This document shows positions 1 through 64,000 of a DNA stretch of 64,000 bases, in pieces; within the stretch, counting starts at the first letter, position 1; every line of letters begins with the position of its first letter. Under the pieces are notes generated by a model. That model was not told the origin of the DNA and did no database searches. It was given only the letters and a program-made list of their open reading frames with translations. This stretch comes from Euglena gracilis (lineage: Eukaryota), in NCBI GenBank assembly GCA_039621445.1, contig CP154954.1, forward strand, positions 45,797,847 through 45,861,846, given 5' to 3'. Made by a program: the position numbers and the translations under genes.

Positions 1-189
1 AATCATCTCAGGATTATAACCCCCCTCCAATAAGTTCGCAGTGCCCTAATTGTGTGCAGTGTGTGAGTCAGGGGTGCCGTCCCCGAGGAACTGAAAACCC
101 AGGGACAGGCACCACGGTTACAACAAGTGCCCTAATAAGAGCACACACCCCAGGGGTCTGAAACTGCCACCCTAAAAAGTCCGCACCCC

Positions 190-498
190 AGTGTACGTCT
201 GATTCCCAATTCCCCTTTCCCAATTCCCAAAAGCCTTCGCTTTCGCCTTGGCGCACCTACTTGGGAACTGAAAATCAGAGTAACAGTGAAAACCCTTTTC
301 CCACTTCCCAAGAAGCAAAGCACGGAGCAATGCAGGGAGGACGGACTGGAAATCCAAGTCCGGTCCAAGGAAAAGGTATAAGAAGAATAAGAATACCACC
401 TGTGGAGAGAAGGGGCACCCATTAGGAAATCCTAATAGGATCTGCTTCCATCCTAACTTCCTCAACGGAAGGGGACAGAAGCATACGCCTGGTACACA
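190..498 (-). repeat. 3' LTR of element A (309 bp; TGTGTAC...GTACACT on minus strand)
   Basis: Matches 29927-30237 except one substitution and a 2-bp GA indel; preceded on the minus strand by a PPT. Confidence 0.95.
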
Positions 499-514
499 TC
501 CCCCTCCCAGGGCT
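499..514 (-). promoter_or_regulatory. Polypurine tract of element A (AGCCCTGGGAGGGGGA)
   Basis: Abuts the 3' LTR; identical to the PPT of element B at 19628-19643. Confidence 0.85.
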
Positions 515-1322
515 ATGCCCGATTTCCCCTTTGGACCAGGCATTCTGGCCACAGGGATTTCGGACACAGACCTGGTCTGTGGGAGGTGCACCCTGGCGCA
601 TCCACAGGGGCCCTTTCCGTCGCACAGGGGTCCACTCAAAGGGGGGGGGCGGAAAGGAGGGGACCCAAAACCCAAAAACCGGCAAATGGGTTTCACCTAT
701 TCTGCGGTGGCTTATGGGTATATAGTATATTATAGCCCATTGAGGAAAATGGGGCTGGCAGGTTTCCTTGCCAAGCAAACCCATCCACCCAGTTTGGGTG
801 TGCCCAAGGCACTTGGGGTTGGTCCATGGGCATTCCAGGAAAACCCATGGGGAGGGTGTGGAAGGAGGGGGCCTCTGACCAGTCAAACCTGGGCAGGGCG
901 CATGGCCAGTCAAACCTGACCACGCAAAAGGAAATCCTACTCTACAAAACCAACTGCCGGCGACAGCATTTGCCCCGGGGGGGAAAGTAGAGAGGAGTGG
1001 GGGGTTGGCTTAGGCCAGAAAAGTTGTGCTGTCTGGCAGCCTTAAGGCCTCAAACGGCCGAAAAGAAAAGAAAGGGAAAGGAAAAGGGGCCGTCGGCCCT
1101 GTGCGCTGCGTGTCGCACGCCCGCGAGAGGGGAGAGGGGAGAGGGGTGTGCATGCATGCGCACGGAATCCTGCACATGGCAGCATCCCGGTGGGAACTTA
1201 CTAGCGGCGAATACCGCAAAGGGTCTTCGAAGGGGCTGTTCGGGCGAATACCCAAACAGGGTGTCAGGCGAATACCTGACGAGGGTGCTGAAAGACGCCG
1301 CATTGGCGCTGACAGAGACACC

Positions 1323-3109
1323 TCACCTGCCTTTATTGGCTGGACGTTCGCGGACCTCACGCCAGTAGTCGTGTTGGGGGTCCCCTAATGGGTCCTCAAC
1401 CAACTCCAGTTGGCGTGGGGAACGCGGCGGAGCTGATTCACTCCGAATGGTGTTGAGCTCCGGATCGTTGACATCAAAGGAAGGGGTCTCCCAGTCCTTG
1501 ATCCAATTATCCGGCAGCTTCTCCCTGGTACGTTCAGCATGATGCTGAAGATACCGTTGGAGTTGCTCCCAGAAAATTCTGGGCAGCATCACCGGCCAGA
1601 TGATGTAATTCATCCGGGGGTGATTCGCAGGCACCTGCGGGGGCATCCCCGGGGTCTGCTTGAAGTTGATGTCATACATCCACCTCGCTGTCCGAACTCT
1701 TGCGGTATGGGGCCGTAATACAGCCGCCAACCAACCTCTGAAGTCCACCAAATCGTGTTCTTCAGGAGGCCACAGTGGCAAGGCGTATCCGCCATGCTGA
1801 CGCTTGGAGAACAGGGGGTAAACCTGTGTCTCCCAGTCGCCATCAGTCCAGAGGTAAGGCATTCTTACCTTGGCGTGTTCCTCGACGGCGAGGCGCATTG
1901 CCCCAGCGTCGATCTGGAACTCACGGGCCATTCCCGTGTGGCGGTAGCTTTCTACCTTTTTGAAGTCGGAGTGCTTCAGGCGTCCTTCCACCTGCTTGTA
2001 CTCCTTCTTCCACTTCTCCAGTGTCTCCCAGTGCTGGGGGACAATGGTGGTGACTGCTCCATCAGCAGTCTGCACGAACTTGCCTCCTATACAGTTGATG
2101 CACAAGGCAGGGATATCCCTGTCGTGAGCATTCTCACTGTAGGAGTAGTTCAAGCTGTACTTCCAGGCATTCAGGCACTCGCCACATACGAGCGCCACAC
2201 AGTTCGGCACATATGCCCTGTGATGGAACCACGAGGATTGCACCTGCCGCTTGCACACATGCACAAGCGGTTGGTTATGCCGCACATGGTGACATACGGT
2301 GCACGTCCAGGCAAAGGACGTGCCGTGCTGGAAATCCAACACGCAGTCCTCGCCAAAGTACTGTGCCAGTACTCTGGGTGAGCGCCTGTTCCAGAATGTC
2401 CAGGTATGTTCCGGGACATAGTGGAAAGGTTCTCCGCGGACGAAGAGGGGCTGAATCCATCGATTCAGTGACCCTTTCTGGTGCCTAATAGCAGCCAGTT
2501 TCTTCGTCCTCTCTTCCACGGTGCCTAGTCTGGTCAGGATATCCTGGGTCCAGAGCTGGGCATCCGCAGACACAGGAGGTGAAGCAGGTTCATCCTGCTC
2601 CTCATCCGTCGATCCGGCGGAAGACTGGGCCTGTCGACCACGAGCCTTACCTTTCGGTTTGCTCTGGCCGTACCCGGACGATGCAACGGCCGAATAGTCG
2701 TGCATTGTCGTAGGGCCTTTCGGCTGTCCGCCAGTCTGACCTCCAGCGCCTTTCGGTGGTGGTTTCCCATCACCGCCTTTGGAAGGGGGCTTACAGGGTG
2801 CAGCACCCGGTTTGCCTCCTTTCGGCTTCGCACTCCCGGAATCAGGAGGCGACGCCTGCGGCTTACTCCTGGTATCAGGAGCCGATGGTGCCGGAGTAGA
2901 CGTTTGCCGTCTGGGCGAAGCGGGCATACTGACCGCTGGGTCGCGCATGACGCTCCGAGGGGTTGGCATTCGTTCCTGGGGTTGTTCAGCAGGCCGTCGC
3001 CGAACAGGTTCATCCTGTCCGACGAGGCGTGGCACTGTGGTCGTCACCGGAATCGGTGCTTCCACAGGCGCTGGTGCTCCCAGAAACTCTGCCATTGTCC
3101 TCGGGGCGG
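1323..3109 (-). pseudogene. C-terminal part of ORF3 of element A (split by element B)
   Basis: Homologous to the C-terminus of ORF 13306-18750 (LNRWIxPLF, RSPRVLAQYFGE, CTVCH, YRHTGMAR, VEDPL...HDYWR); rejoins 20073-23802 in frame (RRVP|AAPRT) once B and one TSD copy are removed. The ORF-track extension to 3308 merely reads into the LTR of B. Confidence 0.9.
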
Positions 3110-3114
3110 CAAGG

Positions 3115-3543
3115 TGTGTACCAGGCACGTCCCAGCTCTGTAGGATATCTGCAGAGTGGGTTCTGTGACGGTCGCACCACTGTGGAAACCCACAGCTGGT
3201 AAGATCGTGGCAGACCCTTCTGGGATCTGCCCCTGGACACGTCAGCACTTTTCTCTCCTTCCCCCACAGGTGGTATTCTTTACTCTCACAATCTCCAAGT
3301 TTCACCATTGGTTTTGTCAGAGGGAAAAACCCTCAGAACAATCAACTTTGATCTCAGAAGAAAACTTCTGAATCTTTGCTTTGTGCTTTGCTTCTTGGGG
3401 AATTGGGAAGAAAAGGGGAAAACCACTTTTCGTTACTCCAAAGACTTTTCCCTACCATAAGTAGGCTGCGCACCAAGGCGAAAGCGAAAGGCTTTTACAG
3501 AAAGTCCCAAAAAGGGAAAAAGGGAAAGCTTTGGACGTACACT
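3115..3543 (+). repeat. 5' LTR of element B
   Basis: TGTGTAC...GTACACT; direct repeat of 19644-20072; followed immediately by PBS TGGTAGCAGA. Confidence 0.96.
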
Positions 3544-3738
3544 TGGTAGCAGAATAGGTCAAAGATCCTACAGAAAGAAAGGCTACCAGGTAATACACTT
3601 GGTAGCAGAATAGGTCAAAGATCCTACAGAAAGAAAGGCTACCAGGTAATACACTTGGTAGCAGAATAGGTCAAAGATCCTACAGAAAGAAAGGCTACCA
3701 GGTAATACACTTGGTAGCAGATTTAGGCAACGATCCTA
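3544..3738 (+). promoter_or_regulatory. Tandem primer-binding-site array (tRNA-iMet; PBS at 3544, 3600, 3656, 3712; 56-bp unit)
   Basis: TGGTAGCAGA is complementary to the 3' end UCUGCUACCA of non-plant-type eukaryotic initiator tRNA-Met; three identical 56-bp units plus a diverged partial fourth. Confidence 0.88.
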
Positions 3739-3965
3739 CACAGACGTTCCACACAGAGAAACTCTGTGGTTGACTGGTGGTGAGGATCGTACTGAGCCGT
3801 GAAACACGGTGAAAGTACTGTTCCTGGCCCCTAGCCAACCTTTAAGCAAGGATACAGGTCTCAGAAGGCTCTGTTCGGTAATCGCCGATACAACCTTTCT
3901 GGTCCCTGTTTCTCTGCTTATTTGTGTGAATTTTTGGGTTTTTGCCTTTTTACCCATCTCAAAAG

Positions 3966-6900
3966 ATGCAGAGCACAAGCCCCAACCCCAAATTTGATTA
4001 TGACTTGTTGATGAGTTCATTGAGCAATTGTGATGAAGATTGCGGGGATTGGAACGGTTTGAATGAAACAAGTTCCAATTCCCGACCCCCCAAGCAAGAA
4101 GAAGGCAATTTGACTCATTTGTCATTGTCAAAAGGCGAAACGCCTTTATCATTGCATGGGGGTAATGAACCCTCTTCATCATCTTTGTCATTGATTGTCC
4201 GGGATGTAGGTGGCAAAATGCCTTCCTCCATCCCGATTCACCCATCATTGATGCGGCGAGGGGATGAACCCCTTGCACCCCCACACTTGGTTACTCATGT
4301 TACCCATGAACAAAGTGAGGGGTATTTGCCCTTTGCTCTGTTCACACCCAAAAGATCCCCGGTGGAAGCACCGGTGGGCCTTTTGGAGTGCAACTCGGTG
4401 GAAACACCGTGTTTTTTCCAACCCCCCCCTCAATTACCACCCCCCACACCATTTCACGCTTTGCCGGGATTACCCGCGGAAGCTGCGGTTTTCCCTGCAT
4501 TGCCATGGAACCCAGATATGCGTCTGGTGGTGCCGGAAATCTCTGGTGCCGTTTCTATTGTGGAGGACTATGAGGAAGATTTGAGGGATAACCTCACCCC
4601 CGGTGATGTTTTCCGAATTCTCGGTCAACTTCCAGCGGATCACCCGCTTAGCAAGCAAATTTTGCATGTCCACCAATGCGTTGCGGAATGCGCAACCATG
4701 CTCAACAAAGTTTTGCAGTTCGATGAGGACAATCAAAGGGTTGTCAACACCAAACTGGAATGTTGCTGGAATTATTTGCAGGAAATCGGCAAATATTGCC
4801 AACACAATTTTGAAAATGCGGGGAAAGACCTTCAGCATTTTCGAGAAAGTGTTGACAGTATTTTGCGCATCCAACTTCCACAAAATTTCCAACAAATCAG
4901 CGAAATGCTGCATGAAGCGGAAACGCGGAATGATTCCAAGTTTCTGCATGTGCAGGATGGTATGAGCCATCTTTTTGCCCAATTGGAATCCTGTTCAACC
5001 ATGTTACTGCAATTGCAGCAGCAGTTACAAGCGCAAAATGCCACCCCCAAAATGCCGGAAATCGGTAACTTTGTCGCGGTTGAGCATTTTGCCACACTTA
5101 CCACTTCTTTTCAAGAAGCGCAACAACGGATTTTGCATCTTGGCTCGGAAATCGAGCACTTGAAGCAATTTCAAGCGAAAGTGCAAGAGAATTTTGTTCC
5201 CCGTTCGCAAATCCAACTTTTGGAGGAACGAATTTTACACTTGGAGCAAAAATCCTGCCATTGTGCCGCAAATCAGGATGGATTAACCACCTTGAACGCG
5301 AAAATCGCAGATTGCGCACAACGGTTGGATTTTACGCAACAACAAATGCAAACGGACATTGGCGGTATTAATGCCACCGTTGTCGGTTTGCAGGAGCATG
5401 TTTTCGCACTTTCCAAGCGAATTCCCGACATTAGTGGTATTCAAGCCGCTATTGGGGAATTGCAAACCCGTTGCACCTTGTTGTCTACCACAGTGACGGA
5501 AATCCGCTCACTACCCCCCATTTCGCGTGCTCGGATATCCGAGTCACCGGAATTTCGCTCATTTTATGACAAAGTGCTTGGTGACAACAAGGAAACCTTG
5601 CAAGCATTTTGTACAAGTTTGCTCCAAATCGAGGAAAGCGTGAATCGGAATGCCCGATCCATGCAAGATGAGGTTTCTCGGTTGGATGGACGAATTTCTG
5701 CGTTGTTGGAAAAGCCAACCGCGGAAAATTCGCGCACCACCGTGGAAACCCCCAACAAGTCACTCCACCAATTGCAAACCGTCTCAAATGCGGTAAAAGC
5801 GCTTGCGGGTCAACTCCGGAATGTGGAGGAGTCCCAAGGAAATCTTGCCCAAGAATTACAATTGGTTTCTGAAAAGATGCCACACTTGGAAGATTTTTCC
5901 CGTTACCGCAAACGCGTTAGGCATTTGGAGACTGAGGTTGACCGTATTTGCGGCCAACTCCAGTTGGTGGAACATTTGGAAGAAACGGTGCATGACTTGT
6001 CCGCGAGTCTGGATAAAATGTCCACTCCGGTACCGGTTGTGCCACCATCCACCGCGGTAAGCGCTGCGGTTGGTATTCCAAATGTCCCGGAATCGCGTTC
6101 TCAAATTACCATTTCTGGAGTAGGAATCCCTACATCCACTGCGAATTTGGTACAACCACCCGCGAAAACGCGAATTGTACCACCTTTGCATTTGCCAACA
6201 CCACAAACACACTCTTCGCACGACATTTCCGATGAGGAAATTGGCCCCCCCACTCGAAAATTCGAGTCTCCACCAAGAAATTCAACATTCCAACCTTGCA
6301 GGAGTAATGTGCCAACACCCCACACCTGGTATTGGTCATGTGTCGCATTCGCGATCATACCACCAACCGACGGGTTCTGGAATGCCAGACCACCCATCGG
6401 CTTTTCGCCGGGCAACCCGCCCCACTGGGAGGAATTTCACCACATTTTCGCGTTTCCCGCAGGAAAATCCTGCCAACCTTACACTTGGTGCGGGAAATCC
6501 TGCACGGGTTACACATGGAGCGGAAAATCCGCGAAACGCGTTTGGTGTTAAGAATTACCCTGACCCAAACCCCTGGAATACCACCGAGGGTCAGCGGGTT
6601 ACTCAGAGAGACTTCAAGGGCACCATCGCAATCGCGAACAAGGTGAAACCCCAATGGGACGGGGATCCAACCACATGGAGACAATTTTTTCGGGATTGGG
6701 AGTACTATTGGGCACTAAAAGGACCCACCCAAGACCCGAATCCCGAGGTAGTCAAGATGGAATTCATCGATTGCCTACCGAGGGAGGAGCGAGAACGCGC
6801 ACGCAATTTGGTGATACGTAATGGCGTATCATTCGATGACCTGGTTGAGCAATACGCTTCAACCAATTCAAGTCTGGTCACCAGGATTACCCTGGAGAAG

Positions 6901-8043
6901 AAGTGGCGACAAAGCGCGCCATCGGATCGCAAATGGAAATCCATTGACCTTTGGTATGCCAAATGGTTAGCACTTGCTTCCGAAGTTGATGAACTTAGCG
7001 AGAAGCAAATGCGTGAACAATTCGATGCGGTTTTGTTGCATTTCACACCATCCCTCGTGAAGGATATCCATCGCGAGGAGTTGGCAGGGCATGAGATGAC
7101 TCTTGCCCAACGTTGGAATTATGTGTCAAAGCAACTCAAGCTCACACAAGTTTTGGGACAAATACAGTCCGCTTTCCAAACGCATCCCACCGCGGGAATC
7201 CCTGCGGGTGCGGTTAATGCATTGCAAAAATCACCCATGTCACCAAGATCACCCACCACGGGACCGAAAACGCGGAATCAGCGTTCTTCGGACCAGGGCA
7301 CGGATAAACTGTGCTTTTTGTGCAACAAATCTGGTCACATGTCTCGGGAATGCCCGAATCCCGATGCGCGAAAGCGTATTGGAAGCCCAAGGGGCTCGAC
7401 CTCCTCACGGGGATCGGGTTCCTCGGCGTTTTCACGTCAATCGGCAGTTTCACGGTCTTCGGAGAACCGCTTTAGCGGTAGTAGGCCCAAGTCACCATCG
7501 CGTGATGGTCGGGAAACCCGTCCTTCTCGCGGTCGGTCACCTGGCCCCCCTGCCCGAAAACGGGATTTCAACCGCGATTCTTCACGATCTCGTTCGCGAA
7601 GTGGATCATCCTCTTCACGCGAGTCAACGGGGAAGTCCCGATACACCGGTCATGGTCGACGGGAAACCCGTTCACCACGACGGTTTGACGGAAAACCGGA
7701 ATACCGTTCCCCCCGTTATGCGGAATCCCGCCACAAATCCCGTTGTTCACTTTGCGGTTCCAAAGATCACCACGCATCCAAATGTCCCAGATCTCGTTCC
7801 CCCCGGCCCGGCTACGGAAATCGCGGTAAGCGCCGCGATGACCGTGGTTACTCCTCCAACCGGCAAAAGGTCGGTTTCAAGATATCTTGTTTGGAGGAGG
7901 ACACCCCGGCTTCGGGCAGGGAGGGGGATGAGACCTCGGACGGGGAATTTAATGAGGCCCGAATGGCGGTGCGCTCATTGAATTCCATCTATTCCACCAA
8001 AAAGTCCGTTGCCGGCTATGCGGCCGGTTCGGACTTGGAGTAG
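3966..8043 (+). pseudogene. gag: Gag of element B (~1,360 aa; one frameshift near 6245-6260)
   Basis: Start MQSTSPN matches MQSTGPN of A; heptad-rich N-terminal half; capsid-like WDGDPTTWRQFFRDW; zinc knuckles CFLCNKSGHMSREC and CSLCGSKDHHASKC; RS-rich region. A is open across this frameshift position. Confidence 0.88.
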
Positions 8044-8079
8044 GGGAGCCCGAGGTCCGAGGGCACGGACCTCTGGGCT
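8041..8079 (+). promoter_or_regulatory. Putative gag-pol UAG readthrough signal (UAG-GGG plus stem-loop)
   Basis: TAG GGG AGCCC-GAGGTCCG-agggca-CGGACCTC-t-GGGCT; identical in A (25634-25672, minus), where pol is in frame with gag across the TAG. Confidence 0.78.
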
Positions 8080-9480
8080 GATGAACAGATGGAGGTAAGA
8101 CCTGATCAACCTTACCCCCCCTGCCCATCCGCCTTCACGGTCAGTACCCGGAATTATTTCGGGTCCCCTACCCCCACTCCACATTTCCGCTCGGAATGCT
8201 GAGCAAAGTGGGAAAGGGTTCATGGGAGAGCTGGCATGCAAACGTATTTCCGCCAGACCCTTCACTTTGCGTACCACCAATGGAATTACTCGTCCAAGCG
8301 GAAATCCGCATCCAAAATTTCTCCACTAAAGTTAAAATTCTCATTGACACTGGTTGTCGCATTGCACTGCTCTTTCGGTTGGGGTTGATACCGACCCCGC
8401 TCTTGGTAAGCGCCAAGAAACCGATCAAAATTACAACCGCGGATAACACCCCCATGTGTGGTGGTGATTTGGGATGTGTGCTCGAGATACTCTTGCCCAT
8501 CATTCCGAAGCATCACTCACAACCCCCACAATTACAACATTTCACCAATATTTGGGGTTACGAGTCCGGAATTCACGGGTCTGACGTAATTTTGGGATAC
8601 CCATTTTTACGCCAGTACCGATTGGTTGTGGATTGCCACTCCCACGGTTTGCGCACAGCACCCACCACTTCATTGACACCCAAACCACCATCACCGTTGT
8701 CATCCACTATGATGACCACCGCTTTGCCCACACCGTTACCCACAATGGCAACACCGTTACCCACCACACCAACAACCGTTTTCCACACCCGGGGTACGGA
8801 GAAAGCCTCCCCCCTGCCCAATGACACACCAACATGCGTTCCACATGAGGCAGGGCAAGCGAGTAGCGGTACCCCCACCGTTCCACTGGGTTACAAGACG
8901 AAAGCCCAAAGGCCTGAAGTAATTACGGTGTCGAGTAGTCGCCCAGCTACACCACCACTCCGTTTCCCACCAGTTGTGCCGAATCCAGGCACACCTGTAC
9001 AAGACTCACCGGCTAATGCCATCGACACCCACTTTCACGCACACCCGTCACACCATCACACTTCCTTCCAATGTGTGCACTGCAGGAGAATTTCCACCCA
9101 ATCGGATTTCGATTGTGGATGTTTAGTTCAAAATCCGACACTAATCGCAATTCCGAAAACGGAATCCACCACCCATGATACACTTGGTTGTAGCCCGCAA
9201 TGCGCGGAGATACACCGAGTACTCCAACAACGCGGATTAGCCTCGTTGTTCGGAAACCGCGAAAAGCGCGATTCCTAATTACAATCGCGATCACCCTTGG
9301 TACGGATTTGATGCGGAATGGGGAAACCCCCAACCTGTCCAAACTCCCTTGGGATCAACCCTTGTGGTAGTGGAAGACAGCCCGCATGTTTGTGGATCCA
9401 TTCATTGTGTTTCTACCCTTCAACCCGAAAATCGGGTGCATGAATACGCGAAACGCGTATGGAATGCTTTCAATTTTGGT

Positions 9481-9888
9481 CAATATCGCATTTTGGAACG
9501 ATGGTTTTCCAAAATCGCGACATTGGCAAATTCTTTTGATTTGGCATTGGAAATCGATGCCTTTTCATCCAATGCACATGCCCGTTTGCCACGTCATTGG
9601 TCACAACACTCCAACGCATTTGATAAATTTTGGGGTGATACGGTGTTATGGATGCACCCTCCCCCAAAACTTATCGAATGTGCGGTTGAGAAAATTCTGC
9701 GGGATGAAGCCCGTGGAGTTATTCTCATACCCATCATTCCGGAAGCGGAATGGTTCACACAACTATCGTATGTATGTTTTCATTGGTGGGATTTACCCAC
9801 TAATGTACCGATTTTTGAGGATTTTTGTGGTAAAATATTACCACCCTTGCAAGAAATCATTTTTCGCGTATGTTTCTTCGATGCATTC
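9481..9888 (+). other. Dam-like N6-adenine DNA methyltransferase-fold domain inside pol (between PR and RT)
   Basis: EIDAFSSNAHARLPRHWS...NAFDKFW...LWMHPPPKLIECAVEKILRDEARGVILIPIIPEAEWFTQL follows the DIRS1 MT pattern (IDLFAS..N..LP.Y.S...DAF...W...[NF]PP..LI..VL.KI.....ILIVP.W....W...L). Confidence 0.75.
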
Positions 9889-12800
9889 GGAATGTCCGAA
9901 TTCGCGGTGCCGAGGAAGCTCGGTAGCCCCAGGGATACCCTGGCGGTTTCCGCAGTCATCGAGAGTGCAGGTCAGCATCCTAAATCAGCCGAATTCTGTT
10001 CGCGGATTACCCGCGAATTCCACGGTGTGCTGGAAAATCCAGTATACGCGTGCGACATCGACCCCGCGATACGCGGTCCGTTCGGTGTTTGTAAGATCGA
10101 GCTTAAGGATGGAGCAAAGCCAATGCACAGGAAATTTTTTCGTTGTTCGGGAGAACGCGAACAAGCTCTCAATGAAATGATTGAGAAGCTTATTCAGCGC
10201 AAGTGGATTGTACCCTCGAAAAGCGAGTGGACATCCCAGGCATTTGTTGTTCCTAAACCCCCAGACCCCTCAGGTCAGAAGAAATGGAGGCTGGTGCTGG
10301 ATTACCGGTACCTGAACTCCCAAACAAGGGATGATCCCTTCCCGCTCCCCCTGATCGAGGATTTGATCACCAAACAATCGGAAAACCGGTTGTGGTCAAT
10401 TTTCGATCTGGAGGACGGTTTTCACCAAATGCACTTACACCCTGACTCCCAACCATACACGGCATTCGTGACATCCAAGGGTGTGTACCAATGGACGGTA
10501 CTCCCCATGGGTGTTAAGAATGGCCCAGCCATGTTTCAGCGCATGATTCAATGGGTTCTACGCGATTAACCGTTTGCCATTGTGTACATTGATGATGTGC
10601 TGGTGGGAACACCACCACCATCCGCACAATCGAGCGAGGATATCCTCGTCACACACTTCCACCATGTTTGTGCGGTATTAACCGCTTTTCAAAAACATGT
10701 GCTTTTCGCGAAAGGCGCGAAAATGCATTTGTTTCGGATACTTATAAAATTTTGCGGTCACATCCTCAGCAATGGACAGCGGAAAGCCGCTCCGAGTAAA
10801 CTCGAAGCCATTAAGAAATGGACCCCTGAGGTAATCAAAACGATTACTCACCTCAAAGGATTCTTGGGATTAGCCCAATACTACGCGATTTATATGAAGG
10901 ACTTCGCGAAAATCGCGGTGCCCCTCACCAAGCAGCTCAAAAACCGGGCTGTTGACAACACCAAAGTCATTTGGGATGACCAAATGCGCGAGGCCCTTGA
11001 GAAAATCAAGGTTTTGCTTTTGGAGAATGTTGTCCTCGAAATCGCGGACCCGTACAAACCATACGTGTTGGAAGTCGACAGCAGCGATTACGCTGTTGGC
11101 GGAGTTCTTAGCCAGCATAATGCGGCGAATGAGCTCCGACCTGTGGCTTTCTTCAGCAGAAAGTTACAGGGCGACGATGGAAAAGGTCAAGTCAAATGGA
11201 GTATACGCGAGAAGGAAACCTACGCAATCGTGCTTATACTCCAGAAATTCCGAAGCTGGGTAGCCAGCAGCCTCGTCCAGATCCTCGTCAAGACCGACCA
11301 TGAGAGTCTCCAACACTGGTACACCGAGGATTTGAACAAGGCCATGTCATCGGTCGGAAGGCGATGCAGATGGCATGAGTTCTTGAGTCAATTCAACCTT
11401 GTGGTTATCTATACCCCTGGTCACACACAAAAAGTAGCGGATCCGCTCAGTCGGGCCCCTTGGTATTACCCTGGGAACCCGGATGAGGGAGACGCGACTT
11501 TTCATGGAAGTCAGGAAGCTGACGACTACGCACGTCGAAACGACGCTGCGGATAATCTTTTGGATTCTTTTCCCGTTTCACAACTATTCCTGGTCGCACC
11601 AGTGCGAGGAAGGCGCCGACGTGGAAGCACGTCCGGGCCCCGGCGTATTACGCGCACGGAGTCCCCTTCTCCACTGTTCTTTCGCGAATGGGATTATAGT
11701 CGTGATCCGGTGTATGACACCATTGTCACCAGACTTCGTAATGGCGAAGTGCTGGACAATTACACTCTTTCACCTTTACGGTTGGTTTTTCGCAATGAAT
11801 CGGGTTACAAATATTGTATCCCCCAGGACCTGGTTGATGATGTGATTTTGTGTTATCACAACCATGGTCACCCTGGGGCCCCCAAACTTCTTTCGTTGGT
11901 GGGCCGCAGGTACTGTACAACCCTGAGCGAGAAAGAGCTTTACTCACGCTGTTTGCGAATAGCGCAACGGTGTCAAATTTGTCAAGCGGTAAAACCCCGC
12001 AGAGGTACCCCCCCTGGTACGATGGATTTTTTTCCCGTACCCCCTGACATTTTTACATCCCTCTGCATGGATTTTCTGGAATTGGAACCGTGCAAAGGAA
12101 CAGACGACAAAATTTACGATTACGTTTTTGTTGTCGTCTGCAGGCTGAGTGGGTACATTGTAGCCATTCCATGCCAGAAGTCAGGGTTGACTGCCCAAAG
12201 TTTGGCAACTATATTTTTGGAGAAATGTATTTGCTTGATGGGTTTACCGAATGAAATCGTGAGTGATCAAGACCATTTGATTTCTTCAAGGTTTTTCACC
12301 ACTTTGTGCGGTTTACTCGGAATCGAGCAACATTTTTCCATTATATACCGACCCAAAGGCAATGGTAGAGCCGAGGCAGCCGTGAAATCCGTCGTGAATA
12401 TGCTTCGCCTTTCACTGGCTGACTCGCGCAGCAACTGGATATCAGTTCTACCATGGTCTTTGTTTTATATCAATACCCTACCAGGGTTGGTTTTACCTCA
12501 CTCCCCCTATAAATTAGTTTTCGGACGGGACCCTCCGGCCATAGGGGATGTCCCTTCGGAGAGACCCGCCCGAACGAGTGTCAGTTGCGAGACCTGGTTT
12601 GCGGAAGTAGAAAATCTACGTTCTGCAGTCCAGAAGCGCGTCACTGATATTCATGCAGCAAAACGGAAATCGTTTTTGCAGAATTTCAAGTCACCTGTTT
12701 ACAGCCCCGGTGACCGCGTGTGGGTACGGAATAGCCGTACTCGCATGCAGTCTTCCAAGCTGGACCCCCTCTGGCTCGGCCCCTGTGAAATCCTAGAAAG

Positions 12801-12954
12801 ACTAGGTACCAGCGGGCGTTACAAGGTTGCATTACCGAATGGTGTTGAGGACGTTCATATGGACGACTTCAAACCATACCTGTCGCCACCGGATGGGAAA
12901 CCCATCCCGTGTTTGCACTTCAAACCCCGTTCCAGATTACCTGAGACGGACGAC

Positions 12955-13120
12955 TTTGTAGTCGATAAAATTATCGATCACAAAATCGACAAAGGTATGC
13001 ACCTTTGGAAGGTCCGCTGGAAAGGGTATGGGCCCGAGGAGGACACTTGGGAGCCAGCAACCAGTTTTGTTGGGTATGTCCAGCAAGATTGGAAGCTGTG
13101 GAACAAGAAACATAACATTG
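12955..13120 (+). other. Chromodomain at the integrase C-terminus
   Basis: [34 protein letters not shown] with canonical aromatic-cage residues F/W/Y; also present in A (about 24020-24190, minus). Confidence 0.92.
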
Positions 13121-13305
13121 ATGTTTCCATGACAAGTTTTTGAGAACGCATGGGAAACCCATGTTGTTTTCTCTTCTTTTTATCATTGATTCTTATCATT
13201 CTTTCTTTCCGCAGACTTTTTACCAAATAATACTCAAGCGGTTACCCTCACACACCTTACAACCAACAACCCAAACATCCCACCGTACCGACCCCGGGCT
13301 GTATC

Positions 13306-16300
13306 ATGCTGCCCGGCGGAAGGGAGCCAGGCGGAGGACCGCCTTACCACCCCACCACTCACCCTCAACCTGACCAGTATGCGTACCGATACGGTACGCA
13401 GCCACCTGCACGGACTGCGGCTCAGGGAAACCCTGAAGCCAGCAGCAGTAGCAGGATGACCCAGATGCCCGCGGAAGCGCGGCCATCTCAGCCATCAGGC
13501 TCTCGTCGCCTCCCACCGTATGCGGGTGTGATGATCCACCGCACGGCGGAGACGATGAACCGGGTTATGCGTATGAGCGCAAACCCGGCACCAGACCAAC
13601 TCACACAGGCATTGTGGGATGACCACTGCCGTAAAGTTTTGACCATCGCGAATACCCCTCCAGCCCTGTGGTGTATGTGCGCCCAGGCGACGATGACCGG
13701 TCTGGTGTATTACACCGACCCGGACGCGTCGGGTTTCGCGGCAGACATTACCATGCGTGACCTGGGCGTGGAAGTCCCGCCACAGGTCGCCAGGCAGGTA
13801 CCACCTGTTGGCACTTACACTGCACATTTTCGTGCTCACTCCCCCGGATTACCCGAGGAAGAGACGGTGGAAGCACCTGTCCGGAGTGAACACCCACGTG
13901 TAAAAGAAAGCATTTTTCGATCCCCTGAGCGCGTGCCCCGGCGGGATTATCCTGCGCAGGAGCCTGTGTCTCAGTATACCGTCTCTGGGGATTACCCCCA
14001 GCAGGCGCCAATGCCACGGGATCAGTACGTATATCCACCTCAACCCCACCCAACCATACCTGACCCTATCCCACGACGTCCTGCGGAGGGAAATCCTCCC
14101 CCGACGTCTGACTCTGCCCGAAGCGCTCGTCCGCGGGAAGCCGCGACAGCGCCTCGTGCGGCACCAGTTCCCCCGGCACGGGATGAACCCGTTAACCCGT
14201 GGACTGGTCGGCCGTTCGAGACTGAGGAGGACCGTCAACAGTATGAATATGCTGTGACGATCCAACGACAAATCGCACGTCGCCCCCCTGTTTCCGCTGG
14301 CCAGGGATACCCTGCCCGGGCGGAAATGACACGGGAAGAGCGCCAGCAGTATGATGCTGCTGTGTCGGCTCTCACAGGAGTCCCAGCTCCATCACGGTCA
14401 AGTCAACCAGCGCAACAGCGGGACGTGGCTGTGGCGGAAGCGCCACCAGCACGACCCACAAGCTCTGCCGCCGGCAAACGTGACCGCGGCCCGGAAAATC
14501 TGACGCCGCAGCCACAACGCCGCTCGCCGAGGTCGGAAAATCCGCCCGCGGCGATGCGCGTCGACGCTGAGGAGGAAGCTCCGCCAGCGCCCGACGTGAC
14601 GGCAGAACGGGCACGTCGGGAAACCCGACCATCCCCAGTCGCACCGGTTTACTCGAATCGTGGTGATGCTGAGCAGGAATTTGCTCGAACACCAAGCACG
14701 GAATCCGTGACTTATCCTGTGTATACAGAAGAAGACCCAGAATACTGGGAATATTGGGACCCATATCGGGCGACGATAGAATGGCTGTCCAACACGAAGG
14801 GCAAGGGTAAAGGAAAAGGCAAGGGTAAGGGTAAAGGTAAAGGCCAGGAGAAAGGTGGGAAAGCCCCATCTGGGAAAGGCGGAAAACCCGCTGGACCACC
14901 TCCAGGCAAAGGCGGAAAATCTGCCGGACCCCCAGCAGGAAAAGGCGGAAAAGCCGCCGAACCTTCGAAAACGAAGGATTACGACGCTGACCAGCTGTTC
15001 GATTACTTGGATGAAATCTGGCCGAAAATCGACCAGGATCTCGAAAAGTACACGCGTGCTGGCAACGTGATCCACCGACCACCGGAAGCGGTGCTCGCAG
15101 TGGTGCAGGATCGTATGCACGATCACTGCAAACGATTCATCTACAGTACCGAACTTCATCCGTTTGAGGGATACCCTCATTCGGATGAAATGGTCCTGGA
15201 CCAGATGTCTGGTTTCTGGGAACTCTGGTTCTGGTTGGGATATCCCTGCCAGAACTTTGGCATTTTCACCGACCGAAACGGTCTGACATACATCGATTGT
15301 TTGAACACATGTGAAGACGATGAAACATTCGTAGCACAGTTGAAGGAAATCTTCAACCACATGTATTCCGTCAGCGCACTGGGAATCCAGTGGAAATATT
15401 ACCCCCTGCCGGAGAAACTCCAGGCGCAGGCTGCGGTAATGTTCACAAACAACCTCCAAGTATTCTTGGACAGCATGTATGGCATGCTGTTCAAGGTACT
15501 GGACGTGGACCTCGCCTACCCTCAACGATACAAACTGGAATGCCGGTTTTGCAAGGAAGTCCACATTGTTGACTTCTGGGGTTTTGGGGAGCGCGGAAAA
15601 CCGCCTCCGACTGCCGAGAATGCCGGCAGCCCACCGACCAGGAGATTCCTCCTGCACCAGTGCCGGAAACCCCAGATCGGAACGCAAGACCGGAAGGTGC
15701 TGAAACAGCACCGGCAGAAAATATTTCTGCTCCAACAATACTGGCACAGGGCGTGGATTACCTACGTCCTGGAAGTATATATATATTTCCTGGAACAGAT
15801 GACCACCGATGTGGATATCCACAGGAAGTGGATACCTCGGGGATACACCGAGGTAGATGCCAGACCGTATGATCCAGACCGACGCAGGATAAACCTGCGG
15901 CCGGACTGGACGGGGGCAGAAATCGGCCTCCGGGAACACCTGCAGAGCCAGTTCGGGGAAATCCTGGACTGGCAGGAGTTCGAAGTGTTCTTCGCTCCCC
16001 GCGAGCTAACCCAACCTCGCTACGCAGTACCACTGCCAGCTTTCCTGGAAGAAACGGGAGAGTACGGTATGGGTGAGACTCGTCGATCGCAGTGGGAAGA
16101 CCTCTGCCTGATCAACGAGGATGAGCCTCAACCTCCACCCGGAAGCTGGGTGCGAGCGTCGTGGCCACCTCCATACCCCAACTCTGACAGGAGTGAAAGT
16201 ATTAGCTTTTTCCGCCTGTCAAATGCCCAAGGGTGCTACAGAAGCAGGGAAGACCCGCGTTCTGCAGCCCAACTACACACAGAGGAGTCCCCTCTGGAAG

Positions 16301-18750
16301 CGGAGGAGACAGGAGAAGCGGTCCCAAGGGCCGAGGATGAACCTCTGCCTGCGGAACCCCCGGCACGGGAAACCCGTAGCCCGTCGGTCGTGATGCTGGA
16401 CACTGTGGCGGAAACCGCCCAGCGCCCAGGATCACCGAGAGGTGAACTGACGCCTGTCCCACTGTCACCATCCTCGCTGGGTACGCCTGGCGGACCGACC
16501 CCTCCGCGGGAAAACCCGCCGGAGACGGTAACCCCTACGCCTGAGGTATTACGCCTCAAGCTTCCTGTCCCCGGGGAAATCCCGACGACAGAGGAGCCAG
16601 TGGAGGAACCCACTTCAGGGGAAGGACCTGAACGGCGCCCCTCACTGGGCGGACGTGTACTCGGCGGTTTGCGATCACTGATCGCAGTTGTCACACCACG
16701 TGGCACTGCGGCTAGTTCTTCCACTGCTGTGGCGGAAACGGCCCAGCCAGCGGACGAAACAACTGAAGCTGCAGCCATGGAGGAGGATGAACTTCCCCCA
16801 ATAGCCGCGCCACCGTCGGTGTCGGAAACGACACGGACGGAGGGCGAACCAACGGCAATGTCAGTGGTGACAACGCTACCCGTGCCAGTGCAGGATGAAC
16901 CTGCATCAGCACCGGTAGCGACATCAGAGGCACGGGATGAGCCCGTAGCTCCACACACATCGGCCACTGCACCGAAGCGTGCGGACACACGGACACCGGC
17001 ACCTGAAAAACAGGCTGCACGGACATCCATGCCCCCACCACAAACTCAGCCAACGCGGAGTGCAGCGGCGACGCCCACACCCACACCGTCCCCCAAGGCT
17101 GCTCCTGGGAAACCCACGAGCGCAGCGAAAGAACGCGTAGGGCGACCCTCAGCTCGGGAAACCCCTGCTGAAGGTCAACGACGCTCGGTGTCGGGGAAAA
17201 GACCCCCGGCCCAGCCGTCACCACGCACCTGGTCAAGCAAGCGTGACGCCGAACGGCGACCCTCGGATGCTCCGGAAAGCGGAAGTCCGAAGGCCCCGGC
17301 CAAATCAAAACCCGGTGCCGCGCCTTGCAAACCCTCACCTAAGACAGGTGATCAGCCCCCACCGAAAGGCGGTGGTGGTACTGGAGGCCAGGGTGCATCT
17401 TCTTCTCGAGGATCATCCTCGGGAGGAGGATTCACACAGGTCACATCATCCGGCTATGGAAAAACCTCACAGCCAAAACCACCTACGAAGGGGCAGGGAA
17501 AATCCCGCGCCTCTACAATTACGACACCTTCGGAAGGCGAAGTTGTCATCGACTGGAATGCGATGACTCAGGATGATCCTGAGACTCATGACCTGAAAAA
17601 CAGGTACATGATGATCGAACACAAGCTGCGAACAGACCAATGTCTTAATCGGTGGATTGAACCACTGTTCTGTCAAGGACGGAAATGGTCCTTTGACCAG
17701 AATGTCACCTGGAATTATTACAATTCCAGATCACCACGTGTTTTGGCCCAATACTTTGGCGAGGAATTCCTCGTCGACAGAACATCGGAAAACCGATTTG
17801 TGTGGCTTTGCACTGTTTGCCACAGGATGTACAACAGTGCCCCTGACTTGGGATTACCCCTCGTCCATGTGTGCAACCCTGTGGAGCGGAAATCGTTCCA
17901 CAAGGATATGTACATCCCCAACTGTGCCGCCTTGGTATGCGCCAAGTGCGTGGACAGTTGGACCCACAAGCACAATTTTAGCTACACGGACCGAGATGGT
18001 ACGAATGTACCAGTACTCTGCGTCAACTGCCTGCGAGGTACCTTCTGGCACACTGCGGAAGGCGCAGTTCGCACAATCGTGCCGAGTGCCGAGAAGCCAC
18101 TGGAGGAATACTCCACCTTGAACAAAAAGTTCAAGGACTTCTTCAAGTATGCCAACCTCAAGCTGGACGACTACCGCCACACGGGAATGGCCCGTGGGTG
18201 GCAGATCGACAGTGGGGCGATACGCCTCGCTGCTGAGGAGGCAGGGGTAAGATTACCTTACCTCTGGGAGACAGCAGACAGGGAAAAGATACTTTTCCGC
18301 CTGTTCACAACCCAGGACCGAAACGGTCGCTGGTGCCTACCACAATGGCCGCCCGAAAAACACGGGATGACCTGGAAGGACTGGCTAGGGGCCGTATTGC
18401 GACCCCATACCGTCCGGGCGGAATGCGCCTATCACGTTCCCATTGACTTCCACCCGGGGAATGCCCCGCAGGTGTCAGCCAACCACCCTCGGAGAAACTA
18501 CTTCATCTGGCCAGCGACTTTGCCCAGGAAATTCTGGGAGAAGCTGCAGTGGTTTCTCGCGGAAAGAGCGAGTGCCACCAAGCAGACAGTACCCGAAGGA
18601 TGGGTTCGGGACTGGATCGCACCTGATTTCGACTATGACTCGCCAGAAACCTGGCTTGTCGACAGGCCACAGCCACCACAATTCCAGATGGTCCTTGTGG
18701 AAGATCCCTTGGACTCCCGCCATGACTATTGGCGGCTGGAGCGGATGTAA
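13306..18750 (+). CDS. ORF3 of element B: 1,814-aa protein of unknown function (Pro-rich disordered linkers, GK repeats, two Cys/His-rich globular modules)
   Basis: Uninterrupted 5.4-kb ORF between pol and the PPT; homolog in A shares the start (MLPG) and conserved blocks (PPYAG.MI.RT.ET, GFWELWFWLGYPCQN, LAYPQRY.L.C..C, RSPRVLAQYFGE). Confidence 0.92.
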   Translation: MLPGGREPGGGPPYHPTTHPQPDQYAYRYGTQPPARTAAQGNPEASSSSRMTQMPAEARPSQPSGSRRLPPYAGVMIHRTAETMNRVMRMSANPAPDQLTQALWDDHCRKVLTIANTPPALWCMCAQATMTGLVYYTDPDASGFAADITMRDLGVEVPPQVARQVPPVGTYTAHFRAHSPGLPEEETVEAPVRSEHPRVKESIFRSPERVPRRDYPAQEPVSQYTVSGDYPQQAPMPRDQYVYPPQPHPTIPDPIPRRPAEGNPPPTSDSARSARPREAATAPRAAPVPPARDEPVNPWTGRPFETEEDRQQYEYAVTIQRQIARRPPVSAGQGYPARAEMTREERQQYDAAVSALTGVPAPSRSSQPAQQRDVAVAEAPPARPTSSAAGKRDRGPENLTPQPQRRSPRSENPPAAMRVDAEEEAPPAPDVTAERARRETRPSPVAPVYSNRGDAEQEFARTPSTESVTYPVYTEEDPEYWEYWDPYRATIEWLSNTKGKGKGKGKGKGKGKGQEKGGKAPSGKGGKPAGPPPGKGGKSAGPPAGKGGKAAEPSKTKDYDADQLFDYLDEIWPKIDQDLEKYTRAGNVIHRPPEAVLAVVQDRMHDHCKRFIYSTELHPFEGYPHSDEMVLDQMSGFWELWFWLGYPCQNFGIFTDRNGLTYIDCLNTCEDDETFVAQLKEIFNHMYSVSALGIQWKYYPLPEKLQAQAAVMFTNNLQVFLDSMYGMLFKVLDVDLAYPQRYKLECRFCKEVHIVDFWGFGERGKPPPTAENAGSPPTRRFLLHQCRKPQIGTQDRKVLKQHRQKIFLLQQYWHRAWITYVLEVYIYFLEQMTTDVDIHRKWIPRGYTEVDARPYDPDRRRINLRPDWTGAEIGLREHLQSQFGEILDWQEFEVFFAPRELTQPRYAVPLPAFLEETGEYGMGETRRSQWEDLCLINEDEPQPPPGSWVRASWPPPYPNSDRSESISFFRLSNAQGCYRSREDPRSAAQLHTEESPLEAEETGEAVPRAEDEPLPAEPPARETRSPSVVMLDTVAETAQRPGSPRGELTPVPLSPSSLGTPGGPTPPRENPPETVTPTPEVLRLKLPVPGEIPTTEEPVEEPTSGEGPERRPSLGGRVLGGLRSLIAVVTPRGTAASSSTAVAETAQPADETTEAAAMEEDELPPIAAPPSVSETTRTEGEPTAMSVVTTLPVPVQDEPASAPVATSEARDEPVAPHTSATAPKRADTRTPAPEKQAARTSMPPPQTQPTRSAAATPTPTPSPKAAPGKPTSAAKERVGRPSARETPAEGQRRSVSGKRPPAQPSPRTWSSKRDAERRPSDAPESGSPKAPAKSKPGAAPCKPSPKTGDQPPPKGGGGTGGQGASSSRGSSSGGGFTQVTSSGYGKTSQPKPPTKGQGKSRASTITTPSEGEVVIDWNAMTQDDPETHDLKNRYMMIEHKLRTDQCLNRWIEPLFCQGRKWSFDQNVTWNYYNSRSPRVLAQYFGEEFLVDRTSENRFVWLCTVCHRMYNSAPDLGLPLVHVCNPVERKSFHKDMYIPNCAALVCAKCVDSWTHKHNFSYTDRDGTNVPVLCVNCLRGTFWHTAEGAVRTIVPSAEKPLEEYSTLNKKFKDFFKYANLKLDDYRHTGMARGWQIDSGAIRLAAEEAGVRLPYLWETADREKILFRLFTTQDRNGRWCLPQWPPEKHGMTWKDWLGAVLRPHTVRAECAYHVPIDFHPGNAPQVSANHPRRNYFIWPATLPRKFWEKLQWFLAERASATKQTVPEGWVRDWIAPDFDYDSPETWLVDRPQPPQFQMVLVEDPLDSRHDYWRLERM

Positions 18751-19627
18751 TGCCGAAACGGCATTACCAAGCCCATGTAAGGTAAGCGCCTTCATGGAGC
18801 TCATACACTATATATATATATACACTGGAAGCGGAAATCGCTAAACAGCCCTGGGATGAACCTGGGTCTGTGTCCCTCAGCGCTATGGATGGAAGCATCC
18901 AAGAGCCCCCCCCCCCCCAACCCATTATACCAGTGACCATGCGGACGGAAACCGTCTGCGGGAGGTAATTGCCTCTTATTGCGTCGTGAAGGAGCTACTG
19001 CTGTGAAGACCTTGGCAGCCGGGAAACCTGGCAAGCCGCTAAGTGACGCACAGCACACAGCGCGCACGCCGTAATAATAGGCCAACTTGTCACTTTTCGG
19101 CCCTAAGGCCCTTAAGGCTGCCAGACAGCAAAAATTCTGTTCTGGCCTAAGCCAGCCCCCCTCTCCTCCCTACTTTCCCCCCACCCCCGCAAAGCTGTCG
19201 CCGGCAGTCGGTTTTGTAAGTAGGCTTTTGTTTCCTAGTGCGGATATGACCGCCTAGGAGCCTTATCCGGGTATGACCAGGATAAGAGCCTGCCCCCCCC
19301 CTTCCACACCTCTCCCTTGGGTTTTCAGCGAATCGCTTGACCAACCCCGCGTGCCTTTGGCACACCCAAACTGGGTGGATGGGACACTTTGTCAGGAAAC
19401 CTGCCAAGCCCCGTTTCCCACAGTGGGCTTCTTCACACCCCACCTAAGCCGAAACGGCTAATAGGTAACCGCGAAACGCGGCTAACCTTTTGCGCGTTTT
19501 TGGGCTTTGGGTGGATGCCACTGTGCGGAAAGGAGAGACACCGAATGGAGAAGTGAACCCCACCTGGGGCAGCGTCAGATATCCTGACTGGACTGGGAAA
19601 CCCTGGTCCATGAAGGAAATCGGGCGT

Positions 19628-19643
19628 AGCCCTGGGAGGGGGA
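19628..19643 (+). promoter_or_regulatory. Polypurine tract of element B
   Basis: AGCCCTGGGAGGGGGA directly before the 3' LTR. Confidence 0.88.
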
Positions 19644-20072
19644 TGTGTACCAGGCACGTCCCAGCTCTGTAGGATATCTGCAGAGTGGGTTCTGTGACGG
19701 TCGCACCACTGTGGAAACCCACAGCTGGTAAGATCGTGGCAGACCCTTCTGGGATCTGCCCCTGGACACGTCAGCACTTTTCTCTCCTTCCCCCACAGGT
19801 GGTATTCTTTACTCTCACAATCTCCAAGTTTCACCTTTGGATTTGTCAGAGGGAAAAACCCTCAGAACAATCAACTTTGATCTCAGAAGAAAACTTCTGA
19901 ATCTTTGCTTTGTGCTTTGCCTCTTGGGGAATTGGGAAGAAAAGGGGAAAACCACTTTTCGTTACTCCAAAGACTTTTCCCTACCATAAGTAGGCTGCGC
20001 ACCAAGGCGAAAGCGAAAGGCTTTTACAGAAAGTCCCAAAAAGGGAAAAAGGGAAAGCTTTGGACGTACACT
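19644..20072 (+). repeat. 3' LTR of element B
   Basis: Direct repeat of 3115-3543 (3 substitutions by eye). Confidence 0.96.
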
Positions 20073-23000
20073 CAGGGACCCTGCGCGGTGTCGGTGGTCG
20101 TGGGGGTATCTCCTCCACTTCCATTTCGACATCCGGTCTAGGAGGTTGATCCTCCACAACCGCTGGCGCAGGTGCTACAGGAGGTTGATCCTCCGCTGTA
20201 GCCGGTGCGACAGATGGCTCTGTCGGCTGGGGTTCATCCCCTGAAGGTGGTTGCACTGTTGCCGGAGATGGGGGTGTGGGGACACCGACATCTGGTGTCT
20301 CCACGACCTCAGCGGCGGAGCTTGATGCTACACCTCCACCTCGTGGCGTTAGTGCAGCAGCCACGGCAGTAATGCCAGTGACCACGGCGCCGAGCACACG
20401 GCCTCCTAACGACGTGCGTGCTGTGGGACTGGCAGGTTCTTCGAGGATATCCTCGACGACCATACCAGTCACCTCGGCTGGAGGCTCAGCCGTTGGAACA
20501 GGCGTAGCAGCCACAGGTATATCCCCTGCGGGTGCTTCGTCTGGCCGAGGCTGTGCCGGAGCATGCAGAGCAGCGTAGAGGATATCCTCCACGTTCTCAC
20601 CTTCCTCCTCAGGAAGTTCCTGTTCTCCACCTACCGGTGGACAGACGGGAGCCGTCGCGGGGGCCGGGGAAACCGATCTTTCCCCTGCCGCTCGCGGGGC
20701 AGAGACGAAGGATACAGCCGTTCCTGTCGGAGACGGCGGCGCTGCCTCCAGAATGGTGACAGAGGGGCTGCGGTCGCGTTCCTCCCGCCGCGGAATCGCG
20801 GTGGTGGAAGCGACTGACGCCTCCCGTCTCCTTCGCGCCAGAGGTTCATCCTCTGGGGCGATGAAGGCGCGCAGATCCTCGGGCGAACGAGGATCGTCGG
20901 GGTGCCATCGGCATCCCTGGGCATCCGCCAGCCTGTAAAAGGCCAGCGTACTGCTACTGGCGCTGTTGGGCCAGGGTGGCGGCCATGATGGCTGCACCCA
21001 AGCGTTTGCAGGCCTGTTCGGGCCCAGGAAGCCGCGATAACGCGTGTCTTCCCAGACCTCGAAAAACCCGTCCTCGAACTCCTGCACGCATGCCAGAATC
21101 GGCATACCCAGGTCGAGGATGGCCTTCGGGTGATTCATCAGCTGGAGGAATACCTCCCTGTCGAGGGTACCGCCAAACTGTCGCCTCAAATGTTCCTCCA
21201 GGTCTATCCCGGCCAGGTGCCAGTTGGGGCGCAGGTCGGCGATAACCCGACGACGACGAGGTCCCTCAACGGGGTCGCCGTAGTCTGGTGGCAAGCTTTC
21301 CATACCAGGCCTATCGTCCTGGGGGTCACGGAGATGTATATACACCTCCATGACGTAGGTGGTCCAGGCTCGCCACCAGAACTGTTGCAGCATAAAAATA
21401 CGCTGCTTGTGGACGCGGCGACTTTTGCCCTGGACATCCGGGGCGTCGCGGCACACATGCATAAGCATGCGGCGTCCCATCTCCAGGCCCGGGTTATCCC
21501 GAGGCGGTGGAGGACTTCCGCGCACGCCGAATCCCCAGAAGTCGACAGGAAATTCCTGCCGGCAGTACTTACAACAGAGGTCATACCTCTGTGGGTAAGC
21601 CAGGGAAACGCGCTTAACGCGGAAGGTGGAGCCGTAATGGCTCACCAGCCACACCTGGAGGTTGTTGCACCACAACACCTCGATCAGGCGTTCGATGTCG
21701 GGGTTCAGTGGGTAGTATTTCCACTGCACACCGAGGGGCCCGACTGTGTGAATACAGTCGAAGATTGCCTTCAGCCTTCGGGCCAACACATGCTGGTCCC
21801 GAAATCCTAACTGGTGCAGGTAACTGCGGCCAGTGGAGTCGCTGAAGAGACCCCAGTTCTGGCAGGGGTATCCCAGCCAAAACCAGAGTTCCCAGAAACC
21901 CGGCTGGGCATCCAGCAAGGGTCTGCCACCTTCACCTTCGAAGGCGTACAGGTCAATTCCGTAATGGAATTGTCTGACTCTGTTTTCGGTGTGGTGTAAT
22001 ACCACCTCGATGACTGCCTCCGGAGGGGTGACGGGGCGGTTTCCTGCAACATGGTAATCATGCTGCATTCGCCAGCCTTCGTCCTCCAGCTCCTCCTTGA
22101 ACCTGAGCATTTGCTCAAAGTCCGAGAGGACTTCTGCTGGTTCTTCCTCCTCCTCACGGGCTGTACCCTTACCCTTGCCCTCACCCTTACCTTTGCCGGC
22201 CACGCCTTTGCCTTCTCCCTTGCCTTTGCCCTCAGCCTTACCTTTGTCCTTCCCTGTCTGGCGAATACCAGAGGGTCGGGCGCTCGGTGCGGCAGGAGTC
22301 GGTTCGGTACCTTCCCATTCCATCTCTGGGGAGGGACCTTGTCGTTCCGCTGCACGTCGCGGTGACGGCGTGGTTGGGCGCTGGCTAGGAGCCTGGCGTG
22401 GGCTTGGTTTCGGCGTAGGGGGTCGCGGCTCCTTCCATACCGGAGGGATCGGCGGAGGCATTGCGGCAACAGGACGGCTCATCGCTGCCTGTGCCACTGC
22501 CGGTGGTTGCCCGGCCAGGGTATCCTGGCTGGCTTCCACCTGCATTGCCGCACCGCCTTCCGCGTCCCGTGGGCTGGGTCGCCTGGGCTGTGGGGTAAGG
22601 TTCTCCGTAACCCTATCGCGCTTCAGGGTGGCAGGTAATCCTGCCGCTCCTGCCGGGGGCTCACCGGGTAATACCGGGGTCGCCACCCGCAGCTGCGGCT
22701 GGTACGGATGGTAGGGGGTGTATCCACGACCCTGAAGGGCGGCCAGCGAGGAGTAATACCTCGCCCGGTGCTCTTCAGACGTGAATACTGGCTCCTGCAG
22801 GAAATGCCGAGCAAGCTCATCCTGCTCGGTTCCCGGAGGTGCCATGTGGTAGTAGGGAGCCTCCTGCCGACGGGGGACATCCCCAGTCTGGACAGGGGCT
22901 GCACTGGGCGGTCGGGCTGCCTCACGGTGGGGAGGTTCATCCTCCACCACTATGGGCTCCTCCTGCCTCCGTGGCTCAACGCCAGGGGCAGGGGCGACCG

Positions 23001-23802
23001 ATGATGCTTGTGGCATCCAGTGCATGAACATGTGTTGGACGTATGCCTCAGAGGGCACGTCCGACTGTCCGGCTGGGAGCACGCGTGCGCCGCGCGGGTA
23101 ATCCGCGTGCGTCGCGTACCGCGAGACAAATTGCTCCGCTGGCGGCTCGCGCGGCGGCATTCGCTGCGGCGAGGGCGGGCGAGCAAAAATTCTCGTCATC
23201 CCAGGTGGGACATGCACAGCCTCACCTACCGGTGGGGGCGTGTGCTCACGCATATGCACGGTGTGGGATCCCACCGGCGTCTGCGTTTGCAGCATGGGCG
23301 GCACATACACGCCCAGGTCCATCATGGTCTCGCCGGGTTCGAAGCCGGAATCGGCTGCGGACGAGAAATACCGTCTGCCCGTCATCAGGGCTTGACCGCA
23401 GGGACACCACTGAGCCACAGGGGTGTTGGCTACCACCAACAGCTGAGCACAGTATGCATCCCAAAGGGCTTGCATAAAGGGCTCCGTTGGGGGGTGTGCG
23501 CACATACGCATCGCCCGCTCCAACGTCTCCGTAGTGCGGAAGATCATCTCTCCCGCATACGGGGGCAGGCGCGATCTGCGCTGCACTGGTGGCTGAGGTG
23601 CCGGCTGTTGGACGGCAGATGGATCTGGTACCGCATATGCGGACCGGCTGCTGGTAGCCGCGGCGAATACCGGGGCTGAAACCCTCTCAGCATGTGGGGC
23701 ACCCGGAATCGGGGCCTCAGCATACTGAGGGTACTGAGGGTATGGCGCGCCAGAAGGCTGCGGCCATGGTGGACCTGGTCCAGGTCCGCGCCCAGGCAGC
23801 AT
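20073..23802 (-). pseudogene. N-terminal part of ORF3 of element A (about 1,838 aa when rejoined)
   Basis: Homologous to ORF 13306-18750; cut by the 3' LTR of B. Confidence 0.9.
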
Positions 23803-23998
23803 GATGCTACCCGAACGACGACGACAACTAAGGATAACCTTGTTGTCAGTCGATTTGAGTGCGAGAGCACTGAAAAAGCAAGGCTTCTATCTTAATCAAA
23901 ACTCTGCGAGAAAGATAGAGAAATAATGAAGTGCAGGGGGGGGGTATAAACGCGAAACATTCACGTAAAACACACGCATTCTCCAAAACGAAATCGTT

Positions 23999-25669
23999 TC
24001 AGAAAGTGTTTATGTTTATGTCTATGTTATTGCGCTTGTTCCACAGCTTCCAATCCTGTTGGACATATCCAACAAAACTGGATGCTGGCTCCCAAGTGTC
24101 CTCCTCTGGCCCATACCCTTTCCAGCGAACTTTCCAGTAGTGCACACCCCTGTCGACCTTGTGGTCTATTATCTTATCGACCACAAAGTCGTCCGTTTCA
24201 GGTAATCTGGAACGGGGCTTGAAATATAGGCAGGGGATAGCTTTTCCGTCTGGGGGGCTTAGGTACGGTTTGAAGTCGTCCATATGGACGTCCTCAATCC
24301 CGTTGGGCAAGGCAACTTTATATCGCCCGCTACTACCTAACCTCTCCAAAATTTCGCATGGGCCGAGCCAAAGAGGATCTAGCTTGGAAGATTGCATGCG
24401 GGTGCGGTTATTCCGTACCCACACGCGGTCACCTGGACTATACACAGGTGTGTTGAAGTTTTGTAAAAACGATTTCCGTTTGTTGGAATGAATTTCTGTG
24501 ATACGTGATTGGACTTCGAAGCGGAGTGATTCCACTTCTGCAAACCACGTTTCACAGCTAACGCTACTTCGGGCGGGTCTCTCCGAGGGGATATCCCCTA
24601 TGACCGGAGGGTCTCGTCCGAAAACAATTTTGTACGGTGAGTGTGGTAATACCAACCCTGGCAAGGTATTGATGTAAAAGTTGGGATGCGCTTTTGTAGC
24701 TGCTGGGGGGTGTACAGATGTATCTGAAAGCGATACATCTGGTGGAAAACGTGGTATTAGTGCAGCTGGGCGACTACTCGACACCGTGACAACTTCAGGC
24801 CTTTGGGCTTTCGTCTTGTAACCCAGTGGAACGAGGGGGGTACCGCTACTCGCTTGCCCTGCCTCATGGGGAACGGAAATTGGTGTGTCAATGGGCAGGG
24901 GGTGAACTTTCTCGGTACACCCGGTGTGGAAAACGTTGGTTGGTGTGGTTGGTAACGGGGTAAAAGTTTTCGAAAACGGTGTGGAAAAATTGGTGGCTGT
25001 CGCGGTTGACGCCACGGGTGATGAAGGTTTGGGGGGCAGTGAAGAGAATGGTGATGTGCGCAAACCGTGGGAGTGGCAATCCACTACCAGCCGGTGCTGA
25101 CGAAAAAAGGGGTATCCCAGGATTACGTCAGAACCGTGGATTCCGGATTCATATCCCCAGGTATCCGGAAAATTTTGCGGTTGGGGGGGGTGTGAGTGGT
25201 GCTTGGGGATGAGGGGTAGGACTATGTCCAAAAAGCATCCCAAGTCACCACCGCACATGGGGGTGTTGTCAGCCGTCGTAATTTTGATCGGCTTCTTGGC
25301 TTTCACCAAGAGGGGGGTTGGTATCAACCCGAACCGAAAAAGTAGTGCAATGCGACAACCAGTGTCAATGAGAATTTTGACTTTTGCACAAAAATTTTGG
25401 ATTTTGATTTCCGCTTGGACCAAAAGTTCCATGGGGGGTAAGCAAAGTGAAGGGTCTGGCGAAAATACGTTTTCTTGCCAGCTTTCCCATGAACCCTTTC
25501 CTACTTTGCACAACATTCCGAGCGGAAAGTTGGAGTGGGGGGTGGGGGACCCGAAAATTTTCCGGGTACCGACCAGGAAGGCAGATGGGCAGGGGGGGCA
25601 GGGTTGATCAGGTCCTACCTCCATCTGTTCATCAGCCCAGAGGTCCGTGCCCTCGGACCTCGGGCTCCC
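23999..25669 (-). pseudogene. pol: Internally deleted pol of element A: protease fused in frame to integrase C-terminus and chromodomain
   Basis: ILIDTGC followed, at a junction near 24680 ([12 protein letters not shown]), by sequence matching B integrase from about 12463; MTase-like domain, RT, RNase H and IN core are absent. Confidence 0.9.
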
Positions 25670-28600
25670 CTACTCCAGGTCCGAACCGGCCGAATAGCCG
25701 GCTATGGGCCTTTTAGAGGTATAAACTGATTTCAACGTGCGCACCGCCATGCGGGCCTCGTCGAAATCGGTATCCGTGGTCTCATCCTCCTCCCTGCCCG
25801 AAGCCGGGGTGTCATCCTCCAAACAAGATATCTTGAAACCGACTTTATGGCGGTTGGAGGAGTGACCCTTGTCACCGCGATTCATACCGCGATGACGTTG
25901 GCCAGGGCGGGGAGAACGAGAACGCGGACATTTGGATGAGTGGTGATCACTCGATCCACAAAGCGAACACCGAGATTTGTGTCGCGAATCTGGATAACGG
26001 GGGGATCGGTTTCCCGATTTCCCGTCAAACCGTCGTGGTGACCGGGTATCCCGTCGACCATGACCGGTGTATCGGGGTTTTCCCGATGAGGATCGCGAAG
26101 AAGATGATCCGCTTCGCGAACGCGATCGCGATGTCTCGCGATGAGAATCACGCTTCTTGGCCGGGGCACCGGGTGACCTACCCCGAGGGGTACCGTGTTT
26201 CCGCTCATCGCGGAACGGGATCCGGGGGCTAATACCACCGGAACGGGGACCCGATGACCGTAAATTGCCCGATTGGCGTGAAAACGCGGAGGAACCCGAA
26301 CCTCGTGATGAGGTCGAGCCTCGCGGACTCTGAATACGCTTTCGCGCTTCAGGATTAGGGCACTCCCGAGACATATGTCCCGGTTTGTTGCACAAAAAGC
26401 ACACTTTATCCGTGGCTTGGTCCGAAGAACGCGGGTATCGCGTTTTCGATCCCGTGGTTGGTGAAGTGGGTGAAACCGGTGATTTTTGCAATGCGTTCAC
26501 CGAACCAGCCGGTAATCCAGCGGTTGGGTGTGCGGTATACGCGGATTGAATCTGACCAAGAAGCTGTGATAGCTTCAACTGCTTGGAAACGTAGTTCCAG
26601 CGTTGGTCAAGAGTCATTGCATTACCCGCCAACTCCTCACGATGGATATCCTTGATGAGGCTAGGCGTGAAATGCATGAGAACAGCGTCAAACTGTTCGC
26701 GCATTTGCTTTTCACTGAGTTCATCCACTTCAGCGGCAAGTCCTAACCATTTGGCATACCAAAGGTCAATGGACTTCCATTTGCGATCGGGTGGGGCGCA
26801 TTGCCGCCACTTGGTCTCCAGGGTAATCCTAGCGACCAAACTTGAACTGGTGGAAGCGTATTGCTCCACCAGGTCATCAAAGGAAACGCGGTAGCGAATG
26901 ACGAGTTGTCGCGCGCGCTCCTTCTCATCCCTAGGCAGGCAATCGATGAATTCCATCTTGATCACCTCCGGGTTTGTGTCCTGGGTTGGCCCTTTCAATG
27001 CCCAGTAGTACTCCCAGTCCCGGAAAAACTGTCTCCATGTGGTTGGGTCACCGTCCCATTGGGGTTTCACCTTATTCGCGATTGCGATGGTGCCCTTGAA
27101 GTCTTTCTGAAAAACCCGTTGGCCCTCGGTGGTATTCCGTGGATTCGGGCCCGGGTACGCTCGAGCACCAAGCGTATCCTTTCCGGATTCTTGTCGGAAT
27201 CGCGAAATTTCTGGTGAAGGTGAATCCTGGTACCGGAAATCCGGTCGCAAACCCTGTTGGTCACCCGTAATAGGGGGACACTCCGGTGTGGGAGTATGTC
27301 GCGCATGCAACATGTGACCCACTCCCGGTGTACGGGTTTGGCTCATTCCACGCACAAGCATGGAATGATGGATTTCTTGATGGAGACTTGGCGGAATCGC
27401 CGTGTTTTCCGAAAATTCGGTTCCCGTAATGGGAGATTCATCCGAAAACTGGTTTTGGGTTGTGGACAAGGCCAATGGTGGCACAATTCGCGGAATCGCG
27501 GTTTGTGACACTCGGGACACGGGTGGTGGTGGTGCATGTGCACCCAGATTCGGGTTGTGGAAGCGCGAATCTGGAGCATCTGGCGCATCTTCGGCAATGC
27601 ATACTGCCGAATTGCGGTGTGAAACCCGCTGTTGGTTGGACACATTATCCAAACCCACAGACAAGTCATGCACACTTTGCTCCAAATGCTCAACGAGTTG
27701 GAGTTGGCCGCAAATACGGTCAACTTCATCCTCCAAAGCGCGAATACGCTTACGGTAACGGGAAAAGTCATCCAAGTGCGGAATCCTTTCGGAAATTCCG
27801 GTAACATCTTGGACAAGTTTTCCGTGAGACTTATCCAATAATTGGAGTTGTCCCATTAATGCTTTTACAGCATTTGAGAGAATCTGCAAAGGTGATGTCA
27901 TCTTGGTTGGTGTGGTGGTGGGTGCAACCGGTGCATGGTTATCCGACAACACGGTTGTGGTACCCATGGGCAAATTTCCAGGTTGTGGGTTATCCAACAA
28001 CGCGGAAATTCGCTCATCCAACCTGGTAATCTCACTTTGCGTGGATCGGGCATTCCGATTCACCGATTCCTCAAGCCGTAATAGGCTGTTGCAGAAATCT
28101 TGCAAGGTTTCCTGATCGTAGTGAGCATTTTGTCATAAAATGCCTGGAAATCAGGGTTCTCGGTAATCCGAGAACTGGAACCTGCAGGTAGAGACTGCAT
28201 TTCCGTTATTTTGGTAGACACCGATGCATACCGGGTCTGGAGTTCCCCAATAGCAGTCTGAATACCGCTAATGTCCGGAACTCGGTGGGAAAGTGCGGAA
28301 TAGCTTTGTTGCAAACCCGCAATGGCCGAGTTAATCCCGCCAATGTCGGATTGCAACTGCAACTGCAGGGAATCCTGCCGTTGTGCCATTTCCGCGACTT
28401 TCGCGCTCAGATTGGATAATCCAACCCGATTCGCGTCACAATAGCAGGTTTTCTGCTCCAAACGGGAAAGTCGCTCCTCCAACTGCCGCACATACGTGTG
28501 GGGAGCAAAATTCTCGTTGGCTTGTGACTGGAATTGCCGAAACTTTTCCGTTTCATCGCACAACTGCATAATGCGGTGTTGCGATTCATGGAAAGTTGCG

Positions 28601-29646
28601 GACAATGTGGTGAAATGGTCCATAGACACAAATCCACCACTGCTGGATGTTGCAGACGAGGAATCTCGTGCATGCAACTGTTGTTGCAGATGCAACAACG
28701 CAGATGAACAGGACTCCATTTGTCCCGATAACTGTTGTAGTGAGCCATGCAAGTGCAGAAACTTGGAGTCATTCCGCGTTTCCGCTTCATGCATGCATTC
28801 ACTAATTTGCCGGAAGTTTTGCGGGAGCTGTTGGCATATTCTGTCAAAGGTTTCCCGAAAGTTTGCAAGGTCAATACCCGCACTTTCGAAGTTCCTCTGG
28901 CAATATCTGCCAACTTCCTGCAAGTAATTCCAGCAGTGTTCCAGCTTGGTGAAGACATGTTTCTGGTTGTCCTCATCAAACTGAAGCACTTTGTTCAATG
29001 CGGTTGCACACTGTGCAACGCATTGTTGCACATGGTTGAACTGCCTCACAAGGGGGTGATCCCCTGGAAGCCGAGCAACAATATCCTGCACATCCTCAGC
29101 AGTGAGGAGCTCACCAGTGCCCTTCCCATAGTCATCCATGGGTTGGGATGTACCGGAGAATTCCGGCACCACGAGGCGAGTCTCCGGTTGCCAAGGTAGT
29201 ACGGGATAGCACCCGATATCGGGGGGTGGTGGCAAAGCTCTGTAAGGGCTTGCCGGTGGAAGAGCGGGTGGTGGTTGAAAGAAACACGGGGTTTCCAACC
29301 CACCATCACCAGAGAAGCCCGGTGGCGGAATCACCACGGGTCTCTCCGGTGTGTGCAGCTGCACCATTGCCGCAGACAGAGGCGAATACCCCCGTTGTGG
29401 CAAGGTGAGTGCGGAAGAGGCCGTATTAGCCTCTGAAGCCAATGATGTGGAGGGCTCATCGCCGACCACTGTCAATGATGACAAGTGTTGCAATTGTGAC
29501 AATTGAATCAATTGTGCCTCATCGGCGTGGGAACTGGAAGCATTTTCACATAAAAGCTTCCAATCCCCAGTTTCTTGGTCAATGTCTTGTAATGATGCCT
29601 GTAATAAGGCATAGTTGAATTGATGGTTGGGGCCTGTGCTTTGCAT
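25670..29646 (-). pseudogene. gag: Gag of element A (1-nt frameshift near 28118)
   Basis: Homologous to gag of B throughout; the ORF-track pieces 28060-29679 and 25670-28105 join where B is open (YDKVLGDNKETLQ). Confidence 0.88.
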
Positions 29647-29834
29647 CTTTCTGACGACAAAAACAGCAAAAACCCACAAAACTAAGCAGTTGTGCTGGCA
29701 CCAGAGGGGCTGTAACGGGTAATACCGTACAGAGCCTTCCGGAGCCTGCTCGTCTGCTTAGACGTTGACTAGAAGCCGGGAGCTGACGCTGCGACCGTGT
29801 AATAACGGTGCAGGGGCTCTCCGCTGCCAGTCAG

Positions 29835-29926
29835 CGTAAGATCGAACCAATCTGCTACCAAGTGTAAAACCTGGTAGCCTTTCTTTCTGTGAAGTATGTG
29901 TAGGATCGTAACCTAATCTGCTACCA
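29835..29926 (-). promoter_or_regulatory. Duplicated tRNA-iMet PBS of element A (29917-29926 and 29851-29860)
   Basis: Two TGGTAGCAGA copies, each preceded by TACACT, separated by the same AGAAAGAAAGGCTACCAGG spacer as in B. Confidence 0.85.
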
Positions 29927-30237
29927 AGTGTACGTCTGATTCCCAATTCCCCTTTCCCAATTCCCAAAAGCCTTCGCTTTCGCCTTGGCGCACCTACTTG
30001 GGAACTGAAAATCAGAGTAACAGTGAAAACCCTTTTCCCACTTCCCAAGAAGCAAAGCACGGAGCAATGCAGGGAGGACGGACTGGAAATCCAAGTCCGG
30101 TCCAAGGAAAAGGTATAAGAAGAATAAGAATACCACCTCTGGAGAGAGAAGGGGCACCCATTAGGAAATCCTAATAGGATCTGCTTCCATCCTAACTTCC
30201 TCAACGGAAGGGGACAGAAGCATACGCCTGGTACACA
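29927..30237 (-). repeat. 5' LTR of element A (311 bp)
   Basis: Repeat of 190-498; adjacent to the PBS. Confidence 0.95.
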
Positions 30238-33200
30238 ACCCCCCCCCCAAAGGATAAATCACTGTCACGTCTCAGGTCGGAAAGCACACAATTCTCAGAA
30301 CTGTCCTTCTCAAACCAACCATTTCTATCGTCCAAGCCCAAATTTGACGCGTAATCACTTGACTCATAGCTTGAAATCACAAAATAGGGGGAAAATTGAA
30401 AAAAAAGTGGTGGTAAGGTGACCATTTTTGCCTTTGTCGTGAAAAGTGCGCACCGCCGTAGTAAGTGCACACCCCTTGGGGTCAGAAACTACGTCCTTAA
30501 AATGCGCGCACCCGTGCACTTATTAGGTGGGGGGTACTGAAAATTGCACATTACCATCCCATGAGACTTCGTTCACCTTGTGGAGGGAACCTGGTGCAAG
30601 TGGAAGAGCAACAAAGAGTGAACCAAAAGACCTTTTGGCACAACCCGTGAACGCTAAGAAAGCACAAAAACTGCCGCAGCTCGTGGATTTCTTGGACACC
30701 ATATGGGAACATCTGACGCCACCGAAACGATGACTTAAAAGACACTATTGGAGAGTGTGGTTGCAGGTGGTAATCCAACTTTTGAATCGTGGCCTAGGAG
30801 GAACCCTTCGAACCCAAGTTCTCAAGGGGCAAGTTGAAAGTACAGCGGACGGAAGTTGTCGTGGTTATAGGAAGGTAAGGAACTGTAAAACAGGGGATGA
30901 ATTGTACAAATATATTTGGATACTGAAAGGCTGTTCTGGTCTTAGATTCTTGTGAACAGAATGTAATCAGAGTTTGGGAAGCGTCATGTTCAAATTACTA
31001 AACTCCCTCAAGCTTTCATGCTTTCCCATCCTTGTGGTAAGTATTTAAGAGCTAAACTCCTTGATCTTAGATTGTGCTGAGTAGAGAAAAAAGAGGTGTG
31101 AGAGAGGTTGTGTTTGACGCATCGTCCTTCTGTGCCCGGGCTAGTCCAGGTGTGGCACCTCCCGAAGGAATCACTAATTAGCACATGACGAAAATGACGT
31201 ATTACAGGACCGGAATCTCTGACCAAGAATGGTGGGTCGTAAGGAACATCTCGCAAACGCTTGTTCCCGCCCATGAGTGTTTCATTTCGGCTTTTCGGCT
31301 TTTTGACACATTTTTTGCGGCTTTCGGCCTTTTAGCCGTTGTCCTTCGTCTTTTCGGCGCTTATGCCGTTCACTTTTGGCTTTTTGGCTTTTTTGCCACT
31401 CGTTTTTGGCAATTCGACTTTTTAGCCGTATTCTTCTCTTCTTCTTCCGTGCGTGCTGTTTTTCCTTGTCTTGCTTTTTTTTGAAGGAATTCCTTCTTTC
31501 GGACGTGAAACTTTCTGCACAAGACATTCAGTTTTCATTTCCATTCAGTTCACCATGGCACAAAGCAGGAAGTTTTTTTCCCTTGATTTATGTTCCCCGT
31601 TGGTCTTGAAATGACGCCTGAAGGTGAAGGAGCTGAAGGTTATAGAAGTGGTGGCATGGTGGCCGTAAGTCCAAGGACTTTGTGAGAGGAATTTTGGCTT
31701 TGTCTTCCCACTTCTCAAAACCGCAACCTTGCCATCCAAGACTTGCAAAAACAACCATTGGATGCATTTTTCGCAAGATGAGTAGCTCACCCAGTGATGG
31801 TATGACGATAGACATGTAGGTCCCGTGCATGTCCCGCCCTTGCGCCTCTGGCGCAAGGGCGGGACGGCACGGGGTGCCTGCTTTTCCCTTCCTCCTTCGC
31901 ACTCAAGCTGCTTTTCCTTCGCTTTCTTGAACCATGGTTTTTTTTTATATTGAGGCCCGTCAGGTGTAAAGAGGTTCATGCAAAGTAACTTGAAGCCTAA
32001 ATGGTGATTGTCAGTGATGGCTTGGGTTTGTGAATGTCGGCGGGCTCGAGATATTCATTCAAGTCCCTTACTCAACAAATAAGTTGCATAAACATTGATA
32101 CATTCAAGTAAAAAGTTTCCACTTCAATTTGTGCCTCCTCAGAGGAGTGAATTTTATATAGCAGAATTTGGTAGCCCTGAATTCACATTTGAGTAGTTTA
32201 CGTTATGGGCAAAACTTTGGGTGTGTATCTTGAAATGTTCTATTTCAGAACGAGAACGTCCCTTTCCCGAAGGCTCAAATCAGTTACGAAATGATGATCA
32301 TATCCCCGTCGTACATTCCTAAACTTAGTAGCTTGGCTTACAAAAGGTCTCGGAGGTTTACAAACACCGTGAAAGAACACAAAAGGACCAATAGCAGGAT
32401 CATACCTTCAACTTTAAATTGATCACGACAAGCTTTGTTCAAAGTGCAAATGATGATTTCCTCAAATTCAATGATTTCACCGAGTCAATTTGATATTGTC
32501 TTTAAAAAAAAAGGGGTAGTTGCTTCCGGTCTTCAAATGAGTTGGACAAAAATCAAAATACCACCCAAATGCTTGTGAATGCAAGTGTAGGATAATATGT
32601 CTATTGTGTAATTGCGGCGGTGATTTCAAAACGATGAAACTTTTCCTTTGAATGTTTCCCTGTGTATGTGATTCTCTTTTACTCCAACGCCTTTTCATTG
32701 AAAGTTGTGCAAAACAATGCATATCTTGTGACGGGATTGGATGCATGATACCTCCCGCACGGAACTTGAAAAAGCAATCACACAACCAAGAAGAAATCAC
32801 CAAATAAATTAAAATGAGATGGCTTTGGGATGAAAGGAAAGGGGAAAATGTAAGTCATTTGTGGATGTCAGAATTAATTTGAAACATAGGAGACATTTGG
32901 TTTATTTTTTTTGGTTATGTTTCAAAATTTTAGGGTATGATGCACAAATCAAATTCCTGGTGAACGTTCTTCTGTTTGGAAAAGTATTGCGAATTTTATT
33001 TTTAAAGAGATGATACTTACGCGTAGCTCTGCTTCTGTTTGATGGGTTTGTCCAAAAATGGTGATCGAAATATTTCTCTTTGTTTGATGAAAAATTACCT
33101 GACTCGGAAAAAGTATTCTTTCATTTGATTCTCCCTCCAAAAGTTAGCGTTTGCAATTCTCCTCATTTTTTTGAACCAATTCGGAAAAAAGTGGTCCAAA

Positions 33201-33465
33201 ACAGGGTTTTATGTGACACAAATGGTGGAATTTTCTCCTTCCTTCCTCTCTAAACCCCAATTCATCCCATTTCGCAAAATCATTCCGCGCACGCGCAGTT
33301 CTGTAATGGCCGTTTCCCAAACAGCGGCCTTTAAGGGCCGTATTTTCCCTATGGTTGAAAATGCTTCTGGCGGACGTGGCAAAACCTACAATCACTTCAG
33401 AACGACTTCTTGCAACAACTTCAAGTCCCCCAGGCACCAGCCGGAATCTATAGGCACAGCTTGTG

Positions 33466-33544
33466 CGTCTCGTGTGTGTGTGTGTGTGTGTATGTGTGTG
33501 TGGTGTGTGTGCGTGCGCGCGCGTGTGTGTGTGCCTGCGTGCGT

Positions 33545-33590
<46 letters not shown>

Positions 33591-33672
33591 CGTGCGTGTG
33601 CCTGCCTGCCTTTGTGCGTGCGCGCGTGCATGCGAGCTTGTGTGTGCTTGTGTTCCTGTGTGTCCGTGTGTT
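33466..33672. repeat. Compound (TG)n/(TGCG)n microsatellite (second copy about 49970-50174)
   Basis: Direct reading. Confidence 0.95.
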
Positions 33673-34679
33673 TGGAAAACACCTTGTGCAAGTCGAGGAG
33701 CACTAAGGGGAGGCTTGCAGGCTTGAGATCCTGAGGATAAGGCGTGGAACTTGGCAAAGTTGGTGGATCCTGAAGTAGATGCACGGAGAAGACCAAAGGA
33801 AGACAAGCAAAAACAAGTTATTTGTGGCATAGGAAATCACGCCAAACAATTCCTCTTTTAAATACGGCCATTTTAGAAACTTTCGCAACGTGGAACGTGG
33901 TCTTGACACCCTGCACAATGAAGATAGGACGAGAGGCCCCGCCCCTGCACCACAAAAGGTAGGCCGTGAAAGGGTGATTGGTGAGAGGGCAGAACGGGGC
34001 ACCATCCTGTCTCGGCAAAAGCTCCTTTTTGAATTAAGTTTTCTTTTTGTATTTCTTCTGTATTAAGTTTTCTTTTTTTATTTCTTCTGAATATGTTTGC
34101 CGTTATTTGCATCAGGCCTGCCGTTCCGAAAGTTAACGTCAAGAGGTAGTTGTAAATGAAAACTTCAAAGAAGAAAGTGACGATCTGGGTGAGTGATGCT
34201 TCAGTTTAATGTGACCTTGAACCAAGCACCCTTCTGGATTCTCAAAATGTTCGTAGTCTTGTCCTCCGTTCCTACTCTAGTTTGGACAAAGCGAAGCTGA
34301 ATTAGGATCCGCTGCACAGATCCCGGACGGCCGGAAACCCCGGAATAAGAATATGTGGCCGCCGGGCAGTTTTTTTGCCGCCGCCTGTGGTCTTCCGAAC
34401 TAGAATCCTTTCGAAACAGTGGTAACATTACCGTTAAACATGGGGAACACGTGAAAGGTGACACAAGATTTGCATCGACTCCTTTTTCTTTCAATACCCC
34501 ATTTTGCTGTTTCACTTTGCAACGTTGATAAGAATGCTGTGGGCGCTGCACCCAACGATCCAAGAGTTCTTTGGTAGGCTTAAGTTGATGAGCACCAGAT
34601 GTCACCTAACCTAACCTTGTGTGGTGATATTTTTGGGGAACTTCCCTCTGGGCCACTTGGGACAAAAAAAACCCTCACC

Positions 34680-34993
34680 CCTCAAAGTGCCCCCAGAGTG
34701 GCCAATTTTTTGGCAAATTTGTCCCCCCCCCTCAAAGTGGCCAATTTCTCTTGGCGCCGAAGGCGCCAAAGCCCAAAAATTGCCCCCCCCCCCCCCAACG
34801 TGTCCCCTCCCTACAATGGCCGTTTTGGCAAATTTGTTCCCCCCCTCCTCAAAGTGGCCATTTTTTTTCTGGGCGCCGAAGGTGCCAAAGCCCAAAAATT
34901 GACCCCCCCCAAAGTGTCCCCTCCCTCAAAATGGCCGCTTTGGCAAATTTGTTCCCCCCCCCCTTGGCGCCGAAGCCCAAAAATTGACCCAAA
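34680..34993. repeat. ~115-120-bp tandem repeat containing GGCGCCGAAGGCGCC
   Basis: About 2.5 units here; longer array at 51182-51720. Confidence 0.85.
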
Positions 34994-35907
34994 ACATGTT
35001 GATTCAAACTGGTGCAAATCCAGCAATGAGATTTTTTTCAAGGAGTCACTTGGCAGCTTCATCAAACAAAAGAGTGCTCTGGGAGGTTCAAGAAAAGGAA
35101 TTGTTGCATTTCATCACACGTGTATGGTAAACTGCGTTCTCGCCTGTCAGTTGACAAGGCGAACAAGCTCACTTTCCTTTACCGCTGTTTCAATGCGTTC
35201 GGTTGCGACGAGCAATTGGACAACGAGGAGTGAACCCTATGAAATACAGCGGCCTTTCAAATGTGCCATGCCTTGATTCACTTGGTAGGTTTTTTTTTTG
35301 GATGGAGATTTGTGGCATCAATTAAAAAAAAGAATGGAAAAAAATGCCATTTTCTCGTTCATCTCCCTCGAAGATGTTTTCGACTTTTCCCCCGAAAGGG
35401 CGATTTTCAAAAAAAACACAAGAATTTTGCATTTTCAAAAAAAACATGTTTTTTATTGCGTTTTTTTTTTAAAAAAAACACGTTTTTTTGTTTTTTTTAA
35501 AAAAACAAAAAAAAACGCCAACCCTGAAAAAAAGTGCGCTTGTGGTGAACGTCACCGGTGAAGTTCACCGTTGGCGTAAGGTTGAGGGAGGGAGAGAGGA
35601 GGACCACCAGTGCAGTTTCAAACGGTAAGCTTCACCGTTGGTGGGGGATCCAACTGGCCAAACTTTGCTGATGTTTCAGGGTTTCTAAGGTCCGAAATTT
35701 CGCTGCTTTCTGATACTTCCTACCTCAAGTCACCTTTTCACACGAGACTTGGTTTATTTGAGTAATTTTTTCTTTGGTTTGGTTTGGTTTGACCATTTCA
35801 GAGTGACATAGAGGGTGAGATAGAGGTAGAGGTAGAGGTGGAGGTCCACAATGTAGAGGTAGAGTCTTTCGACCTCTACCTCTACCTCTATCCAGCCCTG
35901 CATGGTG

Positions 35908-36470
35908 TACCACCCCCCCCCTTTATTTGCCCCCCCCCTTACCATCCCCCCCCCCATTATGCACCTCCCCCGGGAGGCCGAAATTGGGGGGGAGGTACAC
36001 AATGGGGGGGGAGGTACACAATGGGGGGGTACCCAGGTCCCATTCCCAGACCCGACCGAACAGCCCCAAAAGGGGTCATTTTTGGCAACTTTTTGGATGT
36101 TCACAATAAATGGTCAATTTTCAGCACATTTGCCAAATATCACTTTTTGAAAACGTCTCAAAAACGTCGATTTTTGAGCACTTTTTTGGGAAATTCTTTA
36201 GAAAAAGTGTTATGACAGTGAGCTACCATCCCCCCCCATTGTGTACCTCCCCCCCAGGGGGTACACAATGGGGGGGGTACATAATGGGGGGGGATGGTAA
36301 TTGAGCATTTGGGTCTGGGGAAAATTTTCTTTCATGCACCGAAGGCGCCGATAATTTTTTTGCCCTTTTTATAAAGGAATTTTTGACCCCCCCTTGTTTG
36401 ACCCCCCCCCCTTATTTGAGCATTTGGGGGGTCCGTTGGCCCATGGGTGTGCTCAAATAAAGGGGGGGGT
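35908..36470. mobile_element. Nested MITE-like elements with C/G-rich terminal inverted repeats
   Basis: Inner TIR TTACCATC(C)nATTATG at about 35939 / CATAAT(G)nATGGTAA ending 36300; outer TACC..(C)nTTTATTTG at about 35908 / CAAATAAAA(G)nTA ending 36470. Confidence 0.55.
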
Positions 36471-36792
36471 ATCCATGTTCAAAAGCAACCTTTCTTTGGA
36501 TTTTCTCTCCACCCAACAACCCAGTTCCATCGGCTCTCTTACTCCCGCTGTCTAGCCAAAACAAACTCCAGTGCTTGAATATAATTTTTTTTGAGAGGGA
36601 GCTTTGCCAGGATATTCTTATCGACTTTTTTAGAGGACAAGATTTTTGGGGGTGTTCCCCCCATCACCCCCCGTGATCTGAGACCCTTTTTGGCCAAAAT
36701 TTTTGGAAACAAATTTTGCCGGTGATGCCTACCATGCCCCCCCCCCCCGAGCTGTCCCCCCCCCCTGAGCTATTCCCACAGGGGGGACGGTA

Positions 36793-37238
36793 CAGTCCCT
36801 CGGCGTAAATTGTCCCCCCCGAAAATTTTCCCCCCTGAAATTTCGGAATTTTCCTGGATTTGCAAAAGGCTCCGAAACGGTCGAAAATTTCCTCCCCCCC
36901 CTTCAGCCCCAGAGGAACGGCAAAGACAGGTGGGTTGTGACTTTTTTTTATTTGTATGATGTGAACCCTCAACGCATATTCTTGCAATACCCAAGCCTTG
37001 AAGCCATTGGTGGCAGAGCAATAAGACCCACCTCCCTGAAAAGAGGTGTTTGGGAATATATCACAACCACAATATACGGCAAATGAATTCCGAATGCCGG
37101 CAGGCTTCATGGCTTGAAAGAAAAGAAGACACTAGGGAGGGACAGGGCAAAGTGTCCGAAACGGCCGAAAATTCCTCCCCCCCCTGGTCAAGAGCCCAAA
37201 AAACCCTCCCTGGGGGGGAAATTTATGCCCAGGGACTG
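36793..37238. mobile_element. Tc1/mariner-type MITE
   Basis: TA-CAGTCCCTCGGCGTAAATT...AATTTATGCCCAGGGACTG-TA: imperfect TIRs starting CAGT with a TA target duplication. Confidence 0.75.
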
Positions 37239-37615
37239 TAATAGCTCACTGTCATGGCACTTGTTATAAAGAACTTCTCAAAAAACTGAATCGAGCCACC
37301 AAAAATGTGGTGTTCCCCAAGTCCCCCCCCCCCCCGTGACCCGAACCACCCCCTCAGCCATTTTTGGGTGTGAATGTGCATTGGGCAGAACAAGGAGACG
37401 GTAATGGCTTGTGAAACTTCACTTTTTAAAGAAACCGCTCTGGTTATGATACCCAGAATGGTGGTGTTATGATACCCAGAATGATAATCCCCACATCCTC
37501 CCCCCACACCCCCCCCCCCGCGTCCCCAACACCCCCGAAGTGTCCACGGGGGCTCAACAAAAATGTCTATCGTTTTGTTGAAACCGGGTGCGGGGCTCCC
37601 AAACTCTATATCAAG

Positions 37616-37699
37616 AACTGCGTCTTAAACGCAGACTCTGACCTGAGTCTGCGTTTCGAAACGCAGACTCAGGTCAGAGTCTGCGTTTAAGACGCAGTT
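37616..37699. repeat. Perfect 84-bp palindrome with internal sub-hairpins
   Basis: 42-bp arms are exact reverse complements centred on TTCGAA; each arm holds AAACGCAGACTC-6nt-GAGTCTGCGTTT. Confidence 0.93.
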
Positions 37700-38889
37700 A
37701 TTTAAGGCTGTGTTTATAAAGCAACATGGCTTTGGTCAAAGTCTGTGTTTCAGAACCTCGACGAAGGACGGCAGACTGACGACATATTTTTATAGGTGCC
37801 GCCCCGGCGGCGCGAATGTCAGTAGGATTTGGGGGAGGGGCCCCGAATCCACAGACGAGCAGTTAACGCTATGGGGAAAACTTTGAATAAAATTTTTTTC
37901 GGGTATCTCAAATCGATCAATTTCCGGACGGGAATGTCCCCCTGCTGCCCGGAGGCTCAAATCGGCTCCGTACGGAAGATCGGCTGCCCGTCAGATATGT
38001 GATGCGCATTCTTAAATTGCGCATGGTGATATAAGAATTTGGTTCTAACTCGCTTTGTAGCGGGAGATAGGGCTCGCATTCGGCAGACGGGCGGCCGCGA
38101 TTGACGGCGATGCAGACTGGAGGACTGGAATGAACACAAGAAGGTGTCAACCATCTATTTATTTTCCATCCAGATCACAGTGCAATCCAAAGAAGTCATT
38201 TGTAACTATCAATTATTTTTTTTAAGCCGAAATGGTGATTATGTTTTTTTTGATGCTTTTCACTTCACAGTTGAGGTATGATCCCTGTCACTTGTTCTTT
38301 GCGGAGTTGATCTTTTCAAGTTGCTGCTGAAATTAGGCTGTGTTGATCTTTTCCGCACAGGATAATGTCAAAATGTCTGTGTTAAAAACGACTTTTCCTT
38401 CTTCTTTTGCTTTCATTTTCTTCAGTTCCTTCACCTTTATCTCAATTCCCTGATTAAGGAATTCGACACACAACATCAACTCTGGGCTGTGTTGGAAGCT
38501 GGGGGGTGAGCAGTGTATCCTGAGGAATCATGATGCATGAAATGTGTGAGATGTTGCAGGAATGATCGTTGTCACAGATACCCAGATGAAACGTTCAGGA
38601 TTTTTTGTTTGGAATATTGTTCTTGAAAAGGTCCTTATGAAACAGTTACATGCCACAGACTTAATTATTATGCCTCCTACTTGCAAAATTTGCCAAACAC
38701 CAGGTGAAGACGGTCTGCATCTGTAAAAACACAAGCACTGCAACTGAAAACAAACAGGCACTATGATACAAAAATACAAAAAATGCAAATTTGAAATTGA
38801 AATGAAATGCTCAGCCAGTTATGGACCACTGGTTTTATCGTTGGATGGAAAGTGTTTTTTTCCGTTCACAGATTTTCACAACATTTTTT

Positions 38890-41310
38890 GAATGGCAGCC
38901 TTCCCCCCCCCAGTTTTTGGGCACAGCCTTCCCCCCCCACCTTCCCCCCAAATTTTTGGCACAGTATGTCCTCCTCCTCAGTTTTTGGGCCACAGTCCGG
39001 CATTTTTTTTTAAAGGCAGCCCCCTTGAAAAATTTCGGCCTTGGTCCTTTCTTTTTACCCCCCCCCCCACCGCGATAGGTGCTTTTTTTGGGCAGCCCAG
39101 GTGATAAATTAGGGCCACGGTCCGTACTTCGGGCATCCCCCCCCCGGAAACATCTGGTACGCACGAGAAAACGGCAGCCAGTTGAAAAAAAAATGGGCCG
39201 CAATCTGTGTTTTGTGAGCCCCCCCCGTAAATTTAGACTACGATCTGTACTTTTTCATGGCAGCCCAGCCAAGGTTGACAGTTTTTTTTCTTCAAAAAAA
39301 CATCTTTTATAATGCCAAGTAAAATAAAATAAAAAGTCACCAAGAGCCTCGAGAAATTTTTTTAAAGGATTTCTTCGACAAAACTGCTGGATATCACTAA
39401 TTTTGGTGCCAAAAGCCCACTTTAACTTCAATTTTTTAAAAAAACTGTTCAAAAATCTTAACTTGGGATTTGGCCCAACAACTCCATCGGCAGTTTCTCA
39501 AAAAAAAAAAGCCAAAAAATGGATTTTTTGTCGATTTCTGGAAAAAGATTGAAGTTTTTGAAAAATTGGTATTCTTCAACAAAAACAGGCATTTATTAAA
39601 TTTAAAAAAAAAAAACAACGCGTTTTTAAAAAAGCATCTCAGAATTTTGGGACACAATCCGTATTTTTTTGGCAACCCAACTGAAATCCAGCGGTTCCGG
39701 CCTTTTTTTTGGGTTGCTCAGCTGAACATCTAGGGCCACAATCAGTGTCTTTGGTGGGGGGGGGGGGGGCAGCTGAAAATTCAGGACCACAATCCATGCT
39801 TTTGTTCCCCCCGAAAATTTGGACCACACGGGGGTTGGTACACCCCTCCCCCCCCCCATCTCCGAGGGCCTCGCCACGCCATTTACCCCCCCTCCCCCCG
39901 CGCCCCCCCCCTAGCCGAACCCCCTCGCCACGCCACCGGCGATTTTCGCGTTTTTTTGAACGAAAATTTTGTTGGAAAACCATGATACACCCCTCCCCCC
40001 CCCTGGTCGCCGACCCCCTCGCCACGCCATTTACCCCCCCCTCCCCCCCCCCCCCTATTCGGACCCCCTCGCCACTGTACTTTTTTTTGGTCACCCCTCA
40101 TCCCCTCTCGAATTTAGGGCCACAATCCGCACTTTTTTTCGGGCAGCCCCAGCTGAAAATTCAGGGCCACGATCCCCCACCTTTTTTCAGGGGCAACCCC
40201 CCGAAACATCGGGGCCACACTCCGTATCTTTGGGGGGGCAGCCCAGCTGAAAATTTGGGGCCACAATCCTTGCTGTTTCTTTGGGCAGAAAGCTGAAAAT
40301 TTAGGGCCACGATCCGCACTTTTTGGGTCAGGGGGGGGAGAACAAAAACACCAGGTTCGCACATCTGGAAAACCCCAAGGTGCAACAAAAGTTTACCCTA
40401 ATTCTGAAGAAAAACCCCCAAAAAAGTGCGGATAGATGGACCCTAACCCTACTAAAATTTTCAGCTGGGGTGCTCAAAAACAGCATGCGTCGCGGCCCAT
40501 TGCGTTGGGGGGGGGGTGCCCAAAAACAGTTCCCAGAATTCAGCTAGCTGGCAGCCCAGCTGAAAATTTAGGGCGAAATCCGTGCACAAAAAAACCCACC
40601 GAAAAACCATAAATCTGGGAATCCCCAAGCAGTGCAACAAAAATTTACCAACCGCAATCACCCTTACCCCCCCCCCAATTTGGCAAATGCCAAGGCTCAT
40701 TCAGACCCTCAAGTGGACAATCAGGGGGGGGGTTCGAGGACCCCGACCCCCTAATTTTTATGTGCAAAATTTGTCGGTTTTCTGTACATATTTGGATTCG
40801 TCATGACTTTTTCTAATCGGACAAATCCTGAAATTTTCGAAACGGACGTTTTTGGAGGATTTTCCAGCCCTTTTTGCAGCCTTACCGAAGCTGGCCGGTC
40901 TTGTCCCGGAGGCCAATTAACCAATCAGGGGGTGAGGGTATGAAAAAACCCAAAAATGGGTTTTTTCATCCGTGCTTTCAAAAAAGCTTTGTTCCCCCCC
41001 CCCAGCAGCTCAGTTGAGAATTAAGGGCCACAATCTGCATTTTTTGTGCAGCCCCCATCCCCGAAATATTTGTGCTGCAATCCATACTGTTTTCGGGCAG
41101 CCCAGGTAAAAATGTTGGGTTAACGATCCGTACTTTTTTTTTGGTCAGCGCCCCCCCCCCCAATTTGGGGCCACAATGCATGCTTTTTTGGGCAGCCCAG
41201 CTGAAAATTTTGGGCCATGATCTGCTGGGGCACCTCCCCCCAAATATCTGTGCAATGATCCGTACTGTTTTTTGAGCAGCCCAGCTGAAAATTCAGGGCC
41301 GCGATCCACA
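38890..41310. repeat. Degenerate satellite-like repeat (GGGCAGCCCAGCTGAAAATTTAGGGCCACAATCCG core)
   Basis: Core recurs many times, interrupted by other repeats. Confidence 0.75.
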
Positions 41311-44310
41311 TTTGTAATTTTTGTTGGACCCCGGGTTTTTCAGATTTATGGTTGGTAATTTTGTTGGACCCCCCCCCCGGGGTTTTTTTGGAATCACCGT
41401 TGGTGGTAGTTTTTTGTTGGACCCCGGGTTTTCCCAGCTTTAACCCCCTGGGTTTTTGGGTCATGGTTGGTAAATTTTGTTGGATCCCCCCCGGGTTTCA
41501 CAATAAATGGATATTTTTCACACAGACAGCATGTTCACTCCCTATGCGATCGGTGGCATTCAGGGATTCCTGTGTTTTCTTTTCAGGGTCGCTGAACATC
41601 ACAAAGGAAGAAGTCATTTTTAAGTATGTTCAACAATCATGCTCACCAGGGATTGAGATTCAGGAAGTGAAGGTGAAGTGTGTTTGCATCTTTGTAGAAG
41701 GTAATCTGTTGAAGCGTTTTCATTTTTACCTTACTTTTTGCTGTGTGCATCAGAGTCCGTGGGTTGGCTTGGTAAATTTGGTTGTGGATTTTCATTAGAC
41801 ACAAATTCCCTGTACTTTTGCCCTTTTTTTTTTTTTACAGAATTACCGTTGGTAAATGGACCCCCAGGGATTTTTCAAAATTGCGGTTGGCAAATTTTCT
41901 TTGGACCCCTGCTGGGATTTTTCAAATTTATGGCTTGGAAATTTCTATTGGAACCCCCCTGTGTTTTCAGAAGTGCGGTTGGGGAATTTATATGTAAGAC
42001 CCCCCTGGGTTTTTTCAGAATTACGGTTGAGAAATTTTTGTTGGACCCCCTGGGTTTTTTTTCGGTTGGTAAATTTTTTGGGTCTGTTAAGATACGACGG
42101 CCCCCCCCCCCCTCCCTTTCAGTTATATTGCGCCGCCCTTTAAATGGTCAGAGACCCGCATGCCGGTGTGGTTTTTGTGGTTATTGCCACGTTGCCACAT
42201 TTTGACACAATTGCCACATTTTGTTGGGGGTGTTCCTCCTTGAACCCCCCCCCCCCCGTGGTTTATCAACTGTAATTCTGAAAAACCCAGAAGGGGTCCA
42301 ACAAAATTTGAACCGAAGGGGGTCCAACAAAAATTTGCAAACAGGGGTTCCAAAGAAAATTCACCAACCGTAAATTTCTGAAAAAAGCCTGGGGCCTCAC
42401 ACGCAATGGCCAACCGTGAAACTGCGAAAACCCAGAAGGGTTCCAACAAAATTTCACCAATGGTAATTCTGAAAAAACCCTTGGGGAGGTCCAACAAAAA
42501 TTTGCCATCATAATTCTAAAAAAACCCAGGGCCATAATTCATGAAAAAACCCCAGGGGGTGCAACAGAAATTGGTATTTATCCGTTATGGTGGGACGGGA
42601 CCCTTTCGGTTGTGGTGCAACGCCTTCTTTTCCTCTTAACTGTGACTGTGCAGGGTTATTTGGAGGAATGGTGTTTGGAGGAAAATGCCTCCATGTTCAG
42701 GATGGCAAATGTTCAGGATGGCAAATCCCCTTTTGGGGGCCGGAGGGTTGGCGGGCTTTATCTTTCTTCACCCCCTGTTCATCTGAAAAAATCCTGGGAG
42801 GGTTTTTTTGACATTTAACGAAAGGGACAACAAAATTTAACGACCATTCTAAAAAAACGTAGGGGGGGACAACAAAATTTACCATCTTTTTGCATTCCGC
42901 AGAACAATGGTTGGGGAATTTTCGGTCCCACCCCCCCTGGGTTTTCCAGGTTTACAGTTGTTGATTATTTGTTCCACCCCCCCCCCTGGGTTTTTTTCAG
43001 AATTACAGTTGACAATTTTTTGTTGGAACCCGTCTGGGTTCCCAGACTTGCGGGTTGGCCAATTTTGGTGGCCCCCCCCCCCGGGTTTTTCAGAATTACG
43101 GTTGGAAAAGTCTTGTTGGACCCCCGTTGGGGGTTTTTTTTTTCAGAATTATTACGGTTGTGAATTTTTGTATAGCCCCACCCACTGGGTTTTCTCAGAA
43201 TCACGGTTTGGAAGTTTTAGTTGGACACCTCCTTGCTTTTTTCAGATTTACAGTTGGCAGTTTTTCGTTGACACCCCCAAGGTTTTTTTCAGAATTACGG
43301 TTGGCAATTTTTTTGGCCCACTGGAATTTTTGTGGCACCCCCTGGGTTTTTTTTAAAAAAAAGTTTAAAAGAATATGGTTGGTTTTTTTTTCTCAGAATT
43401 AACGGTTTTTCAATTTTCCTGTGTATTTTCCATAATTACGGTTGCTGAATTTTTGCCGGACCCTTGAATTGTTTCAGGCAGACGTTTGTTGGACCCCCGT
43501 GCTGGGGTTTTTTCCAAAATTTATTTTTGTTGCGATCCCTGTGGTTTTTTTTTTATTATTATTGATGAATTTATGTTGGACCCGACCCCCCTGGGTTTTT
43601 TTTTATTTTAGTTGGGAAATTTGTGTTGGACCCCCTGGATTTTAACAAAATGACGGTTGGTTTTTTTTAGAATTGCAGTGGTAAATTTTTGTTGCATCCC
43701 CTGGGGTTGAAAAAACCCAGATTTTCGGCTGACAAATTTTTGTTGGACCTCCCCAGAGGCTTTTTCAGAATTACGGTTGGAAGTTTTTGTCAGACCCCCC
43801 GATGTTTTTTCAGAATCACCCTTAGTAAATTTTTGTTGGCCCCCCCCCCCCCGGGTTTTTTCACAAGTGCGGTTGCGAAATCTTTGTTGATGATGCCCCC
43901 AGTGGTTTTCTCGGAATTGCCCCCGGGTTTTGCGGTATTGCAGTATTTAAATTTTTGTCAAACCCCCTGGGTTCTTGTTCAAAATCACATTTGCTATTTT
44001 CATAAATACGGGTTGTAAATTTTTGTAGCACTCCTTGGGTTGGCAAATTTTGTTGGACCCCCCCTGTCTTCCCCAGATGTACAGTTGGTAATTCTTCATT
44101 GGCATCGCCCCTGGGTTTTTCAGAATTACCTTTGGCAAAAAAATTCTTCTGCTCCCTGCTTTTTTTTTTCAGACACAGTTTGCCAATTTTGTCGGACCCC
44201 CCCCCCCCGGGTTTTTTGTTGGAACCCCCCTGGGTTCTTTTTTTCAGAATCACCGTTGGCAATTTTTTGTTGGCTGATGTGTTTTCAGAATTACGGTTGG
44301 CAAAGTTGAA
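41310..44310. repeat. Degenerate ~45-bp satellite (CCCCTGGGTTTTTTCAGAATTACGGTTGGxAAATTTTGTTGGA), with inverted blocks at about 42265-42570 and 42815-42885
   Basis: Dozens of diverged copies in both orientations. Confidence 0.8.
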
Positions 44311-46560
44311 AAGAAGGGTGGCATTGGTGCTTTCGTTTTGATGCTTGATTGTCTTTTGCATTTTTTTGGTTCTGCAGGTTCAATTGAGCTTTTTTTGACG
44401 GAATTCTAGACTTGCGGCGATTGTGAGCATTTATTGAATTTTTTTGTTGCTCTCAACTTTTTTGCTTTGTCTCTCAATGTGCCAAATAAAAACAGCAGTT
44501 AAAAATCAAACAAAACCAAAAAAAAAAGGCTCAAAAGTTTTCCATGATTTTGCATGCTAAAGATCGTAAAAAATTTTGTTGCACCCCACACCACCACATT
44601 CATTAGAAGTACGACACCGCGGGCTCCGCACTTCCCTTTTGAGGCCATGCCAAGTAGCTTCCCAGGTTTTCCCTTTGACAAATACTTTCAACAAACTCGG
44701 CAAAACCCCCACCTCCTTTCTTTCATGTCAATGTTGAGACCCCCCCGGAAAAAAGGGCCAGACAAAAAACTTCCTTCCCAGACCCGAATTAGAAATGTCA
44801 AAATTTTAAAAAATCGCCCTTTTGGAGCCCTCGTCTGCCAGGGAATTTTCTTTTCGACGATAAAACCAAAGATAAAAAATTGAAAAATCAATTTCATCTT
44901 CGACCTCCATAACCCGCCTTCTTTGAAAAAAAAAAGGGCGGGGGAAAAAAGGGGGAATTTTAATAAATTCAGGTTTTAAATAATCACCCTTTCTGACGCC
45001 CCGAAAAAAAAAAGGCTGGCGCCTTTCGCAAAGGCGGGTAGCTTCGAAAAAGGCACGGGAAAAAAAGGACGCCCCAAAAACAGCCTGAAAAACACTGCGG
45101 GCAGCCTCCCATGAGAATCATCGGCTTCCCTCCCTCCCGCTCTCTTCGAAATTGCGCGGATAGCGGACTCTCCAAGGAAATGAATGCGTTTAGTCCCGCG
45201 CGAAGCTGTGCCCCCTCAAGCGGAGGCCGCCTCGTAGGTCTTTTTTGGGCACTGGCCAATTCTAAAAACGCAGCGGCGGCTCTGAAACCTCTCTCCAAAA
45301 CAGTCCCATTCTTTCACCACCGGAGAAAAAGGATAGCTTCACAGCACCTCTCTTCGTTCGACCGCAGCATAGCAACAACTGAAACTTAAGACGGACCATT
45401 CAAGCTCCGCACTTCGAGATCTCTTTCCTTTGCTGGTTCTTGTGGCTCGCCCTCCTGGTCCCTTCCTCCCCCTCCCTGTGTCGTGGGAGTCCGATTGAGA
45501 ATCCAAAATGGGAATCGTTCACGCACCGACTCGCCTTCAAAATCAAACACCTCGGGCTCCGAAATGGCGATGTTTGGACCAAACTTTGATTTGGGGTGAA
45601 AATTTTCTGCACGAGTACATTTGCGTGTACCACCGTCACCGTGTACATTTTGTACATTCAACGCCCCCAAAAGTCCCCTGCACCCACTCAAACCTTTGGA
45701 CAATGTACAATGCACACGTGTAACCCGTTGGAGCACCATGAACACAAACGGTGCACGCTGGTTAATATATTTTGGATCCTTCAAGGAGCATCCAAAACAT
45801 GAAAAAAATCGAAAAAGGCCAAACTCGGTTTTCTTTTTCTAGATCCATCAAAATTGAAGAGAATCAGGACCCAACACAGAATTACAGCTTCAACTGCAAA
45901 GTGGCCAACACACAAACCAGGCCCAAACAGAATGTTCATTCTGTGTTGTTTTGCAGTGTTTGTGAAGTCGTTGAAGCATTTTTACAATCAAAACTTCTTT
46001 GTGTTTCATGCATATGCAATATCATTTTCTTCTGTGGCACGCAGATCTGTCATCACAACAATCCATCAGATCCTATGAACGTTTTCCTCTGGGTATTTTC
46101 TGTACCACCACTCACACACAAACCGAACATTTTCCTTTTGCTCAAATGTGGGTGGTAAACCAAATCTTTGCTCAGACATTTGCACGTTGCCTTCGTTGTG
46201 GCATCATGCCTATTTGTTTGGCTCTGCTTCTTTTATGTTTTTGTGTTTTGTAAGTGTTGTAGACAAGTGATATTGCCCTGAGACGTCGTCATGCAAATTT
46301 CAAATTGAAATGAAATTAAGTGCACCACTTATGCAAACCTGCTCTTTGTTTGACCTAATCCTCCAAATAGTGGATTCATTCACGTTTTTGGGGGGTGAGG
46401 TCAGAAGTCTTTTTCACTGCTGAGAATTTTTTGCATTCAACAAAATCTATTCTTTTTGGGTTTTCCCCCTAAAGTGGAACCATTCCTCCTGAGCTGCCTT
46501 TTATTTCGCGGAAACACAAGAAGGACGAACCCCAAGAAGGATGTTAAGGCTCGTGGTGGA

Positions 46561-49500
46561 AATCATCTCAGGATTATAACCCCCCTCCAATAAGTTCGCA
46601 GTGCCCTAATTGTGTGCAGTGTGTGAGTCAGGGGTGCCGTCCCCGAGGAACTGAAAACCCAGGGACAGGCACCACGGTTACAACAAGTGCCCTAATAAGA
46701 GCACACACCCCAGGGGTCTGAAACTGCCACCCTAAAAAGTCCGCACCCCCCCCCCAAAGGATAAATCACTGTCACGTCTCAGGTCGGAAAGCACACAATT
46801 CTCAGAACTGTCCTTCTCAAACCAACCATTTCTATCGTCCAAGCCCAAATTTGACGCGTAATCACTTGACTCATAGCTTGAAATCACAAAATAGGGGGAA
46901 AATTGAAAAAAAGTGGTGGTAAGGTGACCATTTTTGCCTTTGTCGTGAAAAGTGCGCACCGCCGTAGTAAGTGCACACCCCTTGGGGTCAGAAACTACGT
47001 CCTTAAAATGCGCGCACCCGTGCACTTATTAGGTGGGGGGTACTGAAAATTGCACATTACCATCCCATGAGACTTCGTTCACCTTGTGGAGGGAACCTGG
47101 TGCAAGTGGAAGAGCAACAAAGAGTGAACCAAAAGACCTTTTGGCACAACCCGTGAACGCTAAGAAAGCACAAAAACTGCCGCAGCTCGTGGATTTCTTG
47201 GACACCATATGGGAACATCTGACGCCACCGAAACGATGACTTAAAAGACACTATTGGAGAGTGTGGTTGCAGGTGGTAATCCAACTTTTGAATCGTGGCC
47301 TAGGAGGAACCCTTCGAACCCAAGTTCTCAAGGGGCAAGTTGAAAGTACAGCGGACGGAAGTTGTCGTGGTTATAGGAAGGTAAGGAACTGTAAAACAGG
47401 GGATGAATTGTACAAATATATTTGGATACTGAAAGGCTGTTCTGGTCTTAGATTCTTGTGAACAGAATGTAATCAGAGTTTGGGAAGCGTCATGTTCAAA
47501 TTACTAAACTCCCTCAAGCTTTCATGCTTTCCCATCCTTGTGGTAAGTATTTAAGAGCTAAACTCCTTGATCTTAGATTGTGCTGAGTAGAGAAAAAAGA
47601 GGTGTGAGAGAGGTTGTGTTTGACGCATCGTCCTTCTGTGCCCGGGCTAGTCCAGGTGTGGCACCTCCCGAAGGAATCACTAATTAGCACATGACGAAAA
47701 TGACGTATTACAGGACCGGAATCTCTGACCAAGAATGGTGGGTCGTAAGGAACATCTCGCAAACGCTTGTTCCCGCCCATGAGTGTTTCATTTCGGCTTT
47801 TCGGCTTTTTGACACATTTTTTGCGGCTTTCGGCCTTTTAGCCGTTGTCCTTCGTCTTTTCGGCGCTTATGCCGTTCACTTTTGGCTTTTTGGCTTTTTT
47901 GCCACTCGTTTTTGGCAATTCGACTTTTTAGCCGTATTCTTCTCTTCTTCTTCCGTGCGTGCTGTTTTTCCTTGTCTTGCTTTTTTTTGAAGGAATTCCT
48001 TCTTTCGGACGTGAAACTTTCTGCACAAGACATTCAGTTTTCATTTCCATTCAGTTCACCATGGCACAAAGCAGGAAGTTTTTTTCCCTTGATTTATGTT
48101 CCCCGTTGGTCTTGAAATGACGCCTGAAGGTGAAGGAGCTGAAGGTTATAGAAGTGGTGGCATGGTGGCCGTAAGTCCAAGGACTTTGTGAGAGGAATTT
48201 TGGCTTTGTCTTCCCACTTCTCAAAACCGCAACCTTGCCATCCAAGACTTGCAAAAACAACCATTGGATGCATTTTTCGCAAGATGAGTAGCTCACCCAG
48301 TGATGGTATGACGATAGACATGTAGGTCCCGTGCATGTCCCGCCCTTGCGCCTCTGGCGCAAGGGCGGGACGGCACGGGGTGCCTGCTTTTCCCTTCCTC
48401 CTTCGCACTCAAGCTGCTTTTCCTTCGCTTTCTTGAACCATGGTTTTTTTTTTATATTGAGGCCCGTCAGGTGTAAAGAGGTTCATGCAAAGTAACTTGA
48501 AGCCTAAATGGTGATTGTCAGTGATGGCTTGGGTTTGTGAATGTCGGCGGGCTCGAGATATTCATTCAAGTCCCTTACTCAACAAATAAGTTGCATAAAC
48601 ATTGATACATTCAAGTAAAAAGTTTCCACTTCAATTTGTACCTCCTCAGAGGAGTGAATTTTATATAGCAGAATTTGGTAGCCCTGAATTCACATTTGAG
48701 TAGTTTACGTTATGGGCAAAACTTTGGGTGTGTATCTTGAAATGTTCTATTTCAGAACGAGAACGTCCCTTTCCCGAAGGCTCAAATCAGTTACGAAATG
48801 ATGATCATATCCCCGTCGTACATTCCTAAACTTAGTAGCTTGGCTTACAAAAGGTCTCGGAGGTTTACAAACACCGTGAAAGAACACAAAAGGACCAATA
48901 GCAGGATCATACCTTCAACTTTAAATTGATCACGACAAGCTTTGTTCAAAGTGCAAATGATGATTTCCTCAAATTCAATGATTTCACCGAGTCAATTTGA
49001 TATTGTCTTTAAAAAAAAAGGGGTAGTTGCTTCCGGTCTTCAAATGAGTTGGACAAAAATCAAAATACCACCCAAATGCTTGTGAATGCAAGTGTAGGAT
49101 AATATGTCTATTGTGTAATTGCGGCGGTGATTTCAAAACGATGAAACTTTTCCTTTGAATGTTTCCCTGTGTATGTGATTCTCTTTTACTCCAACGCCTT
49201 TTCATTGAAAGTTGTGCAAAACAATGCATATCTTGTGACGGGATTGGATGCATGATACCTCCCGCACGGAACTTGAAAAAGCAATCACACAACCAAGAAG
49301 AAATCACCAAATAAATTAAAATGAGATGGCTTTGGGATGAAAGGAAAGGGGAAAATGTAAGTCATTTGTGGATGTCAGAATTAATTTGAAACATAGGAGA
49401 CATTTGGTTTATTTTTTTTGGTTATGTTTCAAAATTTTAGGGTATGATGCACAAATCAAATTCCTGGTGAACGTTCTTCTGTTTGGAAAAGTATTGCGAA

Positions 49501-50044
49501 TTTTATTTTTAAAGAGATGATACTTACGCGTAGCTCTGCTTCTGTTTGATGGGTTTGTCCAAAAATGGTGATCGAAATATTTCTCTTTGTTTGATGAAAA
49601 ATTACCTGACTCGGAAAAAGTATTCTTTCATTTGATTCTCCCTCCAAAAGTTAGCGTTTGCAATTCTCCTCATTTTTTTGAACCAATTCGGAAAAAAGTG
49701 GTCCAAAACAGGGTTTTATGTGACACAAATGGTGGAATTTTCTCCTTCCTTCCTCTCTAAACCCCAATTCATCCCATTTCGCAAAATCATTCCGCGCACG
49801 CGCAGTTCTGTAATGGCCGTTTCCCAAACAGCGGCCTTTAAGGGCCGTATTTTCCCTATAGTTGAAAATGCTTCTGGCGGACGTGGCAAAACCTACAATC
49901 ACTTCAGAACGACTTCTTGCAACAACTTCAAGTCCCCCAGGCACCAGCCGGAATCTATAGGCACAGCTTGTGCGTCTCGTGTGTGTGTGTGTGTGTGTGT
50001 ATGTGTGTGTGCGGGTGCGCGCGTGTGTGTGTGCCTGTGTGCGT

Positions 50045-50092
<48 letters not shown>

Positions 50093-51494
50093 CGTGCGTG
50101 TGCCTGCCTGCCTTTGTGCGTGCGCGCGTGCATGCGAGCTTGTGTGTGCTTGTGTTCCTGTGTGTCCGTGTGTTTGGAAAACACCTTGTGCAAGTCGAGG
50201 AGCACTAAGGGGAGGCTTGCAGGCTTGAGATCCTGAGGATAAGGCGTGGAACTTGGCAAAGTTGGTGGATCCTGAAGTAGATGCACGGAGAAGACCAAAG
50301 GAAGACAAGCAAAAACAAGTTATTTGTGGCATAGGAAATCACGCCAAACAATTCCTCTTTTAAATACGGCCATTTTAGAAACTTTCGCAACGTGGAACGT
50401 GGTCTTGACACCCTGCACAATGAAGATAGGACGAGAGGCCCCGCCCCTGCACCACAAAAGGTAGGCCGTGAAAGGGTGATTGGTGAGAGGGCAGAACGGG
50501 GCACCATCCTGTCTCGGCAAAAGCTCCTTTTTGAATTAAGTTTTCTTTTTGTATTTCTTCTGTATTAAGTTTTCTTTTTTTATTTCTTCTGAATATGTTT
50601 GCCGTTATTTGCATCAGGCCTGCCGTTCCGAAAGTTAACGTCAAGAGGTGGGTGTAAATGAAAACTTCAAAGAAGAAAGTGACGATCTGGGTGAGTGATG
50701 CTTCAGTTTAATGTGACCTTGAACCAAGCACCCTTCTGGATTCTCAAAATGTTCGTAGTCTTGTCCTCCGTTCCTACTCTAGTTTGGACAAAGCGAAGCT
50801 GAATTAGGATCCGCTGCACAGATCCCGGACGGCCGGAAACCCCGGAATAAGAATATGTGGCCGCCGGGCAGTTTTTTTGCCGCCGCCTGTGGTCTTCCGA
50901 ACTAGAATCCTTTCGAAACAGTGGTAACATTACCGTTAAACATGGGGAACACGTGAAAGGTGACACAAGATTTGCATCGACTCCTTTTTCTTTCAATACC
51001 CCATTTTGCTGTTTCACTTTGCAACGTTGATAAGAATGCTGTGGGCGCTGCACCCAACGATCCAAGAGTTCTTTGGTAGGCTTAAGTTGATGAGCACCAG
51101 ATGTCACCTAACCTAACCTTGTGTGGTGATATTTTTGGGGAACTTCCCTCTGGGCCACTTGGGACAAAAAAAACCCTCACCCCTCAAAGTGCCCCCAGAG
51201 TGGCCAATTTTTTGGCAAATTTGTCCCCCCCCCTCAAAGTGGCCAATTTCTCTTGGCGCCGAAGGCGCCAAAGCCCAAAAATTGACCCCCCCCCCCCAAC
51301 GTGTCCCCTCCCTACAATGGCCGTTTTGGCAAATTTGTTCCCCCCCTCCTCAAAGTGGCCATTTTTTTTCTGGGCGCCGAAGGTGCCAAAGCCCAAAAAT
51401 TGACCCCCCCCAAAGTGTCCCCTCCCTCAAAATGGCCGCTTTGGCAAATTTGTTCCCCCCCCCCTTGGCGCCGAAGCCCAAAAATTGACCCAAA
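46561..51494. repeat. Segmental duplication, copy 2 (contains the empty insertion site at 46745-46749)
   Basis: 46561-46749 equals 1-189; 46745-51494 equals 30238-34993. The left boundary cannot be fixed because copy 1 runs off the window. Confidence 0.95.
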
Positions 51495-51720
51495 GTGTCC
51501 CCTCCCTACAATGGCCGTTTTGGCAAATTTGTTCCCCCCCCTCAAAGTGGCCATTTTTTCTGGGCGCCGAAGGCGCCAAAGCACAAAGTTTGACCCCCCC
51601 CCAAAGTGTCCCCTCCCTCACAATGGCCGTTTTGGCAAATTTGTCCCCCCCCCCTCAAAGTGGCTATTTTCTCTTGGCGCCGAAGGCGCCAAAGCCCAAA
51701 AATTGACCCCCCCCCAAAGT
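51182..51720. repeat. ~115-120-bp tandem repeat array (GGCGCCGAAGGCGCC core)
   Basis: About 4-5 units, one truncated. Confidence 0.85.
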
Positions 51721-51789
51721 GCTCCTTATTTCTGCATCGGGATGCTTCGGGTCCAAATATTGTGAACACAATTTTCTTGGTCGGAGTCC

Positions 51790-51912
51790 GTGTTTAGAAA
51801 CACAGACTTAGGTCAAAGTCTGTGTTTCTAAACACAGACTTCGGCACGCCAAAGTCTGTGTTTAGAAACACAGACTTTGACCAAAGCCATGTTGCTATAA
51901 ACACAGCCTTAA
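51790..51912. repeat. Multi-hairpin element (AAACACAGACTT...AAGTCTGTGTTT) related to 37616-37751
   Basis: Alternating inverted motifs; 51865-51912 is the near reverse complement of about 37703-37751. Confidence 0.8.
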
Positions 51913-54900
51913 GCCCTAGACTCGGAATCAGGCTTGAGAGAGACTCAGACCCAGGACCCAGACTGTATATGCCGAGTTCAGGCCTTGACCCCGACTCAGG
52001 CATGAGTCCGGGGTCATGGGAATTTCTTCCGAGCAAGCAAGGACCAAGTTTGTGTACTGCCACAATTTGTGTCCTGAAAGAGGAGACGTTTGTGGAGGAG
52101 AAAAAAAACAAACAGGGCATAAAACTCGGGGGGGTCCCAAAGGACGGTCCACTAGCCAATTAGGGGGGGGTCAACTATTGGCAAGGGTCCCCCACCCTGA
52201 TTGGCTAATTGGGGGTCTGAAGGAGCCCAGTCATTAGCCAAATAGGGGGGGGGGGGTGAGGGCATTGGGCTGACCCCGGGGTCCACCCCCCAGGCCAGTT
52301 CACCCCCGGGGGTGAGAGTACGATCCTAGTGACCCCAGCAACCCTAGGGTCGCTCTAGGGTCATGGGTGGCCTTGGCCAGAGTCGTGGACCGACCCTGGG
52401 GTCGACCCTAAGGTGGGCCCCCCTTGTCAAAAATGTGTTTTATTTTGACCTGAAACGTTGCTACAGTTTGCGGGCCTCGCTGCCGACATGCCTTGCCTTT
52501 CTTGTTCGTAATTGTCGGTTGTTCCATCACAGTTCAGAAGACACTTGAGTGGGGAATTTTTTGGACAAAATGAAGATCCCTCCCGTCCAAGTTTTGTTGT
52601 CCCCCGCGGACACCTTCCAGAGAACCCCCCCTGGACACAATTATTGATCCCTAATGGACAAGAAATTTTAGACCCTCTCGAACTCCGAGGGCCTAAGATA
52701 AGTCTTGTTCCAGATGGCATATGACCCTTATGCCAAGTGCCTGTAGTCTCCTTTGTCAAAGACTCAGTTTGAAGGTTTTTGGAGTGCCACTCCCCAGACG
52801 TGCAGAGTATTTGTGCGGTCAGTGTTCTTTGTGTAGATCTACAAAGTGTTTGTATTAAGAGTGAGCATTTTGTTTTACACCTCGCCCCATTGGATTTGGG
52901 TTGTGTTTGGAGCTTCTGAATCCACCCCCTGGAGGTTGGACCTCCTTGGGGGGTGTCTCCCCCGCGTCCCCCCCGCGTCCCCCCCCCCCCGCGTCCCCCC
53001 CGCGTCCCACTTTGGAACCAAAATTTTGTTTTCGAGACTGCCAAATTTAGGAGGCTGATTCCTAATTTCAGGTACATTTGAGGTTGGTGATTCCTAATTT
53101 GGTGTGGGTGATCCTTAACTTGCGGTGGGTGATTCCTAATTGGGGTGGGTTTGTCCTAATTTGTTGTGGTATCATCCTAATTTGGCTAAAATTTTCTCAT
53201 AGCAAATTCCTAATTTCACCATCCCAAAATGGCGTCTCCCCCGCGTCCCCCCCGCGTCCCAGACACCCCCTCGGCATGGCCGGAATTTTTTTGGCTGTTT
53301 TTTTTCCACGTTTGTGGTCAACATTTCAGAGTGGCTGATCCCCCCCGGGGGGGCGGGGGTGACTGACTTGTTTTCCTGAAGAAATGTAAGTGATTGGTTT
53401 TTGGAAGAATGGAAGTGACCCCTTGACCTTGAATACAGGTCCCACCCAAGGGGCTTAGCAGACCCATGGTGGGATCAAAACAAAAGAAAGAAGAAAAAGA
53501 AGAACCAGGGTGACAAAGGACAAGCAAGGTGGTGACCTTGTGACACCTGAAAACCGACCGAGGGCAGATTTCTCTTTGTCATTTTACAATAGGAAAGGAT
53601 TCTGGTTCATGTTTGGAAACCGAATTGTGACCTCGTTTCCACATTGTGAACCCTGAAACCAGGAGTTTCTCAAATCGCAAAATGTTTCAAAAATTTGAGA
53701 ATAATCCAGTTGCAAGTCCGTCCATATCAAGGGGATTTCATTCAACCGTCTGTCCACATCAAAGGGATTTCAGCCAGCGATCCATCCATTTGTCTTTAAA
53801 AAAAATAAACTTGTGTCAAGAATGAACCCTTGTGGCAGAGCAGCATATTAATTTTTTTGGAAAAAATCTTAAGTGGTCAATTGGCTTTGGAGAAAGAGCA
53901 AAAAAGCACCACTGTCAATTGGTATCTTCAAGCATCCCTCCATGTCTTCATTGTCTGTCGTTATTTTTTTGTTTGTCCAGTTTTTATGCATCAATGTATT
54001 TGCTGAATTCCAGTGGAGGAGTTTTACTGAAACCTGATGGACTACAAGATTTATTCCCAGGTTCTGCCTCCTGTAATCAACACCACCAGCAAACGCGGTG
54101 CCTCAAGTGGTGACACTCGGGTGACACAAATGGTGACTCTCAAGTGGCAAACCTTCACAACATTTTTTTTGACCACAACATTGCAAGATCAGAAACCGTA
54201 AACGTAAATCTGAAATTGCAATCAATCATGGACATTTTTATCTACAAACATCAACCAAGCAGACACCCAATTTGTTTGCATTTAACCGCAAAAATGTTTG
54301 GATTTCACCCCAATTTGTTTGCATTTATTACAAAAATATATCAACACCGTCCCAGAACTGTTTCTGCTTTTTCAGAAAAATTTTGCTTTTGGATCTGGTT
54401 TTTTGCACAGTCGCCCTTGGAAACTCCAAAGGATTTTCCCCCAATGGTGAAAAAGTGCAAATACTTTTAAATATTTTTGGACGCAATGAATTTTTTTTGC
54501 CAGCTGTGGACAAATACATTTGAAGGCCATGGACCCGGCACTCCGCCAGGTTATTTGGGGGGGTTACATCGGATGGGGGATGTCCAGGAACCTCCCTGTC
54601 TGGTTCCACAGCTGGTGTTTTTTTGTTTTTTTAAAAAAATTCACAAACCCCCCCAAAACCCTTTTTTTGTTTTTTTTTCATTGAAATTTTATTGAATTTT
54701 TTTTGAAGTTGACCACAGAGCCCCAAATGTTTTTGAAAAGCAGTGCGTCCCGTCACATTCGCTGTTGCCTCTAGCTTTGCATGATGTGTAGTGATCACAA
54801 GCTTTTTTTTCAGTTTAATGTGAGCACAGAATGTTGCTTTAGGAAGACTTTGGGAAGAGGTTGCTTGTACCCTAGAGTTGCAGTCAGAGAAAAATTTTGG

Positions 54901-56156
54901 AAGCTCTCTAAAGCCCGGCCATCTGTGTGAATGCATGACATTCCGATGCGAGTGAGGAACAGCTTTGGAGCAGTCGTTGGATGATTCCTTCGCCTCCCAC
55001 ATTTGTGAAACTTTGAGAGCTAGCTTTGTACTGACTTGCGAAGTCATCTTGTACGATCAATATGCAGACTCTTGAGTGCATTCCCACCAATGCCATTTGA
55101 ATCTTAGCATATGCTGTGAATTGGTAAGTTCCTTGGTTCAGATTGTTTTCAGACAGGTTTCCCTACAAAATTGTCCATTAGGGCCTTAATTTCATGGGTC
55201 AGAGGGTCAACTATTCATGTCCCCAGGGGCCCTATAGAAATGTCCTCCATTCTCACATTTTTTTTTGCATAGCAGGGGCCAACAAAATGTCCGGCTGGGC
55301 CCAACAATTGTGTCTGCCAGCTGTAGTGACACACCCCCTCTGATCAAAATCTTTTTCAGCCGCCGATGACCCGCCCAAGGGATTTTCCTTTGAAAATTGG
55401 ACCCCCCCCCCCTGTAAATGACACACTCGGGGTTTTTCAGGTGCTGGGGTGTCCGAGACCCCCTCCCACCCCCGGGACCCCTTGGTTGACCAACGAAGTC
55501 AACCGAAATGGAGGGGATGGGGGATCCACAACAAAGTCAACTGACCACCTATTTCCTTTTCCTTTGGTTCCATGATTCCTAACCCGGTAGTCCAAAATGC
55601 AGTTCTCCCCTCCCCCCCTGCATGACCGCCCATGACCCGACCCACCCCCATGAACCACCCCCATGTTAAGCAATGGTGTAGTTCGGGGGAAAAACCCACA
55701 AAAACGACGTCCGATGTCATTGGAGAATCACTCCAAGCCGATGTCTGCATTGTACACATGGCTCAGTGGTAGAGCTGATGGTTTTTTCATATACTTCTGT
55801 ATAAGGCCGCATTATGAAACCACTCTTTTTTTGAACGTTGTCGGTCCAGTGTGAAGGAAGTCTTTTTTAAAAGAAAATTCAAGATTGAGCCTGACAAATT
55901 CCACAAGGCACCGAACTTGCAACCATCAATTCATCATATATGCTAATTCCCATGATCCAAATAGCGCAAAATAGCGCCCTGATATTTGTGAACAGGTAGA
56001 TAAAACTGCCCACAAATATTTGGGTGGCACATCTTGTGCTCAGGCATTTTTTGGTTGGTGTGCGCATTTTTCACAGTTTGACAAAAATTTTGATTTGGGT
56101 ACCGCCTTTTCAAGGGGTGAGAGCGAGAAGGCAGGATTGGATAAAATGCAAACGAA

Positions 56157-56157
56157 T

Positions 56158-56190
<33 letters not shown>

Positions 56191-56230
56191 GTATACATAT
56201 ATGTATAATATAATATAAATGTATATATAA
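56157..56230. repeat. (AT)n/(ATGT)n microsatellite
   Basis: Direct reading. Confidence 0.9.
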
Positions 56231-59037
56231 ACATGTATTTGTTTTTGGCCTCGGTTTTCCTGGGAATTCTGTGTTTTTTTTTTTTGCTGTTTTGCGGTTG
56301 GAATGACATGAAAACCCCTGGTCTCATCTCCCCAAAGTGAAAAATCACTGACAAAAACACCAAAATCCAGGTAACCGCTACTCCCCCTCAACTGCCCAGC
56401 ATCCTAGACACATCCCAGCCAAAAGAGCATACAAAAATGACATTTTCTGAACCCACTCTCGTGTCTTTTGAAAGAAGGTCAAATTGCAATTAGGGCAGGA
56501 TCGGCAACACCAAGGTTTCAAGGGAAAGCCATTTTGGAAGTTGTAATTTTGGAAAGGTTGGCTTTTGTTTATTGTTTTATCACCGCCCCCCTGATTGAAA
56601 TTTTGTGGTTCAAACCAAGGGGGAGGGCAGCGGAGGGGGAGGAGAAACACGTTTCGCATTTTTTTTATATATTTTTTTGTGCATTTTTCCCCTCAAATTT
56701 TCCAAAAATCCACAGTTTTTGCATGTTTTTTTACTTTATTTTTTTCAGCACTTTTTTTTTCGTTTTTTGTTGCATTGTACATGATTTACCCAATTTTTTT
56801 CGCTTTTTTTTTTACCATTTTTGCAGTTTGTTGCATTTTTTTTGAAATTTTTTATTTTTTTTGAAACTGACATTTTACGGATAAACCCATCATCCAATTG
56901 TTGTGAATTTGGTGCCACTTTTGCATTTTTTTTCCAGCAGTTTTTGCATTTGCATGATTTTTCCGCTTTTTCTCTCTCGGATTTTGAACATTTTTGCACA
57001 TTTTAAAAAAAATGCGCCATTTTTGTGCTTTTTTTTGCATTTCTTTGCACTTTGTTTTTTTGATGCCCTCCCCATGGGGAGGGCATGTGGGCAAAACAAT
57101 ACAGTCACAAACAAACAACCATCCCTTATTGGGGCTTTCGTCATGCAGAGTCCACGGGTCGTTGACATCGTTGAAGCAAAGGTGCAAGCATGCCTCAAGG
57201 AGCGACGGGAGCAAGGTCCACCGAGACTGGCACCACACGAGCTCCGCCATGCAGAGCACAATGGCGTCATCCCACGAGTCCTCCCACTTCTCTGCCACGA
57301 ACTCATGACGTGCTCCGATTTCTTTCTCAGGTCTCCTGTCATGCCCCCCCCCCAAGCCGTTTAAGCATATGGTGTCATTGACGTCATCCACTTTCAAAAA
57401 CAATTGCCCTGAGCTTTCAACCTGAAATCCTTGGAGGGAAAGGTGGCATTGGTTTTTCAAGGTGACCATTTTGGCAACAGTGCCAGCAATCTTAGCCGTT
57501 TTCGGACCATCTCACCAATGCCTGTTGTGTCACTTGGGGGGCCTCAGGGGAGGTTGGCACTTTGCTGTGGCCTTTAACTTACCGGTCAGGTTTTTGACGG
57601 AGAGGTGTTTATGCGAGATTTCATTCATTCCCCTGCAGGCTCAATCTCCATGTTTTTATGGAGCAATTTGAGGACCTGCAATATGCCTCCATCACCCTCC
57701 ACGACGCCAAGGAACTGCTCATTGTCTTTCTCTTCCTCATCAATGGTCCGCAGCAGCAGTGGCTTGAAATAATAGCGCAACTGTTTGATCTTTGAAATCA
57801 ATAATTTGAATACAAGCATTCAAAATTTGGACTCCCTTTGATTAAAAAGGTCCTACAAATTTCTCATATGGTCCCAATATTTGGGATCGGGAGCTGAGTC
57901 ACATTCGAGGAGGTTTCCATTATTTTTTGGAGAAATTTGAAATTACACCCGGTGCCCGTCTTTTCTGCATTTTACACCAAGTTCTGGGCATTTTGTGTCA
58001 AGAATGTTTGCACCTGACACCAATTTGTTTGCAATTTATCTCAAAAATGTCTGCACATTATACCAAACGTATTTGCACCTTTTCCGGAAAATTTGGATTG
58101 GGTGCGTTGCACAGTTGTTCTTTTCTATTCAATCACGCCACAGCCCCAGAAATCAAGAGAGAGGCATCTGCACAAGATTGACCAAGGAGAAGTGGAATGG
58201 CTTTCTGCACCATCTGGGGAATATTCACTGGGGAAGAAATGGATTGACAGTCATTGGTGAACGTGAGGCTTTTTGTCATTGAGCAATGATGAGAAATTAA
58301 AAATACAAACAGACAGAGTGCAATTTTTTTTCAACAAGTGCAGATATTTTTGGAGCACAGTGAAAAAATTTTGCCAGCTGTGGGCAGTGTATTTGAACCA
58401 GCAATCAATCAAAACATGCAAGGTCAAAAACACAAAAATATGTTTGTGTTTCCTTCCCTTGTGTGGATGGTGCAAAAAGAATTATGAACTGCTGAATCTT
58501 TTTGACCAATTCATTTACACCTTGCTAGCAAATTTTTTTTGACCAAATGTGTCAGAGTTTTCGTCCACAGCCTTCAGACCATTGTATTTTTTTGGGTGAA
58601 CAACATTTAAGATGACCCAGAATTAGGCCAAAATGGTTGAAATTGGCCAAAAAAAAACAACCAAAAATTGGCAAAACGAACAAAAACTGGCCAAAAATAT
58701 TTAAGAGTACTTGAAAATGGGCTAAAAATGCAGCCAACAATGAACGTGACCTTGATGGTAGGAATTGAGGAATTAACTTCAATAGTGCAAGAATGTGGAT
58801 GACCTCATTTTCTTGTGAGACACACATACACGCGGCTTGCTGATGGCTGGCTGACGGCATGCTCCCCCTAAAAGGAAATTGAAAGCCCTCAAGGGGGGGG
58901 GGCAGAGCCAAAACCTCCGAAAGTCACTTCGAAACAACGCTTCATTCCCCCCCTGGCGGGGGGGGGGGGGAATTTATGTGTGTGCATCCGTGACTTTCGT
59001 TCACTGGTTTCAAGCAAATGGTGACTTGGTTACCCCC

Positions 59038-59046
59038 AATTAATAC

Positions 59047-59080
<34 letters not shown>

Positions 59081-59091
59081 ATAATAATAAT
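59038..59091. repeat. (TAA)n microsatellite
   Basis: Direct reading. Confidence 0.9.
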
Positions 59092-62007
59092 CCCTGCTGC
59101 ACGTTTCTTTACAAGTCAAAAAGATCCGCACCATATAGTCTCTAACTGCATGCAAAAAAAAACTGGCTGACTGTTTTTGAAAGTCGCGCCCGTGCACAAA
59201 ATGCTCATTATTTTTAAGGTGTAAATCTCAAAATTATGTTTTTTATGTTTTTTACGGTGTTTTTGAACTTTTTTAAAAAAAATTTAAAGCCATTTCCAAA
59301 TTTTTAAAGCATCTTTTTTCCAAAGGGAAGTCCCAGGGCCATCCCAGTATCGAGCGGGTCCAATATTAAAACAGAAAAGCCGATATACCCATTTTTTGGA
59401 TAGACAATGATGTTCCAGCGATGCCAGAAATCATTTTTTCCTGAGTTGGCTTGTTTTTGCCAAGATTTTGTGATTTCATTTTTGGCTTGGATTTCAAAAA
59501 ATTCCCAAAATGGTTTTCAAGACATTTAGGCCCTTTTGAGGCGTTTTTATAATGTTTTTAAAGTTTTTTAAGGCGCCTTAAAAATGTCACACCCCCTGTC
59601 GACATGCAATGCAGTCCCCAGCATAATAATTATAATAATTATACGTTGCATATTACAATGTTTATTTTATGCAGTGATGAGGATGATGACCAGCGTTTCT
59701 GTTGCAAACAAGCCTGTCCTGTGAACCGCCCCGAAGCAAAGCAGGCGCAGCCCTCTCCACCCTGGCGTTCCGCTGCCTTTGCCGTCTTTTTGCCACGCCA
59801 CATCTGCACCACAGCCATACTTCCCTTTAATGTTCTGCAAACCCGGGGGGGGGGGGGCTGTAGCAGCTGGCCTCAATTTTGGCCCAGCCCAATCGCAGCA
59901 ACCCCAGGAGTGGGTGCTGGCGCGGCTGGCCAGCCTTTTTTTTTTTGCTGTCTCTGGCTGAAAGTGTTCAAAATGGCCAAAATGGTGTTTTTGGGGCTGT
60001 TGTGGCGCGTTTTTGACGGTTGCCAGATGCTCATTTTTTTTTCAACGCTGTGTTTTGCAGGTCATTTTTTGGGGGCAGTTGTCTGATTTCGGCCCAGCCC
60101 GGCCCAGCTCAGGTGCAGCTGTGGTCCAGCCCCCCCCCCCCCCCCCGGGCAAATTTCTAGCCCTAACCCAGCAACCCCCCCAGTCCTTAAACAGATGTAT
60201 GACCACAGCCTCTTCGTTGCGGCGCTTCAAGGCCTGTGTGTCACATTCCACCAAACCCAGGAGGTGTGCTTTAACCTCCAGGAGGTGCAGAGCAACTGAA
60301 AATCCTGTTAAAACTTCCATACAGCATTGCTGAGACAGTCAATGCACAACTGCACAGCGGGGGTGCCTCATATACGAGTTTGATATGCACATGCATACTT
60401 ATAATATGTTTTAAATAAATGACGGTTGATGCAAATAATAAGTTATTTTGGGATCAGGGGTCCCCCTCAGGGACCCCAATTATTTTTCTTCCCCAGCGCG
60501 TTGCGCCAGGAATTTATGGTTTTTTTTGCATCATTGTTTTGGTGATTCGCAAAAATAATTTGCAGAATATCTCAGAACATTCAAATAGGGGAAGTTGGCA
60601 AAAATCTGAAATTTCCTCCAAAAACACACCGGTTTTAAAATCAGATATGTCAAAAAATATTTCATAATCATTCATTTTTGGCTGTACAGTTTTGCGGTTT
60701 TCCACATCCAAGCCCCCGACCGGCCCTTGACCACACTTTTGGCCCGTAGGTGGTCTTTAAGGGAAGGAAGGGTCTTATAAAGAAGTCTGGTCTGGGGCCT
60801 GTGGAAGAGAAGAAATTGGGCCGTCATCCAGCCTGGAAAAGTATTAGTTTTTACACCCAAATATGGATCATACACCATATTGATGAGCAACATCTTCCAT
60901 TTTTCATTTGAAAGAAATTGTGCCAAGGTTGTAGTTTGATACCTGATATTGATTGGGCCTGATTGGATCAAAAGCTTCTCTCTAGTACGGGGGGCAATTA
61001 TCTTTTTGGGGACTGGTTTTTTGGGGGAAAAAAGTCTACAGACCGGATGTAACCTTCTCTTGGGTAGAACTTCCAATTTGAAAAATGGCTTAAAAATTCA
61101 TTTTTGTGTTTGCATGGCAGTACACACACATCTGTGATGTGGTAACATGTAAAATAACATATTGTAGATTAATTGTCAGTCGCATGTCAAAACACCATTG
61201 CAGGGCGGAAGTGCAAATATAAAGACCTCATATCAACTCATGCCCTGGTGCTGTCTTATTTCACCCGTTTTCCCCACTCCCAGGAATTTTACAAACGGCC
61301 GCCGGATCTCCACCCACGTAAGGTGCTGAAGGAGCGCCTTGGAGTGTTGCAGAATCCCAATCCTCCTCCGCCGCCCAAGCCCCGACAGGTTTAATTTTCA
61401 CTCTTTTGGATACATGTGGAGCAAATGCGAGGAAGCCCCTCCTTTCAATAATATCATGTTTAATTATCATCATTATCATTTTTTAAAGAGCAAGGATAAA
61501 AAGACCCAAAATTCTTGGACCCCCTCAACCACAATCAGGGACGGTAAGAAACACATCAAAATGTCAAATTTATTTTAATAATTTTTTTTAATAATAATTT
61601 GATTTAATTAGAATTTAATTTTTGGGAAGCCTATTCCAGAAGTCATGCAAATTCTTAATCAGGCCTCATTTAGTACGTTGTGGGAATTGTCGAAGGGAAA
61701 TTTTTTGTGTTTCTGCGCGAACCACCAAAGGCATTTCTTTCTGAAATCTTTCTGGAGCCACGTTGGTCAAAAAAATACCCCAGTATCCCCCTGGAGCTTT
61801 CCAACAACAGAACAAGAAAAAGCAAGACCCCTGCCTCATTCTGGGGGGTAGATTCAATGAGAACCCAAACCCATTTACCAACCCAAACCCTCACCACCGA
61901 TTTTTTTTGTGCATCATGAAACTTTCTTCTGTGGAGGTTGTGTTAGGTTGGCTGGATGGAAACCTTGTGCTGAAGCTGTCACCCTGTGGGGGGTCATTGT
62001 CCCTCTG

Positions 62008-62998
62008 CAGGGTTTCCCACTGATTCGTACACGAATAAGTACGAATAAGTACGAATTGCCGAGATCTGCCAAAAAAACGAATAAGTACGAATAAGTACGA
62101 ATAAGTACGAATAAGTACGAATGAAAAATTCCCCAGTTACGAATAAGCACAAATTGCCAAATAGAAAAAGGTACAATTTTCTACACTATTGCACTGAGTT
62201 GAAGGGCCCTCACACTTCTCTGTATGTGATGCATAGCTTACGCTGCAGGACGCCTCATGTCCTCTTTTCCCTCCGAAAATGATTTTTAGGTTTGCCCATC
62301 AACAATTAGACCATCCATCCATCAGGGGACTCATCCGAAAGTATATATCTGTACATGGCAGTGTGAAAGAGGGGAGTAGTTTGCACCGGTCAGTGGACAG
62401 AGTGTATACCACACACATTGCGAGCATAAGGAAATCCTTGAGCGGGAAGAAAGTGTGGCACTCACAATTGAATTGAATTGCCCTGGTCTGAACGGTTTTT
62501 CAGTTTGGCAGGACTGATTGATGTCAAAAACCGCCAACATATGTCATCTAACCTTCGGCAAGCAGCCGTTGGCATGTTTTGCAATGGTGACTGCAAAGAA
62601 CGCTTTGCACACCATTGAACAAGCTGCCCGTTTCATCTTGAGTATTTGTTCGTGCATGGCATGCTGGACAACATCAGTCGCAAAGAAGGAATGTGTTTTT
62701 CCTGTAATGCTTTGTATTTTTTCTCACAGCGATTTTTTTCACAAATTTCGCCAGCATGAGTTCGTCATTTAGATAGTTTCTCAAGTGAGTGACCTGTTTT
62801 CCTTGCTTTTCCCAATTTCAGAACGTTGAAGATGTGCCCAAGGAAGCATACCAGTGGTCACCTATTGCTATACATGGCCCTTTTTTGAAGTACGAACAAG
62901 TACAAATAAGTACGAATAAGTACGAACAAGTACAAATAAGTACGAATAAGTACGAATGGGCAAGGGAGTCCCCAAGTACAAATCAGTGGGAATCCCTG
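62008..62998. mobile_element. Non-autonomous TIR DNA transposon (hAT- or P-like), 991 bp
   Basis: TIR CAGGGTTTCCCACTGATTCGTAC / GTACAAATCAGTGGGAATCCCTG; 7-bp TSD CCCTCTG (62001-62007, 62999-63005); subterminal 10-bp AAGTACGAAT arrays at both ends. Confidence 0.85.
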
Positions 62999-63333
62999 CC
63001 CTCTGGCAGCCTTTTAGCAATGTTACATTATGAAACATTTTTCGGATGGGGAAATGTGTTTCAAGGTTTTAAAAAACATTTCCATGTATACACCTATTGT
63101 ACATAATATATATTTCAGCCCTTGGCTGGAAGATACAGTCAGTTCAAAAAGTCATGACCCAAGCTGGTTCAAAAAGTCATGATTCCTGAAAATTCAAAAA
63201 AAATTGTTCTCTTCCTTGCTAGACCCCTATGTCAGGCAATGGGTTGGCAGTGGTGGAGGAGGTACCTGGATGCTCTGTGTGTGCCACCCTGCAGACGCAC
63301 TGCTGCGCTGTGCACGCCCGTGAGGTCCTTTTG

Positions 63334-64000
63334 ACGCTGTGCCAAGCACTCAGTGTTCTCCTCAAAATGCCAGAATCGCTCGGTGCAGCACATATGGGGA
63401 TACACCGCAACCAAGGTGGTCAGCTCGGCGGTGGTCTCAAAATTGTGAGGAGGCACAGGCGGTCGAATTTATCGCCACAGTCCGCAGGATCTGATTATGG
63501 TTTGGTTCGGTTTGGTTCGATTTGTATTTATGGCTATGGTCCTTGGGTCGGGGGTTGTGATGATAACAGATGGGGAGGTTTGATGGATTTATTTGCTTAT
63601 TTTTGGTGCACGGTGCCTAATGGAAGCAGTTCAAAAGAAATGGTTTGTTCTCCTCTGCTGTCCGCTTCTTTTAGAACGCAAATACCATTGTTAAATTTTT
63701 CTATTCGCTTCCATTGGGCACTGTGCACCAAAAATAAGCAAATAAATCCATCAAATTTCCCCATCTGTTATCATCACAACCCCCGACCCAAGGACCATAG
63801 CCATAAATACAAGCCGAATCAAACCGAACCAAACCATAATCGGATCCTGCGGACTGTGGCGATAAATTCGACCGCCTGTGCCTCCTCACAATTTTGAGAC
63901 CACCGCCGAGCTGACCACCTTGGTTGCGGTGTATCCCCATGTGTGCTGCACCGAGCGATTCTGGCATTTTGAGGAGAACACTGAGTGCTTGGCACAGCGT
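63334..64000. repeat. Long inverted repeat (foldback): arms 63334-63627 and 63707-64000, 79-bp spacer; probably extends beyond the window
   Basis: Arms are near reverse complements with scattered mismatches; the ORF track shows mirror peptides (MPESLGAAHMG...) on both strands. Confidence 0.92.

Follow-up and report, generated by a model that had tools for sequence, protein, structure and literature searches.

The locus studied here raises the question of what kind of mobile element occupies 17 kb of Euglena gracilis DNA, and whether its combination of domains sets it apart from described lineages. In the 64,000-nucleotide stretch that was analysed as a whole (GCA_039621445.1 CP154954.1:45797847-45861846; the window), positions 3115-20072 form a complete LTR retrotransposon of the Ty3/Gypsy type, about 17 kb long, designated element B. 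It is delimited by the following features.

3110..3114, plus strand: left target-site duplication, CAAGG, flanking the LTR
3115..3543, plus strand: 5′ LTR, 429 bp, termini TGTGTAC...GTACACT (direct repeat)
3544..3558, plus strand: putative primer-binding site TGGTAGCAGAATAGG, directly 3′ of the 5′ LTR
19634..19643, plus strand: polypurine tract GGGAGGGGGA, adjoining the 3′ LTR on its 5′ side
19644..20072, plus strand: 3′ LTR, 429 bp (direct repeat)
20073..20077, plus strand: right target-site duplication, CAGGG, flanking the LTR

The target duplication is 5 bp long with one mismatch (CAAGG versus CAGGG), and the two 429-bp LTRs differ by three mismatches; element B is a recent insertion and a young copy. 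The primer-binding site occurs three times, within three tandem 56-bp units at 3538-3740, and no tRNA gene was found within the 64-kb window. Pfam matches and translation gave the order gag, UAG with hairpin, protease (PR), Dam-like domain, reverse transcriptase (RT), RNase H (RH), integrase (IN), chromodomain and ORF3. The pol order PR-RT-RH-IN, by which Ty3/Gypsy elements are recognized, was found from Pfam coordinates and a DTG motif. The 17-kb element with this arrangement, as drawn in the initial annotation, is therefore borne out by its LTRs, target duplication, primer-binding site, polypurine tract and Pfam domains.

Element B was inserted within ORF3 of element A, a diverged relative on the minus strand.

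190..30237, minus strand: element A, about 13.1 kb without B (LTRs, target duplication, domain matches)
190-498 and 29927-30237, minus strand: LTRs of element A, 309 and 311 bp (direct repeats)
185-189 and 30238-30242: exact 5-bp duplication ACCCC of element A
28060-29757 and 25670-28132, minus strand: gag of element A
25670-25672, minus strand: UAG at the gag end of element A
23999-25669, minus strand: PR, IN C-terminus and chromodomain of element A
23802-20073 plus 3109-1323, minus strand: ORF3 of element A, split by B
46745..46749, no strand: empty target site ACCCC for element A, within another copy of a repeat of about 4.9 kb

The tract GGGAGGGGGA is also found directly before the 3′ LTR of element A. 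The Dam-like domain, RT, RH and the IN core are missing from A (element coordinates 5888-9348 of B), confirming the earlier view of a diverged relative with the same layout minus a deleted pol core. The nesting might be an assembly artefact of a high-copy repeat family, as the extreme abundance of this family makes misassembly easier. To this explanation we give almost no credence, because clean 5-bp duplications flank both insertions, a matching empty site for A lies in the same window, and excision of B together with 5 bp rejoins the host ORF into 1,866 codons with no stop. The position of B inside ORF3 of A, like the frame breaks of B described below, was absent from the initial annotation.

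The abundance of the family was evident from run X1, in which 109,460 contigs lay on element B at a likeness of at least 90% and covered 30 of its 30 bins, ORF3 included. All 30 bins were likewise covered in three runs, indicating that other copies keep the methyltransferase-like domain and ORF3. In the RT tree, B fell into a 52-row clade (SH-aLRT 100) that contains every Dam-carrying row except P0068, plus three rows with both Dam and DNMT, and that includes two clusters with Eutreptiella gymnastica members. The relatives with Dam and DNMT form the sister subclade to that of B. Relatives at about 40% identity point to a euglenid as the most likely host, and a search of the window detected no host marker. 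The C5 DNMT domain (PF00145), which defines EpiLTR elements, is present in relatives P0042, P0043, P0052 and P0061, and had no Pfam match in any ORF of B or A. The named rows of the tree were from fish, Chara and plants only; a branch of 0.43 lies between them and the clade of B, and named Ty3/Gypsy proteins from these groups in the search were at most 33% identical to B.

The locus had been put forward as a candidate new lineage with a combination of domains matching no described family. Neither statement held, because RT places B in a strongly supported clade with Dam-carrying and Dam plus DNMT proteins, and because DAM-LTRs with a chromodomain were described in Euglena in May 2026, according to the main text of a preprint (bioRxiv 10.64898/2026.05.21.726589). 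There, DAM-LTRs include chromodomain-bearing elements, and a Euglena group carries DAM, a chromodomain and sometimes DNMT. Set against that description, B is similarly Ty3/Gypsy-like: its Pol, in an LTR element that is not of the DIRS type, combines a DIRS-derived Dam-like domain (PF05869-type) with an integrase and a chromodomain, and the relatives of B include C5 DNMT carriers. It differs in that it has no DNMT domain, and its sublineage is without the Asn-Pro-Pro-aromatic pocket that the preprint's main text presents as well conserved. In addition, an ORF3 of 1,814 aa and a coiled-coil Gag extension go unmentioned in that main text, where "ORF" appears four times, none on a third ORF, and "coiled" and "envelope" do not appear. 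With good confidence we assign B to the DAM-LTR kind, as one copy of a Ty3/Gypsy-type LTR retrotransposon that is very abundant.

The gag region consists of the following parts.

3966..6551, plus strand: Gag N-terminal part, rich in coiled coil, frame 3 from the first ATG (Pfam)
6124..8043, plus strand: Gag C-terminal part, frame 1, terminated by UAG (zf-CCHC, Pfam)
8041..8079, plus strand: gag stop UAG (8041-8043) with downstream hairpin, proposed readthrough signal (folding)

The N-terminal part matched NPV_P10 in Pfam (33.7 bits), with weak Laminin_II and CENP-F matches (residues 472-696), and is about 55% identical between A and B. The C-terminal part (dN/dS of 0.16 against element A) carries one CCHC zinc knuckle by Pfam and a second, CxxCxxxxHxxxxC, read directly from the translation. 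The coiled-coil Gag of about 1,360 aa seems to be undescribed. The hairpin begins 3 nt downstream from the UAG with a 13-bp stem (ΔG of -25.2 kcal/mol, z of -3.5), none of 200 shuffled sequences folded as well, and it is identical in A and B, the neighbouring gagC-PR stretch being 81% alike. The readthrough design proposed earlier, UAG and hairpin between gag and PR, thus stands as anatomy. We infer from this arrangement that UAG is read through in the family, although gag and PR are in different frames in copy B, a state shared by 61% of the X1 depth at 8170. Contigs whose length at 8170 places gag and PR in frame were found in X1 (53 contigs), X15 and X17, and in element A a single frame runs from gag through the UAG into pol. 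Gammaretroviruses are of the gag-UAG-pol readthrough type, and the family of B resembles them in its in-frame UAG between gag and pol with a stable structure close downstream; it differs in that element B has only a predicted hairpin, at a spacing of 3 nt, and its readthrough is putative.

Downstream of gag, the pol domains were mapped as follows.

8106..9278, plus strand: aspartic protease (DTG), then a Pro/Thr-rich linker and a Cys-rich stretch, frame 3 (translation)
9466..9906, plus strand: Dam-like (DIRS-type) domain of methyltransferase fold (Pfam, relatives, predicted structure)
10108..10920, plus strand: reverse transcriptase (RVT_1, Pfam)
10972..11394, plus strand: RNase H (Pfam RT_RNaseH_2 6e-24, RT_RNaseH 4e-23)
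11818..12864, plus strand: integrase, with H2C2 zinc finger (Integrase_H2C2), catalytic core (rve) and Tf2-type SH3 (SH3_Tf2-1) (Pfam)
12955..13062, plus strand: chromodomain at the integrase C-terminus (Pfam Chromo 4.4e-10, 39.8 bits, cutoff 25.1)

The PR region aligns to the N-terminal parts of the single pol ORFs of relatives. Among the seven closest relatives, six have a chromodomain that is 66-80% identical and the seventh (P0009) lacks the region; Pfam found a chromodomain in element A as well. With chromoviruses, B has in common a chromodomain at the C-terminal end of the integrase, the domain order PR-RT-RH-IN-chromodomain, integrase modules of the H2C2 and Tf2-type SH3 kinds, and the 5-bp duplication. 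Chromoviruses are typically 5-10 kb long, whereas B measures about 17 kb, carries an additional Dam-like domain, placed between PR and RT, and possesses a third ORF.

Copy B is defective, with three frame breaks, near 6245, 8170 and 9257, and one private stop codon. The stop is an in-frame TAA (10567-10569) that interrupts RT just before YIDD, and at position 10568 all the other contigs covering it differ from B (75 in X1 and one each in X15, X17 and X18). The break near 6245 lies in a C-run, and 15 X1 contigs have the in-frame length there. At 9257, PR and the Dam-like domain are in one frame in only 11% of the X1 depth, and the split frames of the rest may reflect a recoding event or a large subfamily mobilized in trans. 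If all three changes (gag/gag, gag/PR and PR/Dam) were programmed recoding sites, the copy would be nearer to functional than it appears. Such a reading gains support from known retroelements with several recoding sites and from the high share of the X1 depth with the state of B (89% at 9257, besides that given for 8170). Nevertheless, PR and Dam lie within one ORF in relatives P0003 to P0009, and element A reads gag-UAG-PR in one frame, also through the place equivalent to 6245. Moreover, two of the three sites fall in homopolymer C-runs, a frequent source of copy mutations as well as of assembly errors, and RT carries its private stop regardless. We therefore consider programmed recoding at these sites improbable and take B as a defective copy.

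The methyltransferase-like domain noticed earlier genuinely belongs to the Dam-like family of retrotransposons. Its own Pfam Dam match is below threshold (20.9-23.1 bits versus a cutoff of 28.1); searches returned 340 relatives at E ≤ 1e-3, and 28 of the 36 that were aligned match Pfam Dam (PF05869). The AlphaFold model has a Rossmann-like methyltransferase fold (pLDDT 90.2), and its best structural matches are N6-adenosine methyltransferases, with PCIF1 first (Foldseek E 1e-4, TM 0.53-0.57; VIA Z 10.4, rmsd 2.6 over 127 residues), followed in VIA Z by METTL5 (8.8), T4 Dam (7.8), M.TaqI (7.6) and EcoDam (7.5). In place of the family consensus DAFAS...W...NPPF...P.W...WF, the domain has a motif I-like IDAFSS and, at motif IV, HPPP, which departs from the form (D/N/S)PP(Y/F/W) and from the Asn-Pro-Pro-aromatic pocket of DAM-LTRs. 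HPPP is also found in its nearest relatives. Among the relatives returned by the searches, which are no unbiased sample, canonical motif IV was present in 0 of 17 at an identity of at least 45%, versus 64 of 140 below 35%. As a result, the idea of a DNA-mark writer is weakened and writer activity of the domain is doubtful. With the canonical tetrapeptide lost and the fold kept, a non-catalytic or altered module binding nucleic acid or a cofactor is more likely than an adenine methylase, as judged from this one motif.

The opposite reading, an active N6-adenine methyltransferase that marks its own cDNA or an RNA:DNA intermediate and so gives it entry into 6mA-associated permissive chromatin, would fit the confidently predicted fold with adenine-N6 enzymes as best matches, the retained DAFSS and the central PP of motif IV. 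The domain is also better conserved than its flanking linker: identity to the seven closest relatives is 44-50% in six and 74% in P0009, and for the linker before it 14-25% and 32%, respectively. On the other hand, HPPP has neither the Asn/Asp nor the aromatic residue of motif IV, and all 17 close relatives are without the canonical motif; we consider an active enzyme fairly unlikely. In its main text, the preprint proposes this marking model for DAM-LTRs, argues that the pocket is generally retained in eukaryotic DAM domains, and reports 6mA to be enriched on DAM-LTRs, E. gracilis included, which favours activity, and no 6mA gain from other eukaryotic DAMs in E. coli (bioRxiv 10.64898/2026.05.21.726589).

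The closest solved fold, that of the cap-specific adenosine-N6 methyltransferase PCIF1/CAPAM (PDB 6irw, 6irx), was cited for a reading in which the domain is retargeted to RNA. Two relatives of the domain also have weak PCIF1_WW Pfam matches. However, sequence identity to PCIF1 is 12%, the match is confined to the catalytic core of a structure of roughly 480 residues, the motif of PCIF1 is NPPF versus HPPP, and a shared fold does not mean a shared substrate. The Dam-like (MT) domain of DIRS tyrosine-recombinase retrotransposons belongs to the same PF05869-like family, but in B the domain precedes RT within an LTR element that has an integrase, and its motif IV is degenerate. According to passages in PMC5890265 and in bioRxiv 10.64898/2026.05.21.726589, domains of this kind had earlier been known from DIRS elements alone.

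The remaining part of the element is occupied by ORF3.

13306..18750, plus strand: ORF3, 1,814 aa from ATG (MLPG...) (open frame)

The frame is open from 13231 to 18750 (1,839 codons), and the other two frames of the span contain 43 and 64 stops. The large third ORF claimed for this element is real, and A also has an open ORF3. The protein is rich in Pro, Ala and Arg, with (GK)n runs. Conservation is better in three blocks, which span roughly residues 81-200, 640-1000 and 1450-1839 when counted along the open frame; the third contains a Cys/His cluster, probably a zinc-binding module. ORF3 of A and B are 36% identical, with pN lower than pS in every block (0.34 versus 0.72 in the C-terminal block), and ORF3 is under purifying selection. 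Sequence searches and Pfam gave neither a relative nor a family, and this orphan seems to be undescribed. Its description as nuclear-looking found no support, as a simple search for basic clusters detected none. There is no transmembrane-like segment by a crude test (maximum Kyte-Doolittle 19-residue mean 1.16), so that ORF3 is not envelope-like, in contrast to third ORFs of the errantivirus or Athila-like type with their signal peptide or transmembrane segments. Ogre and Tat/Athila are giant plant LTR retrotransposons with extra ORFs, and B is like them in large size and in an ORF beyond gag-pol; it differs in host group and in an ORF3 without sequence similarity to anything searched.

Alternatively, ORF3 might derive from a piece of a host gene picked up by the element, or its frame might be open by chance in sequence that is GC-rich and of low complexity. 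The GC content by codon position (0.64/0.53/0.58 versus 0.54/0.41/0.51 in pol), the long Pro/Ala-rich stretches, the lack of a relative or Pfam family and a 535-aa antisense frame also open within ORF3 are in line with this. We judge it very unlikely, because ORF3 lies between pol and the polypurine tract in both A and B, stays open over more than 1,800 codons in each despite the low identity while other frames have 38-66 stops, shows the pN deficit in all blocks, is covered over its full length in three runs, and is intact in A, which has lost its pol core. We hold, with the same good confidence as for the nature of B, that ORF3 is a family-specific accessory gene, fast-evolving but selected, largely disordered and with three folded blocks. 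Our best guess is that it would be a host-interaction, chromatin or nucleoprotein factor made from a separate processed RNA.

These features suggest how the family might propagate. A single Gag of about 1,360 aa, with a coiled-coil N-terminus, a capsid-like part and two zinc knuckles, would end at the UAG, and the hairpin three bases beyond would promote occasional readthrough into a Pol product comprising PR, the Dam-like domain, RT, RNase H, integrase and chromodomain. The chromodomain may then steer integration into marked repeat chromatin; the insertion of B into an element of the same group fits such targeting, although one insertion is not proof of it. Tentatively, as possible rather than probable, we propose that the sublineage has two undescribed features jointly, a new class of accessory protein in ORF3 and a Dam-like domain that is a pseudo-enzyme or retargeted to RNA. 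If so, the Dam-like domain would serve the RNA or nucleoprotein of the element instead of writing 6mA in DNA, and ORF3 would represent a class of mostly disordered proteins of about 1,800 aa with a Cys/His zinc module. The retention of ORF3 in pol-deleted, non-autonomous derivatives suggests a function on behalf of the element, exerted in cis or upon the defences or chromatin of the host.

The coordinates and layout of element B, a 17-kb Ty3/Gypsy-type LTR retrotransposon, were correct in the initial annotation. The features that define B and its diverged relative, element A, including the polypurine tract (PPT), are as follows.

3115-20072, plus strand: element B; LTRs of 429 bp with 3 differences between them; termini TGTGTAC...GTACACT
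5-mers flanking B, CAAGG (left) and CAGGG (right): target-site duplication
Adjoining the 5′ LTR, plus strand: PBS of B, TGGTAGCAGAATAGG
Adjoining the 3′ LTR, plus strand: PPT of B, GGGAGGGGGA
8041-8043, plus strand: gag stop codon UAG; a 13-bp stem with one bulge begins 3 bases 3′ of the UAG
190-30237, minus strand: element A; LTRs of 309 and 311 bp; termini as in B

The PPT of A is identical to that of B and the PBS nearly so. The target duplication of A, ACCCC, is exact, and the empty site for A was found at 46745-46749, within the second copy of a repeat of about 4.9 kb (99.6% identical). B is located within the third open reading frame (ORF3) of A, and when B is excised together with one copy of the 5-bp duplication, this ORF3 becomes 1,866 codons long and unbroken. 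The nesting thereby also proves, independently of the other features, that B inserted as a mobile element. The 4.9-kb repeat occurs twice in the window, 16.5 kb apart (1-189 plus 30248-34993, and 46561-51494), with A inserted in one copy and the empty site in the other, and the repeat itself may be a family. Three tandem 56-bp units at 3538-3740 each carry the PBS preceded by the terminal 6 bases of the LTR, giving three PBS copies in B; A has one.

Pfam matched ORF 1 of B with weak coiled-coil families (NPV_P10 at 33.7 bits; Laminin_II and CENP-F sub-threshold) and ORF 2 with one CCHC knuckle, a second CCHC being visible in the translation, from which the DTG motif of the protease (PR) was also read directly. 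In pol, a sub-threshold Dam match upstream of RVT_1 was followed by two RNase H models, Integrase_H2C2, rve, a Tf2-type SH3 and Chromo. The hairpin after the gag UAG has a folding energy of -25.2 kcal/mol (z -3.5), a stability equalled by 0 of 200 shuffled sequences. A and B share 98% identity over the 120-nt stretch containing UAG and hairpin, compared with 81% in the adjoining gagC-PR stretch, and in A gag and pol are continuous in one frame over the UAG. We read the arrangement gag-UAG-hairpin-pol as a putative readthrough design.

This copy of B is defective. The frame changes at three places, near 6245 (between the N- and C-terminal parts of gag), 8170 (gag/PR) and 9257 (PR/Dam), and in RT an in-frame TAA (10567-10569) lies just 5′ of the YIDD codons. 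Contigs of four public sequencing runs (X1, X15, X17 and X18) were aligned to B. Position 10568 has a different letter in all other covering contigs (75 of X1 and one each of X15, X17 and X18), and therefore the RT stop is private to this copy. In-frame length variants were found at all three break places: at 6245 in 15 X1 contigs with 56% of the X1 depth, and also in X18; at 8170 in 53 X1 contigs with 39% of the depth, and also in X15 and X17; and at 9257 in 10 X1 contigs with 11% of the depth, and also in X17 and X18. C-runs are present at two of the three places, the place in A equivalent to 6245 is read in a single frame, and PR and Dam are encoded by one ORF in relatives. The break at 9257 (region 9241-9278) is common to 89% of the X1 DNA depth and absent from the X17 and X18 contigs. 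A large defective subfamily mobilised in trans could explain it, as could recoding at a +1 site or an effect of assembly.

The methylase-like domain was characterized by an exhaustive HMMER search using the 285 residues upstream of RT as query, which returned 340 relatives at E ≤ 1e-3; the cutoff of 1e-10 was passed by 100 of them and that of 1e-30 by 11, and the matches covered query residues of about 76-220. The consensus of 35 relatives and the query reads DAFAS...W...LW.NPPF...GI..VP.W...WF...WWD.P, and Pfam Dam was matched by 28 of these 36 aligned members at E ≤ 0.01 (best 2.6e-12, query 6.4e-5). An AlphaFold2 model built from the 36-member alignment had a pLDDT of 90.2. Foldseek placed PCIF1/CAPAM first (E 1e-4, TM 0.53-0.57), followed by further SAM methyltransferases with weaker scores, and VIA-align comparison with 48,161 chains gave PCIF1 (Z 10.4), PH1948 (9.7), METTL5 (8.8), the KsgA/Erm family (about 8), M.BseCI and T4 Dam (both 7.8), M.TaqI (7.6) and EcoDam (7.5). 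A PDB profile search with the Dam alignment gave no matches at E ≤ 1. The Dam matches and the predicted fold indicate that the domain of B is a member of the retrotransposon Dam-like family with a modelled class I methyltransferase fold.

A preprint of 22 May 2026 proposes that DAM-LTRs are retrotransposons taking advantage of 6mA chromatin of the host (bioRxiv 10.64898/2026.05.21.726589). According to its accessible text, Dam-like domains, earlier known only from DIRS elements, are found in Ty3/Gypsy-like LTR elements as well; chromodomain-bearing LTR elements make up 30.9% of DAM-TEs; five DAM-LTR lineages are distinguished, one of them a Euglena group; and EpiLTRs, described from Cymbomonas and Euglena, carry DAM together with DNMT and a chromodomain (bioRxiv 10.64898/2026.05.21.726589). 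The central claim of the initial annotation, that the domain combination of B was undescribed, has thus been overtaken, as far as the accessible text goes, by this account of DAM-LTRs with a chromodomain. It was the only work found in a literature search on chromoviruses with an adenine methyltransferase. An earlier paper, in the part accessible, describes DNMT-bearing LINE and DIRS elements, not Gypsy, for Symbiodinium and reports a Gypsy-DNMT3 element from Klebsormidium, Dam-like domains at that time being known from DIRS elements only (PMC5890265). Four things are new here, as far as checked: ORF3 as an orphan gene, a giant Gag with coiled coils, a degenerate catalytic motif in the sublineage of B, and the nested, dated example, the locus providing a complete DAM-LTR with exact boundaries.

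For the placement of B, a word-indexed protein search with a 1,300-residue Pol query returned 140 proteins. The nearest were metagenome or assembly proteins at most 87% identical to B, many of them with PF05869 and Chromo. PF00145 was found in four Pol relatives (P0042, P0043, P0052 and P0061), together with PF05869 in the first three, and another relative, P0025, has an extra dUTPase domain (PF00692). Named Ty3/Gypsy proteins of fish, Chara and plants were at most 33% identical to the Pol of B. Two clusters at about 40% identity included UniRef entries of the euglenid Eutreptiella gymnastica. The RT-RH core was used for a quick maximum-likelihood tree (77 rows, 444 columns, LG+G4, SH-aLRT support only; 5 of 82 candidates were left out for incomplete coverage), which placed B within a clade of 10 rows (support 100), itself nested in one of 32 rows (99) with both Eutreptiella-containing clusters. 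The sister of the 32-row clade was a 20-row clade (95) with all four DNMT-labelled rows, and the 52 rows jointly had a support of 100 and were separated by a branch of 0.43 from all named rows. The presence of the Eutreptiella clusters and the DNMT rows in this 52-row clade makes a euglenid host likely, and B likely belongs to the Euglena DAM-LTR assemblage of the preprint, in a tree whose named rows come from fish, Chara and plants.

The catalytic motif of the Dam-like domain was compared among 330 proteins returned by the searches, which are not a random sample; 214 had the domain, 193 of them with residues at the four motif columns. Motif IV of B is HPPP. The canonical form [NDS]PP[FYW] was present in 72 of the 193 domains, that is in 64 of 140 domains less than 35% identical to that of B, in 7 of 27 at 35-45% and in none of the 17 at 45% or more, which have HPPP, HPPL, HPPA, HPPS, NPPI, NPPL, NPPV and similar motifs. 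In the preprint's accessible text, an Asn-Pro-Pro-aromatic pocket is generally conserved in DAM domains, and heterologous expression of DAM in E. coli yielded no 6mA (bioRxiv 10.64898/2026.05.21.726589); the sublineage of B differs from that general pattern in its degenerate motif. Between B and its seven closest Pol relatives, identity was 44-50% in the Dam-like domain (74% for the nearest, P0009), 76-86% in RT, 85-90% in RNase H and 14-32% in the linker before the domain; constraint on the domain is relaxed but real. The methylase-like domain of the initial annotation holds in family membership and predicted fold but lacks the canonical motif IV, and from this one motif and the roles of its residues, we infer that catalysis has been lost or altered in the sublineage of B. 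An abundant sublineage that keeps the domain without the canonical motif bears directly on whether such domains are methylases.

Counted from the ATG, ORF3 of A encodes 1,838 aa and that of B 1,814 aa; both proteins begin with MLPG and are 36% identical over their full length, with better-conserved blocks at about residues 81-200, 640-1000 and 1450-1839. The last block contains the conserved groups C-x2-C-H, H-x-C, C-x4-C-x2-C and C-x2-C and, among other motifs, YRHTGMAR and ANHPR.NY.IWP. Stops in the other two frames over the ORF3 span number 43 and 64 for B, and 38 and 66 for A. In the comparison of A with B, pN was lower than pS in all blocks (0.33 versus 0.62 in the N block, 0.34 versus 0.72 in the C block). 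A has lost 3.46 kb of pol with ORF3 intact. ORF3 is also present in other copies, contigs of X1, X15 and X17 covering it end to end. Taken together, the open frame, the pN/pS pattern, the presence in other copies and the retention in A argue that ORF3 is a real, selected and lineage-restricted gene of the element, and it adds a very large orphan third gene to the DAM-LTR picture. A 535-codon antisense open frame within ORF3 (14398-16005, minus strand) probably stems from GC-rich codon usage.

The dN between A and B was 0.44-0.69 for ORF3 and 0.08-0.14 for gagC, PR and the IN C-terminus with chromodomain, where dN/dS was 0.16, 0.28 and 0.06, respectively. Synonymous divergence was 0.36 in PR, 0.49 in gagC, 0.63 in IN-C and saturated in ORF3. 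This inequality among modules indicates that A and B are mosaics formed by recombination between lineages, with ORF3 modules that split earlier.

Relatives of ORF3 were sought widely. There was no match in Pfam at E ≤ 10, and word-indexed protein searches, limited by length windows and the requirement of shared 5-residue words, found no relative of the full length among 7,999 candidates scored or of the C-terminal 360 aa among 2,089. No relatives were found among JGI metagenome contigs and IMG/VR, by BLASTP against the 330 collected proteins, or among PDB sequences, where the RNF141 RING at E 0.57 was not significant. Two blocks compared with the ESM Atlas gave best scores of 0.81-0.82, under the meaningful level, and RING-type clusters at 0.78-0.79, a lead only. 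None of the pol loci in metagenomes (80 kept of 112 relatives) exceeded 33% identity and most were 1-3 kb long, uninformative on the presence of ORF3 in relatives. The protein is Pro 12%, Ala 9% and Arg 8%; neither a hydrophobic stretch strong enough for a transmembrane segment nor a simple cluster of basic residues was found in it. AlphaFold on the C-terminal block with a two-row alignment gave a pLDDT of 29.5. An envelope-like role is unlikely, and as to a zinc-binding interaction module there is no more than a lead.

In the organism of run X1 the family is clearly very abundant: 109,460 contigs of this run matched B at 90% likeness or more (34,226 at 99% or more, 43,357 at 95-99% and 31,877 at 90-95%); summed depth, which is not copy number, was lower at 15950-17539. 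Fourteen runs of the same organism, guessed to be DNA, contained 76-82% of the sampled words. X17, an RNA-Seq metatranscriptome labelled leaf litter, had 321 contigs of 90-100% likeness in all 30 bins of 3760-19640; X15 and X18 are RNA by guess only. Contigs of these three libraries cover B, but DNA may be present in all of them and contigs cannot show transcription, so that they support no claim on expression or habitat. LTR elements account for 22-33% of a 2.4-Gb euglenid genome in the accessible part of one report (PMC11252322). If the host is a euglenid, the family of B may be a sizeable share of its genome, and ORF3 could then rank among the most highly copied protein-coding sequences there.

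The window has no match to Rfam and no tRNA gene in the scans made. A dinoflagellate host, which the composition had suggested, was rejected: the spliced-leader motif of dinoflagellates had 0 matches, and the Symbiodinium elements of PMC5890265 are LINE and DIRS. Short repeats rich in C-runs, dispersed or tandem, were observed at 41861-44138, 34708-34911 and 51210-51715, with units of about 47 and 115 nt such as CCCCC..TTTTCAGAATTACGGTTGG.

Follow-up and report, generated by a model that had tools for sequence, protein, structure and literature searches.

Within the 64,000-nt window of Euglena gracilis DNA, the whole stretch analysed here, a very long third open reading frame (ORF3) lies on the sense strand between the pol end (13143) and the 3′ LTR (19644) of an LTR retrotransposon, that is, in the env position. 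This raises the question of what the frame encodes: an envelope protein, a captured host gene, an accessory protein of the element, or nothing that functions. The initial annotation of the locus had favoured a selected accessory protein rather than an envelope, and its claims were followed up here by analyses of the reading frame, divergence, protein family, hydropathy and transcripts.

Two nested elements and their third reading frame

The window holds two nested chromodomain-bearing Ty3/gypsy LTR retrotransposons, with element B inserted in element A (Table 1). The two LTRs of B differ at 4 positions, and the joints 20066->3650 and 20066->3706 found in read contigs represent other copies with fewer of the 56-nt leader units. 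The gag-pol of B comprises a coiled-coil N-terminal part, a CCHC knuckle, RT, RNase H, integrase, SH3 and a chromodomain (Pfam RVT_1, E 1.2e-18; RT_RNaseH_2, E 6e-24; rve, E 5.9e-10; Chromo, E 4.4e-10), and is broken by frame changes at ~6124-6551, ~8043-8170 and ~9241-9278 and by an in-frame stop at 10567-10569. Element A is missing RT, RNase H and the integrase core, with gag and ORF3 still open. Outside both elements, the window has 9 more frames of 200 aa or longer, none with a Pfam match, and no tRNA genes were found there. The synonymous divergence between A and B was uneven along the elements (dS 0.50 in the protease-like part, 0.81 in gag, 1.39 in the integrase C-terminus, 1.29 in the 5′ ORF, and 1.2 to saturated in ORF3); recombination of ORF3 between lineages was weighed from these values, the ranges of which overlap, and this is given as an observation only.

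Table 1. Positions of the features of elements A and B in the window
Feature	Position	Strand	Remarks
Element B 5′ LTR	3115..3543	+	429 bp; 5-bp target duplication 3110-3114 (CAAGG)
56-nt tandem repeat, B leader	3538..3740	+	3.6 copies; each unit with primer-binding-site-like TGGTAGCAGAA
B gag-pol	3930..13143	+	three frame changes and one in-frame stop
Pyrimidine tract and CAG, element B	13172..13214	+	82.5% C+T over 40 nt; 91 nt before ORF3 ATG
ORF3 of element B	13306..18750	+	1,814 aa plus stop
N-terminal conserved island	13504..13875	+	aa 67-190; RRLPPYAG...
Linker motif KRDR..ENLTPQP.R.SPR	14476..14532	+	aa 391-409; in both A and B
Gly-Lys repeat	14794..14952	+	aa 497-549; GK runs also in A, P0007 and P0017
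Central conserved domain	15031..16305	+	aa 576-1000; contains GFWELWFWLGYPCQN
SLGGRVLG motif	16642..16665	+	aa 1113-1120; in A and B; moderately hydrophobic stretch next
C-terminal conserved domain	17611..18747	+	aa 1436-1814
Element B 3′ LTR	19644..20072	+	429 bp; 5-bp target duplication 20073-20077 (CAGGG)
ORF3 of element A, first part	20073..23802	-	ATG at 23802; cut by B insertion
ORF3 of element A, second part	1323..3109	-	stop at 1323-1325
Pyrimidine tract and CAG, element A	23904..23946	-	101 nt before ORF3 ATG
A gag and truncated pol	23999..29757	-	protease-like part fused in frame to integrase C-terminal SH3 and chromodomain

Frame analysis confirmed the open frame that had been proposed for B, its stop-to-stop frame being 13231-18750 (+) with the first ATG at 13306, and likewise the homolog of about 1,838 aa proposed for A, which reads as one frame of 1,838 aa once B and one 5-bp duplication are set aside. 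Since contigs from 3 of the 4 sequencing runs link 3109 straight to 20073, an uninterrupted A ORF3 exists elsewhere. Both ORF3s have the start context ATCATGCTGCC and an MLPG N-terminus.

A frame of this length might in principle be non-functional and open by chance or through a G+C-rich, purine-skewed composition, and the B ORF3 region does have a G+C of 0.58, a strong A-over-T skew and antisense frames as long as 535 aa. Against this, the chance of 1,814 open codons computed from base composition is P ~10^-27.4, the second copy is also open at 34-47% identity, tblastn of B against A recovered three islands (E 6e-99, 1.5e-83 and 5e-31), remote homologues exist, and the third codon positions are the least conserved (identity 0.57/0.62/0.36 at positions 1/2/3). 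A non-functional ORF3 is hardly credible, and is already refuted by these results. The initial annotation had also stressed that ORF3 is open although the gag-pol of the same copy carries at least 4 lesions; four lesions were confirmed, but not that this is remarkable, because, with four lesions distributed evenly over the 9.2 kb of gag-pol and the 5.4 kb of ORF3, the chance of none falling in ORF3 is P ~0.16, which makes its openness beside a broken gag-pol unremarkable by itself. The main sequence evidence for ORF3 as a gene is its deep conservation, rather than its intactness beside a broken gag-pol.

Conserved islands and their relatives

By blastp, the ORF3s of A and B are 34% (A part 1) and 40% (A part 2) identical, within an overall range of 34-47% and with 45-50% in the islands. 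The dN/dS by NG86 was 0.33 in the N island, 0.21 in the C-terminal domain and 0.21 overall, and by maximum likelihood (ML) 0.215 and 0.152 in the N island and the C-terminal domain, respectively, compared with 0.22 for gag and 0.32 for the protease-like part of the same elements; the ORF3 values are rough, because the A-B dS is near saturation (pS 0.60-0.78; ML dS 1.8 to above 20). In the Pro-rich linkers, YN00 gave 0.70 versus 0.08 by ML, so that the linker dN/dS is uninterpretable. With both lineages open and the islands at ~0.15-0.33, near the gag value and not near 1 even if rough at this dS, the earlier term 'selected' held up, and ORF3 reads as a genuine gene kept by purifying selection.

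The outlined architecture, namely three conserved islands, diverged Pro-rich linkers and two short linker motifs, was recovered in both copies. The linkers between the islands, 385-435 aa long with few conserved short motifs, are probably disordered. The central and C-terminal islands carry predicted Cys/His zinc-knuckle motifs: in the central domain YPQxYxxxCxxC..DxWG..R..HxC is invariant across the family, and the C-terminal domain bears CTxCH..HxC..NCxAxxCxxC..CxNC and PGxPPQ..ANHPRxNYxIWP, with its ligand pairs arranged as CxxC - 15 aa (10-16 in relatives) - HxC - ~21 - CxxC - ~23 - CxxC. A RING or PHD cross-brace finger (C3HC4 spacing, with pairs 2 and 3 separated by 2-3 residues) was rejected, as pairs 2 and 3 lie far apart here; Pfam gave no RING at E≤1 in the 18 family members scanned, and RING proteins among viral structure models (BFVD) gave weak rows only, with E of at least 0.25. 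An internal duplication was rejected as well, the central and C-terminal domains being unrelated (hhalign probability 0.2%).

Well-bounded islands, long linkers and unrelated domains could also be those of a polyprotein, from which an element or host protease would release separate N-terminal, central and C-terminal proteins with different tasks by cutting the Pro-rich linkers, and in the gag-pol of such elements polyprotein processing is the rule. The distant relatives, however, keep the domain order in a single ORF, and one multidomain protein fits the same features equally; we regard the cleavage of ORF3 into separate proteins as quite unlikely.

These relatives came from searching 1.84 billion proteins with a C-terminal-domain profile, which gave 24 matches at E≤1e-3; four of the 24 were scanned with Pfam, two of these four were false (cadherin, DUF7507), and the weak row P0023 (E 4.4e-4) was left unjudged. 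In the environmental proteins P0017 (2,207 aa) and P0026 (2,294 aa), the central and C-terminal domains follow the order of ORF3, and a further C-terminal domain of ~520 aa is present, which the window lacks. The sequences of P0003 and P0005 overlap and are nearly identical variants, whilst cysteines are missing from P0012 and P0014. Searches with the central domain, one with its sequence alone and one with a profile of 5 rows, matched only P0027, an 83%-identical fragment, and a word-indexed search with the C-terminal region among proteins of 1,011-3,219 aa returned none. Two metagenome scans for the contigs of the relatives yielded 147 and 176 pattern matches, none of which was confirmed.

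Searches for a known family gave the following. Pfam had no match to ORF3, and at E≤1 on the 18-row family alignment yielded sub-threshold zinc-ribbon rows only (best E 0.062); NCBIfam had none for P0001, P0017 and P0026; the PDB profile searches with family alignments A6 and A4 and phmmer with P0011 returned no matches; and VIA-align gave no ORF3 match. In the ESM Atlas, the best C-terminal score was 0.81, the chance level, and the central part had no usable match. Foldseek against BFVD and PDB found nothing at E≤1e-3, and this absence of fold matches is weak evidence because the predicted structures are moderate for the C-terminal domain (pLDDT 67.3, pTM 0.62) and poor for the central one (pLDDT 46.1). 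A confident match to an env or host gene family, which would speak against an accessory protein, was thus looked for in Pfam, Foldseek and the other searches and none was found, in line with the accessory, non-env nature proposed earlier. ORF3 belongs to a putative zinc-binding protein family that has no name in the databases.

Some of these data bear on the idea that ORF3 is a captured (transduced) host gene of euglenids or other protists, kept as a passenger or as an anti-host tool since an ancient capture before A and B diverged. P0017 and P0026 are predicted as long proteins that stand alone and include the additional domain, the G+C of ORF3 (0.58-0.63) is above that of the gag-pol of the same elements (0.48-0.54), and bdelloid rotifer LTR retrotransposons are described as capturing extra ORFs (PMC5408684). 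Yet A and B share the place of ORF3, its start context and the upstream tract with CAG despite their 34-47% identity, several relatives look multi-copy or decayed (P0003/P0005; P0012, P0014), and no matching annotated host gene family was found in Pfam and NCBIfam. A capture seems rather improbable to us.

Envelope features and the route of expression

The env position and an mRNA that is probably spliced, like that of env, would suit an envelope or membrane-associated protein of a degenerate or unconventional kind, with the hydrophobic stretch after SLGGRVLG as its anchor. In A, one window at this segment, GGRVLGAVVTGITAVAAAL, indeed reaches a Kyte-Doolittle value of 1.60, the usual membrane-helix threshold, but its counterpart in B reaches 1.05 and has an Arg mid-stretch, and the 19-residue window maximum over the whole B ORF3 is 1.16. 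The N-terminus, MLPGGREPGGGPPYHPTT..., is polar and Pro/Gly-rich and has no signal-like hydrophobic segment. Neither a signal peptide nor a conserved membrane helix was seen in ORF3 by hydropathy, which bears out what the initial annotation had remarked. In addition, the cysteines sit in CxxC/HxC knuckles, typical of intracellular zinc sites, and the Pfam and Foldseek searches above, the latter against viral models and PDB, were empty. We hold an envelope or membrane-anchored protein to be very unlikely; judged from its sequence, ORF3 is most probably not an envelope protein.

Two EukProt transcriptome entries indicate that ORF3 lineages are transcribed in E. gracilis: P0002 matches the C-terminal part of A ORF3 except for one difference noted by eye, and P0006 shares 32% identity with B ORF3. 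Acceptor-like sites were defined as a CAG preceded by 40 nt of which at least 80% are pyrimidines, a criterion chosen after the sites were seen. B has one such site along its sense strand (16,958 nt) and A also has one, both in the pol-ORF3 spacer, with 9 counted over both strands of the whole window; an ATG is absent between the CAG and the ORF3 ATG. This single pyrimidine tract with CAG in each element suggests a subgenomic ORF3 mRNA, spliced or trans-spliced, with a candidate acceptor 91-101 nt before the ATG. Spliced-leader trans-splicing is reported as common in Euglenozoa (PMC2920757). The Logan contigs of four runs, three of them RNA by guess only, are blind to expression level, strand and transcript ends; a spliced joint at 13214 was not among the joints listed from them, one contig of the RNA library X17, which spans 12706 to 13604 and has 66 nt replaced, reads through the spacer without splicing, and two ORF3 bins without cover in run X18 prove nothing.

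ORF3 among the accessory genes of retroelements

The additional ORFs (aORFs) of LTR retrotransposons, such as the env-like ORF3 of errantiviruses and those of the plant Athila/Tat type, have been reviewed (PMC7264820), and the Euglena ORF3 resembles them as a sense-strand ORF with its own ATG between pol and the 3′ LTR, conserved between element lineages with purifying selection and probably expressed from spliced subgenomic RNA. It differs in having no signal peptide, conserved membrane helix or similarity to env or a described aORF family, and in its zinc-knuckle domains and very long, probably disordered linkers. Env-like ORFs are also typically much smaller than ORF3 with its 1,814 aa.

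The Euglena DAM-LTR and EpiLTR elements (preprint 10.64898/2026.05.21.726589) are alike in host species, Ty3-like structure and chromodomain. In B, a Dam-like match just before RT (PF05869, E 3.1e-4) scores 20.9 bits, below the 28.1 cut-off; it covers aa 94-174 of the ORF at 9241-10569, where the [DNS]PP[YFW] motif is absent and the nearest string is HPPP. For the DNMT (C5 cytosine methyltransferase) of the EpiLTR subset, no DNA methylase was among the Pfam matches of six B frames (E≤0.01) and three A frames. The searched text and section 8 of the preprint mention neither ORF3 nor an accessory ORF, and its supplementary figures may show one. The ORF3s of bdelloid rotifers are, as described in PMC5408684, non-env extra ORFs after pol that are common to diverged lineages. 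The database searches described above showed no sequence relation between these and the Euglena ORF3.

Caulimovirus P6 (transactivator/viroplasmin) and the accessory proteins of complex retroviruses are non-structural, are encoded downstream of pol, and act in the cell on element RNA or replication sites. Their likeness to ORF3 is an analogy only, as sequence or fold similarity was not detected.

We consider it fairly probable that ORF3 of this Ty3/gypsy chromodomain lineage is an accessory protein that stays inside the cell and belongs to a new family. Such a protein of ~1,800 aa, with three folded islands joined by long Pro-rich linkers, would be translated from a subgenomic mRNA generated through cis- or spliced-leader trans-splicing at the pyrimidine-tract/CAG acceptor, and would be kept inside the cell to serve the element's own cycle. 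There it may act as a zinc-dependent scaffold binding nucleic acid or chromatin, with RNA handling, particle assembly sites, nuclear entry or integration, and escape from host silencing as candidate roles; the pointers to a nuclear location are only the Gly-Lys repeat and one short basic cluster. More speculatively, and as a proposal that we put forward with considerable doubt, ORF3 may be the founding member of an ancient gene family of retroelements that would span the euglenids and perhaps further protists. The protein would be a modular scaffold that binds zinc and comes in two architectures, one short and one long (with a third domain); the elements would depend on it for replication or for evading 5mC/6mA-based silencing, and would deliver it through spliced-leader trans-splicing of their genomic RNA.

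If the acceptor is used for spliced-leader trans-splicing, a retroelement would exploit a host-specific mRNA pathway to express its downstream gene, a route to a subgenomic retroelement mRNA that is not known to have been described. In the 2.37-Gb E. gracilis assembly, LTR retrotransposons are reported to account for between 21.8% (in Table 4) and 32.8% (in the text) of the sequence (PMC11252322), and ORF3 therefore represents a large unexplained share of the coding load of this genome. It is a 5.4-kb third gene, conserved, transcribed, and retained even in a copy without RT and integrase, whose protein family is unnamed in Pfam and NCBIfam and has no detected relatives of solved structure, and it extends the range of LTR retrotransposon accessory genes to a very large, non-env, predicted zinc-knuckle protein in a protist.

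Layout of the nested elements A and B

Element B, inserted within ORF3 of element A, is on its predicted domain content a chromodomain-bearing Ty3/gypsy element, because its internal frames match in Pfam a CCHC knuckle, RVT_1 (E = 1.2e-18), RNase H (E = 6e-24), integrase zinc-binding and core domains, a Tf2-type SH3 and a chromodomain (E = 4.4e-10). Position 3109 is joined straight to 20073 in contigs from three of four public runs, so an A-type ORF3 without interruption is present elsewhere. In contigs from two runs, the LTR end (20066) is joined to 3650 or 3706, two or three repeat units onward in the leader, so other copies have fewer leader units; each unit holds the primer-binding-site-like TGGTAGCAGAA.

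Features of elements A and B
Feature	Coordinates	Strand	Remark
B LTRs	3115-3543, 19644-20072	+	429 bp; 4 differences between the two
Target duplication			CAAGG and CAGGG, flanking B LTRs
A LTRs	~190-498, 29927-30237	minus	
B leader repeat	3538-3740	+	3.6 tandem copies of a 56-nt unit, 97% matching
5′ coiled-coil-like frame, B	3930-6551	+	NPV_P10 match, E = 5.1e-8
5′ coiled-coil-like frame, A	28060-29757	minus	NPV_P10 match, E = 1.8e-4
B gag frame end	8041-8043	+	residue homologous to A gag stop
A gag stop	25670-25672	minus	gag and next frame in same reading frame
A fused frame	23999-25669	minus	556 aa
B protease-like frame	8106-9278		aa 4-291 aligned to A fused frame
B weak Dam match (PF05869)	9520-9762	+	aa 94-174 of frame 9241-10569, just upstream of RT
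B ORF3	13306-18750	+	1,814 aa
Hydrophobic stretch of B ORF3	16642-16720	+	ends TPRG, after SLGGRVLG

An in-frame internal deletion in A has left a single frame, in which a protease-like part (76% identity to B) is fused to the SH3 and chromodomain of the integrase C-terminus (86% identity to B aa 632-857). A has neither RT nor RNase H nor an integrase core, yet its gag and ORF3 are open, and it looks like a non-autonomous derivative. The single stop after A gag and the matching end of the B gag frame look like a gag-pol junction of the read-through type. In both elements the coiled-coil-like frame opens the element ahead of the CCHC gag part; its two copies share only ~50% identity and switch frame to the CCHC part at different places. 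The Dam match in B (E = 3.1e-4, 20.9 bits, under the cut-off of 28.1) lies in a frame with no DPPY-type motif, and fits the DAM-LTR elements of Euglena as a preprint describes them in its text (10.64898/2026.05.21.726589).

Conservation of and selection on ORF3

The initial annotation had taken ORF3 of B as fully open with an open homolog in A, and frame analysis bore this out: A ORF3 reads as one frame of 1,838 aa if B is removed together with one copy of the 5-bp duplication. The two proteins share 34% and 40% identity over the two A pieces. As had been proposed, three islands (B aa ~67-190, 576-1000 and 1436-1814) are clearly conserved between diverged Pro-rich linkers, with E = 5e-31, 1.5e-83 and 6e-99 by tblastn of B against the A pieces. 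Aromatic and Cys residues are scarce in the linkers (0-4 per 100 aa, residues 1001-1400), which in A and B alike keep KRDR..ENLTPQP.R.SPR and SLGGRVLG, both already singled out, as well as KPGAAPCKP and SSGYG. With such an arrangement, ORF3 could also be a polyprotein cut into three proteins, a rather improbable reading that does not exclude the others.

From base composition, a stop-free run of 1,814 codons has P ~10^-27.4, leaving a chance frame a negligible prospect. The initial annotation had also set the open ORF3 against at least four gag-pol lesions of the same copy; the four were confirmed (the reading frame changes at three points and a stop codon interrupts it at a fourth), but the contrast alone says little, because all four would miss ORF3 by chance with P ~0.16. 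Selection, likewise proposed there, was upheld by the A/B comparison: identity at codon positions 1/2/3 was 0.57/0.62/0.36, and dN/dS was well below 1 in the N island and C-terminal domain (0.15-0.33), so that the ORF3 islands are constrained about as strongly as gag.

dN/dS between A and B (NG86 for ORF3, same method for gag-pol; central-domain and linker values carry no meaning because of saturation)
Region	dN/dS	dS	ML dN/dS	Remark
ORF3 N island	0.33	1.23	0.215	
ORF3 C-terminal domain	0.21	2.2	0.152	
Whole ORF3	0.21	2.8		
ORF3 central domain	not calculable	saturated	saturated (dS ~20)	
Linker 191-575	not calculable	saturated		
Linker 1001-1435	0.27	2.6		
Linkers			0.08	YN00 0.70
gag	0.22	0.81		
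Protease-like part	0.32	0.50		
Integrase C-terminus + chromodomain	0.06	1.39		
5′ coiled-coil ORF	0.29	1.29		

The dS is uneven along the elements, from 0.50 in the protease-like part to 1.2-saturated in ORF3, which may reflect recombination between lineages.

Relatives of ORF3

No matches were found in Pfam (ORF3 and its database relatives P0017, P0011, P0009 and P0003), in NCBIfam (P0001, P0017 and P0026) or in PDB by sequence and by profile, and ESM Atlas held no match to the C-terminal or central part above chance. The C-terminal domain modelled by AlphaFold2 (pLDDT 67.3, pTM 0.62) found nothing by Foldseek at E ≤ 1e-3 in PDB or viral models. A membrane protein is highly improbable: as the initial annotation held for an ORF that did not look like an env, hydropathy shows no obvious signal peptide or conserved transmembrane helix, the N-terminus is polar, and the 19-residue Kyte-Doolittle maximum is 1.16 in B, with one window up to 1.60 in A, at the SLGGRVLG segment. 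The hydrophobic stretch there, which scores only 1.05 in B, is embedded with SLGGRVLG in a long, probably disordered linker.

Scored against 1.84 billion representative proteins, the C-terminal-domain profile gave 24 matches at E ≤ 1e-3, of which 11 reach E ≤ 1e-10 and a single one E ≤ 1e-30; the 24 include two false ones and the weak P0023; the false ones, a cadherin and a DUF7507 protein, were two of the four matches scanned with Pfam. The 25 proteins traced to a source, most of them short fragments, came from E. gracilis transcript entries (2), ENA (10), JGI/IMG (8), Logan (4) and NCBI (1, false). One transcript entry (P0002, EukProt) equals the C-terminal part of A ORF3 bar one difference seen by eye, which makes the host E. 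gracilis or a very near relative of it; the other (P0006) has 32% identity to B. Two long relatives, P0017 (2,207 aa) and P0026 (2,294 aa), match both the central and C-terminal domains of B in the same order. These environmental proteins also share an extra C-terminal block of ~520 aa (aa 1688-2202 and 1775-2285, 29% identity), without a Pfam, NCBIfam or PDB match and without a counterpart in the window. Some relatives, e.g. P0005, end in ..VEDP..D.W as B does.

The central domain keeps YPQxYxxxCxxC..DxWG..R..HxC, and the C-terminal domain CTxCH, HxC, NCxAxxCxxC, CxNC and PGxPPQ..ANHPRxNYxIWP; the two domains are unrelated to each other by hhalign. Judged by their spacing pattern in sequence, the Cys-His motifs are read as two successive putative zinc knuckle pairs, and a RING cross-brace was rejected on this arrangement. 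A captured host gene is an unlikely origin, though less so than the polyprotein.

The only element-structure account found in the literature on Euglena LTR/Gypsy/chromodomain retrotransposons was the same preprint, devoted to DAM-LTR and EpiLTR elements; its text lacks 'orf3', 'additional orf' and 'accessory'. The genome paper (PMC11252322) puts the LTR-element share of the E. gracilis assembly at 21.8% in Table 4 and at 32.8% in the text. Extra ORFs in LTR retrotransposons are already known, but the family and the size of the ORF3 protein are new.

Expression and role of ORF3

In both elements the pol-ORF3 spacer carries a pyrimidine tract (82.5% C+T over 40 nt) ending CGCAG, 91 nt (B) or 101 nt (A) upstream of the common ATCATGCTGCC start, with no ATG between. 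By a criterion set after the sites were seen (≥80% pyrimidine in the 40 nt preceding CAG), neither element has another such site on its sense strand (16,958 nt in B), and the two strands of the window together have nine. Because of this uniqueness and since one paper (PMC2920757) describes spliced-leader trans-splicing as common among Euglenozoa, we infer a subgenomic ORF3 mRNA, which would be spliced or trans-spliced. None of the contig joints listed lies at the proposed acceptor, and one RNA-library contig spans the spacer unspliced.

ORF3 is thus a gene, conserved and transcribed but not env, whose family has no name; it has putative zinc-knuckle domains and long low-complexity linkers, and was kept in copy A despite the in-frame loss of RT, RNase H and integrase core. 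It is very probably a real accessory gene and no env, which bears out the initial annotation in all but the nuclear function that it thought possible. Its product might, tentatively, stay inside the cell as a scaffold binding nucleic acid or chromatin, and would then serve the element's own cycle.
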